Part shown: positions 1-35,929 of the stretch, piece after piece
How positions within the stretch are numbered: the stretch's first letter is position 1
How the letters are laid out: the number at the start of each line of letters is the position of its first letter
From: a virus
Lineage: Duplodnaviria > Heunggongvirae > Uroviricota > Caudoviricetes
DNA length: 35,929 bases
Direction: 5' to 3' (one strand)
IMG/VR virus record: IMGVR_UViG_3300011591_000012
Span: 1-35,929 of that record
Notes under the pieces: model-generated
Told to the model about the DNA's origin: nothing
The model's database searches: none
What the model saw: only the letters and a program-made list of their open reading frames with translations
Position numbers and translations under genes: made by a program

Positions 1-939
1 ATGCAAAATGTTATTGGTAATTTATTCATTATCATCACCACAGCTATAAGCGTTGCCAGCCTTTTCTTGGGGTTATTTGCTTATAATAAAAAAATGAAAA
101 CAAAAGCAATACAAAAAATAGAACTCCTCATACCTAAAAAAAACAGAATAACCAAGTTTTCCGAGCAATGGGTAAGCGCTTTTTTCCTGGCATTCGGTAA
201 TCATGCATTCTCAAAAAGGCAATTAATTACCATACCGTTTTTATTGATTTTATATTCCAGTATCTTATTTGTAGTTTGGTATCTCTGGGTGCTGACTTTT
301 AGAAATCCTGAGCACATCATTCCTCAACATCTGCCATTGACCATTAAAGTTGCATTACATGACTTTATTCATTTTGGCTTTTGGTACTCTTTACTGCTTG
401 ATGTGATGTCAATTTATCTTATCAGAGCTTACATTAACGCAGGTCTATCGAAAGGGTTTTCGTCTGTAAAATCGATCGTTTATTTTTCTTCAATTGTTCT
501 GGGCGTTATGCTCTCATTTACACTTATCGTCACCCATCTTAAAAATGCTTCGATTGAGGACCTCTATATCCAGCAAGGCCTGTATTTTGAAGACAGACCT
601 GTAATGACATGGAACCCGCTGGAAGTGATACGGTCTTCACTGGATTTCATCGATAACGAAACCATGATTATCTTTACCTCAAAAGGGGCAATATCTAACT
701 ACTTCATTCCGCAGGCTATCATGTTTTACCTTTCCATGTTTACGCAATTGACGCTGCTTATTGTTTTCATCAGCTATATGATCACAAAAATACTGCATAA
801 CATTCGAACAGTTGCCATCTGGACAGTCAAGTATTCTGGAACGGCTACGATGAATGCCATTGGTTTCATTCTTATCGCCGGTATTATTCTACTTGCTTTA
901 ATATATTTGTGTTTGTATGTCATATCGCTAATGGTTTAA
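1..939 (+). CDS. Hypothetical multi-pass membrane protein, low-GC accessory gene upstream of yegQ
   Basis: 312-aa ORF starting at the window edge; strongly hydrophobic segments throughout (e.g. LFIIITTAISVASLFLGLF, LILYSSILFVVWYLWVL); AT-rich unlike neighbouring yegQ. No family recognised. Confidence 0.4.
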   Translation: MQNVIGNLFIIITTAISVASLFLGLFAYNKKMKTKAIQKIELLIPKKNRITKFSEQWVSAFFLAFGNHAFSKRQLITIPFLLILYSSILFVVWYLWVLTFRNPEHIIPQHLPLTIKVALHDFIHFGFWYSLLLDVMSIYLIRAYINAGLSKGFSSVKSIVYFSSIVLGVMLSFTLIVTHLKNASIEDLYIQQGLYFEDRPVMTWNPLEVIRSSLDFIDNETMIIFTSKGAISNYFIPQAIMFYLSMFTQLTLLIVFISYMITKILHNIRTVAIWTVKYSGTATMNAIGFILIAGIILLALIYLCLYVISLMV

Positions 940-1090
940 AGATACGAAGTATTATGTCATCTGAAAGGGGTGAGGCGCTTTACCTCCCCGCCCCGCAGCG
1001 CTACAATGCCCGCCCTTAAAGTGGGGGATCTCCCCTTACCGCTGCACCAGGTGCACGCGGATCTGACCTGTCATCAGAACGAGAACAAAC

Positions 1091-2452
1091 ATGTTTAAAC
1101 CGGAACTCCTTTCCCCGGCGGGAACGCTGCAAAATATGCGTTACGCTTTCGCCTATGGTGCCGACGCCGTTTACGCGGGCCAGCCGCGCTACTCGCTGCG
1201 CGTGCGTAACAACGAATTCAACCACGAGAATCTTCAGCTCGGCATCAATGAAGCGCATGCCCTGGGCAAAAAATTCTACGTGGTGGTGAACATCGCGCCG
1301 CACAACGCCAAGCTGAAAACGTTCATTCGCGACCTGAAGCCGGTCGTGGAGATGGGGCCGGACGCGCTGATCATGTCGGACCCGGGTTTAATCATGCTGG
1401 TTCGGGAGAACTTCCCGGAGATGGACATTCACCTCTCGGTGCAGGCTAACGCCGTCAACTGGGCAACGGTGAAATTCTGGAAACAGATGGGGCTGACCCG
1501 CGTCATTCTGTCCCGCGAGCTGTCCCTCGAAGAGATCGAAGAGATCCGCACCCAGGTGCCGGATATGGAGATCGAAATCTTCGTTCACGGCGCGCTGTGC
1601 ATGGCCTACTCCGGCCGCTGCCTGCTCTCTGGCTACATCAACAAGCGTGACCCGAACCAGGGCACCTGCACCAACGCCTGCCGCTGGGAATATAACGTTC
1701 AGGAAGGCAAAGAAGATGACATCGGCAATATCGTGCACAAACACGAGCCGATCCCGGTCACCAACGTTGAGCCAACGCTGGGTATCGGCGCGCCTACCGA
1801 CAGCGTGTTTATGATCGAAGAAGCCAAACGTCCGGGCGAATACATGACCGCCTTCGAAGACGAGCATGGCACCTACATCATGAACTCCAAAGATCTGCGC
1901 GCCATCGCACACGTCGAGCGTTTAACCCAGATGGGCGTACACTCCCTGAAAATCGAAGGCCGCACCAAGTCTTACTACTACTGCGCCCGTACCGCACAGG
2001 TGTATCGCAAAGCCATCGACGATGCCGCCGCCGGTAAACCGTTCGACACTAGCCTGCTGGAAACGCTGGAAGGTCTGGCGCATCGCGGCTATACCGAAGG
2101 TTTCCTGCGTCGTCACACCCACGACGACTACCAGAACTACGAGCATGGCTACTCGATTTCCGAACGCCAGCAGTTTGTAGGCGACTTCACCGGCGAACGT
2201 AAAGGTCCGCTGGCCGCCGTCGCCGTAAAAAACAAATTCACTAAAGGCGACAGCCTGGAGCTGATGACGCCTCAGGGCAACATGAACTTCCGCCTGGAGC
2301 ACCTGGAAAACAAAAAAGGTGAGGCGATAGAGGTCGCTCCTGGCGACGGCCATGTGGTCTGGCTGCCGGTTCCTGAAGAGGTAGAGCTGGAGTTTGCACT
2401 GCTGATGCGTAATTTTGAAGGTGAAAATACCCGAAATCCACACGGCAAATAG
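1091..2452 (+). CDS. yegQ: Peptidase U32 family protein YegQ (TrhP, tRNA hydroxylation)
   Basis: 453-aa ORF; translation (MFKPELLSPAGTLQNMRYAFAYGADAVYAGQPRYSLR...) is recognised as E. coli YegQ; high-GC core-genome codon usage. Confidence 0.9.
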   Translation: MFKPELLSPAGTLQNMRYAFAYGADAVYAGQPRYSLRVRNNEFNHENLQLGINEAHALGKKFYVVVNIAPHNAKLKTFIRDLKPVVEMGPDALIMSDPGLIMLVRENFPEMDIHLSVQANAVNWATVKFWKQMGLTRVILSRELSLEEIEEIRTQVPDMEIEIFVHGALCMAYSGRCLLSGYINKRDPNQGTCTNACRWEYNVQEGKEDDIGNIVHKHEPIPVTNVEPTLGIGAPTDSVFMIEEAKRPGEYMTAFEDEHGTYIMNSKDLRAIAHVERLTQMGVHSLKIEGRTKSYYYCARTAQVYRKAIDDAAAGKPFDTSLLETLEGLAHRGYTEGFLRRHTHDDYQNYEHGYSISERQQFVGDFTGERKGPLAAVAVKNKFTKGDSLELMTPQGNMNFRLEHLENKKGEAIEVAPGDGHVVWLPVPEEVELEFALLMRNFEGENTRNPHGK

Positions 2453-2487
2453 TCAATCAACGGGATTTTTTCACGCTGGGATAATTC

Positions 2488-2530
2488 TTAGAATCGGATC
2501 ACATACCGCTTCGTTCAATACGGGTATTAT
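2488..2530 (+). promoter_or_regulatory. Putative cyaR promoter: CRP-like half-site TCACA (2499-2503) centred about -41 and -10 hexamer TATTAT (2525-2530)
   Basis: TATTAT lies 7 nt upstream of the inferred CyaR 5' end; TCACA half-site position fits a class II CRP promoter. CRP dependence of CyaR is established knowledge; the site itself is only a partial match. Confidence 0.4.
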
Positions 2531-2536
2531 CCCCCC

Positions 2537-2622
2537 GCTGAAAAACATAACCCATAAATGCTAGCTGTACCAGGAACCACCTCCTTAGCCTGCGTAATCT
2601 CCCTTACACGGGCTTATTTTTT
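2537..2622 (+). ncRNA. cyaR: CyaR (RyeE) small regulatory RNA
   Basis: Sequence GCTGAAAAACATAACCCATAAATGCTAGCTGTACCAGGAACCACCTCCTTAGCC...CCCTTACACGGGCTTATTTTTT recognised as CyaR, including the anti-SD-like CCTCCTTA segment and the terminator hairpin with U-tail. Confidence 0.8.
2596..2622. other. P2-type attachment core (attR junction), overlapping the 3' end of cyaR
   Basis: Plus strand reads AATCTCCCTTACACGGGCTTATTTTTT, the reverse complement of the 27-bp P2 att core as I recall it (AAAAAATAAGCCCGTGTAAGGGAGATT); it is immediately followed by ogr and the rest of the prophage. Confidence 0.6.
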
Positions 2623-2692
2623 ACGTACAACAAATTGAAATAAAAGGATTTATTTCTGGTCACGTCCACACATTGACCACATCGACAAAAAA

Positions 2693-2710
2693 GCCCCTCG
2701 ACTGAGGGGC
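2693..2710. terminator. Bidirectional rho-independent terminator hairpin between the att core and ogr
   Basis: Perfect 7-bp stem GCCCCTC/GAGGGGC with 4-nt loop, flanked by A6 upstream and TTTCTGTTTG downstream; on the minus strand it follows the ogr stop (2724) with a T-run. Confidence 0.6.
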
Positions 2711-2723
2711 TTTCTGTTTGTAA

Positions 2724-2942
2724 TTACATCCACATAATTTGCTGCCCTGACGGCAACGGGTGTGGCCTTACGGCGTGGACTTCTCCCGGCTTCACGATGT
2801 ATCGCTGTACCGACTCATAAGTGATGAACGTGGCGCTGCAATTCACGTTCTGACACTGGTGATAACGCTCTTTTGTCGTGTCAGTGATATAGCGGCTTGT
2901 ACGCGCATGTGCGGCATGCTGGCATAAAGGACAATGAAACAT
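2724..2942 (-). CDS. ogr: Late transcription activator Ogr (C4 zinc-finger)
   Basis: 72-aa product MFHCPLCQHAAHARTSRYITDTTKERYHQCQNVNCSATF... taken from the internal Met of the 93-aa ORF 2724..3005; CxxC...CxxxxC zinc-finger pattern. Confidence 0.9.
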   Translation of the reverse strand: MFHCPLCQHAAHARTSRYITDTTKERYHQCQNVNCSATFITYESVQRYIVKPGEVHAVRPHPLPSGQQIMWM

Positions 2943-3023
2943 CGCGAGCACCTCTTCCGGTTTTATTGATGGTGCCATTTTAGTTAATTTATCCTTATAA
3001 AACAAACAGATAAAATAAAAACA

Positions 3024-4187
3024 TCACTCATCATCTTCTGTTTCGTACTCCACATCAGAAAGCCTGACCTCAAGCTCTAAGGACGTCGTGAAGCCGCTAT
3101 TATTCAGAAAATGTGTCACCTTAGTGATTGTCCAGTCCTGCTCGTCTATGACGCGCTTAAAGCCTGACACTTTAACCGGTGTTTCCGTGTAAATATCTGC
3201 CCGACCGGTAGCCAGGCTGATGGAGAACTCCGCCACACCCCGTTGCAGTTTATCCCACTTCGCCTGAGCGGCGCGCATGGCCTGCGCTTTCGTGGCATAT
3301 ACCGTAGTCAGGGCAAAAACGTTGTCAGCCTCACCGGCCATGTATTCACCTTCGCGCGCTTCCGGTACTTTTGGCGCTTTCTTCTGCGTGACCGGTTTCG
3401 CTTTCGGGTGCTCCAGTGCGCGCAGGTGTTTTTCTTTCTTTTTGCGTTTCAGTTTTACCTTCTGCTTTTGCGGCTTCGGGTCTTTGGTGTGTAACCACTT
3501 TGCCGTTACGCCGGTGTAAGCTCCACGGTCAGCAATCGCAAAATGATGACGGTCGCCGTCGCTGCGGGTGATGGTAATCTGCGGGATTTTTTTACCGCTG
3601 GCCGTCACCCCCTGCCCCGCTTTGAGAAACAACAGTTTTCCCATTTTTACCGACACCTCACCGCCGTTGCGTTCTGCAAGACGGGTCAGGAATTTCGCAT
3701 CAGACTCCTGCGACTGGTCGATGTGCGGGATTTTAATTCCGGCCAGTGACGGAGCGACACTGGCTTCCAGCCTGTTACGGGAGGCTATCGCTTCAACAAT
3801 CGCACCGAGTGTGGTGTCATGCCAGGAGCCTTCCCGGCGGGAATTGAGCGTCCCGCGAAAATCTGCACTCCGGGCGCGGATGGTGACCACATCCGGCGCG
3901 CCCCGGTGTTCAACCTCATCAACGGTGAATTTCCCTTTGCATACCAGGGCAAAACCTTTCCAGCCGATATACACCGTCAGGACAGCGCCACGAACCGGTA
4001 GCCCGACCTGCCCGTCGGCATCGTTCAGTTCAATATCAAGCTGGTCAGCCTCAAAGCCCCGGTTATCCGTCAGGGTCATGCTCATCAGACGGTCGCTGAT
4101 ATTGCCGGTAATATCCCTGCTGTCGAGCATCAGCATGTAATCCGGCGTCAGCGTACTGCCTGCATCAAATGTCAGTGCATCCAGCAT
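3024..4187 (-). CDS. D: Tail protein D (late control gene D)
   Basis: 387-aa ORF, position and sequence consistent with P2 gpD; follows U and precedes ogr as in P2. Confidence 0.9.
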   Translation of the reverse strand: MLDALTFDAGSTLTPDYMLMLDSRDITGNISDRLMSMTLTDNRGFEADQLDIELNDADGQVGLPVRGAVLTVYIGWKGFALVCKGKFTVDEVEHRGAPDVVTIRARSADFRGTLNSRREGSWHDTTLGAIVEAIASRNRLEASVAPSLAGIKIPHIDQSQESDAKFLTRLAERNGGEVSVKMGKLLFLKAGQGVTASGKKIPQITITRSDGDRHHFAIADRGAYTGVTAKWLHTKDPKPQKQKVKLKRKKKEKHLRALEHPKAKPVTQKKAPKVPEAREGEYMAGEADNVFALTTVYATKAQAMRAAQAKWDKLQRGVAEFSISLATGRADIYTETPVKVSGFKRVIDEQDWTITKVTHFLNNSGFTTSLELEVRLSDVEYETEDDE

Positions 4188-4666
4188 TATCCCGCCCCCG
4201 TCATCCCCGTGAATCTGGTCGCCATACTGCCAGCTTTACCGATGAGCGATTCCGCCTGTTTACCGATATCGCCATAAAGCGCGGCCAGTGATTCATCAAC
4301 GCGGGTGAGCGACAGCGTAAAATCAATTTTCCGGGGTGTGCCGTCTGCAAAGAAAATACTCCCTGTTTCACTTACCCTGCTGATGACATACATGCCGTAA
4401 ATCATGCCGGTGCCATCCAGCAACGGCCACGCCCGGCCTTCCTCTGCCATCATCCTGAGCGTGGTCATCGTCAGCTTTCCGCCGGTCAGTTCGGGATAAA
4501 GCACACCGGCCAGCGTGATGTTTTCCTCACCCACACCGAGAAACTGAAAAGCGTCCCGTTTACCGATACGGGAATTTGACGGCCAGCGATAATCTGATTC
4601 ACGCTGCATGGTCTGGTGTGGCAGCGTCTGGCGCATAAAAACAAACATACCTAACGCGAGCATCAT
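4187..4666 (-). CDS. U: Tail protein U
   Basis: 159-aa ORF in the gpU position; stop/start overlap with D. Confidence 0.85.
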   Translation of the reverse strand: MMLALGMFVFMRQTLPHQTMQRESDYRWPSNSRIGKRDAFQFLGVGEENITLAGVLYPELTGGKLTMTTLRMMAEEGRAWPLLDGTGMIYGMYVISRVSETGSIFFADGTPRKIDFTLSLTRVDESLAALYGDIGKQAESLIGKAGSMATRFTGMTGAG

Positions 4667-4680
4667 TTTTCGTCACCTCC

Positions 4681-7140
4681 TTAACCGTCATGCATCATGC
4701 TGGCACGGGCGCGCGCACGTTTATCCCGCTCGTATTTTTCGAGCGCATCCTGTAACTGGCGGTCAAGCTGTGTCCCCGGCGCAGTACCACCCGTCAGGCT
4801 GATGTGATATTCGTTTTTACTCTGGTCCACATAAGAGCGGCCAGCCGGTGCCGTAACCGGCTGATAAGCCTGATAACCTGCATAAGAGCTGGTCGCCGGA
4901 ATATAACCACCGGTGCCATACGTGGCGGCATGAGTCCTTGCGGCGGTCTGGTCAAGTGTGTCTGACTCTTTGTTGATAACCCCGAGTTTTTCCAGTACCC
5001 AGTCAATACCGCTGCGCAGTTTGTTGAACGCATTAAGCGGCAGCATCAGCGCGTCAGCCAGTGCCTGCCCGAACATGACACCCGTGTCACGGCAACTGTT
5101 CAGGGTGTCCTGAGTGGCTTTGACCGGGGCAATCAGGTTTTTAAACCACTGCCACGCAGCCTGTAACTTTTCGCCCAGCCAGTCAAACACCGGTTTCAGT
5201 GGCGTGAACAGCTCCCCCACCGGCGCAAATGCCGCTTTCAGCCCTTCCACCACACCGCCAAAGAATGCGCTGACAGGCTCCCAGTATTTACGGATAAGTA
5301 ACGCCCCGGCGACAATGGCGGCCACCACGGCCACAACCGGCCAGCTAATCGCCCCGATGGCGGTCATAACAGCACTGCCAACCGTCGTGAAAATTGCCCC
5401 CATTGCGCCTGCTGCCGCGATGATGGCATTAATGCCGGTGATAACCGGCCAGGCTACAAGACCAATGGCACCGATGATGCCAGTCAGCGCCAGTGCGCCA
5501 CCGACAATGAGGCCGATGGTTGACGCCAGTGATTTGTTTTTCTGTATCCAGCCGTCGAGTTTTAACACATACTTTGTGGCCGTCTGCGTAAGCTTACGCA
5601 GTGCGCCTTCCTGCTGGTCAAACAGGTCTGTCCCCACCGCCTCATAAGCGGACTGAAACTCCTTAAAGTCACCGCCGAGGTTGTCCTGCATGATATTTAC
5701 CAGCTCGGCGGTCTTCCCGTCTGAGGCTTTAAACGCAGCGGTCAGTTTGTCCAGCTTTCCGGTTGAGGCGGCAGTCATCAGCACGGCGGCGGCTGAGCTG
5801 GCCTCCTCCCCGAAAATGGTTTTCATGTATTCAGCCTGCTGGGCAGTACCGAGCCGGTTTTTCTCAAAACTGGCCTGCATTTCTTTCAGAATGGTAAATA
5901 CTGGCCGGGTGTTTCCCTTGCTGTCTGAGGTTTTCACACCAAGCTCTTTCAGTGCATCCCATGCTTTTCCCGTCGGTGCCTGCAGGCGGCTTAACACGGC
6001 ACGGCTTCCCGTCCCCGCCATTGAACCGGTAATTTTTGCATCATGCAGCGCCCCGACCATTGCGGCGGTTTCTTCAATGCTGACACCGGCATTTTTTGCC
6101 ACAGGTGCGGCATAGGTCAGCGCATCGCTCATGCCGTCAAAATCGGCGGCGGTTTTGTTCATCGTCATGGAGAGAACATCCCCGATATGAGCGACCTTAT
6201 CGTTTGAAAGCTGAAAGGCGGATTTCATCCCCATCAACAGGGCGGCGTTTTCTTCCATCGTGCGGCGGTTCGCCAGCGCCATGTTCAGCGTGACCGGCGT
6301 TGCCGCCTGAATGGCATCAACATCCCCACCGGCTTTCGCAATAATAATCTGCGCACCGGCTGCATCATCTGCCGAGGCGGCGGTATTGTCGCCGAGCTGG
6401 CGCGCCTGCTTGCGGAGTGCGGCCATTTCGGCGGAGTCTTTTGCCACACCTAGCACGGCCTGCAATTCTGAGTTTTTCTGCGCAAACTCATAACCGGGCA
6501 TCAGTAGCTTAACACCGGCCATCGTTCCCGCCGCCGCAATCCCCACACCGGCAGCGCCCACTGAGGCCATATTTCCGGCCAGTTCCTTTCCGGCCTGATA
6601 ACGCTGTTTTACTGCGTTAAGTTTTGCCTGTTGCGCACTGACACGCGCCAGCGCATCACGCTGACGGTTAAGCTGTGCGGTGGTTTCACTGATACGGTTT
6701 TTCAGTCCCTGCTCATCATGTGCAAGATTGCGGGTATTAATTCCCACAGCGGCCAGTTCCCGCTGCTGGCGTTTAACGGAATCTGTCAGGCGGTTATATT
6801 TCGCCTGTAAGTCCTCCGCCGCACGCTTTGCGGATTCCAGCACTTTCGCCTGAGCACGGGTCGGACGTTCGGTGTTTTTAAACTGTGTGGCAAGGGCTTC
6901 GGCTTCCTGCCGTGCCTTTTCAAGTGCATGACCAGTCACGGCGAGCTGTGCACTGGTCTTGCGGAATCCCTCAATACGGGATGCGTGACCGTTCAGCTCG
7001 CGCAGTGATTTTTGTGTTTCCCGGATATCCCCCGACAGCGACCTGCTCGCTGTACGGATGGATTTAAACGGGCGGGATGCCTGGTCAACAGCCCTGAGCA
7101 ATACCTGTAATTTTACATTGTTACTCATTCGTGCTTCCAC
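4681..7140 (-). CDS. T: Tail tape measure protein T
   Basis: 819-aa ORF with long Ala/Gln-rich coiled-coil N-terminal half and Gly/Ala-rich hydrophobic central segments typical of tape measure proteins; synteny. Confidence 0.9.
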   Translation of the reverse strand: MEARMSNNVKLQVLLRAVDQASRPFKSIRTASRSLSGDIRETQKSLRELNGHASRIEGFRKTSAQLAVTGHALEKARQEAEALATQFKNTERPTRAQAKVLESAKRAAEDLQAKYNRLTDSVKRQQRELAAVGINTRNLAHDEQGLKNRISETTAQLNRQRDALARVSAQQAKLNAVKQRYQAGKELAGNMASVGAAGVGIAAAGTMAGVKLLMPGYEFAQKNSELQAVLGVAKDSAEMAALRKQARQLGDNTAASADDAAGAQIIIAKAGGDVDAIQAATPVTLNMALANRRTMEENAALLMGMKSAFQLSNDKVAHIGDVLSMTMNKTAADFDGMSDALTYAAPVAKNAGVSIEETAAMVGALHDAKITGSMAGTGSRAVLSRLQAPTGKAWDALKELGVKTSDSKGNTRPVFTILKEMQASFEKNRLGTAQQAEYMKTIFGEEASSAAAVLMTAASTGKLDKLTAAFKASDGKTAELVNIMQDNLGGDFKEFQSAYEAVGTDLFDQQEGALRKLTQTATKYVLKLDGWIQKNKSLASTIGLIVGGALALTGIIGAIGLVAWPVITGINAIIAAAGAMGAIFTTVGSAVMTAIGAISWPVVAVVAAIVAGALLIRKYWEPVSAFFGGVVEGLKAAFAPVGELFTPLKPVFDWLGEKLQAAWQWFKNLIAPVKATQDTLNSCRDTGVMFGQALADALMLPLNAFNKLRSGIDWVLEKLGVINKESDTLDQTAARTHAATYGTGGYIPATSSYAGYQAYQPVTAPAGRSYVDQSKNEYHISLTGGTAPGTQLDRQLQDALEKYERDKRARARASMMHDG

Positions 7141-7548
7141 TTCGCCGGAGCGCCTTTTCGCGCCATGTGATGAGTTCGGTCAGGCTCATGGGATACAGTT
7201 CTGATGGCGGCCAGTGAAATATCACTGCCACATCCGCCATCAGGTCATCGACCGACAGATTTTTCGGGAACGTCACTGCACCGAGTTCGGCGACAAAAAA
7301 CCGACCACCTTACCGGCCAGCGCCACAAGGTCAGGCAGTTCCAGTGCGGCGACTTCCTGCTCGGTCAGCATCGGTGCAGTCATGCGCGGCAGCACCTTAA
7401 TCAGTGCATCGACTTCGGAGTTCGCGACCGCAGCCAGACTGACACCGCGCAGCGTCCCGGCACTGGGTTTCATCAGCGTGACCTGTTCGATAACCTGCTC
7501 ACCACGTTTGACCGGATTGTCCAGGGTAATCACATTTTCTTTGTTCAT
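7121..7548 (-). CDS. Tail assembly chaperone E+E' (programmed -1 frameshift product)
   Basis: Slippery heptamer on the minus strand (GGT TTT TTG, plus coordinates about 7294-7302) lies just before the E stop; hand translation of the -1 frame continues open (VAELGAVTFPKNLSVDDLMADVAVIFHWPPSELYPMSLTELITWREKALRRSGSTNE) to a TAA at 7121-7123, overlapping the T start. Confidence 0.6.
7273..7548 (-). CDS. E: Tail assembly chaperone E
   Basis: 91-aa ORF immediately upstream of T; ends ...VVGFLSPNSVQ-stop. Confidence 0.85.
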   Translation of the reverse strand: MNKENVITLDNPVKRGEQVIEQVTLMKPSAGTLRGVSLAAVANSEVDALIKVLPRMTAPMLTEQEVAALELPDLVALAGKVVGFLSPNSVQ

Positions 7549-7604
7549 GGTTTTCTCACTTCTGAATCAGGGTTAACCGGTCAGCCAGGCTGACCGGATG
7601 AAAA

Positions 7605-8123
7605 TCACAGGCCGATATTGCGGCGGTGTTGCTCCAGCCGGTCGACGCCGTTCACCTTCTCAATCATGTTGATGGTGTCGATTTCGACCAGCTCCTTACC
7701 GTCCATCGTCAGCCGGAAATAGGTACAGACCACGGAGATTTTCGACTCGGTGTCTTCTCCCTGTTTACCCTCGCCGGTATCGATTTCTTTCTGACGTCCA
7801 CGCATGACCACTTCGACGGCAACCGTTTCGCCGGTATCGTCGCGCTGGTAAGAGCCAGCAAAACGAATCGGCACGGCATCCACGCCGGTTGCTGCGTAAA
7901 GCTCCCAGATAACCGAATCCGGGAAGCCACCGAGCGACCACTCCATTGACAGCGCATCGTCATCAAGGCCGAGGTCTACCGGTGCGCTGCCGTTCATCCC
8001 CGCACCGCGATAGTTTTCGAGCTTACGGGTCAGTTTTGGTAGCGTGACGGACTTCGCAACGCCCTGATAGCTGTAGCCGTTCAGAAAGACGTTCATTAAC
8101 TTGAGTTTGCGCGGCATTGCCAT
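7605..8123 (-). CDS. FII: Tail tube protein FII
   Basis: 172-aa ORF in the FII position, downstream of FI on the minus strand. Confidence 0.9.
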   Translation of the reverse strand: MAMPRKLKLMNVFLNGYSYQGVAKSVTLPKLTRKLENYRGAGMNGSAPVDLGLDDDALSMEWSLGGFPDSVIWELYAATGVDAVPIRFAGSYQRDDTGETVAVEVVMRGRQKEIDTGEGKQGEDTESKISVVCTYFRLTMDGKELVEIDTINMIEKVNGVDRLEQHRRNIGL

Positions 8124-8135
8124 CGGTCAGGCTCC

Positions 8136-9326
8136 TTAATTGCTGTTAACCGAGGTGACCAGATTTGCCAGGTATTTATCGGTAATACGCTGGCGCAGGG
8201 TCAGGTTTTCGAGAGGAGGCACCGGGGTATAGTCGTAGTCGATATACAGTTTTCCGGCCTTGAGGGTTTCCGCATCGTTGGATTCTTCGCTGAACCAGCA
8301 GGTCGCATCCACGATATAGCCGTTTGTTTTCAGCTCACGGAATTTGGCATTGATGCCGTCAACGATGTCGCGAATCAGCGTTGCGGTGATGGGCTTGTCC
8401 ACCGCCCACATGTGCGCCTCAGCCATCGTGTCGGCCAGCACCTGCGCGGTGCGGGTGTAGTTTTCAAAGAGGAACAGCGGGTCATCAGAGCAGGTACGGT
8501 TACCCCAGAAGCGGAAACCGTCGCGGCGAATCAGCGTTGTGACGCCAGACTCGTTCAACAGGTCAGCATCGGTGCCGGACTCCTGCAAATCCCAGAATAC
8601 AGATGCGCTGATGCCGGTAACACCGTTTACCCCGACGTTGGACAGCGTTTTATGCCAGCCCTGCTCCTGGTCGATTTTAGCGCGCAGACCCAGCGCACGG
8701 GCGGTGGCATACGCGGTGGCGGTGGTACTGGTGACCGTATCCCATGCGAGGAAATCCGGCCAGATGACCATCAGCTCACGCTGGCTGAAATTCTGGCGGT
8801 AGGCTTTCACCTCGGAAATGGTCTTACAGCCCCATGCGCTGATATATCCGAAAGCGCGCAGCTTCTGACAGACGGATGCTAGTGCAACAGCCACCTCTTT
8901 GGTATCCAGTCCCGGCACACCGAGAATACGCGGTTTAACACCGGTTACCGACTCCGCCGCCAGCAGGGCTTTCAGTCCGGTGTACTGACCGTTTTCGTCG
9001 GTGGTGCCGATGATATTGGAAACGGTCTGCGCAAGTTTCGTTTCCTCGTCGTCGCCGGTGCCGTCTTCCACACGCACGACAACGGTGACCGGTTTTGACT
9101 GGTCGGCGATGGCCTGCAACGATGCCGCCAGCGTGCCTTTTTTACCGGCCTTTGCAATTGCGCTCTGCACATTGGTAATCAACACCGGTTTATTGAGGGG
9201 GAAGGTTTCCGCATCCGCATCGCTGGCCGTGCAGACCATGCCGACAATGGCAGTGGATACGGTGGAAATGACGCGGGTGCCGTCGTTAATCTCCAGCACC
9301 TGCACGCCATGATGATAGTCACTCAT
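8136..9326 (-). CDS. FI: Contractile tail sheath protein FI
   Basis: Product MSDYHHGVQVLEINDGTRVISTV... from the internal ATG at 9324-9326 with GGAG RBS; the 447-aa ORF upstream extension is non-coding leader. Confidence 0.9.
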   Translation of the reverse strand: MSDYHHGVQVLEINDGTRVISTVSTAIVGMVCTASDADAETFPLNKPVLITNVQSAIAKAGKKGTLAASLQAIADQSKPVTVVVRVEDGTGDDEETKLAQTVSNIIGTTDENGQYTGLKALLAAESVTGVKPRILGVPGLDTKEVAVALASVCQKLRAFGYISAWGCKTISEVKAYRQNFSQRELMVIWPDFLAWDTVTSTTATAYATARALGLRAKIDQEQGWHKTLSNVGVNGVTGISASVFWDLQESGTDADLLNESGVTTLIRRDGFRFWGNRTCSDDPLFLFENYTRTAQVLADTMAEAHMWAVDKPITATLIRDIVDGINAKFRELKTNGYIVDATCWFSEESNDAETLKAGKLYIDYDYTPVPPLENLTLRQRITDKYLANLVTSVNSN

Positions 9327-9430
9327 CCGTTTAACTCCGTGGTTAATGGGTGCAACTATTTTCTGTTGTGCAGAGCATGAGACGCTATTTGACCTGGCTG
9401 GCCAGTGGATGAAACAACAGATAAAGAAAA
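9327..9430 (-). promoter_or_regulatory. Putative late (Ogr-dependent) promoter region for the FI-FII-E-T-U-D operon
   Basis: Non-coding leader between an upstream terminator and the FI start; I could not locate a clean TGT-N12-ACA activator site, so this is positional inference only. Confidence 0.3.
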
Positions 9431-9449
9431 GGCGGGCAATCAGCCCGCC
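9431..9449 (-). terminator. Rho-independent terminator (minus-strand orientation) upstream of the FI promoter
   Basis: 7-bp GC stem GGCGGGC/GCCCGCC with 5-nt loop; on the minus strand it is followed by TTTTCTTTAT. Confidence 0.5.
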
Positions 9450-9698
9450 AGCCTTGATTTGCACTCTCTCAATTTCCAACTGACAAAATACGTAGCCAAA
9501 ACGCTATCAAATCTGACAGCCTGCTTTGAGCGAGAAACAGACATGGATGGCATACAGTGAAAGTAGCCGCACAATGAGCATCACTGCAATTCTGAATTCA
9601 AGCTCTAATACTATTGAGACCGTATCATACAGTCACTCGCAAAAATTACTTTACCTGAGTGAAAAAATTGATTCCAAGCAAAATGAAAACTTGTAATT

Positions 9699-9720
9699 CA
9701 TTATTACATGCATAATAATG
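9699..9720. promoter_or_regulatory. 22-bp palindrome (8-bp perfect arms) about 105 bp upstream of the OLD-like gene; candidate operator
   Basis: CATTATTA-catgca-TAATAATG read directly from the sequence; AT-rich context so chance is possible. Confidence 0.2.
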
Positions 9721-9825
9721 AATAAAAACTTGAGCTATATAAACCAAAGTTGTTCCGAATAGTCCGTTGAGACATCACTCGAATTATAGGAATACAAGGT
9801 TTTATTTTTATAAGGAATCGCTCCC

Positions 9826-12090
9826 ATGGGTTTGCAAAGCATAAGAATAAAAAACTTACTATCATTTAATGATGTAATAATAAATTCCCTAGAGGATGTA
9901 AATTGCATTGTAGGGATGAATAATGTTGGCAAATCCAATCTTATGAAAATATTGAAATATTTTTACGACAAACTTGACGACATAAAAGTAATACCTCCTG
10001 ATTTTCATTCTAGTTATACTCCTTCAGGGTCAATAACATTGACTTATGATGTAACAAGAATAAAGAGAATTGTAATGAACCCTAATAACAATGGTCGCTT
10101 TCACAAGCATATTTATAACACTTTATTTAAGCCACAATCATTCATCCGAAAGCCGCAGAAATTCTGTCTTCCTTTCATATCTCCTTTGGGTTTCCAAAGA
10201 AAAAGCACTTATAGCATTACACTCACAATTTCTAAAGATGACTCCGTAACTTGGTCAATTAGCACACCAAATGCCCGGCATCTAATTAAAACTCTATTTC
10301 CTTTTTTCCATATTGAAACCAGACACATTGACTTATACGACTGGAATAGCATATGGAAAATGCTCAGCAGTATAAATTCCTTTAATTTCTCTGAAATAAA
10401 AAAAGAAGAACTCCTTGAGTTTTTGAATGAGAAAATATCAACTAAGCGGGGTAGTTACAAGAAGTATATAGAAAGAGTTGAAAATGTAATCCATACTAAA
10501 CCTTACACCTATAAAGATAAAGTCGTTAATTATCTAAAAATAGTTTTAGATGGCGATATCTTCATAAATAAAGGTGAAGAACTACATGTTCAGTCGGATG
10601 GCACGAACTCTCACAAATATCTTGAAATTATACTTAGCCTATTAATTTCATTAACAAGAACAGAATTTATCAATCCAATTATATATATTGATGAACCTGA
10701 AATTGGGCTACATCCAAAACTTAGCGAGAACTTTATTGAGAACATAAGCCTGACATATAAAAAGTATGATAAAACCCATGAGGAAATTGAGCCTGGAAAA
10801 TATTCAACACCATATCCAACTCTTATATTTAGCACTCATTCTCCGAGTTTACTAAAACTCACGCTAAAATCTTTCTTACATAAACAGCAGGTTTTGCATT
10901 TTTCAAAAGAACGTGACAACTCGACCAAAATTTCAAAATTAAACTCTAAATATAATGACATTAGATTTATAAATATGCTTAGCGATAATGAGGCCCGTCT
11001 ATTCTTTAGTGAATACATTCTATTTGTAGAGGGCGCCACAGAAGTTGAATTGTTTAGAAATTATAATCTGCAAAAGCTGTTTCCAGTACTTAAAAGGTTA
11101 GATGTGTATGATTGCGATGAAGTAATGTTGAAAAATATAAACCCCAGCTACTCAAATGCAGCCATCCCATTTCTAGTAGTAAAGGATATTGATCAGATTG
11201 CCGTTGTTGACTTCGAACATGAACAATTTAAATTTAATTCGAAAGGGAAATCAATTATTAATAAAATCATTAAGAGAGATAAACTACACTATTTTTCGAC
11301 ATACCAAAAACCTTTTCTTAACGCAGCAAAATTTCTTTTAAGCCAAGATGAAAGGAAAGTAACATTCAGTGAAAATGGCCTAAAATTCAGACACTTCAGT
11401 ATAGGCAGAGTTATAAGCGCAGTTAATTTTTTATCCTCTAAAGATAATGTTTATTATACTTCTACAACGATAGAAGGCTCATTGATCAATGAATTCTCTT
11501 TAGAGACATTCTCTTTATGGATCATTGACATAGTAATGAGAAGCTTTAATGTAAATAATAAAAACCCTGTAAAAATGATTAATGCTCTGCTGCAAAAATA
11601 CGATATTAAAACCCAATCAAAACAACTTTTTCCCAAAATACTTTCAAAATGTGAAACAAATCATAACCTACCATTGCGACACATGAGATTATTGAAAATC
11701 ATTAAAATTAGATATGCTAAAGAAATAATTGATGAGTTTAAAAAAACCATCCCCGACGTAAAAGACCAAGTTGCTATCTTGCGCCTTATTTTTAGTGGCA
11801 AAACAGAAACTCTTGTAAGTATAGAAATGCATTATAAAATTGATCAAAAACCGATACGGCAAGATATATTGGATTATATCAAAGCATTAAAGTCAGAAAA
11901 TTTCTCTTTTATGAGTTCTTACATAGGAAAGACTTCTGGATGGGTTACAAGCTTCATTGATTTTAGCCTTAATCATTATTCAGCCCTAGATAAAGAAAAT
12001 GTCGAAAAAAAATTCCGCTTGGCTTTTCCTGAAATTTCGCATATCATCGATCATGCTTCTTCTTCGATAGAAGCTGGAGGGCTCAAATGA
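9826..12090 (+). CDS. OLD-family nuclease: N-terminal ABC-type ATPase plus C-terminal Toprim domain
   Basis: 754 aa, low GC. Walker A GMNNVGKSN near the N-terminus; Walker B/D-loop IYIDEPEIGLHP; Toprim-like ILFVEGATEVE and VVKDIDQ (DxD) in the C-terminal half. Confidence 0.7.
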   Translation: MGLQSIRIKNLLSFNDVIINSLEDVNCIVGMNNVGKSNLMKILKYFYDKLDDIKVIPPDFHSSYTPSGSITLTYDVTRIKRIVMNPNNNGRFHKHIYNTLFKPQSFIRKPQKFCLPFISPLGFQRKSTYSITLTISKDDSVTWSISTPNARHLIKTLFPFFHIETRHIDLYDWNSIWKMLSSINSFNFSEIKKEELLEFLNEKISTKRGSYKKYIERVENVIHTKPYTYKDKVVNYLKIVLDGDIFINKGEELHVQSDGTNSHKYLEIILSLLISLTRTEFINPIIYIDEPEIGLHPKLSENFIENISLTYKKYDKTHEEIEPGKYSTPYPTLIFSTHSPSLLKLTLKSFLHKQQVLHFSKERDNSTKISKLNSKYNDIRFINMLSDNEARLFFSEYILFVEGATEVELFRNYNLQKLFPVLKRLDVYDCDEVMLKNINPSYSNAAIPFLVVKDIDQIAVVDFEHEQFKFNSKGKSIINKIIKRDKLHYFSTYQKPFLNAAKFLLSQDERKVTFSENGLKFRHFSIGRVISAVNFLSSKDNVYYTSTTIEGSLINEFSLETFSLWIIDIVMRSFNVNNKNPVKMINALLQKYDIKTQSKQLFPKILSKCETNHNLPLRHMRLLKIIKIRYAKEIIDEFKKTIPDVKDQVAILRLIFSGKTETLVSIEMHYKIDQKPIRQDILDYIKALKSENFSFMSSYIGKTSGWVTSFIDFSLNHYSALDKENVEKKFRLAFPEISHIIDHASSSIEAGGLK

Positions 12091-12201
12091 GCTGACGCAT
12101 GCCGTCACTTGCTCCAGCAAACACTAGCTCGGATTGTCTTGCGTCCGCTAAGCCGCTTTAAGCCTCACGGGGTGTAAAGATGTTATTGGTATCGAAGAGG
12201 A
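12058..12201 (+). ncRNA. Candidate structured ncRNA (retron msr/msd-like) between the OLD-like and RT genes
   Basis: 12-nt inverted repeat with one mismatch: TCTTCTTCGATA (12058-12069) versus TATCGAAGAGGA (12190-12201). Enclosed region is GC-rich against AT-rich flanks and has local stems GCTGGAG(12073-12079)/CTCCAGC(12111-12117) and TGACG(12093-12097)/CGTCA(12103-12107). The second repeat sits just upstream of the RT start. Confidence 0.25.
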
Positions 12202-12210
12202 AGCTTTTAC

Positions 12211-13308
12211 ATGAAACATAAAATTAATAAAATTAACAATGATTTTTATAAAAATTTTTATCTAAGAGAAACATTCTCCGATGATATTATTATGACTCAC
12301 GGAGTCCCTGAGATTTCCAATGACGATTATAAAAGCATTTCATTAAAGAATAGATTATGTTTCACTATAAGAAAAAGCTCCCCGCATAAAAAAATACAAG
12401 AAAGACTTATAAAAAATTTCCTAGTAAAAGTTCCTCTTAGCTCACCTGCAATTGCCTATCGTAAAAAATTAAACTATTTGAATTTTCTAGAACCTCATAT
12501 CCATGGTGAGAACTTTTGTCGAATTGACTTATGTAATTTTTTTCATAACATAAACTATAACTTTGCAAGGGAGTGTTTCAAATCCTACTTTGAAGATGAA
12601 TATCTGGTAAATAAAAAAATCAAAGTTATTGATGCATTTTTAAATAGTTTATCTATTGAGATTGTAGTCAACAATAAAAAGAAAAAAATATTTCCAATGG
12701 GATTCGCCACATCACCTTTCATATCCAATATAATTTTCAGAAAGTTAGATATTTTAATTAAAAGTTTGTGTGACAAAAGAAGCATCATTTACACTCGTTA
12801 TGCTGATGATATGCTTTTTTCGAGCTCCGGGAAAGACAAACTTCTTGGAAGTGAACATTTTGACAACGAGATATCAACTATTGTCAATACGGCAGGACTG
12901 TCCCTCAACAAACATAAAAAAATATTTAAGAAAGGCATAATCTCACTAAACGGCTATGTAATAGAAAATAAAAATGGAGGGGGAGAGAGAGGGAGTATAA
13001 GAATATCTAATGGAAAAATGTATTTAATACGGAAAGCACTAGATAAATTTAAAAAGGGATATTCTAAAGAGCATATTTGCAAAAAAGTATTTTCTGTTAA
13101 ATCACCAACTGTCAAGTATAATAACAATGCAGATCAGTTTGTAACGGATTTTTATAATTCACAATTCTCTAATAAGTTAGCTGGTTATCGTTCATATTTA
13201 ATATCATTAGTAAAATTTAATGATAAATTCAGATGTTTTCACGAAAACGAAATCACCAAATACTCAGTGATTATTGATGAAATTTCTAATGCACTGCTAA
13301 AACCCTAG
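12211..13308 (+). CDS. Reverse transcriptase, small retron/Abi-like (fingers-palm only)
   Basis: 365 aa, low GC. RT motifs read in the translation: motif A-like FCRIDLCNFFHNI, motif B-like FPMGFATSPFISNIIF, motif C YTRYADDMLFS (YADD box), motif D-like GLSLNKHK. GAGGA RBS 8 nt upstream. Confidence 0.75.
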   Translation: MKHKINKINNDFYKNFYLRETFSDDIIMTHGVPEISNDDYKSISLKNRLCFTIRKSSPHKKIQERLIKNFLVKVPLSSPAIAYRKKLNYLNFLEPHIHGENFCRIDLCNFFHNINYNFARECFKSYFEDEYLVNKKIKVIDAFLNSLSIEIVVNNKKKKIFPMGFATSPFISNIIFRKLDILIKSLCDKRSIIYTRYADDMLFSSSGKDKLLGSEHFDNEISTIVNTAGLSLNKHKKIFKKGIISLNGYVIENKNGGGERGSIRISNGKMYLIRKALDKFKKGYSKEHICKKVFSVKSPTVKYNNNADQFVTDFYNSQFSNKLAGYRSYLISLVKFNDKFRCFHENEITKYSVIIDEISNALLKP

Positions 13309-13730
13309 CCTTAGAAAGTTAATGTTTTGGCCCTAAAGCAAGGGCCTTAATAGTAAAAATAGTTACCAGCATAAGTATTCCTTCAACTAATCACACAAAT
13401 TAACGTTAGCAACGTTCCCTTTTTACACCGTCTGAGCACTAAGCTGTCGGTCATTCTGGTCTACCATACTATTATACGTAACATCCAAGAGTGTTCCTGC
13501 AAACGGTCGTAGAAAATGCGGGCTTCGCCATTTTCTGGCCGACGCCGGTCTCGTCGAGTTCTTCTGACTGTTCAAGTGCAAATGCGCCTGTAGGTATCCC
13601 TACAAAAGAAACCATCAACTTTTAGATAGTATCTGGCACTCCAACTCCCGCTGTTGACTCGGAGCGGACTGTCAGATTAGGCTTTACTCTGTACCATAGA
13701 TACGTTAGCTCACTCCAGAGATCATACAAC

Positions 13731-14258
13731 TTATTGCGGCATGTCCGGCCATTCAGGATTTGAAGGGTCCACACGACTGACCAGAACGCTGTAGCGTTCC
13801 CATGCATCCAGTCGACTGCGCTCCTCACCTGTTGCCATATTCAGCCTGACAGCGCGCTCCAGCGGCAAAATTACGGATTCAGCTTCGGAAAGCAAAGCTG
13901 CCTTATGTAATTCCGCTAGTTTCTGCTGTTCGTCTGCCGTATAAATCCGCTTAATCACGGCACCATCCTTAAACATCCATTTACCTGAGTCATCAGCACG
14001 CCGGTTGGCAGTAATATCAGGAACCTCAACGACGCTAAAACCTTCAGGATTAAGCGTTGAAGCATCTCTGGTGATGGCGACAATAATATTATTTTCATCG
14101 TAAACAATCTTTATTGTGTCTGGCTGAAAATTACTTACTTCCTCATACCAGTTTTTTCCGTCTTCGGACCATAACCAGATAACATCAAAATTCTTTGTTA
14201 GCTGATATTGCTCTTTTGTTTTTGGATTACCTGACTTAATGTTCTTTAAATGCTGCAT
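13731..14258 (-). CDS. G: Tail fibre assembly protein G
   Basis: 175-aa ORF immediately downstream of H; position and size as P2 gpG; lower GC than the rest of the tail cluster. Confidence 0.85.
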
Positions 14259-14261
14259 TAC

Positions 14262-16139
14262 TTACACCTGCGCAACGTTATACCATGTGCCATTGATGTA
14301 TTTTTGTATCGGCCTGAAGATGGCCTCATCATCGCCATCTACTTCACCAATGATTCTTAATCCGGTAATCGTGTGTCCGGCTTTTTCATAACGACCACCT
14401 CGCGCCATCAATTGAACAACTCGCGTACCCAGGCGAACATCTTTCACATAGCGGGAATCAAAATTCCCCCAGTTGCTGGGTTGCATCTGACCGTTAACAG
14501 CAAATATTACCGAGTTATCTGTATTTCGCTGGCTATAGAAATGCCATCCGGACTCATCGCCTAACTCTGCAACCACTGGACGGTTGGAAGCACCCCATAA
14601 ATTAAAGGTAATATTCTTCGTGGATGTGTTAGAGCTGGATAGCGAGAACTTTTTACTATCCCCTGCCTGAATATTTTTAAAAGCAATAGCCACTCCATTC
14701 TGAAAACGGAATACACGCTGACTGTTAGCATAAACATCAAGAATACCGTCTCCATTCTGTTTAAATCCGGTATCATTATCACCAAGGACAATAGAGCTAC
14801 CACCTAGTGCATTCGTCGTACCAACTCCAAGACAGCCATTAATGACGGCATTAACAAGAATATTTAGTGCATCCCATTTCAGCGTCATCAGGTCTTTTGT
14901 TGTGGTACTCTGGCGGCTTCTCCATTTGAAATATTCATTGCCGTTATCCCCCGTTTCAAACCACATGTATGAATCAGCGTCACCATCGGCATCATTTTTA
15001 AATCCAATCTTCGCCCAGTCAGTATTTCGAATCCAGGCAAGGATTGAGTCGTTTTCAAAAGTAATCCCGCCGGACAAGGTATCGCCATTCTTTTGCACCG
15101 CGTTCCTGGCCCTGTTTACCGTTTCCTGCAAACCGAGGTATTCGATAACGGCAGCAATGGTCGCTTTAGCCAGAATATCCCGCCCGACTTTTGTCAGGGT
15201 TGCCAAACTGGCAACATCATTCCCCGTAAAATACGGAAAGCTGTCTGCCGCAGTAGCAAGCCCCGCCAGCGCCGTCAGAGTGGCATCTTTCGGTTGCTTA
15301 CCCGCAAGCGCATTAGTCATGGAGGTAGCAAAATTCGGGTCATTGCCCAGCGCCGCCGCCAGCTCGTTCAGCGTATTCAGTGCGTCAGGCGACGAGTCTA
15401 CAATGGCGGCAATCGCGGCCATAACGAAAGCCGTGTTTGCGATCTGAGTATTATTCGTTCCCTGTCGCGCAGTTGGCGTCGTTGGCGTTCCGGTCAGTGC
15501 AGGGCTGTTTAATGGCGCTTTTTTGTTCGCTTCATCCATTACCGTCTTAACAGCTTTTGGTGTTGCGGCGAGCGTTTCAGACGTGCTGTTGGTCGCACTG
15601 CTTAACTGAGTAAAACCTTTTGCGGTCAGCGAGGCGTCAGGGTGACGTCGTGACTGTTCATGTTCTGCAATTTTGTCATCAACGTAATCCTGCGTTGCCA
15701 TCACCGTTGTGGTGTCAATGGTCAGCGCCACTGAGGCCACACTGCTGACGATGATGACCATGCGGCAGGTCTGCGAACGCCCTGAGCCTTCGGCAAGGGC
15801 AGGCTTATAACTTTCGGCCATGTTCGCCACGGCAATTAACGTTCCCGCATCATCGTACAGGCCAAGCTCACGCATCCAGAAACCGCCCACCTCCGGCGGA
15901 ATAACCAGCTCTGCGATAATATAATTACTGTTTCGTTTGTCCTGGCTGATTTTGTTCAGCGTATGTCGCCAGACTTCGTGGATAAGCCCGGTCTGTCCGG
16001 CATCCGGGACAGGCAATTTACCACCGCCATCCCCGACGGCCATCGTGGTAATGTTGACCTTCCGCCCTCCCGGTGCGGTTGCCGCTGCCAGCTTTGCTGC
16101 ACCGGCAGTGGTGATAACGGTTTTGAATTTTGTGCTCAT
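14262..16139 (-). CDS. H: Tail fibre protein H
   Basis: 625-aa ORF; conserved P2-like N-terminus (MSTKFKTVITTAGAAKLAAATAPGGRKVNITTMAVGDGGG...) and a lower-GC C-terminal part. Confidence 0.9.
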   Translation of the reverse strand: MSTKFKTVITTAGAAKLAAATAPGGRKVNITTMAVGDGGGKLPVPDAGQTGLIHEVWRHTLNKISQDKRNSNYIIAELVIPPEVGGFWMRELGLYDDAGTLIAVANMAESYKPALAEGSGRSQTCRMVIIVSSVASVALTIDTTTVMATQDYVDDKIAEHEQSRRHPDASLTAKGFTQLSSATNSTSETLAATPKAVKTVMDEANKKAPLNSPALTGTPTTPTARQGTNNTQIANTAFVMAAIAAIVDSSPDALNTLNELAAALGNDPNFATSMTNALAGKQPKDATLTALAGLATAADSFPYFTGNDVASLATLTKVGRDILAKATIAAVIEYLGLQETVNRARNAVQKNGDTLSGGITFENDSILAWIRNTDWAKIGFKNDADGDADSYMWFETGDNGNEYFKWRSRQSTTTKDLMTLKWDALNILVNAVINGCLGVGTTNALGGSSIVLGDNDTGFKQNGDGILDVYANSQRVFRFQNGVAIAFKNIQAGDSKKFSLSSSNTSTKNITFNLWGASNRPVVAELGDESGWHFYSQRNTDNSVIFAVNGQMQPSNWGNFDSRYVKDVRLGTRVVQLMARGGRYEKAGHTITGLRIIGEVDGDDEAIFRPIQKYINGTWYNVAQV

Positions 16140-16149
16140 TATTCCTCAC

Positions 16150-16680
16150 TTATCCGGGGTAAACCGTAATTACATCGCCGTCGTAAGCCACACCACCGGC
16201 GAACAGGTAGCCGGGAATGTCCCGGGTAATGTTCAGGCCAATAAGATGACGGCTTGCAGGTTTGGCATCAGCAATCAGCCGTTCCATTTCCTGATACATT
16301 GCCTCTGTGATGCCACTTTCCAGTACACCAATATCAAGCCGGAAGGTGCCGGGCGGGTCACTGTTTTCCCACCACTCCGTCACGTTGATGAGATAGCCGA
16401 GCGGCTCCACCACACGCCGGATTGCACCGATAGTGCCCTTATGACAGTGGATGAAATAGGCATCGCGGATAACGGCGCGTTTTGTCGCTTCCGGCCACTT
16501 TTCATCCCACCTGTCGACCGAAAACGCCCACGCCAGCCACGGCAGCAGATTTGCCGGACAGGTATCCGGGTTCCACAGTTCACGAATCCTGACCGGCGTT
16601 TTTTCAATTTCCGCACAGGCTTTTGCGGCGGCAACTTCAAGCGGTGATGAGCCGGTCGGCAGCAGTCGCGAATCACTCAT
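16150..16680 (-). CDS. I: Baseplate assembly protein I
   Basis: 176-aa ORF; synteny J-I-H. Confidence 0.85.
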   Translation of the reverse strand: MSDSRLLPTGSSPLEVAAAKACAEIEKTPVRIRELWNPDTCPANLLPWLAWAFSVDRWDEKWPEATKRAVIRDAYFIHCHKGTIGAIRRVVEPLGYLINVTEWWENSDPPGTFRLDIGVLESGITEAMYQEMERLIADAKPASRHLIGLNITRDIPGYLFAGGVAYDGDVITVYPG

Positions 16681-17581
16681 CCGAGCCTCCGGTCACGACG
16701 CGGTATTCGGTACAGAAAGACGCCTGCGTACTGTTGAGCACGATGTCGGCCAGCGGTGCAGTCAGTTCGACACGCTGCACGCCTTCCACATGCAAAGCGG
16801 CATAAATGGCAGACAGACGGATGTCGCGCCCCAGCCGGTGCTGTGCCGTGATGTACGCTTCCAGTTTTTTCACGGCAGCAGCGCGTATGGGTTCGCTTTC
16901 GGGACCAGGGTAAAGGTAAAGCGTGGCGTTTATCTGGTATTCAACGATGGCGGCAGACTGCACGGTCACGCGGTCGGCCACCGGCCTGACGTCCTCGCCA
17001 TTAAGGGCGTTACGCACCACCGCCAGCAGGTCTTCGGATGCGACACCGTTATTTTCACGTGACAGCACAGAGATGGTGACGCAGGCCGGAGACGGACTGG
17101 TGACAGAGATATCTGCGACACGCCCGTCGGCACTTCGACCATGATACTGATAGGCTCCCACCGACCCGGCGACGCTTAAGCCCTCAAACGCCTGCTGAAT
17201 ACGCAGACGATAATCGGTGTCAGACTCCATCACTGCCGGTGTCGACGGGATGGTCGAATCATCTGCCGGGGTGATAATCAGGCGCGTGGTGTTGTAATTG
17301 GCACCAATCACATCAAGGTCATTACCGGCAGCACAGGCCAGCATTACCGCCCGTGCGGCCTCATTCACACGCTGACGCCAGATAAGCTCACGATAAGCAT
17401 TTTCCTCCAGCAGTTTGACGAGAGGCTCGGATTCCAGCATCAGGGTACGGGCGACCGCCTCCTGCTGGTCCTCCGGGTAAAGGGAAATCAGTGTCGCCTT
17501 GCGTTCAGCGAGAATGGTTTCAAAGTCCAGCTCCTCGACTACATCCGGTGCGGGTAGCTGGTTCAGGTCGATAATCGGCAT
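16673..17581 (-). CDS. J: Baseplate assembly protein J
   Basis: 302-aa ORF; synteny W-J-I, overlapping stops/starts. Confidence 0.9.
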   Translation of the reverse strand: MPIIDLNQLPAPDVVEELDFETILAERKATLISLYPEDQQEAVARTLMLESEPLVKLLEENAYRELIWRQRVNEAARAVMLACAAGNDLDVIGANYNTTRLIITPADDSTIPSTPAVMESDTDYRLRIQQAFEGLSVAGSVGAYQYHGRSADGRVADISVTSPSPACVTISVLSRENNGVASEDLLAVVRNALNGEDVRPVADRVTVQSAAIVEYQINATLYLYPGPESEPIRAAAVKKLEAYITAQHRLGRDIRLSAIYAALHVEGVQRVELTAPLADIVLNSTQASFCTEYRVVTGGSDE

Positions 17582-17585
17582 GGTT

Positions 17586-17933
17586 TCAACTCACAGGGAT
17601 GGTTAACGAAAGTGGCTGGCCGGTGTCGTTGTGCTGGCCGGTTAACGTGACCGTCATTCGCCCGTCAAAACTGCACGCCGTAGTGACGGATGACAGGGTG
17701 ACGCGGGGTTCCCATTTCAGCACCGCCATGTAACAGGCGACCTTAATCTGCAACTCAAGCGCCGGGGTCTGCGGCTGGTCAATCATTGACGCCAGCAACG
17801 AGCCGTAATCACGACGCATCACCCGTGAGCCGACCGGTGTGCGCAGGATATCGCCGATACTCTGGCTGATATGCTCAAGGTCAGTGACAGTCAGGCCATC
17901 ACTGCGATTCATTCCGAGATAACGCGCTGTCAT
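17586..17933 (-). CDS. W: Baseplate wedge protein W
   Basis: 115-aa ORF; synteny V-W-J. Confidence 0.85.
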   Translation of the reverse strand: MTARYLGMNRSDGLTVTDLEHISQSIGDILRTPVGSRVMRRDYGSLLASMIDQPQTPALELQIKVACYMAVLKWEPRVTLSSVTTACSFDGRMTVTLTGQHNDTGQPLSLTIPVS

Positions 17934-18565
17934 AGAGGACTCCCGGTTGTGCCGCCGCTGTCGCCGGGGTGTTTATGGGTATGCAGTACCTTACCGTTTG
18001 ATGAGAGTTCACCGCCGGTGTGTTCAATGTTGCCGCGCATCGTCCCGCCCTTCTGCACTTCCAGCGTGCCGGTAATCAGCCTGTTGGTGCAGACCACCTC
18101 CGGTGTGTCCAGGGTGACGCGGGTTGATGCTTTCACCGTGACCACCGGCACCGTGGCAGTAACAGAATCAGAAGCCGTCACGCTGGCCGTTTTAATTCCG
18201 CTTACCGTGAGTGCACTGGTTTCGGGTTCATACTCAATCACCGCCCCGTCAGGGAAACGGATATGCAGGGCATCCGCCGACGCAGACGGCGCGGGGTTAT
18301 CGCCGGAATAAATCCCCGGCAGAACAAACGCCGTGTCAAGTTCACCGCCCACGGCCAGAATCAGCACCTGCTCCCCCACGGAAGGTGCCCACCATGTGCG
18401 CGAACGCCCGGCACGACAGGTCAGCCACTGAAGCCAGTCGGTGCACATGCCGCCGGTCTGCACACGGCAGCGACCGGCGTTAAGGTCGGTTTCGACGACA
18501 AGGCCGGTGCGAATCATGTTGCGCAGTGCGCGCGCGAGTTCCTGAATATTTGCGAGAGTGTTCAT
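17930..18565 (-). CDS. V: Baseplate spike/assembly protein V
   Basis: 211-aa ORF; synteny; first gene of the V-W-J-I-H-G block. Confidence 0.85.
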   Translation of the reverse strand: MNTLANIQELARALRNMIRTGLVVETDLNAGRCRVQTGGMCTDWLQWLTCRAGRSRTWWAPSVGEQVLILAVGGELDTAFVLPGIYSGDNPAPSASADALHIRFPDGAVIEYEPETSALTVSGIKTASVTASDSVTATVPVVTVKASTRVTLDTPEVVCTNRLITGTLEVQKGGTMRGNIEHTGGELSSNGKVLHTHKHPGDSGGTTGSPL

Positions 18566-18631
18566 AACGGGAAGGATGCCGCCGGGTCATACCGGCGGCA
18601 ATGTGACGATGAGGTGTCGGGAATGGCACAA

Positions 18632-19084
18632 CTAACGGTCGAGGTGCGCCAGAATAATCTCTTCAATCATCTGCACATCCTCACCGGTAAAGCCGAGCAG
18701 GGGACGCGCCGGATAATCAATTTTCTTACCATCTTTCCGGTTTTCTTCCGACAGACCGAACTGATGCACACTGGCGATTTTCGGTGACTTCCCGCCGTAA
18801 AACTCCATTGATGCCTGTTCCGGGCTGGCGCGGATATGCAAAAAACGACTGGTGATAAGTTTCGCAAACATTTTTCGCTTAACACGACCAGTCTTTTTTC
18901 TGGCGCTCTGCTGCTGGCGTGGCGCGTAGGGTGTGCCGTCCGGGGCTTTCTGAGCCATCACCCGACGCTGCTGACTCTGCCGCAGACGTTTCGCCAGTTC
19001 GGCGCTCAGTCGCCGACGCCCTGACGGTGACAGCGATTCAATCAGTCCGGTCAGCCGGTCTTCAAAACGCTTAAACTCATTCAT
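18632..19084 (-). CDS. S: Tail completion protein S
   Basis: 150-aa ORF in the S position. Confidence 0.85.
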   Translation of the reverse strand: MNEFKRFEDRLTGLIESLSPSGRRRLSAELAKRLRQSQQRRVMAQKAPDGTPYAPRQQQSARKKTGRVKRKMFAKLITSRFLHIRASPEQASMEFYGGKSPKIASVHQFGLSEENRKDGKKIDYPARPLLGFTGEDVQMIEEIILAHLDR

Positions 19085-19544
19085 CCCACTTGCTCACCAG
19101 TTCGCCATTGATATAAAGCTCCACCGGGCGGGTGACCGGCTCCGGCGGCAGAGGTTCCGGGATATTCTTCACATGCAGCGCGCCGTCCACCTCACTGACC
19201 AGCGTGCGCTCGGTCAGCATCAGGCTGATGCTGATATCAAAGCTGCTGTCATTGTTGATGTCTGCATAAAACGTGAAGCCCTTTTTCTGGCCTTCGTCGG
19301 TGGTCATGATGTCGGGCTGATTTTCCCGCAGCCACGCCAGCACCGGCACGATGAGCAGGTCAAAATCACCGGTAAAGTCGGTCACAATGACATTGAGCGT
19401 GTAACGCTTTTCAAATGACAGCGACGTCGCCAGTGTGGAGGCAATACTCCCGTTATCCACGAATATCCGAAGCATCTCGGGACTGGTTTTCAGCACCGTG
19501 ACGGCATCAGTCAGCGCCCTGCGCAGGCTGTCGGGTTTGAGCAT
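19077..19544 (-). CDS. R: Tail completion protein R
   Basis: 155-aa ORF in the R position, overlapping the S start. Confidence 0.85.
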   Translation of the reverse strand: MLKPDSLRRALTDAVTVLKTSPEMLRIFVDNGSIASTLATSLSFEKRYTLNVIVTDFTGDFDLLIVPVLAWLRENQPDIMTTDEGQKKGFTFYADINNDSSFDISISLMLTERTLVSEVDGALHVKNIPEPLPPEPVTRPVELYINGELVSKWDE

Positions 19545-19797
19545 CGTTTTCGTCCTGACAGTGTTTAATCATTTTTACCTGGCTGGCACAGCGTGCCAGC
19601 GCGTTCTCAAGCTGTCGGATATCGGCACTTAAATCGCCGTTCGTCTCCGGGTCACTGCCCGGCATCTGGCAAAGGCTCACTTTCGGGCAAGCGTTGGCGA
19701 CAATCACTGGCGTCTGTGCAGACCGGGCGCTGGTGCAACCGGCGCACAGCATCAGGCAGGCCAGCGCCGTACCAGCGGCGAAAATCTTCGTTTTCAT
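19507..19797 (-). CDS. lysC: LysC, Rz1-like outer-membrane lipoprotein spanin
   Basis: 96 aa with signal peptide and lipobox (LMLCAGC); starts inside lysB in another frame and extends into R, the typical overlapped spanin layout. Confidence 0.7.
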   Translation of the reverse strand: MKTKIFAAGTALACLMLCAGCTSARSAQTPVIVANACPKVSLCQMPGSDPETNGDLSADIRQLENALARCASQVKMIKHCQDENDAQTRQPAQGAD

Positions 19798-20077
19798 TCA
19801 GTAACCTCGTGATGGTTTTCTCGCGCTGTGCTTCACGCTTCGCCGCGTTCTCCAGTTCCTGACGCAGTGCCACCTGCGCCAGCTCGTTTTTGTCTGCTCT
19901 GGTGAGGGCAACATGAAGCTGATTTTTCAGCATGGTGATGGTCGTCTGCTGCCCGTTGGCGACGTTGTTCGCCCTGTCCAGCGAGGTGCGCAGGCTGGCG
20001 TTTTCATGCTTCGCCAGAAACAGACCGGCCACCGCCAGTGATAACAACACAACCAGCACAATCATCAGCTTTGACAT
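19652..20077 (-). CDS. lysB: LysB, Rz-like inner-membrane spanin
   Basis: 141 aa, N-terminal transmembrane helix then coiled-coil-like region; synteny. Confidence 0.75.
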   Translation of the reverse strand: MSKLMIVLVVLLSLAVAGLFLAKHENASLRTSLDRANNVANGQQTTITMLKNQLHVALTRADKNELAQVALRQELENAAKREAQREKTITRLLNENEDFRRWYGAGLPDAVRRLHQRPVCTDASDCRQRLPESEPLPDAGQ

Positions 20078-20490
20078 GGTTCCCGCCCCTCAAAACGCTG
20101 ACGACAGGCCGTGCGTATCAACCGGAAGAACACCGACGCCACGAGGTAAATCAGCGCGGTAAAAATCCACCCGGCAGTGACCAGCGAGATAAACGTCGCC
20201 ACCATCACCACCAGAGCCGCCGCCCGTCTGCGCCACGGCACCGGCTGCAAAAACAGCGACGCGACAATATTCACGGCCAGCGATTCTGGCGGCAGCTCCC
20301 GCCCGTAGCGTTCCAGCACATACTCAGTGGCATACACGCCGACACCACCGGCAACCACACAGATAACCGTCGCCAGAATCGCCCAGGCGGCGACAAAATT
20401 GACGGCCACGCTCTGCGGGTAAATCAGGAACAGTGCCAGCATCAGCGCCAGCGACACGTTCAGCATCAGTGAAAGGGATAATTTCTTCAT
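20065..20490 (-). CDS. lysA: LysA, lysis timing membrane protein
   Basis: 141 aa with multiple hydrophobic helices; position between K and lysB. Confidence 0.7.
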   Translation of the reverse strand: MKKLSLSLMLNVSLALMLALFLIYPQSVAVNFVAAWAILATVICVVAGGVGVYATEYVLERYGRELPPESLAVNIVASLFLQPVPWRRRAAALVVMVATFISLVTAGWIFTALIYLVASVFFRLIRTACRQRFEGREPCQS

Positions 20491-20504
20491 GGTGTTTACT
20501 CCGT

Positions 20505-21002
20505 TTAAGCCGGTACGCCGCCAGCGGTACGCCAGACGGTGACCAGTTTTTCCAGTGAATGCTCACGCTGACCGTAACCGGCACCCGGCAGGGACGCCCA
20601 GATATTGCGACAGCGTGAAATGGCTCGCTCAATGCGTCCCGCCCGGATGTCATCCAGTGCACCGCGTTCGCGGATCAACTGAATGGCAAGTCTGTCCTGT
20701 GACAACGGACTGAAATCCGGCAGGGCAAGCTGTTTGCGGTAATGCGGCCAGAACAGGTAAAGATGCTGATAGCGACCTGAGGCCGTGGATTTTTCACCGC
20801 GACGGTTAAACACCTTCGCCGGTCGGCCATGTGCGAACGGGTGGTCACTGTAGTCGGTGAAGATTTCCGGCTTCCCGTCCAGTCCGGTGACTATCACGTC
20901 ATAGCCCCGGTTTTTCGTCAGCGGATGGTTTGCCGTCCCTTCGGACACGGCCAGCATGTCGAGAAAGGCGGCGATATTCTGATGCGTGTTAATAACCGGC
21001 AT
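20505..21002 (-). CDS. K: Endolysin K (lysozyme)
   Basis: 165-aa ORF recognised as P2 gpK-like (MPVINTHQNIAAFLDMLAVSEGT...); synteny. Confidence 0.85.
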   Translation of the reverse strand: MPVINTHQNIAAFLDMLAVSEGTANHPLTKNRGYDVIVTGLDGKPEIFTDYSDHPFAHGRPAKVFNRRGEKSTASGRYQHLYLFWPHYRKQLALPDFSPLSQDRLAIQLIRERGALDDIRAGRIERAISRCRNIWASLPGAGYGQREHSLEKLVTVWRTAGGVPA

Positions 21003-21283
21003 TACGGTTTCCCCCTACCCTTAAAGCGGCGCTGAATGGCAATCTCAATCACCTGATAACCGGCGATACCCAGCATGGAGCCGATACCGCACACCGCAGG
21101 CAGTGACAGGTCAGGAAACTGCACCAGAACAACACCGGCAACCATCGAGACAAAACCACCGAGCAACATGCGCCCGATAAACAGACGCGGGGTGATGGGT
21201 TCACCACCGGCAAGCACCTTGCCGACAACAATCAGCACCCCAATCATGAAAAGCGACAGGACGCTTTTTTCTTCTGCTGTCAT
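21002..21283 (-). CDS. Y: Holin Y
   Basis: 93-aa hydrophobic protein directly upstream of K. Confidence 0.8.
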   Translation of the reverse strand: MTAEEKSVLSLFMIGVLIVVGKVLAGGEPITPRLFIGRMLLGGFVSMVAGVVLVQFPDLSLPAVCGIGSMLGIAGYQVIEIAIQRRFKGRGKP

Positions 21284-21286
21284 GCG

Positions 21287-21490
21287 TTACTCCCACAGAT
21301 TGACAGTTTCAGCCACGGGCGCGGTCTGAACGTCGGGCAGTTCGACGGCGGTGCCGTGTGGCAGCACCGCACCCAGTTCAGCCAGTCCCGGATTTGCGGC
21401 GAGCACGGTCTCAACCACGCCCTCAGTGCGCCCGTAATACCGGACACAAATGGCGTCGAGCGTGTCGCCCTGTAGCGCAAAGGTCTTCAT
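21287..21490 (-). CDS. X: Tail protein X
   Basis: 67-aa product MKTFALQGDTLDAICVRYYGRTEGVVETVLAANPGLAELG... from the internal Met of ORF 21287..21559; its ATG overlaps the L stop (TGATG). Confidence 0.8.
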   Translation of the reverse strand: MKTFALQGDTLDAICVRYYGRTEGVVETVLAANPGLAELGAVLPHGTAVELPDVQTAPVAETVNLWE

Positions 21491-21999
21491 CAGATTTGAC
21501 TCACGATGCAGCGCGGCTTGTCCTGGATGCGCGCCACTGCCCAGCGCATATCTCGCCACAGCTCATCAATGGTGCTGTCAATGCTGTCGGCCTTCTTGTC
21601 GCCTTTCGCACTGGCATCCACACCGCGATAACGTTCATAAAGCGACGCGGTCGCCATCGCACACACGGCGCGCTCGTAGTAAAAAACTTTGATGCTTTCA
21701 CCGTCGATGTCGTCCGCCGGGACGTCCGCCAGACGCGTAAAACCGGCGGCAATTTTCTGTTCGCGGTACTCGTACAGCTCCGCATTCGTCTCCGCCATGC
21801 CTGACTTGATGGCCTCACGCAGACGGGCGGGGGCGACGGTCTGCTCAAGGCGCATACGTTCCCGGACGCGCTTCGGGTCGATATCGGGAAAAAAGAACGT
21901 GTTTTTAATCACCGGCTCGTCGCCTGCCGGTTGCGGGATGACCACCGTACCCTCACCGGACACGGGAGCCTCCTTTCGCGGAATAATCAGCGTCATCAT
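21490..21999 (-). CDS. L: Head completion/stabilisation protein L
   Basis: 169-aa product from MMTLIIPRKEAPVSG... (internal start of ORF 21490..22059). Confidence 0.85.
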   Translation of the reverse strand: MMTLIIPRKEAPVSGEGTVVIPQPAGDEPVIKNTFFFPDIDPKRVRERMRLEQTVAPARLREAIKSGMAETNAELYEYREQKIAAGFTRLADVPADDIDGESIKVFYYERAVCAMATASLYERYRGVDASAKGDKKADSIDSTIDELWRDMRWAVARIQDKPRCIVSQI

Positions 22000-22098
22000 G
22001 ACTACCTCTGAAAAGTCGGGCGGTGGACGCCGGTGCAGTGTCAGGTGATTCACCCTCACTGACCGGCGTGCCGCCCTGGCGCGGGGCGCATTCGGTTG

Positions 22099-22842
22099 TT
22101 AACTGGCTTTCTTTTTCGGGCGTCCACGTTTTGCCGGTGTCACGCTCCGGGTCTTACGCGGGGCGCGGGTGGCCGCTTTGGGCTGCGGCTCCGGCTTCGG
22201 TTTCAGCTCCCGCTCCAGTCGTTCAATCTCTTTTTTGACGCCTGCCTGACAGTCGAGCTGTGTCGCACGTTGCAGGTGAGCCAGCGCACCGGCGGCATCA
22301 CCACCGTCACGCAGAAACAGACCGGTAATTTTGTGCAGCTTTGCGCGCACTTCATCAGGCATGTCAGCCGTGGCGGTCAGTTCAAGGGTCTCCGTCAGCA
22401 GGCGGGTATCCACAGACTCACCGGCAGCGTGAGCGCGCATGGCCGCAAGCGCTACCTCCTCGGTGAACATGTACGGCGGGGTACGGCGGTGTTTACCCGG
22501 CATGGTCAGACCGTACTTCAGGGCATAACGGGCAATCTCCAGCGCACCGGCAATATCGCCGGTATCCAGACGCCACAGCATGACCGTCATCAGAATGTCA
22601 TCCTGTGCACCTTTGCCCTGCTCCAGCACGCCGTTTACCCACGGCAACCAGAACGGCAGCAGTTCGCGTTTTTTCGCGGCCTTCAGCTCTTTTGAATAAA
22701 TCGCTTTCAGTGTGCGCTGGTCTGCGGCGAGCTTAACCAGCATCTGCTCATAGACAGTTGCATGTCGCAGCGGGGCGGCTTCCCGCTGCGCGGTCATCGC
22801 TGCCGAGACCCGCATCATGTGGCGCTGTGCGGGACTCGTCAT
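22099..22842 (-). CDS. M: Terminase small (endonuclease) subunit M
   Basis: 247-aa ORF in the M position, basic C-terminal tail. Confidence 0.85.
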   Translation of the reverse strand: MTSPAQRHMMRVSAAMTAQREAAPLRHATVYEQMLVKLAADQRTLKAIYSKELKAAKKRELLPFWLPWVNGVLEQGKGAQDDILMTVMLWRLDTGDIAGALEIARYALKYGLTMPGKHRRTPPYMFTEEVALAAMRAHAAGESVDTRLLTETLELTATADMPDEVRAKLHKITGLFLRDGGDAAGALAHLQRATQLDCQAGVKKEIERLERELKPKPEPQPKAATRAPRKTRSVTPAKRGRPKKKAS

Positions 22843-22845
22843 CGG

Positions 22846-23919
22846 TTACGCTCCAGGCTCTGCGGTCGCTTTAGCCAGTGTGGAGAAATCACCGACCTTA
22901 ATTTTTTCCACCAGACAACCGGCGGCGTAGTCTTCCACCACGTAATCAATGTTCATTGACTCGTAGTTCTCCACGCGGTCGAGTTTCGGGTTTTCCTCAA
23001 TCACGCGGCGATGGCTGTCATCCATGTAGTAGATGGACAGGTTTTCCAGCTTTGTGATGAGCATCGCATCCGCCGGGAAGTACGGGACGCGTACCGCCGG
23101 CAGGTTACCGATGCGTTTCTGGCTGATGATGACGTCAGCGGCCAGCATTTCGCTGTTGTCCTGCTCCTTGTTGACGATGGGAAAATACTTGTCCGCCAGT
23201 AGCTGACGTCCCACAATCACCACAAGGTCAGGGTCTTCCTGATACCACGGCTCAATCAGGTTGTTGGTCGCATCCATCACCAGTGCGTCAAGGCTGGCAT
23301 AATCACCGCCCTTACCCACGCGGATAACCTCAGAGGTGGTGTGCCCTTCCTCGTCAGTGACCTTGCTCATCACGCGCGCCGGTGCTTCATTGCGGTATTT
23401 CTGCAGCCAGCCGACCGCCACATCCTGTAGCATCGGATTACTGCTGCGGTCAGAGGTTTCGGCACGCCTCACGCCGTTAAAACCGGCCATGATTAAATCA
23501 AGGGACTGGCGTTTGATAATGGCGTTACGGACACGGAGCTGGAAATCCTGATAACGCGCCCACAGGTCAAGCGTTTTGTAGCGGATATAAAAATCGAAGT
23601 TAATCTGGTCGCATTCGTACTTGTTTGACGCCAGCTTCGAGAAGTCCTTCGGCTGACGCTCGGTGCCACCGGCGGTGTCGCTGGTGCTGGCGATGGAGCC
23701 GGTGACACCAATACCAATTTTTTCCCCTTTCATTTCGCTGACCGGCACAATGTTGATGCGGGTCAGAAAGTCAGAGGACTCCTGCATGGTGTTCATCAGG
23801 GTCTGGGTGACCGACGGTTCAACGGTGAATTTTTTCGACACATCACCGGCGTCGATGCCGTTCAGTTCGGCAACACGGGACAGGTAGGCATTAAATTTAA
23901 AGCGGGTTTCCTGGCGCAT
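22846..23919 (-). CDS. N: Major capsid protein N
   Basis: 357-aa ORF, size and position of P2 gpN. Confidence 0.9.
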   Translation of the reverse strand: MRQETRFKFNAYLSRVAELNGIDAGDVSKKFTVEPSVTQTLMNTMQESSDFLTRINIVPVSEMKGEKIGIGVTGSIASTSDTAGGTERQPKDFSKLASNKYECDQINFDFYIRYKTLDLWARYQDFQLRVRNAIIKRQSLDLIMAGFNGVRRAETSDRSSNPMLQDVAVGWLQKYRNEAPARVMSKVTDEEGHTTSEVIRVGKGGDYASLDALVMDATNNLIEPWYQEDPDLVVIVGRQLLADKYFPIVNKEQDNSEMLAADVIISQKRIGNLPAVRVPYFPADAMLITKLENLSIYYMDDSHRRVIEENPKLDRVENYESMNIDYVVEDYAAGCLVEKIKVGDFSTLAKATAEPGA

Positions 23920-23977
23920 AGTTTTTCCTGAAATTAAGGGTTAATCGTGAAGGTTTTCCCGGACTGACTGACACCGG

Positions 23978-24832
23978 TCAGCAGTTCGTCATCAGGGCGT
24001 CACCGCCACCGCCGGTGGCTTTACTGCGGCGCTGCTGGGTCAGACTTTCGGTGTGGTCGAGACTGTTTTTCAGGCGGGTGAATGCCTGACTGGTTTCATC
24101 CGCCCTGTCAGTCACATCCTGCTTAAGTGCGGAAAAGGCGGTTTCCATCTCAGCAAGGCGCTGCTCAGTGGCGCTCAGTTTTTCCTGCACATGCTCAGCG
24201 ACAGCGGTCACCGCTTCATGCACGTCATTCAGACGGGCGTCATCGCTGGCCTGTTTGCGGCCAAAAATGGATTTCACCTTTTCGGTCAGGGCTGTGAACA
24301 CGGTTTCAGGCAGGTCTTCAAATTCCAGCTCAACAGGCGTTGCCACTGAAATCAGGTTTTCAGGGCTTAATTTGAAGCGGTTCAGGGGGTTGTGTTTTGC
24401 CGTGCGGCAGAATTCCAGGTATTCCGTACCGAGGCTTGCCGGGTCATCGGTGACGGCCAGCCCCACCAGATAACATTTGCCGGTGTTGGCAAAGTTCGGC
24501 TGAATTTCCATTGAGGTGTAGACCTTCTGCGCGGCCTTGTTCATCGCGATAAGGTCATCGGTCGGGGTGATTTTCGCAAACAGCGCCCATTTGCCTTTCA
24601 GCGCCGAATCGTCATCAATCTTTTCGGCCTTCAGTTCGACCACATCGCCATAACGTTTAAAAATGCCGTCAGGCAGGATGCCGCGCAGATGTTCCAGGTT
24701 AATGCGGCAACCATAGACTCGCGGGTCAAAGGTTTCGGCCATTTCCTGAATATCCTGCGCACTGATGACACGCCCGTCACAGGTGTCACCCTCAACGCCG
24801 ATACGAAAGAATTTTGAGACTTTTTTTGCCAT
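23978..24832 (-). CDS. O: Capsid scaffolding protein O
   Basis: 284-aa product from MAKKVSKFFRIGVEGDTCDGRV... (internal ATG at 24830-24832 with AGGA RBS) within ORF 23978..24898. Confidence 0.85.
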   Translation of the reverse strand: MAKKVSKFFRIGVEGDTCDGRVISAQDIQEMAETFDPRVYGCRINLEHLRGILPDGIFKRYGDVVELKAEKIDDDSALKGKWALFAKITPTDDLIAMNKAAQKVYTSMEIQPNFANTGKCYLVGLAVTDDPASLGTEYLEFCRTAKHNPLNRFKLSPENLISVATPVELEFEDLPETVFTALTEKVKSIFGRKQASDDARLNDVHEAVTAVAEHVQEKLSATEQRLAEMETAFSALKQDVTDRADETSQAFTRLKNSLDHTESLTQQRRSKATGGGGDALMTNC

Positions 24833-25005
24833 TGTCAGGAGTCCTGAATAGTGATTAGAGGAGTCACATGTCGGCATCAGTTTCCCGACGATGCGCATCC
24901 TCCGCCATCAGTCCCGGATGGCTTATCACTGACACAACAGCACCTTAGCGAATCGCGGGGCGCGACTCAGTAGCCTTGCCGTGTATTCATCACGGCGAGG
25001 TATTC
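24833..25005. promoter_or_regulatory. Divergent late promoter region between O (minus) and P (plus)
   Basis: 173-bp non-coding spacer between divergently oriented head operons; positional inference, no motif confirmed. Confidence 0.3.
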
Positions 25006-26778
25006 ATGACCATCACCACAGACACCACTCTTTTGCACGACCCGCGTCGTCAGGCGGCGCTGCTGTACTGGCAGGGGTTTTCCGTGCCGCAGATTGCCGC
25101 CATGTTGCAGATGAAACGCCCGACGGTGCAGAGCTGGAAACAGCGCGACGGCTGGGACAGCGTTGCCCCCATCAGCCGTGTCGAAATGAGTCTGGAAGCG
25201 CGGCTGACCCAGCTCATTATCAAACCGCAGAAAACCGGCGGTGACTTCAAGGAAATTGACCTGCTCGGACGCCAGATTGAACGACTGGCACGGGTAAACC
25301 GCTACAACCAGACCGGCAACGAGGCAGACCTTAATCCGAACATCGCTAACCGCAACAAAGGCGGGCGACGCAAACCGAAAAAGAATTTTTTCAGCGACGA
25401 GGCTATCGAAAAGCTGGAGCAGATTTTCTTTGAGCAGTCTTTCGAATATCAGTTGCACTGGTATCGCGCCGGGCTTGAGCACCGCATCCGCGATATCCTG
25501 AAATCCCGCCAGATTGGCGCGACGTTTTATTTTTCCCGCGAGGCGCTGCTGCGCGCCCTGAAAACCGGTCATAACCAGATTTTTCTGTCGGCCAGTAAAA
25601 CGCAGGCGTATGTGTTCCGCGAATACATCATCGCCTTTGCCCGGCTGGTTGACGTTGACCTGACCGGTGACCCGATTGCCCTGGGCAATAACGGCGCAAA
25701 ACTGATTTTTCTCGGCACCAACTCCAACACCGCACAGAGCCATAACGGCGACCTGTACGTCGACGAGATTTTCTGGATCCCGAATTTTCAGGTACTGCGT
25801 AAGGTGGCATCAGGTATGGCCTCACAGAGTCACCTGCGCTCGACCTATTTCTCCACCCCGTCCACGCTGGCGCACGACGCCTACCCGTTCTGGTCGGGGG
25901 AACTGTTTAACCGGGGACGCGCCAGCGCCGCTGAACGCGTGGAAATCGACGTCAGTCATAACGCCCTTGCCGGTGGGCTTCTCTGTGCGGACGGCCAGTG
26001 GCGGCAGATTGTCACCATTGAGGACGCGCTGAAAGGCGGCTGCACGCTGTTCGACATTGAGCAGCTCAAACGTGAAAACAGCGCCGACGATTTTAAAAAC
26101 CTGTTCATGTGTGAATTTGTTGACGACAAGGCGTCGGTGTTCCCGTTCGAGGAGCTGCAACGCTGCATGGTCGACACGCTGGAAGAATGGGAAGACTATG
26201 CGCCGTTTGCCGCCAATCCGTTCGGCTCCCGCCCGGTATGGATTGGTTACGACCCGTCACACCGTGGCGACAGCGCCGGATGCGTGGTACTGGCACCGCC
26301 GGTGGTGGCCGGTGGCAAATTCAGAATACTTGAGCGTCACCAGTGGAAAGGCATGGACTTTGCCACTCAGGCTGAATCCATCCGCAAACTCACTGAAAAA
26401 TACAACGTCGAATACATCGGAATTGATGCCACCGGCCTCGGTGTCGGCGTGTTCCAGCTCGTGCGCTCGTTCTATCCCGCCGCGCGCGATATCCGCTACA
26501 CACCGGAAATGAAAACCGCAATGGTGCTCAAGGCAAAAGACGTTATCCGTCGTGGCTGTCTGGAATATGACGTCAGCGCCACCGACATCACCAGCTCGTT
26601 TATGGCTATCCGCAAGACCATGACCAGCAGCGGACGCAGCGCCACCTATGAGGCCAGCCGCAGCGAGGAAGCCAGCCACGCCGACCTCGCCTGGGCGACC
26701 ATGCACGCCCTGTTAAATGAGCCACTCACCGCCGGTATCAGCACCTCGCTGACATCCACCATTCTGGAGTTTTACTGA
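25006..26778 (+). CDS. P: Terminase large (ATPase) subunit P
   Basis: 590-aa product from ATG 25006 (GAGG RBS); the ORF track start at 24976 is a TTG extension. Confidence 0.9.
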   Translation: MTITTDTTLLHDPRRQAALLYWQGFSVPQIAAMLQMKRPTVQSWKQRDGWDSVAPISRVEMSLEARLTQLIIKPQKTGGDFKEIDLLGRQIERLARVNRYNQTGNEADLNPNIANRNKGGRRKPKKNFFSDEAIEKLEQIFFEQSFEYQLHWYRAGLEHRIRDILKSRQIGATFYFSREALLRALKTGHNQIFLSASKTQAYVFREYIIAFARLVDVDLTGDPIALGNNGAKLIFLGTNSNTAQSHNGDLYVDEIFWIPNFQVLRKVASGMASQSHLRSTYFSTPSTLAHDAYPFWSGELFNRGRASAAERVEIDVSHNALAGGLLCADGQWRQIVTIEDALKGGCTLFDIEQLKRENSADDFKNLFMCEFVDDKASVFPFEELQRCMVDTLEEWEDYAPFAANPFGSRPVWIGYDPSHRGDSAGCVVLAPPVVAGGKFRILERHQWKGMDFATQAESIRKLTEKYNVEYIGIDATGLGVGVFQLVRSFYPAARDIRYTPEMKTAMVLKAKDVIRRGCLEYDVSATDITSSFMAIRKTMTSSGRSATYEASRSEEASHADLAWATMHALLNEPLTAGISTSLTSTILEFY

Positions 26779-27812
26779 TGAGCAAGAAAAAAGGGAAAAC
26801 ACCGCAACCTGCGGCAAAAAAAATGACCGCCAGCGCCCCGAAAATGGAGGCATTCACCTTTGGTGAGCCGGTGCCGGTACTCGACCGCCGTGACATTCTG
26901 GATTACGTCGAGTGCATCAGTAACGGCAGATGGTATGAGCCACCGGTCAGCTTTACCGGTCTGGCAAAAAGCCTGCGTGCTGCCGTACATCACAGCTCAC
27001 CGATTTACGTCAAACGTAATATTCTGGCTTCAACGTTTATTCCGCACCCGTGGCTTTCCCAGCAGGATTTCAGCCGCTTTGTGCTGGATTTTCTGGTGTT
27101 CGGTAATGCGTTTCTGGAAAAGCGTTACAGCACCACCGGTAAGGTCATCAGACTGGAAACCTCACCGGCAAAATATACCCGCCGTGGTGTGGAAGAGGAT
27201 GTTTACTGGTGGGTGCCGTCCTTCAACGAGCCGACAGCCTTCGCGCCCGGCTCCGTGTTTCACCTGCTGGAGCCCGATATTAATCAGGAGCTGTACGGCC
27301 TGCCGGAATATCTGAGCGCCCTTAACTCTGCCTGGCTGAATGAGTCGGCCACGCTGTTCCGCCGCAAGTATTACGAAAACGGCGCACATGCCGGATACAT
27401 CATGTACGTCACTGATGCCGTGCAGGATCGCAACGATATCGAAATGCTTCGCGAAAACATGGTGAAGTCGAAAGGCCGCAACAACTTTAAAAACCTGTTT
27501 CTCTATGCCCCGCAGGGGAAAGCCGACGGCATTAAAATTATCCCGCTCAGTGAAGTGGCAACGAAGGACGATTTTTTTAATATCAAAAAAGCCAGCGCCG
27601 CTGACCTGCTGGACGCGCACCGCATCCCCTTTCAGTTGATGGGCGGCAAGCCGGAGAACGTCGGGTCGCTGGGCGATATTGAGAAAGTGGCAAAGGTCTT
27701 TGTCCGCAATGAGCTTATCCCGTTACAGGACAGGATCCGCGAGATAAACGGCTGGCTCGGTCAGGAGGTCATCCGCTTTAAAAACTACTCACTGGACACT
27801 GACAACGGCTGA
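26778..27812 (+). CDS. Q: Portal protein Q
   Basis: 344-aa ORF overlapping the P stop; size and position of P2 gpQ. Confidence 0.9.
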   Translation: MSKKKGKTPQPAAKKMTASAPKMEAFTFGEPVPVLDRRDILDYVECISNGRWYEPPVSFTGLAKSLRAAVHHSSPIYVKRNILASTFIPHPWLSQQDFSRFVLDFLVFGNAFLEKRYSTTGKVIRLETSPAKYTRRGVEEDVYWWVPSFNEPTAFAPGSVFHLLEPDINQELYGLPEYLSALNSAWLNESATLFRRKYYENGAHAGYIMYVTDAVQDRNDIEMLRENMVKSKGRNNFKNLFLYAPQGKADGIKIIPLSEVATKDDFFNIKKASAADLLDAHRIPFQLMGGKPENVGSLGDIEKVAKVFVRNELIPLQDRIREINGWLGQEVIRFKNYSLDTDNG

Positions 27813-27816
27813 ACAT

Positions 27817-27839
27817 CGCCGCCTGCGGGCGGCTTTTTT
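27817..27839 (+). terminator. Rho-independent terminator after Q
   Basis: GC stem CGCCGCC-tgc-GGCGGC (imperfect) followed by TTTTTT. Confidence 0.55.
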
Positions 27840-27981
27840 ACACCCCGTCATCACGCCCTCACACGTTCGCCACTGTACAAAACACCCCGCAGACACACCA
27901 ACGCCCCGGCAGGCCGACTAAACGCCATCACGACGCGCTCAGACGCTGAAAAAATAAAATCAGCACCACCGCCAGCGCGCA

Positions 27982-28000
27982 GTGCTTTCCCCGCCTCGCC
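27982..28000. other. cos site (19-nt cohesive end)
   Basis: Plus strand GTGCTTTCCCCGCCTCGCC is the reverse complement of the P2 cohesive end GGCGAGGCGGGGAAAGCAC as I recall it; it sits just beyond Q as in P2. Confidence 0.6.
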
Positions 28001-28128
28001 CGCCCGCTTCATGGGTCGGTTTTAATGCAGGTGCACGAACACACTGGAGACGCACCAGTACTGGCGGTGGTCACGTAGATCCGCCCCTTAAAAGCCATGC
28101 AGAATAATGCAACTATTGCGGGCGTCGG

Positions 28129-28548
28129 CTAATCATCTTCTAAAGGTGGAATTTTGATGCCACTAATTAGCAGTACTTTCCGGTATGCCTCAAAAATAAT
28201 GTTGTGTGTTTTTTGTAAATCATCGAGCATTTTTTGCCGTCCTGCTGGGGTATCTTTGGCAAAATTATGAGCGCGAAAAAAATCATGTGCCAAGTAGTTT
28301 CTGGCTTTAAGAGCATCTGACACATACTCCAGTGTATCAGCATCCTCCACCATCCTAGACTTCAGTGCGTAATTCAATTTACCCAGCGTGTATTTATCCA
28401 TTTCTAAAAACTGTTTTTTCAGCGACTGTATATCTTTCCCCTGACTCATATCATACTCAGTGATAACATTTATCAACTCAGTCTCCAGTAATTGAGCTGC
28501 TTCCGAAGCATAACCAAATTTCCAATAAACCGTATCAAGCGTCACCAT
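28129..28548 (-). CDS. Small alpha-helical protein with HEPN-like Rx4HxF motif (candidate RNase or partner protein)
   Basis: 139 aa, low GC; motif ALKARNYLAHDFF resembles the HEPN Rx4-6H signature; GGGGA RBS; 91 bp downstream of the HNH gene on the same strand. Confidence 0.45.
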   Translation of the reverse strand: MVTLDTVYWKFGYASEAAQLLETELINVITEYDMSQGKDIQSLKKQFLEMDKYTLGKLNYALKSRMVEDADTLEYVSDALKARNYLAHDFFRAHNFAKDTPAGRQKMLDDLQKTHNIIFEAYRKVLLISGIKIPPLEDD

Positions 28549-28639
28549 ATAATCTATTCCCCATATAACAAATCACACCCCAAATTAAATCATAATACAT
28601 AATTAAATCTAACGCCTCGCTGCACCAGAAGAAGTCATG

Positions 28640-29971
28640 TTAACGCTTATCATGGAACTTTTTCCATTTTGTCATCAACTTTCCAGCATCAAGTTCTACA
28701 TGATGCGGTTGTAGAGTTTTACCCTCAAACATAGTTTTGTGGATACAATTAATAGAAAAATGAACCGTTAAGTCCTCTGGATTAATCCCCATTAATCCTT
28801 TATCAAACATTCGGTGTAAACTTACTTCAAGTAACAGGCCATTAGATGTGTTATTATTTGCTGATTCTGTTATTGCTTCAATATGTGCGGCTTCCAATAT
28901 CCCCTCTGGCAATGGATAGCCAGTAATAGCACATCTGCCATTGAAGTTATCCCAAACACGGCGTTTGAAATCAGCTTGATCTCCAGCATGACGGACTTTG
29001 TGAGTAACCTCGACTGTTCGTCCTGTAGCACAGGTATCGTTTGCGGCCTTGAAAGGATTAGTTAGACTTTCATTAATGGCTATATCCGTTCCATCCATGA
29101 TAAGAGATATTTCATTATTGGGTTCGGATGATGTTAATGGACTTATGTACTGATTGCTTAAAAAAGTCATACTAGATTCTTCATCAGTCGCGAGTTTCCA
29201 CGCTTCTGATTGTGTCATTGTTAGCAATGCCGTTTGATAAACTTGCTTATTAAAATAACGTTTATCTTTCTTGTCACTCCCCATATTAATAGTACTAGAT
29301 TTAATCGGAAGTGTTTTATCACCAATTAGTAGATCACGTATTTCTACAGTCTCTTCTAAGGTATCAATAGGAGCTACTATAGGGTTAGTCAACGGGTTAT
29401 CTACATGATCTACGTGGTTGTGTCGTAAATGCCACTCTATAGCACTATCTTTTATATGTATCTCGCAGACAGGGCATACAATAAGCCCCATAGATGTTAC
29501 AGGTAGCTTTTTGCCACCGATTAAGCGTAATGTATTTGCATTCTGGTTATGTACTTTCTTTTGGTTCTGTGTCAGTACACTACGCTTAGCCTCTAAACGG
29601 GTCGGAATCTTAGCAAGATTAAGCGATTTACGGCTCTCTTGTCTCTCAAGATCATAGATCCGAATCCCTGCTCCAGTTTTGATTTTTGTCCACATAGAGA
29701 TAGAACTAAGGAATTTATGTCCATGTACTTTTTCATAATCAGCATAAGCTTGCAAAGTAGCAGTGGAACTATCTAATCCTTTTTTACGGAGTGCTGTATA
29801 TTGCTGAAAAAGATTAATAGCATGAGCTGTAATAGAGCGCCTATTCTCTATAATTTGCGTTTTTTTTGCTGCTTGTTCTGCTTGCAATGCTTTTTGTTCA
29901 GGGGTAAGCGACTTCTTTTTGGCTTTCTTGGTTCTTTTCTTACTCAAAGTTTTCTTACTGTTATTGTTCAT
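28640..29971 (-). CDS. HNH-family nuclease with lysine-rich N-terminus and C2H2-like zinc-binding motif
   Basis: 443 aa, low GC. C-terminal segment CAITGYPLPEGILEAAHIEAI...NGLLLEVSLHRMFDKGLMGINPEDLTVHFS matches the HNH_2-type pattern. Central CPVCEIHIKDSAIEWHLRHNH; N-terminal KKTLSKKRTKKAKKK basic stretch. Confidence 0.6.
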   Translation of the reverse strand: MNNNSKKTLSKKRTKKAKKKSLTPEQKALQAEQAAKKTQIIENRRSITAHAINLFQQYTALRKKGLDSSTATLQAYADYEKVHGHKFLSSISMWTKIKTGAGIRIYDLERQESRKSLNLAKIPTRLEAKRSVLTQNQKKVHNQNANTLRLIGGKKLPVTSMGLIVCPVCEIHIKDSAIEWHLRHNHVDHVDNPLTNPIVAPIDTLEETVEIRDLLIGDKTLPIKSSTINMGSDKKDKRYFNKQVYQTALLTMTQSEAWKLATDEESSMTFLSNQYISPLTSSEPNNEISLIMDGTDIAINESLTNPFKAANDTCATGRTVEVTHKVRHAGDQADFKRRVWDNFNGRCAITGYPLPEGILEAAHIEAITESANNNTSNGLLLEVSLHRMFDKGLMGINPEDLTVHFSINCIHKTMFEGKTLQPHHVELDAGKLMTKWKKFHDKR

Positions 29972-30080
29972 TTTGCAAGCCTTTAATCTAATTCATGGAA
30001 AGGGGCATTCACTTGCCCTGTATCCAGTAAACTGACATAACACGATATAAGCAAGCTCCGTAATTCTTTCATGTTAATCA

Positions 30081-32357
30081 TCAATGGTCCATTGTGAATC
30101 CCGGCCACTCATCAGCGACCGGATACGTGAATTTTTTACCGTCGTAATTTACAGTCGCGCCACGCGCCAGCGCCTCAAGCTCCCATCGCTGCGGCCTGAT
30201 ACCGTTCTGAGCAAGGTCAACGCGGATACGGGTGATTTGCATTCGTTCCGACCTGTTCAGTCTGGCCGATGGCGCTATTTCATGCGGTTTTAACGGGCTT
30301 CCGTTTCTTTGCTGACGGTTTGGTCTTCTCAGGCCGTGTTTTAATGCGCTTCTGAGCGCCCTCACGACCTCCGGGTCATTCCATTCGATAACACCGTCAT
30401 CAACCAGATTAAGCACGGCTGCGGCGTGCTCAGAAGGTGTGGGAGCCGGTAACGAAGTATCACCACCGGTGAGCTTTCCACAGTTATTGACAGGACTCCG
30501 AGGCGCGGCGATGCCGCTTTTTAAAGTCAAAGGCTCAACGACCGGAACTTTCGGCACAATGCGCCAGTCCGTCGTTCTGGTGATATGAATATGACGCGCG
30601 CCGAGATGCGGCGCGTAAATGCCGACCACTCTCTCGACTTCTTCCTCATACTCGTTAACGTCATCCGACGGGCTACGGGCGACCCTGACAGTCTGACAAT
30701 CGCGCGGGACATTTGCCCCACCCTGCGCGCTGATATACAACGCAAAATCACCACTGTCTGCGGCGGCGCGTGCAGCCTCGACGCGTTCGTCAAACTCATC
30801 AGCAATGCTGACGCCGCGAGGCAATTTGCGTAGTTCACGGTAAGCCCCCATTGTCGGCAGGCCAACCGTTTTAAATTGCGGAATGCGCCACGTTGACGCC
30901 CATGCGGTAACAGCCGCGGCAGTATCTTTCAGCGGCCTGCCAGTATCGTTATCGAGCTGACCATCCAGTGCATAGCCGTCGATGTTTTTTGAGATGTATT
31001 TCGCGATATATCCCGCAGCACCGCCCCGGTTAAGGTGTTTTGCCTGAAAACGGTTTCGCGCAGCGCCTCTTTCGTCACCATCCTCTTTGAGCGCATAGCG
31101 ACGCATGATTTCGATAATCTGGTTACGCTGGCGTGGATTACAAAAAAGCATCATATGCCAGTGCGGCGTTCCGTCGTGGTGTGGCTCAACGACACGCAAA
31201 CCGTAGACCTGTAAATCATTATCCTTGAATGCCGTCCGCATCAGGCTCCAGATACGGCAGAGATAACGCTGCGCATCCTTTGGATTAAATGCCTCATCGT
31301 TCCAGCCGTGATTAAGCTGAACGGTTTTACTTTCGCCTTTTCCGACCTGACGTGTCGGGTGATACTTTGACGGCGCGGTCAGCGTGATAAACATCCCCAC
31401 ATCACCCTCTGCGGCGGCGTAACGCTCAATACCGGCAATGGTGTTCATCAGCTCCATCCGGCGAATTTCAGGATTAGAAATACTGCCCATCACCTTACTG
31501 ATAAGGTCGATGCGCTCGCCGGTTTCCCTGTTTTCAAGGTCACACGATTTAAGAAATTCCAGATTTGCCTGGCGGCGTGCACGTACATCACGAATGGCAT
31601 GTTTACTGGCATAAGGAGAACGGTCTTTATTCACCTCCCCGACAGCAATCAGTAACGCCTCATGCCAGCGCATACGCTGGCCTTTAAGCTGATGAGTCCA
31701 CCACTCATCGTTAAACAGACGGGCAATGGCAGAATATGCCTGCCTCGTGGTTATCTGTCCTTTACGGTATTTTTTCCAGTAGAGCGGGGAAATATTGAAA
31801 GCACGTGCAGCGCCAGCAACATGACCATACAGATGATCCTGCGCCTCATCCGTAAACAGCGATTCTTTTTCGCCATGCGCATCCACCCAGGCATCGCAGA
31901 GTTCCTCATACATCATGAAAAGCTGCGATGAGATACGGGCGGCAAACTTTTTCAGCTCCTTGTCATTCATCCCCGGCAGACGCGCATAATGGTCACGCTC
32001 TGCCAAAAACAGCAACGACGCGTCGGTGTTCATTTCATGGCGCTGATTCACACGCTCAATGCGCGGCCATAAACGACGCTGAAAAGTGGATGTGAGGAAA
32101 TAAAACCCGTGCACCGGGCTTTTATTGCGCCGGATGTAGTCATAGCGTGAAGTAAACAGCGAGCGCAAAAAGTAAGGCAGGCGGTTAATCGTGGATAAAA
32201 CACCTTGCACCTGACGCATCTCATCACGTGTAAGGGGTCTTTCGCGCCCGACAGCCTCGCGTGGCGCGTTCCATGCATAAGCACCGGCAAACGTCTTACC
32301 GGTGCCTGCGGCAAATGCTGACGGAGGGACAAAACGCCCGGAGGCTTTAACGGCCAT
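30081..32357 (-). CDS. A: Replication initiation protein A (rolling-circle HUH endonuclease)
   Basis: HUH motif HWH in VEPHHDGTPHWHMMLF and tyrosine pair in GYIAKYISKNIDGY. Start uncertain: ATG 32357 (AGAGG RBS), or TTG codons at 32366 or 32399. Confidence 0.85.
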   Translation of the reverse strand: MAVKASGRFVPPSAFAAGTGKTFAGAYAWNAPREAVGRERPLTRDEMRQVQGVLSTINRLPYFLRSLFTSRYDYIRRNKSPVHGFYFLTSTFQRRLWPRIERVNQRHEMNTDASLLFLAERDHYARLPGMNDKELKKFAARISSQLFMMYEELCDAWVDAHGEKESLFTDEAQDHLYGHVAGAARAFNISPLYWKKYRKGQITTRQAYSAIARLFNDEWWTHQLKGQRMRWHEALLIAVGEVNKDRSPYASKHAIRDVRARRQANLEFLKSCDLENRETGERIDLISKVMGSISNPEIRRMELMNTIAGIERYAAAEGDVGMFITLTAPSKYHPTRQVGKGESKTVQLNHGWNDEAFNPKDAQRYLCRIWSLMRTAFKDNDLQVYGLRVVEPHHDGTPHWHMMLFCNPRQRNQIIEIMRRYALKEDGDERGAARNRFQAKHLNRGGAAGYIAKYISKNIDGYALDGQLDNDTGRPLKDTAAAVTAWASTWRIPQFKTVGLPTMGAYRELRKLPRGVSIADEFDERVEAARAAADSGDFALYISAQGGANVPRDCQTVRVARSPSDDVNEYEEEVERVVGIYAPHLGARHIHITRTTDWRIVPKVPVVEPLTLKSGIAAPRSPVNNCGKLTGGDTSLPAPTPSEHAAAVLNLVDDGVIEWNDPEVVRALRSALKHGLRRPNRQQRNGSPLKPHEIAPSARLNRSERMQITRIRVDLAQNGIRPQRWELEALARGATVNYDGKKFTYPVADEWPGFTMDH

Positions 32358-32622
32358 ATGAGCCAAAAGCCTCTGAACAACGCTTGCTGAGTTGCTCAAC
32401 CTGCGCGTTTAAATCAGCAAAAGACTTTGCGCTTCCGGTCAGAATATCGTGATGCATCAGGCCGGAAACGAGCTGGCTTAATTTCGGGTAATAACCAACC
32501 ACCGCCAGCCATTCCTGACCGGCGTTTTTACCGCTTTCCGCTCTCTTTTTCTCGTGGAGAATAAACTGAAAGCTGTCACTGGTAACGACATAACGTTCGC
32601 CAATTTCAATACGAATACTCAT
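32347..32622 (-). CDS. Hypothetical early-operon protein
   Basis: 91-aa ORF between the zinc-finger gene and A, overlapping neighbours by a few nt; no family recognised. Confidence 0.5.
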   Translation of the reverse strand: MSIRIEIGERYVVTSDSFQFILHEKKRAESGKNAGQEWLAVVGYYPKLSQLVSGLMHHDILTGSAKSFADLNAQVEQLSKRCSEAFGSYGR

Positions 32623-32843
32623 GCCGTTCTCCGGTAATGTTTGTTTTTTGCTTCAAAGACTGACTGACAGGAAACACAACGCGTGGCTGACGGATAAGCC
32701 GCACGACGGGCAGCAGGTATTGGCGCGTCACACTCTTCGCAAACCAGCGCAGAAGCACAGCAATGTTTTACCCTTGCCGCGTTAATCTGGCGCTCCAGTA
32801 ATTCAGCCTGTTGTTCCTGAATAAAATCTACGTTGTCCGGCAT
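32619..32843 (-). CDS. TraR/DksA-type C4 zinc-finger protein
   Basis: 74 aa with CEECDAPIP...RCVSC four-cysteine pattern typical of TraR/DksA-like phage proteins. Confidence 0.55.
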   Translation of the reverse strand: MPDNVDFIQEQQAELLERQINAARVKHCCASALVCEECDAPIPAARRAAYPSATRCVSCQSVFEAKNKHYRRTA

Positions 32844-33148
32844 TACCAGCTCCTTTTGTCGTTCAGCTTCTTAAATTCATCAGCGCAATAACTGGCGAGT
32901 TCTGTCATTAATTTTGTCAGTTCATCCACTGAGGAAACTTGCTTGTGGAATACAGCGCGTTTAACAAGTAAATTGACCACATCAGACAGGAGGTTTAATT
33001 CACTCTGATAAATTGCGATAACAGATTCAGTTATTTCGCGCTTCTCTTTATCAATACCAAGTTGAATAAGAGACAAATCACCATTTTTCATAACGGCGAT
33101 TTTTAAGGCGTTATTCAGTAATACAACCGAACGAGAACAGGACATCAA
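32843..33148 (-). CDS. Hypothetical protein, lower GC than the surrounding early genes
   Basis: 101-aa ORF with translationally coupled stop/start overlaps; no motif recognised. Confidence 0.45.
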
Positions 33149-33402
33149 AGTACCTCCCCGCGAGACAATCCGATATTGTGAAATTTTTCCGACTCCTGAC
33201 TGAGCAGCTCGACTATCTCCACGCGGGATAACTCCGCCTTTGTGATGTGGCGAATCATGGCGTCAAGATGAGAAGAAAAGCGCGTCGCAGCGTCGGCCTG
33301 TGCTTCGGTTCTGGCCTGTTGCAGCAGTAATGCGTATATACCGCACTGATTTTCAGAAACTGTATGCATGACTTTCTCCAGGCAAAAAGAAGCCCCGCAC
33401 AA
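33145..33402 (-). CDS. Hypothetical early-operon protein
   Basis: 85-aa ORF downstream of B (start may be the internal Met MHTVSENQ); no motif recognised. Confidence 0.4.
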
Positions 33403-33432
33403 TTAAGTGCGTTAAAAACTCTGGTTAATTAC

Positions 33433-33933
33433 TTAATGCAGATATTGCTCTGGTTTTACCGACGTCAGAATTGTCGGCGCATACTCAAACAGGCTGAATA
33501 ATTCACGTAATGCACGGAATAAAGCATCACGCCAGTAACATGATTCTTCATTAATTCGCCAGTATGGCTGGTTAAATTCTTTTTCTGTCAGTCGTGCGTG
33601 CATAAATAAAGTACGGCGCTGACTGACGGTTAAAAAACTAATATATGCATACTCACTTGCGCCAACCTGACGGCGTTTTGAGAATGCCCCACGCAGTTCA
33701 TCAATTGCACAAACCAGCCGTTCACGTTCGACGTCGTTCATTTCTTCAAAACGCATCGTTGCGTGACGTTGTTTTAACTGCGCATGAAAGCAAACTGTTA
33801 GCCGTTCGCGCTCCATCATCTGATTATAATAATCACATGTATCCTGCCAGCGAGGGACGGCAAGATGCTTACCAATTATCCGGCGCATAGCTGCTGGCTG
33901 TTTTTCGACGAGATTGAGCGTCATCACTGTCAT
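33433..33933 (-). CDS. B: Replication protein B (helicase loader)
   Basis: 166-aa ORF in the B position; size as P2 gpB. Confidence 0.8.
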   Translation of the reverse strand: MTVMTLNLVEKQPAAMRRIIGKHLAVPRWQDTCDYYNQMMERERLTVCFHAQLKQRHATMRFEEMNDVERERLVCAIDELRGAFSKRRQVGASEYAYISFLTVSQRRTLFMHARLTEKEFNQPYWRINEESCYWRDALFRALRELFSLFEYAPTILTSVKPEQYLH

Positions 33934-34124
33934 TTCCAGACCCTCCGGCTTTTCAGAAAGGTCAGAGCCTTTTTTAACGGACTCTGTTTTTTGGTGCGGA
34001 TAATGATTCCCTTACGCCCCTTACCGTGGGTGATGGTGAAGTCAATCGCCCTGGGGCTTTCGTTACGCAATAACTGAGCAATACAACGAGGCTCATTCAT
34101 ACGATTCTCCTTAACGTGGTTCAC
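33930..34124 (-). CDS. Small hypothetical protein between cox and B
   Basis: 64-aa basic ORF overlapping the cox stop and B start by a few nt, consistent with translational coupling. Confidence 0.35.
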   Translation of the reverse strand: MNHVKENRMNEPRCIAQLLRNESPRAIDFTITHGKGRKGIIIRTKKQSPLKKALTFLKSRRVWK

Positions 34125-34386
34125 CGAGACCTAACCACATCAACCAGCCGTCACGAATCTCTTTAGGACGGCTTTCATAAGCCAGTTTTAGTCCGTTATT
34201 CCATGCCGGAAGGTATACCCAATATTCACCTGCACGACCTGAAGCTGATTGTGGATCGGTCATATCAATTACAGGCAGCTTTCCTTTATCGATCATCCGA
34301 CGAACCGCTCCTGTCGATTTTCCTATTAGTTTTGCGAACTCCTGATAAGGAATCGCATCAGTCATGAGTGTTACTTGCTTGCTCAT
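34111..34386 (-). CDS. cox: Cox (excisionase and C-repressor antagonist)
   Basis: 91-aa ORF, first gene of the early operon, divergent from C; size as P2 Cox. Confidence 0.85.
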   Translation of the reverse strand: MSKQVTLMTDAIPYQEFAKLIGKSTGAVRRMIDKGKLPVIDMTDPQSASGRAGEYWVYLPAWNNGLKLAYESRPKEIRDGWLMWLGLGEPR

Positions 34387-34467
34387 GTCGTCCTCTAGCC
34401 CTCATGAATTGCGTTTAATGCCTTATAATGCCTTTTAGTGCCCACATCCAAGCACTAAACAATCTAC

Positions 34468-34497
34468 ATCTAAACTAAATACCATTGAGATCTAAAC
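34468..34497. promoter_or_regulatory. Direct 8-bp repeats in the Pe/Pc switch region (candidate C operators)
   Basis: ATCTAAAC at 34468-34475 and 34490-34497 (22-bp spacing, two helical turns), with a related CACTAAAC at 34453-34460, just upstream of the C start codon. Confidence 0.4.
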
Positions 34498-34500
34498 ACC

Positions 34501-34800
34501 ATGTCAAACACGATAAGCGAGAAGATAGTCTTAATGCGAAAATCAGAGTATTTGAGCAGACAACAACTTGCTGATTTAACAGGGGTTCCGTATGGCACGC
34601 TGAGTTACTATGAAAGTGGTCGTTCAACACCTCCAACAGATGTCATGATGAACATCCTGCAGACCCCACAATTCACCAAATACACTTTATGGTTCATGAC
34701 CAACCAGATCGCTCCTGAGTCCGGGCAAATTGCGCCCGCTCTCGCACACTTTGGGCAAAACGAAACAACGTCGCCCCACTCCGGTCAAAAGACTGGTTAA
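34501..34800 (+). CDS. C: Immunity repressor C
   Basis: 99-aa ORF with HTH-like segment (LSRQQLADLTGVPYGTLSYYESG); divergent from cox, upstream of int. Confidence 0.85.
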   Translation: MSNTISEKIVLMRKSEYLSRQQLADLTGVPYGTLSYYESGRSTPPTDVMMNILQTPQFTKYTLWFMTNQIAPESGQIAPALAHFGQNETTSPHSGQKTG

Positions 34801-34915
34801 CAATTCATCGTGAATATATTCATTACAAGTGCCTACTATTGGTGGCTAAATTTCAGCCACCACGAAAAAAGCGATTAGTAGTCGCAAAAAAACACACCAC
34901 TCGGAGGGTTTTCTG

Positions 34916-35929
34916 ATGGCAATCAAAAAACTCGATGATGGTCGATATGAAGTGGACATCCGCCCTACTGGACGTAATGGAAAACGCATCCGTAGGAAGT
35001 TTGATAAGAAAAGCGAAGCTGTCGCTTTCGAGAAATACACGTTGTACAACCACCACAATAAAGAATGGCTATCAAAACCAACAGACAAGCGACGTCTGTC
35101 GGAGCTGACACAGATCTGGTGGGATTTAAAGGGTAAACACGAAGAGCATGGGAAATCTAATCTTGGAAAAATTGAAATCTTCACAAAAATAACGAATGAC
35201 CCATGCGCATTTCAAATTACGAAATCGCTTATCAGCCAGTACTGCGCCACCCGAAGAAGCCAGGGTATTAAACCTTCGAGTATCAATCGTGATTTGACAT
35301 GTATTAGCGGCATGTTTACAGCCCTGATTGAAGCGGAGTTATTCTTTGGTGAGCACCCTATCAGAGGGACAAAAAGGCTTAAGGAGGAAAAACCAGACAC
35401 AGGCTATCTCACGCAGGAAGAAATTGCCTTACTGCTTGCGGCTCTTGACGGCGACAACAAAAAGATTGCGATTCTTTGCCTGAGTACTGGAGCACGTTGG
35501 GGAGAAGCAGCTCGTTTGAAAGCAGAAAATATCATCCATAACCGCGTCACGTTTGTTAAAACGAAAACAAACAAACCACGCACCGTCCCGATCTCAGAGG
35601 CTGTTGCCAAAATGATCGCGGATAACAAACGAGGTTTTTTATTCCCTGATGCTGATTACCCTCGCTTCAGACGAACAATGAAAGCAATAAAACCGGATTT
35701 GCCAATGGGGCAAGCCACACATGCACTAAGGCACAGCTTTGCCACTCATTTCATGATTAATGGAGGAAGTATTATCACGCTACAACGGATACTAGGTCAC
35801 ACACGGATTGAGCAAACTATGGTTTACGCTCATTTTGCGCCAGAGTACCTTCAGGACGCCATTTCTCTTAATCCGTTAAGAGGTGGTACTGAGGCCGAGA
35901 GTGTCCACACAGTGTCCACAGTAGAGTAA
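34916..35929 (+). CDS. int: Tyrosine integrase
   Basis: 337-aa ORF with the tyrosine-recombinase C-terminal signature (HALRHSFATHF...LGHTRIEQTMVYAHF); the stop codon is the last 3 nt of the window. Confidence 0.9.
   Translation: MAIKKLDDGRYEVDIRPTGRNGKRIRRKFDKKSEAVAFEKYTLYNHHNKEWLSKPTDKRRLSELTQIWWDLKGKHEEHGKSNLGKIEIFTKITNDPCAFQITKSLISQYCATRRSQGIKPSSINRDLTCISGMFTALIEAELFFGEHPIRGTKRLKEEKPDTGYLTQEEIALLLAALDGDNKKIAILCLSTGARWGEAARLKAENIIHNRVTFVKTKTNKPRTVPISEAVAKMIADNKRGFLFPDADYPRFRRTMKAIKPDLPMGQATHALRHSFATHFMINGGSIITLQRILGHTRIEQTMVYAHFAPEYLQDAISLNPLRGGTEAESVHTVSTVE

Follow-up and report, generated by a model that had tools for sequence, protein, structure and literature searches.

The window, i.e. 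the whole 35,929-nt stretch of DNA analysed here, contains bacterial genes at its left end, then the small RNA gene cyaR, and from the 3′ end of cyaR up to the stop codon of int, with which it ends, a prophage of the P2 type (Table 1). The CyaR/RyeE family (Rfam RF00112) was matched over the full length of the model (1-85 of 85) at 2535-2619 on the + strand, scoring 98.9 bits where the gathering score is 47; this was the sole Rfam match at gathering threshold across the window. Alignment to the annotated cyaR of Escherichia coli K-12 places the start of the gene at 2537, in agreement with the initial annotation of this DNA. Its location downstream of yegQ/trhP is conserved, the Pfam domain Peptidase_U32 being found on a protein identical to the YegQ of the window, and cyaR has a conserved promoter block of its own upstream (AATTCTTAGAA.C.GATCACATAC) that is common to the window and K-12. 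The interval 2470-2536 is presumably the CRP-dependent promoter of cyaR known from published work on this gene. A consensus promoter scan of 2300-3100 gave no match, and a terminator scan flagged only the hairpin next to ogr and missed the CyaR terminator.

Table 1. Features at the cyaR junction and of the adjoining prophage, in window coordinates
Feature	Position	Strand	Basis
yegQ/trhP, peptidase U32 family, upstream of cyaR	1091-2452	+	453-aa ORF; E. coli matches annotated yegQ/trhP
cyaR promoter region (presumed), host DNA without phage change	2470-2536	+	identical to isogenic empty site L130
cyaR sRNA gene, host/phage chimera	2537-2622	+	Rfam RF00112 and alignment to K-12 annotation
CyaR terminator hairpin	left arm 2587-2597, loop 2598-2603, right arm 2604-2614	+	RNA fold; C2593·A2608 unpaired
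27-bp att core, P-arm junction (attR, lambda naming)	2596-2622		identical to P2 attP core
Core position 13, phage-derived A, host allele G	2608	+	P2 attP A, empty sites G
IHF-binding region, P arm (predicted)	2621-2654		coordinates transferred from P2 24324-24357
Int arm-type binding sites, P arm (predicted)	2658-2685		transferred from P2 24293-24320; sequence identical
Rho-independent terminator of ogr and F operon	2690-2713	-	identical to P2 feature 24265-24288
ogr, late-gene activator, 72 aa	2724-2942	-	translation, P2 annotation
int, P2 tyrosine integrase	34916-35929	+	336/337 identical to P2 Int
P2-type (Peduovirus) prophage	2596-35929, then 106 nt beyond window end to second core copy		collinear BLAST

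The 27-mer AATCTCCCTTACACGGGCTTATTTTTT at 2596-2622 is present in a single copy in the window, with 0 copies expected by chance even if up to three mismatches are allowed, and it is base for base (27/27) the segment annotated as 'attP' and 'Int attP core' in phage P2 (NC_001895, 24356-24382), so that its original designation as the P2 core was correct. In BLAST comparisons, the homology to P2 and to some 75 further genomes of Peduovirus starts exactly at 2596; when aligned to P2, the window is unrelated to the left of this position, and on the right side there is 1 difference in 108 nt (2623-2730). According to the lambda convention and the P/P′ labels of the P2 record, the window contains attR (P-O-B′), and attL is the junction on the int side. 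With respect to the CyaR terminator, the core includes A2596 and A2597, which form the top two pairs of the left arm, as well as the loop, the whole right arm and the U tail at 2617-2622. The statement that core and terminator coincide therefore holds as far as this overlap is concerned, but nine of the 11 bases of the left arm lie outside the core.

To the right of the core follow the predicted IHF-binding region of the P arm, within which there is a palindromic inverted repeat (GAAATAAA-agga-TTTATTTC, 2637-2656), the arm-type sites for Int, and a hairpin with a perfect 10-bp stem (2690-2699 and 2704-2713) and a 4-nt loop. The corresponding P2 feature is labelled 'rho-independent terminator for ogr transcript and F operon', a label that names only ogr and the F operon. 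A second, bidirectional hairpin had been placed at 2693-2710 by the initial annotation; the hairpin as such is real, but these coordinates comprise just the G + C centre of the longer stem. On the minus strand the stem has a run of six T (the tail being TTTTTTG if the A/T pairs are included in it), and on the plus strand the tail is only CTGTTTG, after CTTT. The hairpin could also serve as a back-stop for plus-strand transcripts reading through from cyaR. The ogr gene is identical to that of loci L134 and L141, on which the Pfam domain Ogr_Delta was found.

From 2596 to its end the window is collinear with P2 at 95-97.6% identity (BLAST) except for two cargo islands, the gene order being D, U, T, E, FII, FI ... 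cos ... A, B, cox, C, int and the ORF lengths being those of P2. The Int protein carries the Pfam domain Phage_integrase, and from core start to core start the prophage measures 33,413 bp. Both islands lie at known cargo positions and are devoid of P2 homology. The first (9537-13647) replaces fun(Z), and its ORFs at 9826-12090 (+) and 12211-13308 (+) constitute a two-gene type I-B retron in this hotspot (PADLOC ATPase-Toprim_I-B, 1.6e-210; RT_I-B, 2.7e-106); no msr/msd RNA was located in the island, Rfam at gathering threshold yielding CyaR alone. In the second (28030-30091), which replaces old/tin/orf91, PADLOC recognised no system; it contains an ORF on the minus strand for a protein of 443 aa with a C-terminal HNH_2 domain (28640-29971) and another one for a protein of 139 aa without family match (28129-28548). 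The P2 gene orf30 (P2 9439-10224, between S and V) is missing from the prophage, its site corresponding to window positions 18565-18630.

The initial annotation had taken the window for the occupied, intact state of the att locus of E. coli K-12. Yet over yegQ-cyaR the identity to all 5,426 E. coli records matched is 84%, as opposed to 97.2% for the best species representatives, Enterobacter intestinihominis and Enterobacter quasihormaechei from the Enterobacter cloacae complex, and therefore the window does not show the K-12 locus itself in its occupied state. Also, the host gene on the downstream side is yegS directly, without yegR. As judged from these flanking sequences, the prophage resides in an Enterobacter from the cloacae complex and not in E. 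coli, and according to exact-protein look-ups the same host lineage is present both with and without the prophage. An additional ORF of 312 aa at 1-939 (+), between the gene for a BaeR-like response regulator and yegQ, has no Pfam or PADLOC match; it is found in the Enterobacter lineage comprising L119, L124 and L130-L139 and is absent from L115-L118 and L120-L123, in which YegQ is identical.

An isogenic empty site exists in L130 (GCA_000534555.1), with 0 mismatches in the 2,595 nt of the left flank and 1 in 3,000 nt of the right flank; further empty sites are found in L119, L124 and others. The attB of L130 reads GCCTGCGT / AATCTCCCTTACGCGGGCTTATTTTTT / ACCTTTC or, with the core split at its position 13, GCCTGCGT / AATCTCCCTTACGCGGGCTTATTTTTT / ACCTTTCATCC, with yegS next. 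In the window, attR reads GCCTGCGT / AATCTCCCTTACACGGGCTTATTTTTT / ACGTACAAC, whereas attL, located 80 nt beyond int in GCA_030187515.2, reads GACACCCTA / AATCTCCCTTACGCGGGCTTATTTTTT / ACCTTTCATCC, and the attP of P2 has an A at core position 13. The second core copy lies outside the window and was taken from near-identical assemblies instead of the window's own record: attL was read from two overlapping loci on one contig of GCA_030187515.2 which, when stitched, differ from window 2211-35929 at 2 of 33,719 nt. There the core occupies the window-equivalent positions 36009-36035 and agrees with the cyaR-side core at 26 of its 27 positions. Likewise, the int-side junction of L109 has the G, followed by the same ACCTTTC host flank. 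The second core copy that was predicted to lie just beyond int is thus present in GCA_030187515.2 as well as in L109, as a repeat of 26/27 and not 27/27.

Immediately after the core (the equivalent of 2623) there is an A/G polymorphism among the empty Enterobacter sites, as seen by comparing L109 and L130-L138. At this position 28 attL has an A and many empty sites have a G, a difference that would not be explained by a single exchange and that was attributed to polymorphism of the host; the lineage-matched empty sites L130, L133, L135 and L137 have the A. With an A at this position the host matches the attP of P2 for two bases (AC) past the 27-bp core.

Core position 13 lies in the right arm of the CyaR terminator. 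When one genome per species was scanned with the left arm of cyaR as query, 103 Enterobacteriaceae loci were obtained, and with the left arm GCCTGCG the partner base was a G in 103 of 103. The same G is found in all 16 empty sites of the host's and neighbouring lineages. In E. coli, the two arms read GCCTGTG...CACGGGC and form a U-A pair (seen in no fewer than 4,821 of 5,426 E. coli records, with an identity of ≥99%), and it is this E. coli version of the terminator arm that the P2 core matches. Because in the window the host C2593 faces the phage A2608, the stem contains a C·A mismatch, which the Rfam alignment marks as non-canonical ('v'). For the 38-nt terminator segment (hairpin plus U tail) the predicted folding energy is -12.0 kcal/mol in the window, compared to -17.4 kcal/mol for the native Enterobacter and -15.9 kcal/mol for the E. 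coli sequence. In CyaR, the Hfq-binding module is such a hairpin, fully paired, together with the U tail behind it. The chimeric terminator is predicted to form a stem of 6 + 4 bp, followed by UUAUUUUUU, and on these model energies the mismatch would weaken the hairpin by 5.4 kcal/mol. The host has contributed the promoter and the sRNA body, which are identical to those of the empty site, and at least 2608-2622 of the gene comes from the phage. The initial view that integration regenerates an intact sRNA gene is contradicted by the 26/27 agreement of the two core copies, by A2608 in place of the host G and by the C·A mismatch.

Taken together, we are highly confident that the interval 2537-2723 is the attR of a complete P2-type prophage residing in the last 27 bp of an Enterobacter cyaR gene. 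The prophage would have been inserted at the 3′ end of cyaR by Int/IHF site-specific recombination of the Campbell type, involving a heterobivalent tyrosine integrase, a mechanism that we infer from the 99.7% identity to P2 Int and from the conserved binding sites; P2 Int needs IHF and Cox. The incoming attP brings along a copy of the cyaR 3′ end, from the top of the terminator stem through loop and right arm to the U tail. Since attP carries this copy, cyaR keeps its full length after insertion and has a promoter, a seed region and a terminator of its own, and the displaced host 3′ end comes to lie at the other junction, 80 nt beyond int. The core of the phage is the E. coli version, in which the A at position 13 pairs with the E. 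coli-specific U of the left arm, whereas the G of the Enterobacter attB pairs with C. Strand exchange took place left of position 13 (2596-2607) or across it, and consequently the cyaR copy received the phage A2608 and the int-side copy kept the host G. The resulting chimeric CyaR would probably still be made and terminated, and its level may be changed.

As to the origin of the phage, the same phage with 99.988% identity over 17,290 nt (2 differences) sits at cyaR in L147 (GCA_054477985.1), the host of which is of the E. coli type: its flank is 97.3% identical to yegR-yegS-gatR of K-12, and the int-side core has the A. A further copy, L145, is 99.85% identical over 13 kb, with a yegQ/cyaR end that is 100% identical to K-12, and in the closely related copies at the E. 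coli cyaR junctions L143 and L145 the U-A pair is intact. In the E. coli-type hosts of the phage, the terminator stem and both cores are thus perfect. Because a 99.99% identical phage is found at the E. coli cyaR with a perfect stem, the Enterobacter lysogen is, as far as can be judged from these comparisons, a recent acquisition of an E. coli-adapted P2 across the genus boundary.

Chimeric copies of the junction were found in the window, in L126, in L134, in L141 and 19 similar places, in L144 and in the metagenome contig L151. All of them look like the product of one clonal event, and the combination of A in attR and G in attL therefore counts as a single observation. Scans of IMG/VR and of JGI metagenomes for the reciprocal combination (G in attR, A in attL) and for other hosts with the chimera yielded the same clone only (L126, L151); in these scans, L127, L128 and L129 have a GCA-type core in another host. 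In L144 (GCA_000492575.1), a sibling lysogen, IS elements and a cluster of fimbrial usher and chaperone genes cut the prophage off behind gene S, and the same chimeric cyaR junction is retained.

Core position 13 might lie inside the overlap (spacer) of the Int cleavage sites, in which case a heteroduplex would have formed at both junctions and replication would have segregated an A into attR and a G into attL. The two ends of the core, AAT..CCC and GGG..ATT, repeat each other imperfectly in inverted orientation, with 2608 in the 6-nt spacer between them, and an overlap TTACAC at 2604-2609, with the half-sites AATCTCCC and GGGCTTATT, can be proposed by symmetry; either segregant would give unlike alleles at the two junctions, as is seen. 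However, a simple exchange anywhere in 2596-2607 yields the same result, and there is one independent event only. We consider segregation from such a heteroduplex to be a tentative possibility that deserves serious attention, and if it were true, the heterology would now hinder excision. This natural heterology is itself a marker with which the exchange point of P2 Int could readily be mapped.

It is less probable, and in our opinion rather unlikely, that the prophage is locked in or defective and the junction a fossil instead of a working att site. Such a reading could draw on the one-base difference between attL and attR, on the IS elements and fimbrial genes that take the place of the head-gene side in the sibling L144, and on the wide distribution of the clone, which suggests stable carriage; against it, all P2 genes have their P2 lengths, cos, int, cox, C, the arm sites and the IHF site are intact, and the 99.99% identity to the E. 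coli copy implies that the transfer was very recent. That cyaR had been regenerated perfectly and A2608 is a point mutation acquired afterwards, or a sequencing error, is very improbable: although a single base is concerned and all carriers seem to be clonal, this base is the exact P2 allele, it is found in at least five independent assemblies, one of them a metagenome, and the other core copy has the reciprocal host G, as a single exchange predicts. Finally, an E. coli host with an intact occupied K-12 locus, in which integration restores an unchanged cyaR from a core equal to attB, deserves hardly any credence, for even though the window core is the P2 core, which in E. coli equals attB at 27/27 and makes a perfect stem, this is refuted by the flank identity (84% to every E. 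coli record matched, 97% to Enterobacter), by yegS following without yegR, and by core copies that differ at position 13 and leave a C·A mismatch.

Given insertion by Int into an Enterobacter cyaR as the preferred reading, one may speculate about its consequences. An E. coli-coevolved P2 (U-A) might have entered Enterobacter (C-G) and overwritten one base of a conserved, Hfq-dependent sRNA, the weakened terminator thereby becoming fixed in a widespread clone, but as a whole this scenario is doubtful. If the mismatch lowered the termination or stability of CyaR, or permitted CRP-driven read-through antisense to ogr, this would amount to lysogenic conversion via an sRNA allele. Independently of such effects, the locus is a clean natural case of a phage that crossed genera with an imperfectly matched att core.

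Use of the cyaR 3′ end extends beyond P2 itself. In Citrobacter and Enterobacter, other prophages or prophage remnants of the P2 family sit at cyaR (8 species representatives and L136, which belongs to the window's own host lineage) and have the same P-arm architecture directly after the U tail; unlike the window, they carry the native G (or GCA) core and have perfect stems, and their phage bodies are, where alignable, about 70-75% identical to the prophage of the window. From this comparison, the 3′ end of cyaR is a family-wide att site. A GenBank entry of 2,362 nt, 'Phage TP' (AY639599.1), is 82% identical to the host yegQ-cyaR, the match stopping exactly at 2595, and looks like the host-side junction fragment of a P2-type prophage that was deposited as phage DNA.

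Unoccupied cyaR sites of E. coli (e.g., L106, 7121-7180; H47) contain a fossil P arm to the right of the core (CTGGTCACCGTCTTCCATTGACCACATCGA), with a local alignment score of 38 to the P arm of the window against a maximum of 22 in shuffles. Local alignment to the same P arm revealed no fossil P arm in the empty Enterobacter flank. The E. coli attB flank hence seems, by its sequence, to descend from an ancient P2-type junction. The one-base heterology in Enterobacter hints that the E. coli-specific U-A pair could itself go back to an A that a phage had imposed, with a compensatory change later on.

The locI site of P2 in E. coli we take to be this same site, with attB at the 3′ end of cyaR/ryeE, on the basis of the P2 GenBank annotation and established knowledge. 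In the RefSeq annotation of K-12, cyaR is followed by the cryptic prophage PR-X, which starts 18 nt before the cyaR end, with ogrK and the D fragment yegZ, and then by yegR and yegS. This agrees with the earlier remark that K-12 carries only ogrK and a D fragment at this site, as PR-X consists of ogrK plus yegZ and begins inside cyaR. At the right end of PR-X (L125, 2504-2530) only the right part of the core, CTACACGGGCTTATTTTTT, is left, fused to the D fragment, and therefore the deletion of the K-12 prophage ended inside the core. A contiguous unoccupied cyaR site is present in roughly 78% of complete E. coli genomes (4,218/5,424), an approximate figure that depends on how BLAST pieces are joined.

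Integration of P2 at cyaR is already documented, and the arrangement is the textbook one of Campbell-type insertion. In a table of the paper on the E. coli W genome, 'cyaR RNA' is given among the insertion sites of the P2 type; it is occupied by Wphi2 in W, by ogr-D′ in K-12 and by P2*B in B, and in Crooks it is unoccupied (PMC3032704). Beyond this table, our search of the literature on cyaR in connection with attB, integration site or P2 found nothing. A survey of P2-like integrases from 2011 places P2-type sites 'between other genes' without naming cyaR (PMC3448106), and a 2026 survey of P2 defence hotspots leaves the Citrobacter and Enterobacter elements undelimited, att-site information being lacking (PMC13586616). 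The present case adds the att sites, exact to the nucleotide, of a P2-type Enterobacter prophage, together with a heterology of one base by which the CyaR terminator becomes chimeric and, by prediction, weaker.

Compared with P2 at locI and with PR-X, the window has the same 27-bp core, the same IHF and arm-type sites and ogr terminator, the same order yegQ-cyaR-core-ogr-D and an Int that agrees at 336 of 337 residues. It differs in that the host is an Enterobacter, the attB of which matches the core at 26/27, leaving the C·A mismatch in the rebuilt terminator, and in that the host flank on the right is yegS, with yegR absent, and lacks the fossil P arm of the 'empty' E. coli sites. Integration at the 3′ ends of RNA genes is common to many elements, such as phage 186 in tRNA-Ile, Fels-2 and SopEPhi in ssrA, or P2-like elements at rybB and sdsR. 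As in other tyrosine-recombinase elements at the 3′ ends of tRNA, tmRNA and sRNA genes, attP supplies the 3′ part of a structured RNA including its terminator (PMC3448106, PMC3032704); in contrast to these, the target in the window is an Hfq-dependent sRNA and the duplication comprises only 27 nt. That the gene is regenerated thus holds only so far as the phage copy matches the new host, and the cost in this case is one unpaired base.

Follow-up and report, generated by a model that had tools for sequence, protein, structure and literature searches.

Retron-Eco8, from Escherichia coli 200499, is a type I-B2 retron with several solved structures (PDB 9lbq, 9p4j, 23or and others), in whose locus the effector is followed by the ncRNA and then by the reverse transcriptase (RT) (PMC13402713). 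[quoted passage not shown] The I-B2 subtype is defined by the effector Toprim motifs EGxxE and DxD (Mestre et al., 2020), and one of its members, Mestre-749, is the retron of E. coli KTE233, with an RT of clade 3 (Mestre et al., 2020). Mestre-749 was tested by Khan et al. in "An experimental census of retrons", with an RT-DNA yield 0.19x that of Eco1; the census left out the accessory (OLD) gene on purpose and found the RT and ncRNA active in E. coli (PMC10849725).

Other described systems combine related components. Type I-B1 and type I-A (Retron-Eco4/Eco7, with Septu-like PtuAB effectors) also join a retron RT to an ABC-ATPase-containing nuclease effector, but the RTs of I-B1 belong to clade 1 and its Toprim motif is EDxxL, whereas the effector described here carries EGATE (EGxxE), and in I-A the HNH nuclease is separate. 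Retron-Eco2/Ec67 (type I-C) likewise uses a Toprim nuclease, which is fused to the RT and lacks the ATPase, in contrast to the separate ATPase-Toprim protein of the present locus, whose match to Ec67 reaches only 9e-5. Finally, P2 Old, which P2 carries in its other hotspot, Gabija GajA and PARIS AriA share the ABC-ATPase plus Toprim domain organisation, but work without an RT or msDNA.

A retron cassette in the G-FI hotspot

In the window, the whole stretch of 35,929 nucleotides that was analysed, about 4.1 kb of low-GC cargo (9539..13641) lies between the P2-like tail sheath gene FI (8136..9326, - strand) and the tail fibre assembly gene G (13731..14258, - strand). Both flanking genes were assigned from the RefSeq annotation of an identical locus, phage L-413C (gpFI for the former) and homologous contigs, in which FI matches Pfam sheath domains. 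The FI reading frame was listed as 447 aa, an upstream TTG extension of the 396 aa called by RefSeq.

The cargo contains a gene for a 754-aa OLD-family ATPase-Toprim protein and one for a 365-aa RT, both on the + strand and thus opposite to the tail genes, as the earlier note on this DNA had described. Its size exceeds the 3.8 kb given there: in blastn comparisons with L-413C and the GenBank record "P2-EC48 proviral Z-region", the backbone similarity stops at 9536-9538 and restarts at 13642-13662, and the GC content is about 0.27-0.35 across 9550-13350, against about 0.55-0.59 in the tail genes. The FI-G gap of both references holds unrelated cargo. At the cassette loci of Serratia, Proteus, Morganella, Providencia and others, the blastn alignment is confined to the insert; the module common to the non-P2 relatives spans 9787-13364, and the closest relative aligns over 9528-13428 with 91% identity. 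The G-FI (Z/fun) locus has been described as a defence hotspot of P2 (Vassallo, 2022; iLund4u preprint), and we are confident that the cassette rides there as a moron of a P2-like prophage and is a complete retron of type I-B2, belonging to the Retron-Eco8 family and catalogued as Mestre-749.

The effector (9826..12090, + strand) is an OLD-family (class 3) ABC-ATPase and Toprim nuclease according to PADLOC, a PDB match and RefSeq, which already names it "retron Eco8 family effector endonuclease". Its translation contains all the motifs previously quoted (GMNNVGKSN, IYIDEPEIGLHP, ILFVEGATEVE and VVKDIDQ), with Walker A K36, Walker B D289/E290, Toprim motif IV EGATE (E406) and motif V D454-I-D456, and hence both EGxxE and DxD. 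It matches the PADLOC ATPase-Toprim_I-B model over its full length (1.6e-210) and the PDB entry "Retron Eco8 OLD nuclease" over residues 1-750 (E 3e-227). Pfam recovers AAA_15 and AAA_21, and the Toprim core at aa 393-456 (11002..11193, + strand) is delimited by an OLD-like_TOPRIM match under the gathering score (E 0.007) and by homology to the solved Eco8 OLD Toprim. In the alignment with Eco8 OLD (50.8% identity), the essential residues are kept, E406 and D454/D456 corresponding to E402 and D450/D452; the msDNA-contacting F92/H95 are also shared, while Y483 is not kept and aligns with T492.

The RT (12211..13308, + strand) was identified by the PADLOC RT_I-B model (2.7e-106), Pfam RVT_1 and the PDB entry "Retron Eco8 reverse transcriptase" (6.5e-88, residues 6-363). 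It presents D106, PMG (162-164), YADD (197-200, read as RYADD in the translation, as noted before) and LNG (246-248). Its bit scores are 353 and 92 on the two RT_I-B models and 87 on RT_I-A. It is 41.1% identical to the Eco8 RT, with the catalytic motifs (D106, PMG, YADD) kept; Eco8 F51 is not kept in the alignment, where it faces C50 with F51 adjacent. Therefore, neither defect that the earlier note had named as fatal to its reading is present, as the RT keeps its catalytic residues and the C-terminal half of the effector shares homology with the Toprim of the solved Eco8 OLD.

The resemblance to a type I-B retron with an OLD-type effector, and with it the likely anti-phage role, is thus borne out by the PADLOC I-B models and the full-length Eco8 matches. 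Both proteins are homologous to those of Eco8 over their full length and keep all residues shown to be essential, despite identities of only 41% (RT) and 51% (OLD), and the two loci also agree in gene order and in the roughly 120 nt that separate the nuclease and RT genes. The nuclease preceding the RT had been taken as a departure from retron order. Nevertheless, the Eco8 locus has the same order, and, of 80 homologous genome loci, 75 have an OLD homologue immediately upstream of the RT in the same orientation, a conservation of the gene pair on which the earlier interpretation had depended. The order nuclease, ncRNA, RT is the norm of the family.

The msr-msd element and its match to Mestre-749

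The absence of an annotated msDNA locus was correctly noted, as RefSeq has no RNA gene annotation at the cassette locus and the Rfam search matched no family; nevertheless, a 154-nt msr-msd ncRNA is present (12053..12206, + strand), supported by the Eco8 alignment, its fold, a covariance model and the census match. The effector reading frame ends 38 nt into it, and 4 nt separate it from the start codon of the RT. It and the ncRNA of Eco8 align over their entire lengths, inverted repeats and branching G included, and it folds at -58.7 kcal/mol (z = -3.6). The covariance-model search that had been proposed returned a match of 185.7 bits, and the same element occurs at the OLD/RT junction of about 27 proteobacterial loci. 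Compensatory changes were observed in 38 of 45 pairs, 93.4% of the cells being paired, and the covariation score was 0.524, against 0.201 in shuffles and at most 0.10 with the partners slid.

The 5' inverted repeat IRa2, GCTTCTTCTTCGATA (12055..12069, + strand), pairs with the 3' repeat IRa1, TATCGAAGAGGAAGC (12190-12204), over 15 nt, through 14 Watson-Crick pairs and one G-U pair, and each repeat is bordered by a G; that next to IRa1 (12189) is the opposing G, and together with IRa1 it forms the segment 12189..12204 (+ strand), defined by the repeat pairing and by Eco8 alignment and numbering. IRa2 and the G immediately 3' to it (12070, + strand) are invariant in an alignment of 10 sequences including Eco8. 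The numbering of the Eco8 locus, which reproduced all published landmarks, places rG18 in the column of 12070, which is therefore the predicted branching (priming) guanosine. Carrying Eco8 rG18-rG81 over through the alignment, the msr (12070..12127, + strand) comprises 58 nt with two stem-loops, the first of which holds the effector stop codon (12088-12090) in its loop; its helices 2-4 all covary. The msd template (12119..12188, + strand), set by the Eco8 numbering and the Mestre-749 RT-DNA, has as its reverse complement a 70-nt msdDNA, CAATAACATCTTTACACCCCGTGAGGCTTAAAGCGGCTTAGCGGACGCAAGACAATCCGAGCTAGTGTTT.

The msr/msd architecture is thus homologous to that of Eco8, with differences in detail: the msdDNA counts 70 nt against 75 in Eco8, and the msr 58 nt against 64; RSLa, the first stem-loop of the msr, is 6 nt shorter and also differs in sequence, and DSLb, the second hairpin of the msd, is unlike in sequence and length. 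Folded as a single strand, the 70-nt msdDNA is weakly structured (-4.9 kcal/mol, z = +0.6), and its minimum-energy structure lacks the first Eco8-like hairpin, whereas the Eco8 msdDNA folds both hairpins.

The sequenced 70-nt RT-DNA of Mestre-749 is the exact reverse complement of 12119-12188 (PMC10849725, supplementary file 3), and its printed ncRNA equals 12053-12206 save for two single-base gaps in the machine-read PDF. Sharing ncRNA, RT-DNA, species and subtype, with differences that are probably nil, the cassette and Mestre-749 appear to be one element; from the shared ncRNA and the E. coli origin, we infer that the census RT is the one encoded at 12211-13308. One contig, in which the exact RT lies at about 90 kb, might correspond to "peg.78". 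The cassette is, therefore, an ordinary member of the Retron-Eco8 family (type I-B2) that was already catalogued, and not the retron variant or distinct RT-OLD module between which the earlier note had hesitated.

A candidate sigma-70 promoter for an ncRNA-RT transcript (TTGGCT, 17 nt, TATCAT; 12019..12047, + strand), inside the 3' end of the effector gene, is proposed with low confidence: it agrees with the consensus at 9 of 12 positions, and matches of this quality around it are no commoner than chance. Promoter and terminator scans gave nothing above chance. In 21 of 23 loci, the ncRNA is preceded at 6-8 nt by a TATnnT box, with the sequence TATAAT in both Eco8 and Pantoea; this conservation could be at the protein level, as the box also encodes a conserved Ile-Ile.

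Proposed mechanism and alternative readings

In the most likely mechanism, the RT recognises the ncRNA, primes on the 2'-OH of the G after the 5' inverted repeat, predicted by homology with Eco8 to be 12070, and copies from 12188 down to 12119, giving the 70-nt msdDNA. For the exact RNA sequence of the cassette, this step was shown in the census, which produced and sequenced the Mestre-749 RT-DNA. By analogy with Eco8, RT, msDNA and OLD nuclease would then assemble into an autoinhibited 4:4:4 complex, as suggested by the identities with Eco8, the essential residues and the shared F92/H95. Binding of the msdDNA by the SSB of an infecting phage may lift the inhibition, upon which the Toprim nuclease would degrade phage and host DNA, so that the infected cell dies and the lysogen population is protected (abortive infection).

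The geometry of the complex and its trigger could nevertheless differ from those of Eco8, considering the RT identity, the msr/msd stem-loop differences and the non-conserved Y483 and F51. Indeed, the same retron might be activated by another route, for instance through the action of a phage nuclease, methylase or recombinase on the msDNA, the diverged msd hairpin and msr stem-loop then setting another phage specificity. The census, which ties retron specificity to the RT-DNA sequence (PMC10849725), lends some weight to this possible but rather unlikely reading, as do the divergence of both proteins from Eco8, the gap around the RT clade (71-99% identity within it, at most 44% to everything else) and the shorter RSLa, diverged DSLb and dissimilar msdDNA fold. 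However, the parts of the msd in contact with protein in Eco8 are kept (ssDa, and DSLa with the A15/T30 equivalents), together with OLD F92/H95, and no data point to another trigger. Binding of SSB to single-stranded DNA is, moreover, largely independent of sequence, which also counts against it.

Readings in which the cassette is not a functional retron fare worse. A two-gene RT-OLD module making no msDNA would agree with the empty RefSeq and Rfam results, but it is contradicted by the conserved, covarying msr/msd with its inverted repeats and branching G at the gene junction, and is refuted by the RT-DNA produced and sequenced from the exact sequence (PMC10849725), leaving it a very small probability. 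Still less credible is a UG/Abi-type defence RT (e.g., Abi-P2 of P2-like phages) or a group II intron RT beside a stand-alone OLD/Gabija-like nuclease. A T5-blocking RT is reported from a variable locus of P2-like coliphages (Odegrip, 2006), and the effector also matches the PADLOC models of GajA, AriA and P2 Old (1e-12 to 1e-17). Nonetheless, the I-B effector model scores nearly 200 orders of magnitude better than those of GajA and Old, the best 25 PADLOC matches of the RT are all retron models with I-B first, Drt2, its best non-retron solved structure, reaches only 3e-4, and Pfam found no maturase or endonuclease domains in the RT. These comparisons, which the earlier note had suggested for both proteins, place them with the retrons.

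It is also improbable that the cassette has lost its activity and persists as a passenger without current function. Damaged relatives do exist, with only fragmentary matches in Pectobacterium and an OLD cut to 576 aa in one metagenomic copy, and, among 5426 complete genomes of E. coli, just 2 carry the cassette. In contrast, neither reading frame is truncated here, all catalytic residues and the ncRNA are intact, the RT and ncRNA pair was active in the census, and the assembly collection contains the identical RT protein in 522 blocks, with the same P2 context in each of the 24 contigs examined.

Genomic context and assignment of the cassette

Taken as a whole, the window represents a complete P2-like prophage, in which integrase, gpA, portal and tail genes are present, and the cassette is located between the P2-like tail sheath gene FI (8136..9326, minus strand) and the tail fibre assembly gene G (13731..14258, minus strand). 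The two ORFs that the earlier note had described by their motifs are both present on the plus strand, at 9826..12090 (754 aa, the OLD-family protein, hereafter OLD) and 12211..13308 (365 aa, the reverse transcriptase, hereafter RT), and the GC profile confirms that they belong to a low-GC insert (27-35%, against 55-59% in the neighbouring tail genes). The placement of this insert between FI and G also holds, but not the size of 3.8 kb first attributed to it: the similarity to the P2 backbone ends around 9538 and restarts at 13642-13662, and the cargo is therefore about 4.1 kb long. Compared with phage L-413C, identity is 95% in the flank on the FI side and 86% in that on the G side; to the GenBank record "P2-EC48 proviral Z-region" the flanks are about 90% identical. 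In L-413C and in this record the FI-G gap is filled with unrelated cargo. The cassette is thus the variable insert of the P2 G-FI (Z/fun) hotspot. The hotspot flanks carry other cargo in 378 E. coli genomes, and the cassette is found in only two of the 5426 complete E. coli genomes; beyond these two strains, the cargo edges (9539-9800 and 13365-13641), which fall outside the module shared with other hosts and may represent a promoter, a terminator or the remains of older cargo, do not retrieve any other match in the same 5426 genomes. The exact RT is present in 522 blocks of the assembly collection, and all 24 contigs that were read display the OLD-RT pair between the sheath gene and G. A P2-context copy from a JGI metagenome (3300014664, positions 2150-3880 of locus L098), otherwise identical, has its OLD called as an N-terminally shortened protein of 576 aa, with an intact RT.

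This hotspot has been described previously. The fun-containing locus was named a second defence-enriched locus of P2 (Vassallo et al., 2022), and it is one of the two well-characterised P2 hotspots according to the iLund4u preprint (2024, citing Nilsson, 2004), while Rousset et al. (2022) covered the other one, gpA-gpQ, the site of old and tin, and not G-FI. It is thus no surprise to find a known defence system at this site.

At the protein level, the 754-aa protein presents the Pfam domains AAA_15 and AAA_21 together with a sub-threshold OLD-like Toprim match, and the 365-aa protein presents RVT_1. The profile placement that had been proposed for both proteins gave retron type I-B in each case, PADLOC assigning OLD over its full length to ATPase-Toprim_I-B (1.6e-210) and the RT to RT_I-B (2.7e-106). 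The corresponding proteins of Retron-Eco8, a type I-B2 retron with solved structures, are retrieved from the PDB as "Retron Eco8 OLD nuclease" (3e-227, residues 1-750) and "Retron Eco8 reverse transcriptase" (6.5e-88, residues 6-363), with global identities of 50.8% for OLD and 41.1% for the RT. In the alignment to Eco8, all the residues whose mutation abolishes Eco8 defence are kept. OLD combines an N-terminal ABC ATPase (Walker A K36, Walker B D289/E290) with a fused Toprim domain containing EGATE 402-406 (E406) and D454-I-D456; since motif IV EGxxE plus motif V DxD define the Toprim of I-B2 effectors (Mestre et al., 2020), the effector belongs to I-B2. The RT is of the retron clade with an intact active site, its catalytic D106, P162-M-G164 and Y197-A-D-D200 aligning to D107, PMG163-165 and YADD198-201 of Eco8. 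Residues F92 and H95 of OLD, which in Eco8 stack on the msdDNA, are conserved as well.

Other families sharing these domains fit the cassette poorly. An RT of the UG/Abi defence groups (Abi-P2, DRTs) is at odds with the 25 best PADLOC matches of the RT, all of them retron models, and the PDB entry Drt2 matched only at 3e-4 over 59 residues. Similarly, the models of stand-alone OLD, Gabija GajA and PARIS AriA matched the effector at 1e-12 to 1e-17, against 1.6e-210 for the I-B effector, and a stand-alone OLD nuclease is further ruled out by the adjacent and co-conserved RT and ncRNA. Of the two options left by the earlier note, a retron variant or a distinct RT-OLD module, only the retron stands: the cassette is a type I-B2 retron of the Eco8 family in its canonical form, located in a P2 defence hotspot that was already published, and it is neither a variant nor novel.

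The msr-msd RNA at the OLD/RT junction

The msDNA locus, which the earlier note described as not annotated, was found on the plus strand at 12053-12206. The two arms of a 15-nt inverted repeat, at 12055-12069 and 12190-12204, form 14 Watson-Crick pairs and one G-U and bracket 120 nt comprising the OLD stop codon and the spacer, with a G adjoining each arm, and the 161-nt stretch around it folds at -58.7 kcal/mol (z = -3.6). In a 10-sequence alignment (the window, seven close relatives, Eco8 and a Pantoea locus), for which RNAalifold gave a consensus structure, the window region aligns end to end with the Eco8 ncRNA, and the 5' repeat IRa2 with the next G (GCTTCTTCTTCGATA-G) is invariant. Numbering Eco8 from its published branching G18 recovers every published landmark, both in the RNA (RSLa A28-U45, RSLb A46-U61, RNA-DNA duplex A73-C78) and in the msdDNA (C1...T75, DSLa C11-G34, DSLb C38-G61), which validates the transfer of coordinates to the window. 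Mapped in this way from Eco8, the plus-strand ncRNA has its predicted branching G at 12070, a 58-nt msr at 12070-12127, the msd template at 12119-12188 and the opposing G at 12189. The element therefore presents the terminal inverted repeats, branching G, msr stem-loops and msd template of I-B2 ncRNAs.

A covariance model built from the ten aligned sequences, the kind of msr/msd search that had been suggested, recovered the element on the plus strand at the OLD/RT junction in the window and in about 27 proteobacterial loci. Across 23 of these loci, whose alignment was fitted to the model's own structure so that pairing figures must be interpreted cautiously, 93.4% of cells are paired and compensatory changes occur at 38 of the 45 pairs. 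The covariation score of 0.524 was not reached in any of 500 shuffles (0.201) and fell to 0.10 or less when the partners were slid. Weak minus-strand matches (E ~1e-3) lie on the reverse complement of true matches and reflect hairpin symmetry; they were excluded before the pairs were counted. In the Firmicutes I-B2 loci (L029-L081) the model detected no ncRNA, but it is an enterobacterial model of limited reach and absence is not implied. These loci keep the OLD-RT synteny, with the RT match beginning ~400-1400 nt after the OLD match ends, a much larger gap, and their ncRNAs may be longer or differently placed. An Rfam scan of 9000-14300 with E up to 10 did not retrieve any retron family, only chance-level eukaryotic or sRNA matches.

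Experimental data on the same ncRNA come from "An experimental census of retrons" (Khan et al.; PMC10849725), whose supplement lists "Retron Terminal 749" (Mestre-749) of E. coli KTE233, in RT clade 3 and type I-B2. The ncRNA printed for this entry is the window sequence, except that the machine-read PDF shows two single-base gaps; the RT-DNA given for the entry contradicts one of them (PMC10849725). The sequenced RT-DNA of 70 nt is the exact reverse complement of 12119-12188 (PMC10849725), the same sequence that we had predicted from the Eco8 numbering before finding the entry. An RT and ncRNA of this RNA sequence thus yield a 70-nt RT-DNA in E. coli (PMC10849725), with, relative to Eco1, an RT-DNA amount of 0.1855x by PAGE, bacterial editing of 0.50x and phage editing of 1.12x (PMC10849725). 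The census excluded accessory genes, so that OLD was not included in these assays (PMC10849725). In RefSeq, the identical 754-aa protein is named "retron Eco8 family effector endonuclease", and a full-text literature search for the accessions WP_001547470 and WP_023304001 found no papers. The window cassette is therefore already catalogued, partly characterised experimentally and annotated. As a discovery it carries little weight, the system type, the structure and mechanism of Eco8, the ncRNA, the RT-DNA, the annotation and the hotspot having all been published. Its interest is that of a well-delimited natural example in which a P2-like prophage brings its host a type I-B2 retron, with exact coordinates for an unannotated ncRNA that annotation pipelines still miss.

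Gene order, ncRNA-effector overlap and mobility

The nuclease gene preceding the RT gene had been taken as a departure from the retron norm. However, the Eco8 locus itself is described in the literature as effector, ncRNA and RT, the layout found here on one strand (OLD 9826-12090, ncRNA 12053-12206, RT 12211-13308). Among 80 RT-homologous loci of Proteobacteria and Firmicutes fetched from reference genomes, 75 have an OLD homologue directly upstream of the RT on the same strand; four of the five exceptions are contigs ending just upstream of the RT, and in the fifth (L077) the match is restricted to the C-terminal half of the RT. The OLD-RT spacer measures 120 nt in the window and 119 nt in the Eco8 contig (L082), whose RT differs by one residue from the PDB sequence of Eco8. 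The close relatives of the cassette (L083, L084/L085, L086 and L090) share 74-91% DNA identity, the same gene lengths and the 120-nt spacer, and they are found in a Serratia chromosome between ars and nrd (nrdDG) genes, in Proteus prophages adjoining a lambda-like gpJ tail-tip gene, in Morganella beside an integrase/excisionase, and in an island with CbtA/CbeA. These different mobile contexts indicate that the OLD-ncRNA-RT module moves as a unit. In Pectobacterium sp. PL152 (positions 600-4113 of locus L022), the ncRNA scores perfectly (185.8 bits) while tblastn recovers OLD and RT only in several fragments, a pattern suggestive of frameshifted or decaying protein genes.

The ncRNA starts inside the effector ORF and shares its last 38 nt (12053-12090). 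The bases of IRa2 and the branching G double as codons for ASSSIEA, the conserved C-terminal peptide of OLD, and the loop of the first msr hairpin contains the OLD stop codon TGA. The DNA there is invariant even between OLD proteins that are only 51% identical, which points to a dual RNA and protein constraint. Immediately upstream, a -35/-10-like pair (TTGGCT, 17 nt, TATCAT; 12019-12047, plus strand) forms a candidate promoter that stops 6 nt short of the ncRNA. In 21 of the 23 loci a TATnnT box precedes the ncRNA by 6-8 nt, with the sequence TATAAT in Eco8 and Pantoea, and the ncRNA and RT may thus have an internal promoter. We keep it as a candidate because a conserved Ile-Ile is encoded by these very bases and because consensus matches are no commoner than chance: the sigma-70 scan of 9400-13760 returned 18 promoter-like sites against 19.4 expected, so the consensus alone cannot call a promoter. 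A terminator scan of the same interval showed no convincing plus-strand terminator after the RT.

On the strand of the tail genes, the sole strong intrinsic-terminator-like hairpin between G and FI (9431-9449, minus strand; GGCGGGC...GCCCGCC followed by a T run) is on the FI side of the cargo. Late read-out from G may thus cross the whole cassette antisense before terminating.

Relationship to Eco8 and neighbouring cargo

Anti-phage abortive infection requiring RT, ncRNA and nuclease, the 4:4:4 complex and the activation by phage SSB have been shown only for Eco8. Given the full-length homology and the conserved catalytic and msDNA-contact residues, we infer that Eco8-type abortive infection extends to the window retron. 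By analogy, its RT, msDNA and OLD would assemble into an autoinhibited 4:4:4 complex, the binding of a phage SSB to the msdDNA would widen the substrate channel, and the Toprim nuclease would then degrade phage and host DNA. A tblastn search of the window with E. coli SSB gave no match, which excludes an E. coli-type SSB in the prophage but not other SSB folds.

The two retrons nevertheless differ in several features. The RTs of the window clade are 71-99% identical among themselves, but no other RT, that of Eco8 included, exceeds 44% identity to them, and the version of this clade in the window is fixed in P2-like prophages at the Z/fun slot. Compared with Eco8, the first msr stem-loop is shorter, the second msd hairpin is different, and Y483 of OLD and F51 of the RT have non-identical counterparts. 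An msdDNA with two DNA stem-loops is reported as unique to Eco8, and in our DNA folds the Eco8 msdDNA indeed forms both DSLa and DSLb (-8.7 kcal/mol). In the window, the 70-mer forms a weak fold (-4.9 kcal/mol, z = +0.6), with a DSLb-like hairpin as the sole hairpin of the minimum-energy structure, although the CTTTA/TAAAG stem of DSLa is kept in the sequence; the folding thus lends no independent support to a two-hairpin msdDNA. Because of these differences, together with an RT just 41% identical to that of Eco8, the window retron could respond to a different trigger or cover a different phage range, an idea that we regard as rather unlikely next to the conserved residues on which an Eco8-type mechanism is proposed. 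Slightly more doubtful still is the joint reading that the enterobacterial clade would differ from Eco8 in sensing or in the phages excluded, and that the ncRNA-effector overlap with the possible upstream promoter would represent an undescribed regulatory design. The window retron offers a ready comparator to Eco8 on how the msDNA sequence sets phage specificity.

Two other low-GC regions of the window deserve mention. Outside the prophage, an ORF of 312 aa (1-939, plus strand; GC 0.37) without Pfam or PADLOC match adjoins a peptidase U32 gene; it begins at the first base of the window and its true start may therefore be further upstream. In the gpQ-gpA hotspot (the old/tin position), the segment 28129-29971 (minus strand; GC 0.37-0.40), between portal (26778-27812) and gpA (30081-32399), contains an ORF of 139 aa without Pfam or PADLOC match and an ORF of 443 aa with a C-terminal HNH_2 domain (Pfam 6.6e-11; PADLOC "HNH" 2e-11), and this insert may be a second defence cargo.

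Follow-up and report, generated by a model that had tools for sequence, protein, structure and literature searches.

A probable type I-B2 (Retron-Eco8 family) msr-msd RNA between the effector and reverse transcriptase genes of a P2-like prophage cassette

The stretch of DNA analyzed here in full, hereafter the window, comprises 35,929 nucleotides of a caudoviricete virus (IMG/VR record IMGVR_UViG_3300011591_000012). In the cargo ("moron") slot of the tail-gene region of a P2-like prophage, it contains a cassette of two protein-coding genes:

9826..12090, plus strand: effector, 754-aa OLD-family ATPase-Toprim nuclease (Pfam, PADLOC and PDB matches)
12211..13308, plus strand: retron reverse transcriptase (RT), 365 aa, with YADD catalytic motif (Pfam RVT_1, PADLOC and PDB matches)

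The effector harbors the Pfam domains AAA_15, AAA_21 and OLD-like_TOPRIM, matches the PADLOC model ATPase-Toprim_I-B (1.6e-210) and aligns end to end with the PDB protein "Retron Eco8 OLD nuclease" (3e-227). Its translation includes a Walker A motif (GMNNVGKS) and Toprim motifs IV (EGATE, of the form EGxxE) and V (DID, of the form DxD), the latter two in agreement with type I-B2 as characterized in Table 1 of Mestre (2020), namely an OLD-like protein with an ABC-type ATPase, Toprim motif IV EGxxE and motif V DxD. The RT matches the PADLOC model RT_I-B (2.7e-106), the best 25 of its 44 PADLOC matches all being retron RT models, and over residues 6-363 it matches the PDB protein "Retron Eco8 reverse transcriptase" (6.5e-88), with its YADD aligned to that of Eco8; it is 41% identical to the Eco8-type RT P0017. 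In RefSeq, the two products are named "retron Eco8 family effector endonuclease" and "reverse transcriptase domain-containing protein", respectively, and the cassette carries no RNA feature. Wherever a homologous locus extends far enough upstream, from Proteobacteria to Firmicutes, the RT gene is directly preceded by the effector gene on the same strand, with a spacer of at least 100 nt between the two (120 nt in the window).

The end of the effector gene and the spacer are bracketed by a terminal inverted repeat with the following arms:

12053..12069, plus strand: IRa1, the 5' arm (core 12055-12069, GCTTCTTCTTCGATA), overlapping effector codons A-S-S-S-I; covariation
12190..12206, plus strand: IRa2, the 3' arm (core 12190-12204, TATCGAAGAGGAAGC); repeat search and covariation

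The earlier note had reported 11 of 12 matching positions between TCTTCTTCGATA (12058-12069) and the reverse complement of TATCGAAGAGGA (12190-12201). This observation was confirmed, and the repeat proved longer and stronger than first claimed: a repeat search returned 15-nt arms (12055-12069 and 12190-12204) with 93% complementarity and 120 nt between them, the sole mismatch being a G-U pair at the RNA level, and the arms reach 17 nt (12053-12069 and 12190-12206) if one more mismatch is allowed. The first arm lies, as had been stated, inside the final codons of the OLD-like gene, the stop codon of the 754-aa open reading frame being at 12088-12090, while the RT start codon (ATG, 12211) stands 6 nt past the end of the core second arm. 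A purine-rich GAGGA stretch in IRa2, 10 nt upstream of this ATG, is probably the RT ribosome-binding site. The 120 nt enclosed by the repeat have a GC content of 52%, and the claim of a GC-rich spacer holds, with values of 0.475-0.517 over 12020-12199 versus 0.26-0.36 in both flanking genes. The few-percent probability of a chance origin was equally well estimated for the 12-nt repeat: when the local 213 nt were shuffled 1000 times with dinucleotides preserved, 25 of the shuffles contained such a repeat with one mismatch or fewer; the actual 15-nt repeat was reached in only two of 3000 local shuffles. The entire window contains only two such repeats (inner distance 60-200). The second, also of 15 nt (9695 / 9872), is an AT-only, low-complexity match around the effector start, devoid of conservation, and was rejected. 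RNA folding of 12050-12215, which had been suggested as a check, gave -58.7 kcal/mol (z = -3.14 relative to shuffles).

The repeat is present in related cassettes: it was found at the same site in 33 proteobacterial homologous cassettes, with the spacer flanked by ...GATA|G and G|TATC.... Among 21 distinct homologues, 10 of the 15 terminal-repeat pairs show compensatory changes on both sides, and 96.8% of the cells are paired, compared with 40-50% when the partners are slid; none of 500 shuffles matched the observed covariation values. The loci for this first count were picked for having an anchored repeat, which is a selection bias; a covariance-model search over all loci takes most of it away, and a covariance-model alignment of 33 sequences gave the same outcome. 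The GATAG at the end of the first arm is invariant, while its reading frame varies by lineage (S-I-E, P-D-S or R-stop) or it falls past the stop codon, and the constraint therefore acts on the RNA and not on the protein. The ncRNA is 96-97% identical to the copies in Serratia and Pectobacterium, whereas both protein genes are merely 80-83% identical.

At gathering thresholds, a search of the whole window against Rfam found CyaR alone and no family at the ncRNA, and E-value mode (E up to 10) over 11900-12400 returned only chance-level matches (snoRNA, THF-II), all far under gathering scores. Because Rfam gave no support, a dedicated covariance model (R1) was trained on Eco8 and 12 further proteobacterial members of the family, excluding the window and its close relatives, loci L001, L003 and L004. 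R1 matches 12053-12206 on the plus strand over all of its 160 positions (1-160) with 94.8 bits (E ~1.2e-22), and the 35.9-kb window holds no second match at E up to 10. Each proteobacterial locus yielded one match, every time between the effector and RT genes, including all those that the simple anchored-repeat search had missed (10 proteobacterial loci, in addition to all Firmicutes loci). All 47 Firmicutes loci, with spacers of 160-350 nt, escaped detection with R1. A megablast search of the INPHARED phage collection with the cassette gave no match.

Between the two arms, the following elements can be delineated:

12070, plus strand: predicted branching (priming) guanosine, immediately 3' of IRa1 and equivalent to Eco8 rG18
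12070..12127, plus strand: msr, 58 nt (RNA fold, covariation and Eco8 homology)
12073-12079 / 12112-12118, plus strand: msr closing stem, 7 bp (RNA fold)
12080-12084 / 12089-12093, plus strand: msr hairpin a, containing the effector stop codon (12088-12090)
12094-12097 / 12103-12106, plus strand: msr hairpin b (RNA fold and covariation)
AAACACUAG, plus strand: msr single-stranded tail, a conserved block
12119..12188, plus strand: msd template (homology to Eco8)
Reverse complement of 12119-12188: predicted msDNA, 70 nt, 5'-CAATAACATC...CTAGTGTTT-3' (Eco8 homology)
12189, plus strand: opposing G, an invariant G directly 5' of IRa2, with its role as described for Eco8

At the sequence level, G12070 and G12189 are invariant columns in an alignment of 23 ncRNAs, and G12070 coincides with Eco8 G18 once the Eco8 numbering is placed on locus L083. 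The msr folds as RNA with -21.4 kcal/mol (z = -2.81) into the same topology as the Eco8 msr, whose fold in the same analysis reproduces the published RSLa and RSLb. Hairpin b shows compensatory changes in all five of its pairs, and hairpin a differs in Serratia by a G>A change at 12081 accompanied by a pairing change, C>T, at 12092. The closing stem (helix 2) lost its register in several lineages when aligned with MAFFT (just 69% of cells paired), and that alignment was set aside for this helix; in the covariance-model alignment 82.5% of the cells are paired and the stem also covaries. The conserved blocks of the msd in the alignment are ACTAG and CAC..GTGTAAAGATG. The ends of the msDNA were placed according to Eco8, in which the G adjoining the opposing G templates dC1, and rA73 of AAAAAC is the pairing partner of dT75; correspondingly, the predicted 3' end, GTGTTT, would remain paired to the msr sequence AAACAC (12119-12124). 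Folded as DNA, the predicted msDNA is weak (-4.9 kcal/mol, z = +0.61, no better than shuffles). Two DNA stem-loops, clear in Eco8, can be drawn in the msd, but they are marginal, and since the DNA fold is not significant their placement here follows from homology.

Two promoter-like sites were noted in a consensus scan:

9691..9719, plus strand: promoter-like site (TTGTAA, 17 nt, AATAAT), candidate operon promoter upstream of the effector
12019..12047, plus strand: candidate internal ncRNA promoter (TTGGCT, 17 nt, TATCAT), within the 3' end of the effector open reading frame

Both -35 and -10 boxes of the upstream site are kept in the Serratia and Pectobacterium cassettes. The candidate internal -10 box ends 5 nt upstream of the first base of IRa1, and homologous loci carry a T-AT[ACT]-[ACT]T hexamer 4-10 nt upstream of IRa1; in nearly all of the 31 loci read in frame, T is the last base of the codon preceding a conserved hydrophobic pair (II, IL or IV), across eight different amino acids. 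For Eco8, the ncRNA start was placed 10 nt after a predicted -10 box (Millman et al., 2020). Since the scan as a whole found sites no commoner than in shuffles, it is this conservation that argues for the internal promoter, and both sites are presumed, from their sequences, to act as promoters.

Altogether, we conclude with high confidence that 12053-12206 (plus strand) is the msr-msd ncRNA of a type I-B2 retron of the Retron-Eco8 family, consisting of effector, ncRNA and RT. The I-B gene pair, the conserved and covarying repeat, the R1 match and the Eco8-like msr fold all support the earlier suggestion of an msr/msd-like ncRNA, and the computational checks proposed in the note all had a positive outcome; that part stands, while the RNA is not of a new kind, belonging to the very family from which Retron-Eco8 was discovered. 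It is a diverged new member of this known family and, conceptually, nothing new. The published Eco8 coordinates (G18, A28-U45, A46-U61, A73-C78, G81, dC1 and dT75) map exactly onto L083 (374-aa RT), which fits the numbering at every position, and the bases homologous to these positions are present in the window. Another E. coli locus, L002, was considered as Eco8 itself and rejected, the published numbering falling on wrong bases (rU45, rA73).

That the retron has decayed, its RNA motif being a relic yielding neither msDNA nor defence, would sit well with the rarity of the cassette in E. coli (2 of 5426 complete genomes) and with the weak predicted structure of the msDNA, but both open reading frames are intact and retain their catalytic motifs (effector: Walker A, EGxxE and DxD; RT: YADD), and the ncRNA is better conserved across genera than the genes. 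Moreover, the ncRNA differs from the Serratia copy at four positions, two of which compensate each other as a pair, which indicates ongoing selection, and we regard decay as improbable. Slightly less credible still is an mRNA element between the two cistrons, for instance a processing site, a stabilizing hairpin, an attenuator or a translational regulator of the RT, whose stem would hide the RT ribosome-binding site with no msDNA being made. The position of GAGGA within IRa2 is what such an element would predict, and with IRa1 inside the upstream open reading frame the element would be present on any polycistronic mRNA; left unexplained, however, are the invariant G on either side of the stem, the conserved and covarying internal msr hairpins, the conserved AAACACUAG and GTGTAAAGATG blocks and the full-length match to a model containing the ncRNA of Eco8, which has been validated by experiment. 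A regulatory side-effect on translation of the RT would fit a retron ncRNA equally well and is no true alternative to it. A chance match in a GC-rich spacer, which the 2.5% frequency of the 12-nt version (11/12) among local shuffles might have allowed, has a negligible probability given the scarcity of the real 15-nt repeat among shuffles and is refuted by covariation, the same register with compensatory changes recurring in 33 homologous loci.

For the type I-B2 retron, msDNA synthesis and anti-phage defence by the window cassette are inferred by analogy, and the whole mechanism outlined here is drawn by homology from Eco8. The RNA would be transcribed from the -10-like box in the last effector codons, or processed from the operon transcript, and pairing of IRa1 with IRa2 would bring G12070 opposite G12189. 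The RT would then prime on the 2'-OH of G12070 and copy from 12188 back to 12119, producing a DNA of ~70 nt that would remain joined to the 58-nt msr at the branch point and paired with AAACAC. The RT, msDNA and effector would form an autoinhibited complex, from which a phage cue acting on the msDNA would release the Toprim nuclease and lead to abortive infection. Given its location in the cargo slot of a P2-like prophage, the cassette probably protects the lysogen from other phages. Since the ncRNA and RT are only 62 and 41% identical to those of Eco8, respectively, trigger and effector behavior may differ, and the divergent msd sequence likewise means that the trigger could differ. More speculatively, and with considerable doubt on our part, the shorter and differently structured msDNA (70 nt, another second stem-loop, weak DNA hairpins) might respond to another phage cue or spectrum of phage SSBs. 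The cassette, given its tail-gene cargo slot, might serve mainly as a prophage weapon against competing phages, and the codon-embedded -10 box might allow the ncRNA and RT (the "antitoxin") to be expressed separately from the nuclease and in larger amounts.

With this analysis, a cassette labeled in RefSeq at the protein level alone gains an unannotated ncRNA gene, and exact predicted coordinates of the branching G, msr, msd and 70-nt msDNA become available for a natural Eco8 variant. It also documents that the cargo slot among the tail genes of a P2-like prophage holds a complete type I-B2 retron. Natural Eco8 variants are of use for comparisons of trigger specificity and can serve as alternative scaffolds in retron-based DNA production.

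Retron-Eco8 of E. coli 200499 is a three-part anti-phage system of type I-B2 (Millman et al., 2020) with cryo-EM structures from 2025-2026 (e.g. PDB 9lbq and 9p4j). It was found in 2020 from a large conserved spacer between ATPase and RT genes, the same reasoning as that applied here; strong expression of its ncRNA has been reported, as has production of branched RNA-DNA msDNA with a 2'-5' linkage, which has been shown for Eco8 only; defence is lost upon a G18C mutation, and this abortive-infection defence is triggered by phage SSB bound to the msDNA. The window cassette shares with it the order of OLD effector, ncRNA and RT, an IRa1 ending in ...CTTCTTCTTCGATA followed by the branching G within the C-terminal effector codons A-S-S-S-I-E, an opposing G followed by TATCG..., an msr made of a 7-bp closing stem and two hairpins, a tail A(A/C)ACUAG whose first six bases pair, in the window by prediction, with the msDNA 3' end, the GTGTAAAGAT block kept in the msd, and the Toprim EGxxE and DxD and RT YADD motifs. 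Apart from the RT and ncRNA divergence given above, the window differs from Eco8 in a shorter msr (58 versus 64 nt) and predicted msDNA (70 versus 75 nt), in the sequence of the second msd stem-loop, in the lower thermodynamic stability of both DNA stem-loops and in its location in a P2-like prophage.

The second E. coli retron of the Eco8 family (L002, NZ_CP027701) occurs in 36 complete E. coli genomes. It agrees with the window cassette in architecture and in the sequence of IRa1, and a 73-nt block running from the 3' part of the msd through IRa2 to the RT start shares 88% identity, sufficient for detection by megablast. Its RT and effector are 43 and 52% identical to those of the window, respectively, its shorter msr folds with a single clear hairpin, and it is located beside IS630 remnants and not, as here, in the slot among the tail genes of a P2-like prophage. 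The classical retrons Ec86 (Eco1, type II-A) and Ec83 (Eco4, type I-A), whose RTs match that of the window at E values of 1e-12 to 1e-14, follow the same general scheme of terminal inverted repeats, a branching G and an msr ahead of the msd, with the RT directly after them, but their ncRNAs lie upstream of all protein genes and their effectors, of other types, follow the RT. Finally, Eco8-family msDNA has two DNA stem-loops, in contrast to the single long one of Ec86 and Ec83.

The spacer between the effector gene (an OLD-type ATPase-Toprim ORF, 9826-12090, + strand) and the reverse transcriptase gene (RT; 12211-13308, + strand) is bounded by a terminal inverted repeat, as the earlier note had observed, and this observation is confirmed. 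The two 12-mers described there are in place, with 11 of the 12 positions matching, and the arms are longer than first noted (GCTTCTTCTTCGATA, 12055-12069, and TATCGAAGAGGAAGC, 12190-12204; 15 nt, 93% complementary, 120 nt apart), the sole mismatch being a G-U pair in RNA; they grow to 17 nt if one further mismatch is allowed. The first arm lies, as claimed, within the final codons of the 754-aa effector ORF, and the second is close upstream of RT, with 6 nt between the end of the 15-nt arm and the ATG of the 365-aa ORF. The spacer is indeed GC-rich (GC 0.48-0.52 vs 0.26-0.36 in both genes). A chance origin of a few percent had been estimated for the repeat, in agreement with the 2.5% of dinucleotide-preserving shuffles of the local region that contained the 12-nt version, while the 15-nt version was reached in 2 of 3000 such shuffles and only two repeats of this quality occur in the whole window. 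RNA folding of 12050-12215, a check proposed in the same note, gave -58.7 kcal/mol (z = -3.14).

Both flanking genes are of the Retron-Eco8 type. In the upstream protein, an OLD-like Toprim domain accompanies the ATPase domains AAA_15 and AAA_21. The protein is recognised by PADLOC as ATPase-Toprim_I-B (1.6e-210) and aligns end to end with the solved 'Retron Eco8 OLD nuclease' (3e-227). Its Toprim motifs, EGATE and DID, correspond to the EGxxE and DxD signature of subtype I-B2 (Mestre et al.). RVT_1 identifies the downstream protein as a reverse transcriptase, with RT_I-B as the top PADLOC model (2.7e-106), and the solved Eco8 RT aligns with residues 6-363 (6.5e-88), the YADD motifs being in register. 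Identical proteins of E. coli UPEC85 are listed in RefSeq as 'retron Eco8 family effector endonuclease' and 'reverse transcriptase domain-containing protein', with no RNA feature annotated between them. The cassette is rare in E. coli (2 of 5426 complete genomes).

The RT search returned 449 relatives at E <= 1e-20, from which 80 genomic loci were retrieved, one genome per species. In all loci with sufficient upstream DNA, an OLD-like gene directly precedes RT on the same strand. Spacers measure 100-175 nt in Gamma- and Epsilonproteobacteria; those of Firmicutes are 160-350 nt long. The layout seen in the window recurs in most proteobacterial loci, where the strongest inverted repeat of the spacer has ...GATA|G as its 5' side, G|T(A/G)TC... 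as its 3' side, and ends 1-10 nt before RT; the arms differ among loci in a compensatory manner, e.g., GCTTCAACCCGATA / TATCGGGTTGAAGC, GTTTCCGCTTCGATA / TATCAAAGCGGAAAC and AACTTTAGTCTGATA / TATCAGGCTAAAGTT.

Compensatory changes at the repeat, which the earlier note had named as a test, were found in an alignment of 23 ncRNA sequences (21 distinct), whose loci were chosen for having the repeat, a possible bias of the counts: pairing extends to 96.8% of cells in the terminal helix, where 10 of 15 pairs changed on both sides, as did 5 of 5 pairs of an internal 5-bp hairpin. None of 500 shuffles reached the observed covariation scores, and sliding the partners by 1-3 columns lowered pairing to 40-50%. 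Because of this selection, a covariance model of the Eco8-family ncRNA (R1) was built from 13 sequences, including Eco8, with the window and its near relatives (L001, L003 and L004) excluded. R1 matches the window once (12053-12206, + strand, over its full 160 positions; 94.8 bits, E ~ 1.2e-22), with no further match on either strand at E up to 10. Each proteobacterial locus likewise has one match, always between effector and RT, including ten overlooked by the simple repeat search. In a 33-sequence alignment, which leans to R1's structure because it was fitted to R1, 90% of cells are paired (43-46% when slid), with double changes in 22 of 26 pairs. The Firmicutes loci keep the order effector-spacer-RT and gave no R1 match; a Firmicutes ncRNA variant is implied by the label 'IB2 Proteobacteria/Firmicutes' of Mestre et al.

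The invariant GATAG is read as S-I-E in the lineage of the window, as P-D-S in another and with a stop codon within it (R-stop) in a third, and lies downstream of the effector stop in two Epsilonproteobacteria; judged from these reading frames, the constraint acts on RNA, not on protein. Compared with the Serratia and Pectobacterium cassettes, the window cassette is best conserved in its ncRNA (96-97% identity vs 80-83% for both protein genes). The ncRNA differs from the Serratia copy at four positions, two of which (12081 G>A and 12092 C>T) compensate each other within an msr hairpin. The final ~12 effector codons (12019-12090, + strand) serve three uses, namely protein, a -10-like box, and the 5' repeat arm (IRa1) with branching G and msr start; the effector 3' end overlaps the ncRNA region in the same way in L002-L033 and in the Eco8-type locus L083.

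The anatomy of the ncRNA was transferred from Eco8 through the alignment. The RT of L083 (374 aa) shows one visible difference from the solved Eco8 chain in their alignment (V32 in L083, A32 in the chain). When L083 is numbered from the start of its 17-nt IRa1 (position 1), all published landmarks fall on the correct bases (rG18, rA28-rU45, rA46-rU61, rA73-rC78 and rG81), dC1 being templated by the G beside the opposing G and dT75 lying opposite rA73.

Parts of the window ncRNA predicted by homology to Eco8
12053-12069, +, IRa1
12070, +, predicted branching G
12070-12127, +, msr, 58 nt
12073-12079 / 12112-12118, +, msr closing stem
12080-12093, +, msr hairpin a
12094-12106, +, msr hairpin b
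12119-12127, +, msr tail AAACACUAG
12119-12188, +, msd template, 70 nt
12189, +, opposing G
12190-12206, +, IRa2 (3' repeat arm)

Hairpin a contains the effector stop codon. Folded by itself, the window msr gave -21.4 kcal/mol (z = -2.81), with a topology common to the window and Eco8, whereas the msd is the divergent part. Folding of the Eco8 msDNA as DNA reproduced both published stem-loops; the predicted window msDNA folds weakly (-4.9 kcal/mol, z = +0.61), with homologous stems drawable.

A promoter-like TTGGCT-17-TATCAT ends at 12047 (+ strand), 5 nt upstream of IRa1, in a scan where promoter-like sites overall were not enriched over shuffles. The family shares a T-AT[ACT]-[ACT]T hexamer placed 4-10 nt before IRa1, and T is the third base of the codon preceding a conserved hydrophobic pair (II, IL or IV) in nearly all 31 in-frame loci, as read from the codon table, while this codon encodes eight different amino acids. 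The start of the Eco8 ncRNA was likewise set from a predicted -10 box (Millman et al.), and the R1 match on L083 (1738-1902) is 165 nt, the same length as their Eco8 ncRNA. Within IRa2, GAGGA probably serves as the ribosome-binding site of RT, judged by its sequence. Another promoter-like site, at 9691-9719 (+ strand) upstream of the effector, is kept in close relatives, its -35 and -10 boxes being conserved in the Serratia and Pectobacterium cassettes. It is overlapped by an 11-bp perfect palindrome (ATTCATTATTA ... TAATAATGAAT, 6 nt between arms, 9696-9723, + strand, ~100 nt upstream of the effector ATG), which is not conserved in these cassettes and may be an operator, or nothing. Some 20 nt past the stop of RT lies a GC-rich hairpin (GGCCCTAAAGCAAGGGCC, 13330-13347, + strand) that lacks a clear T-run and is not among the sites reported by the terminator scan; the retron transcript may end here.

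The window holds a complete P2-like prophage from integrase (high end) to ogr (low end), at about 2700-35929, adjoining a CyaR/RyeE sRNA gene (2535-2619, + strand; 98.9 bits in Rfam). On the chromosomal side are trhP and a ParD/ParE toxin-antitoxin pair. The cassette, on the strand opposite to the tail genes, is flanked by the tail-fibre assembly and tail sheath genes, a slot that in P2 is occupied by the non-essential Z/fun gene. Variable loci of P2-like phages are known to carry defence systems, retrons among them. A second cargo slot (28129-29971, - strand), between the replication endonuclease and portal genes, encodes a 443-aa protein, assigned to a family only through a C-terminal HNH_2 nuclease domain, and a second protein of 139 aa without match in Pfam or PADLOC. 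This pair may be an uncharacterised defence system, since the slot is a variable locus known to hold such systems in P2-like phages.

Reading the spacer as an msr/msd-like ncRNA is upheld by the R1 match, by the Eco8-type effector and RT on either side, and by the presence of every Eco8-family feature that can be tested in silico. The window ncRNA belongs to the family from which Retron-Eco8 was discovered, after which expression by RNA-seq, synthesis of msDNA and defence loss in mutants were demonstrated (Millman et al.), and whose structured RNA was classed as family IB2 (Mestre et al.). By cryo-EM, Eco8 is a 4:4:4 complex of RT, msDNA and OLD, activated when phage SSB binds the msDNA; for the window copy, we infer msDNA synthesis, trigger and defence phenotype. 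Compared with Eco8 (41% RT and 62% ncRNA identity), the msr and msd of the window element are shorter, its second msd stem-loop differs, and it lies in a prophage. These are differences in degree only. With this element, the well-characterised Eco8 family gains a new, diverged member.

What the first reader, a model, noticed from the sequence alone, without database searches (positions are those of the whole stretch)
28129..29971. Two-gene cargo at the P2 tin/old position: HNH nuclease plus small HEPN-like protein, candidate undescribed defence module
Between cos (27982-28000) and A, where P2 itself carries tin and old, this prophage has two co-oriented low-GC genes in their place. One is a 443-aa protein with a C-terminal HNH motif. 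The other is a 139-aa protein with an Rx4HxF HEPN-like motif. I do not recognise this pairing as a named system. Two predicted nucleases, in a locus known to exchange anti-phage cargo, would fit an abortive-infection or toxin-immunity module.
Basis: partly seen in the sequence, partly recalled or inferred. Interest (0 to 1): 0.85.

Follow-up and report, generated by a model that had tools for sequence, protein, structure and literature searches.

The report
Two separate cargo genes, not a pair
The two low-GC genes next to the packaging site of this P2-like prophage are real, but they are two independent single-gene cargo cassettes: a zinc-finger HNH nuclease and a small, probably HEPN-type protein, both untested candidate anti-phage genes rather than one two-gene system.

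Summary

The reading as one two-gene module is not supported.
- **Separate segments.** DNA homology splits the segment at window 28625-28632.
- **HNH cassette (28628-30060).** It travels alone, with about 90 bp of its own upstream DNA. It is found in a lambdoid prophage, a Pectobacterium integrative element and a Citrobacter island beside Gabija-like genes.
- **The 139-aa gene.** It is the homolog of phage PSP3 gp38. It continues the Q-cos backbone of a subset of P2/186/PSP3-like phages and sits beside four other kinds of cargo, or alone.
- **Selection.** Both genes are under purifying selection.
- **HNH protein.** It has an invariant C2H2-type finger and an HNH_2 nuclease domain. The nearest solved relative is the modification-dependent enzyme VcaM4I.
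- **gp38-like protein.** Its family is large (about 2,000 clusters at 50% identity), absent from Pfam, and all-helical with an invariant RNxLxH. HEPN membership is probable but not proven.
- **Prior record.** Rousset et al. 2022 already list this exact arrangement as "HNH_2 + hypothetical". I found no test of it.

The verdict is two ordinary but uncharacterised candidate defence genes, of moderate interest.

The parts
27982..28000 (.). cos, the 19-nt P2-type cohesive-end sequence. It marks the right edge of the hotspot.
   Evidence: The sequence is read directly. Ends of linear P2-like phage records map 17-51 nt from here. The identity of the 19-mer with P2 cos is from memory.
28129..28548 (-). 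PSP3 gp38-like gene, 139 aa. The protein is all-helical and probably a divergent HEPN protein.
   Evidence: ORF. Homologs. AlphaFold2 model with pLDDT 89.5 and five helices. dN/dS 0.09-0.27.
28279..28302 (-). Codons for R83-N-Y-L-A-H88-D-F90, the Rx4HxF motif. The recombination breakpoint between the mosaic allele halves lies within about 25 bp of these codons.
   Evidence: Invariant columns. The sliding identity profile flips at about 28300 against L001, L010 and L025.
28549..28625 (-). Upstream region that travels with the small gene. It includes the ribosome-binding site and a weak terminator-like hairpin at 28629-28608.
   Evidence: Homology to P2-like loci L001 and L007-L009 runs unbroken from Q through the small gene to 28623-28625. 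Hairpin.
28625..28632 (.). Junction between the two independently inherited segments.
   Evidence: Small-gene homology ends at 28623-28625. HNH-cassette homology begins at 28628-28632.
28640..29971 (-). HNH gene, 443 aa. In order along the protein: a lysine-rich and helical N-terminus, one C2H2-type zinc finger, a small helical domain, and a C-terminal HNH_2 nuclease.
28781..28933 (-). Codons for the HNH_2 domain (aa 347-397), including the invariant H363, N377 and H386.
   Evidence: Pfam match. Invariant columns. dN/dS of the C-terminal 130 codons is 0.06-0.25.
29414..29476 (-). Codons for the C2H2-type finger: C166-x2-C169-x11-H181-x4-H186.
   Evidence: The four residues are at least 90% conserved in 50 homologs. 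Weak matches to C2H2-type and related zinc-binding models recur across the family and against PDB zinc fingers.
29972..30060 (-). Upstream region that travels with the HNH gene, presumably carrying its own expression signals.
   Evidence: Homology to the non-P2 loci L003 and L017 extends to 30054-30060, and to L015 as far as 29996. A promoter-like site at 30098-30071 lies just outside this region. It is a consensus match only.
30081..32399 (-). P2 replication gene A, the left flank of the hotspot. Backbone homology resumes at 30068-30092.

Best explanation
The segment holds two unrelated single-gene accessory cassettes, stacked in the cos-proximal hotspot of a P2-like prophage.

**1. HNH cassette (28628-30060).** It encodes a stand-alone DNA endonuclease. 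The C-terminal HNH_2 domain is the conserved catalytic part. The faster-evolving N-terminal two thirds, with its helical region, single C2H2-type zinc finger and small helical domain, would be the nucleic-acid reader. There is no methyltransferase and no immunity gene in the cassette. I therefore infer that it works like a type IV or solitary restriction nuclease expressed from the prophage. It would cut incoming phage DNA that carries a feature the host lacks, or it would be switched on by infection.

**2. The 139-aa gene.** It belongs to the PSP3 gp38 family and is part of the cos-adjacent backbone of a sub-lineage of P2/186/PSP3-like phages. It is a helical protein with an invariant RNxLxH site. 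I infer that it is a divergent HEPN ribonuclease acting as a homodimer. Its biological role, whether abortive infection, RNA processing or something else, is open. Because it is conserved next to the variable DNA, it also serves as the cos-side homology arm when cargo is swapped.

**Shown:** the gene structure, the domains, the cassette boundaries, the independent distribution, and purifying selection.

**Inferred:** nuclease activity, the targets, and any anti-phage role.
For: **Modularity**
- blastn of window 27600-30300 against all fetched loci shows HNH-cassette homology at 81-86% nucleotide identity from 28628/28632 to 29996-30060. The matching loci are a lambdoid prophage (L015), a Pectobacterium integrative element (L017) and a Citrobacter island (L003).
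- The P2-like loci L001 and L007-L009 align continuously from Q and cos through the small gene and stop at 28623-28625. L010 stops at 28550, just past the start codon.
- tblastn finds the two proteins together only in this prophage lineage.
- In E. coli complete genomes the small gene is in 31 of 5426 and HNH in 12 of 5426.
- The small gene sits next to DUF2971 plus two hypothetical genes, DinI plus a 243-aa gene, DUF3850 plus a 68-aa gene, or tumA/tumB/gp37 in PSP3. It is the only cargo in L028.

**HNH gene**
- Pfam HNH_2 match at E 6.6e-11.
- Invariant H363, N377 and H386, and a conserved C166/C169/H181/H186 finger.
- The closest solved chain is 6yex, which is VcaM4I, an EVE-HNH modification-dependent restriction enzyme (PMC7897488).
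- Its neighbours elsewhere include AAA_15/TOPRIM plus UvrD genes, which look like Gabija, and a CAP12-PCTIR TIR gene.
- dN/dS is 0.06-0.25 in the nuclease part and 0.28-0.52 in the N-terminal part.

**Small protein**
- AlphaFold2 model with pLDDT 89.5, all helical.
- Eight HEPN-clan Pfam families (Apea, DUF4145, RiboL-PSP, Cthe2314, LA2681, Swt1, MAE_28990, pEK499_p136) appear among the sub-threshold hits of 77 family members.
- One relative is a tandem duplicate carrying two RNxLAH motifs, and another is fused to a HepT-like domain.
- dN/dS is 0.09-0.27.
Against: - **No phenotype data.** Nothing here shows an effect for either gene.
- **No modification reader.** The N-terminal part of the HNH protein has no recognised modification-reader domain, and its structure model is poor (pLDDT 59). 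Foldseek on that model finds nothing.
- **No defence context elsewhere.** Outside enterobacterial mobile elements, the small family's neighbours are mostly housekeeping genes and no partner gene is conserved. There is no defence-island signal there.
- **Always paired within P2.** Inside P2-like phages the HNH gene has so far been seen only next to a gp38-type gene: 12 genomes, 3 IMG/VR contigs, and three 'HNH_2 + hypothetical' entries in Rousset Table S5A.
- **Possible co-transcription.** No convincing promoter lies between the two genes.
Confidence: 0.6

Rival explanations
1. One reading: the HNH nuclease and the HEPN-like protein form one cooperating two-gene system, either toxin-immunity or sensor-effector. 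It would be analogous to the validated 'Nuclease, HEPN' system PD-lambda-3.
For: - The genes are adjacent, co-oriented and 91 bp apart, with no clear promoter between them.
- In P2-like phages the HNH gene always has a gp38-type neighbour.
- In L025 the HNH gene (96% identical) is linked to the same N-terminal half of the small gene.
- A nuclease-plus-HEPN system exists as a precedent (PD-lambda-3, Vassallo 2022 supplement).
- The small protein gives a weak PADLOC hit to PD-Lambda-3_B at E 2e-3.
Against: - HNH homologs under purifying selection persist alone in four other element types.
- gp38 homologs persist alone, or with unrelated cargo, in most of the phages that carry them.
- The homology breakpoints fall between the two genes.
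- The HNH protein does not match any PD-Lambda-3 component.
- The 12 E. coli copies are at least 99.3% identical, so they count as one lineage and not as 12 independent observations.
Confidence: 0.1
2. The small protein is not a nuclease. It would be a helical adaptor, regulator or anti-defence protein of the phage, and the RNxLxH motif would serve binding or structure.
For: - Structure searches return mainly generic helical bundles.
- There is no significant HEPN profile match.
- There is no antitoxin-like partner, which a toxic solitary RNase might be expected to need.
- The gene is inherited with the phage backbone rather than swapped like cargo.
Against: - R, N and H are invariant across a very large and diverse family.
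- Eight different HEPN-clan families recur among the weak hits, far more than the share of such families in Pfam would predict.
- A tandem-duplicated relative and a fusion to a HepT-like domain fit a dimeric HEPN enzyme.
Confidence: 0.22
3. The HNH gene is a selfish or housekeeping phage nuclease rather than a defence gene. It could be a homing endonuclease, or an HNH helper of the terminase for cos cutting, as in HK97-like phages.
For: - It lies within 650 bp of cos and close to the terminase genes.
- HNH proteins of other phages have such roles (general knowledge).
- It moves between elements as a compact cassette.
Against: - Only 12 of 5426 E. coli genomes carry it, although P2-like prophages are common, so P2 packaging does not need it.
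- The same cassette sits in non-phage islands and in an integrative element.
- The domain is HNH_2, the type found in restriction enzymes (PMC5714182), and its nearest solved relative is a restriction enzyme.
- No flanking repeats or interrupted host gene were found.
- One copy is disrupted by IS3, in strain W13-16.
Confidence: 0.08

Closest known systems
Type IV (modification-dependent) HNH restriction endonucleases, e.g. VcaM4I (EVE-HNH; PDB 6yex; PMC7897488)
   Same: - Both have a C-terminal HNH_2-type nuclease, and VcaM4I is the best solved match (E 2e-5).
- Both are single polypeptides with an N-terminal non-catalytic part.
- Neither has a cognate methyltransferase.
- Both are carried on mobile DNA.
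   Different: - The N-terminal part here has no EVE, SRA, YTH or sulfur-binding reader. It has a helical region, one C2H2-type finger and a small helical domain.
- Dependence on modified DNA is untested.
PD-lambda-3 ('Nuclease, HEPN'; Vassallo et al. 2022, PMC9519451)
   Same: - It is a validated E. coli anti-phage system that combines a nuclease with a HEPN-like protein.
- The small protein gives a weak hit to PD-Lambda-3_B over aa 32-95, a stretch that includes the motif.
   Different: - PD-lambda-3 has three genes.
- The hit scores only 15 bits.
- The HNH protein matches no PD-lambda-3 component.
- The two genes here are not inherited together outside one lineage.
HEPN superfamily, solitary members (Apea, DUF4145, RiboL-PSP, AbiJ-type; Anantharaman et al. 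2013, PMC3710099)
   Same: - Both are all-helical domains of about 140 aa with an Rx4-6H motif.
- The motif here is RNxxxH, as in many HEPN RNases (that comparison is from memory).
- Weak hits fall on eight HEPN-clan families.
- Solitary and tandem forms exist in both.
   Different: - No significant profile or fold match was obtained.
- The family has a second invariant block, EAAQLLETEL in helix 1, and a conserved H94.
- The family is not in Pfam or NCBIfam.
P2 tin and old
   Same: They occupy the same locus between gene A and cos and have the same orientation. They are prophage-expressed exclusion genes (PMC9122126).
   Different: There is no sequence relationship. PADLOC returns no Old or Tin match for either protein.
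Salmonella phage PSP3 gp38 (NP_958097.1)
   Same: It is 72% identical over the full length. It is the last gene before cos in an isolated 186/P2-like phage.
   Different: None in kind. It is annotated only as gp38/orf38 and no function is known.

Membership tests
HNH_2 (PF13391) His-Me finger nucleases | Profile match above Pfam's gathering score | tested here: met
   42.3 bits against a cutoff of 21, E 6.6e-11, aa 347-397 covering profile positions 1-66 of 66.
HNH_2 (PF13391) His-Me finger nucleases | Catalytic His, Asn and metal-binding His conserved | tested here: met
   H363 (in AAHIE), N377 (in SNG) and H386 are invariant in 50 homologs. Assigning these residues their catalytic roles rests on general knowledge of the fold.
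HNH_2 (PF13391) His-Me finger nucleases | DNA cleavage activity | not testable with these tools
   Needs biochemistry.
Type IV / modification-dependent restriction enzymes | Nuclease without a cognate methyltransferase | tested here: met
   The cassette (28628-30060) holds one ORF only. No methylase gene was listed next to the HNH homolog in the loci read.
Type IV / modification-dependent restriction enzymes | Recognisable modified-base reader domain (SRA, EVE/PUA, YTH, SBD and similar) | tested here: not met
   Nothing in aa 1-330 reaches a Pfam or NCBIfam threshold. NCBIfam PT-DNA_restrict scores 33 bits against a cutoff of 180, over the HNH part only.
Type IV / modification-dependent restriction enzymes | Cleavage depends on DNA modification | not testable with these tools
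   Needs plating on T4 with glucosyl-hmC, hmC or C DNA, plus in vitro assays.
HEPN superfamily (Pfam clan CL0291) | Conserved Rx4-6H motif | tested here: met
   R83 and H88 are invariant in 29 homologs and at least 90% conserved in 77.
HEPN superfamily (Pfam clan CL0291) | Significant profile match to a HEPN family | tested here: inconclusive
   No match reaches threshold through the family domain. Eight HEPN-clan families recur among weak hits, best E 0.0025. hhalign against a DUF4145 subfamily is negative. The one above-threshold HepT-like hit lies in a separate fused domain.
HEPN superfamily (Pfam clan CL0291) | Four-helix up-and-down bundle with the motif at the dimer interface | tested here: inconclusive
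HEPN-MNT (HepT-MntA) toxin-antitoxin modules | Adjacent minimal nucleotidyltransferase antitoxin gene | tested here: not met
   No such neighbour appears in the window or in the P2-like loci. No neighbour is conserved across 43 other loci.
PD-lambda-3 | Matches to the system's protein models and its three-gene layout | tested here: not met
   Only PD-Lambda-3_B matches, at E 2e-3 and 15 bits. The HNH protein has no match. There are two genes here against three.
A conserved two-gene system (any kind) | The two genes co-occur and move together across unrelated genomes | tested here: not met
   They are found together only in one P2-like lineage and apart everywhere else.

The most novel reading that the evidence does not exclude
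The PSP3 gp38-like family is a previously unrecognised, very widespread family of solitary HEPN ribonucleases. P2-like phages would keep it at the cos edge of their hotspot as an anti-phage or abortive-infection gene. The zinc-finger HNH_2 protein would be a new class of single-gene restriction nuclease whose reader is a C2H2-type finger rather than a known modification sensor.
Probability: 0.2. Interest if true: 0.6.

Novelty: new variant of a known kind. Interest (0 to 1): 0.4.

Why it matters
The P2 cos-proximal hotspot is a proven source of new anti-phage genes. If the HNH cassette restricts phages, it would add a solitary nuclease with an unusual zinc-finger reader. It would also give a handle on how such enzymes tell self from non-self without a methylase. 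If the gp38-like protein is an active HEPN RNase, a family of about 2,000 sequence clusters spanning many phyla would gain a function. Showing that the cargo splits into separately inherited cassettes also matters in practice. Each gene should be cloned and tested alone, and counting this locus as one 'system' in hotspot surveys would be misleading.

Tried and rejected
- **Structure of the HNH protein.** The model was poor (pLDDT 59, pTM 0.27) and Foldseek on it gave nothing usable.
- **Profile searches of PDB sequences with the small family.** No HEPN chain was found.
- **hhalign of the small family.** Comparisons with a single DUF4145 protein, with a DUF6988 neighbour, and with a 38-sequence DUF4145 alignment all gave no signal.
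- **The HepT-like hit (E 1.5e-5).** It first looked like direct proof of HEPN membership. It lies in a separate C-terminal domain of a fusion protein that lacks the Rx4H motif, so I rejected it as proof.
- **The 139-aa gene near the Cronobacter HNH homolog.** It is not a gp38 relative.
- **The 'Putative HEPN' P2 gene that Rousset et al. cloned from E. coli S88.** Its sequence is unrelated to this small protein.
- **A suspected AP2-like DNA-binding domain.** It seemed possible in the 56-aa insertion that longer HNH homologs carry. Pfam gave no support, so I dropped the idea.
- **Flanking repeats around the HNH cassette.** None were meaningful.
- **Supplementary tables of the DefensePredictor paper.** None of the four accession numbers tried was found.
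- **Defence-island association of the small family.** A Pfam scan of 148 crudely called neighbour ORFs from 38 loci showed mostly housekeeping genes.
Full report
**What is in the sequence.** The minus strand carries two ORFs: 28129-28548 (139 aa) and 28640-29971 (443 aa), 91 bp apart.
- They lie in a low-GC stretch, 0.34-0.42 against 0.52-0.59 on either side.
- On one side are the P2 terminase and portal genes (24976-27812, +). On the other is replication gene A (30081-32399, -).
- The string GGCGAGGCGGGGAAAGCAC reads at 28000->27982. Window 28001-28035 matches the extreme ends of linear P2-like phage records.
- The identical locus is in E. coli UPEC85. RefSeq annotates it there as 'HNH endonuclease signature motif containing protein' plus 'hypothetical protein'.

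**Domains of the 443-aa protein.**
- Pfam HNH_2 matches aa 347-397 at E 6.6e-11, 42.3 bits against a cutoff of 21.
- In an alignment of 50 homologs, H363, N377 and H386 are invariant. C166, C169, H181 and H186 are at least 90% conserved, with spacing C-x2-C-x11-H-x4-H.
- Weak matches to C2H2-type and related zinc-binding models recur across the family and against solved zinc fingers.
- The best solved relative of the nuclease part is 6yex at E 2e-5. This is VcaM4I, an EVE-HNH modification-dependent restriction enzyme (PMC7897488).
- HNH_2 is the HNH type found in several restriction enzymes (PMC5714182).
- NCBIfam's phosphorothioate-dependent restriction model matches only the HNH part and falls far below its cutoff.
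- PADLOC returns only generic 'HNH' models.
- The AlphaFold2 model is poor overall (pLDDT 59). Its confident islands are a helical hairpin, the finger, and a small helical domain at aa 240-276. Foldseek on this model gave nothing.

**The 139-aa protein.**
- It has no Pfam or NCBIfam match. It matches PHROG 12893, of unknown function, and gives a weak PADLOC hit to PD-Lambda-3_B at E 2e-3.
- It is 72% identical to gp38 of Salmonella phage PSP3, the last gene before cos in that isolated phage.
- A profile search of 1.84 billion cluster representatives found 1969 relatives at E<=1e-3. They are spread over Proteobacteria, Acidobacteria, Gemmatimonadota, Nitrospirota, Desulfobacteraceae, Flavobacteriales and Actinobacteria.
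- Two blocks are invariant among close homologs: E16-AAQLLETEL-25, and R83, N84, L86, H88, F90 and H94. The R-N-x-L-x-H core stays at least 90% conserved in 77 distant members.
- The AlphaFold2 model is confident (pLDDT 89.5) and has five helices.

**Is the small protein a HEPN domain?**

Evidence for:
- The conserved Rx4H motif.
- Eight different HEPN-clan Pfam families appear among the sub-threshold hits of 77 family members, about 20 member-hits in all. Such families are a fraction of a percent of Pfam by my estimate, not a counted figure.
- One relative (P0265) is a tandem duplicate with two RNxLAH motifs. Another (P0169) is fused to a HepT-like domain that lacks the motif. Both fit an enzyme that works as a dimer.

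Evidence against, or missing:
- No hit reaches a curated threshold through the family domain.
- hhalign against a DUF4145 subfamily alignment gives probability 0.15.
- Profile searches of PDB sequences and Foldseek find nothing.

I rate HEPN membership at about 0.7.

*HNH homologs occur without the small gene.* HNH homologs at 66-77% identity occur with no gp38-type gene nearby (tblastn). They are found in:
- a Citrobacter island next to AAA_15/OLD-TOPRIM and UvrD genes that look like Gabija;
- a lambdoid prophage, between the lysis genes and a CAP12-PCTIR TIR gene;
- a Pectobacterium integrative element.

More distant homologs sit in a Cronobacter islet.

*The small gene occurs without HNH.*
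- It is present in 31 of 5426 complete E. coli genomes.
- Twelve of these also carry HNH. Those twelve copies are at least 99.3% identical, so they represent one lineage.
- The other 19 carry the small gene without HNH. Eighteen of them share one allele. The SaT040 representative that I inspected carries DUF2971 plus two hypothetical genes.
- One genome has DUF3850 plus a 68-aa gene.
- Salmonella houtenae prophages have DinI plus a 243-aa gene.
- PSP3 has tumA, tumB and gp37.
- In IMG/VR contig L028 the small gene is the only cargo between A and cos.

*DNA homology confirms the split.*
- The HNH cassette aligns to the non-P2 elements from 28628/28632 to 29996-30060. It therefore includes about 90 bp of its own upstream DNA and almost nothing past its stop codon.
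- P2-like phages L001 and L007-L009 align continuously from Q through cos and the small gene, and stop at 28623-28625. L010 stops at 28550.
- The junction falls in the 8 bp between these two blocks.

**What still speaks for a link.**
- Within P2-like phages, every HNH copy seen so far has a gp38-type neighbour. This covers 12 genomes, 3 IMG/VR contigs, and three 'HNH_2 + hypothetical' entries in Rousset Table S5A.
- No good promoter lies between the genes.
- A validated 'Nuclease, HEPN' system exists, PD-lambda-3.

One insertion into a gp38-bearing phage, later spread by recombination, explains the first point. I give the paired-system reading about 0.1.

**Selection and mosaicism.**
- Both genes are under purifying selection. 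The small gene has dN/dS 0.09-0.27 with near-saturated dS.
- HNH has dN/dS 0.19-0.42 overall. The nuclease part is at 0.06-0.25 and the N-terminal 300 codons are at 0.28-0.52. That pattern fits a conserved effector joined to a faster-evolving recognition part.
- The small gene is mosaic. Against L010 and L029, the half encoding aa 83-139 is 94-100% identical while the half encoding aa 1-82 is 44-72%. Against L001 and L025 the pattern is reversed.
- The switch occurs at about 28300, at or within about 25 bp of the RNYLAH codons.
- In L025 the HNH gene and the N-terminal half match the window, but the C-terminal half and the cos-side spacer do not.
- The small gene therefore behaves as the cos-side crossover arm for cargo exchange, with gene A as the other arm.

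**Mechanism I commit to.**
- The HNH cassette encodes a solitary DNA endonuclease expressed from the prophage. It would cut foreign DNA recognised by its N-terminal finger and helical part. It works like a type IV or solitary restriction enzyme, but I do not file it as a member, because the defining reader domain was looked for and not found.
- The gp38-like protein is most likely a dimeric HEPN RNase. Its biological role is open.
- Its neighbours in other phyla are mostly housekeeping genes, and no neighbour is conserved. A defence role therefore rests only on its place in phage hotspots and on two mobile-element contexts.

**Novelty.**
- The arrangement is already catalogued: 'HNH_2 + hypothetical, WP_023304084 + WP_023281582', in Table S5A of PMC9122126.
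- I found no sign that it was tested. It is absent from the tested-systems tables I searched and from the DefensePredictor supplements.
- Neither protein belongs to a named defence family. Both are new variants of known kinds, a solitary HNH nuclease and a HEPN-like small protein.

**Interest.** Interest is moderate. Each gene is a reasonable candidate for testing, but the striking part of the claim, a new two-nuclease system, does not hold.

Noticed in passing
window 9600-13308: There is a second low-GC island (GC 0.30-0.34) at the P2 Z/fun position. ORF 9826-12090 (+, 754 aa) matches PADLOC ATPase-Toprim_I-B at E 1.6e-210. ORF 12211-13308 (+, 365 aa) matches RT_I-B at E 2.7e-106. Together they look like a type I-B retron. 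The msr/msd RNA was not located, and Rfam gave no match at gathering threshold.
   Followed up: partly
window 2535-2619: The CyaR/RyeE sRNA gene is here (Rfam, 98.9 bits). It lies just outside the ogr/D end of the prophage, so it probably marks the integration site.
   Followed up: no
window 28250-28350: Alleles of the small gene are mosaics of two half-genes. The switch lies at or near the codons of the invariant RNYLAH motif. The window allele combines the N-terminal half seen in L001 and L025 with the C-terminal half seen in L010 and L029.
   Followed up: partly
E. coli W13-16, NZ_CP080235.1 2278-5693 (hit H30/H82): In this one strain the HNH gene is interrupted by an IS3-family transposase, while the small gene stays intact.
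   Followed up: no
window ~29352-29367 (HNH aa ~202-206): Close HNH homologs of 502-510 aa carry a 56-60 aa insertion here. The window protein and the 449-aa lambdoid-prophage version lack it. Pfam gives no match to the insertion.
   Followed up: partly
P0265 (331 aa) and P0169 (279 aa), relatives of the small protein: P0265 is a tandem duplication of the family domain, with motifs ARNHLAHHYW and SRNELAHHFW. P0169 fuses the family domain to a HepT-like domain (25.1 bits against a cutoff of 23.5) that lacks an Rx4H motif.
   Followed up: partly
L011 6084-8081: In one metagenomic genome the distant 153-aa family member sits in a tight co-oriented run with gaps of 10-24 bp. The run is DUF4145 (a HEPN family), a 123-aa gene, the family member, then DUF6988. 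DUF5677 lies nearby, and a resolvase and a capsid fragment lie upstream.
   Followed up: no
window 30081-30105: The hotspot boundary lies inside the last codons of gene A. After ...GCTGATGAGTGG the sequence differs from that of the E. coli S88 P2 locus cloned by Rousset et al. The last few residues of the A protein therefore vary with the cargo.
   Followed up: no
window 27965-27975 and 28061-28071: A perfect 11-nt inverted repeat, ACCACCGCCAG / CTGGCGGTGGT, brackets the cos sequence.
   Followed up: no
L001 6822-9321 (E. coli SaT040 and 17 other genomes): The SaT040 representative of the 18-genome allele carries alternative cargo next to the small gene. It is a DUF2971 protein plus two proteins (158 and 380 aa) with no Pfam match. 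Rousset Table S5A lists it as 'hypothetical + DUF2971 + hypothetical + hypothetical'.
   Followed up: partly
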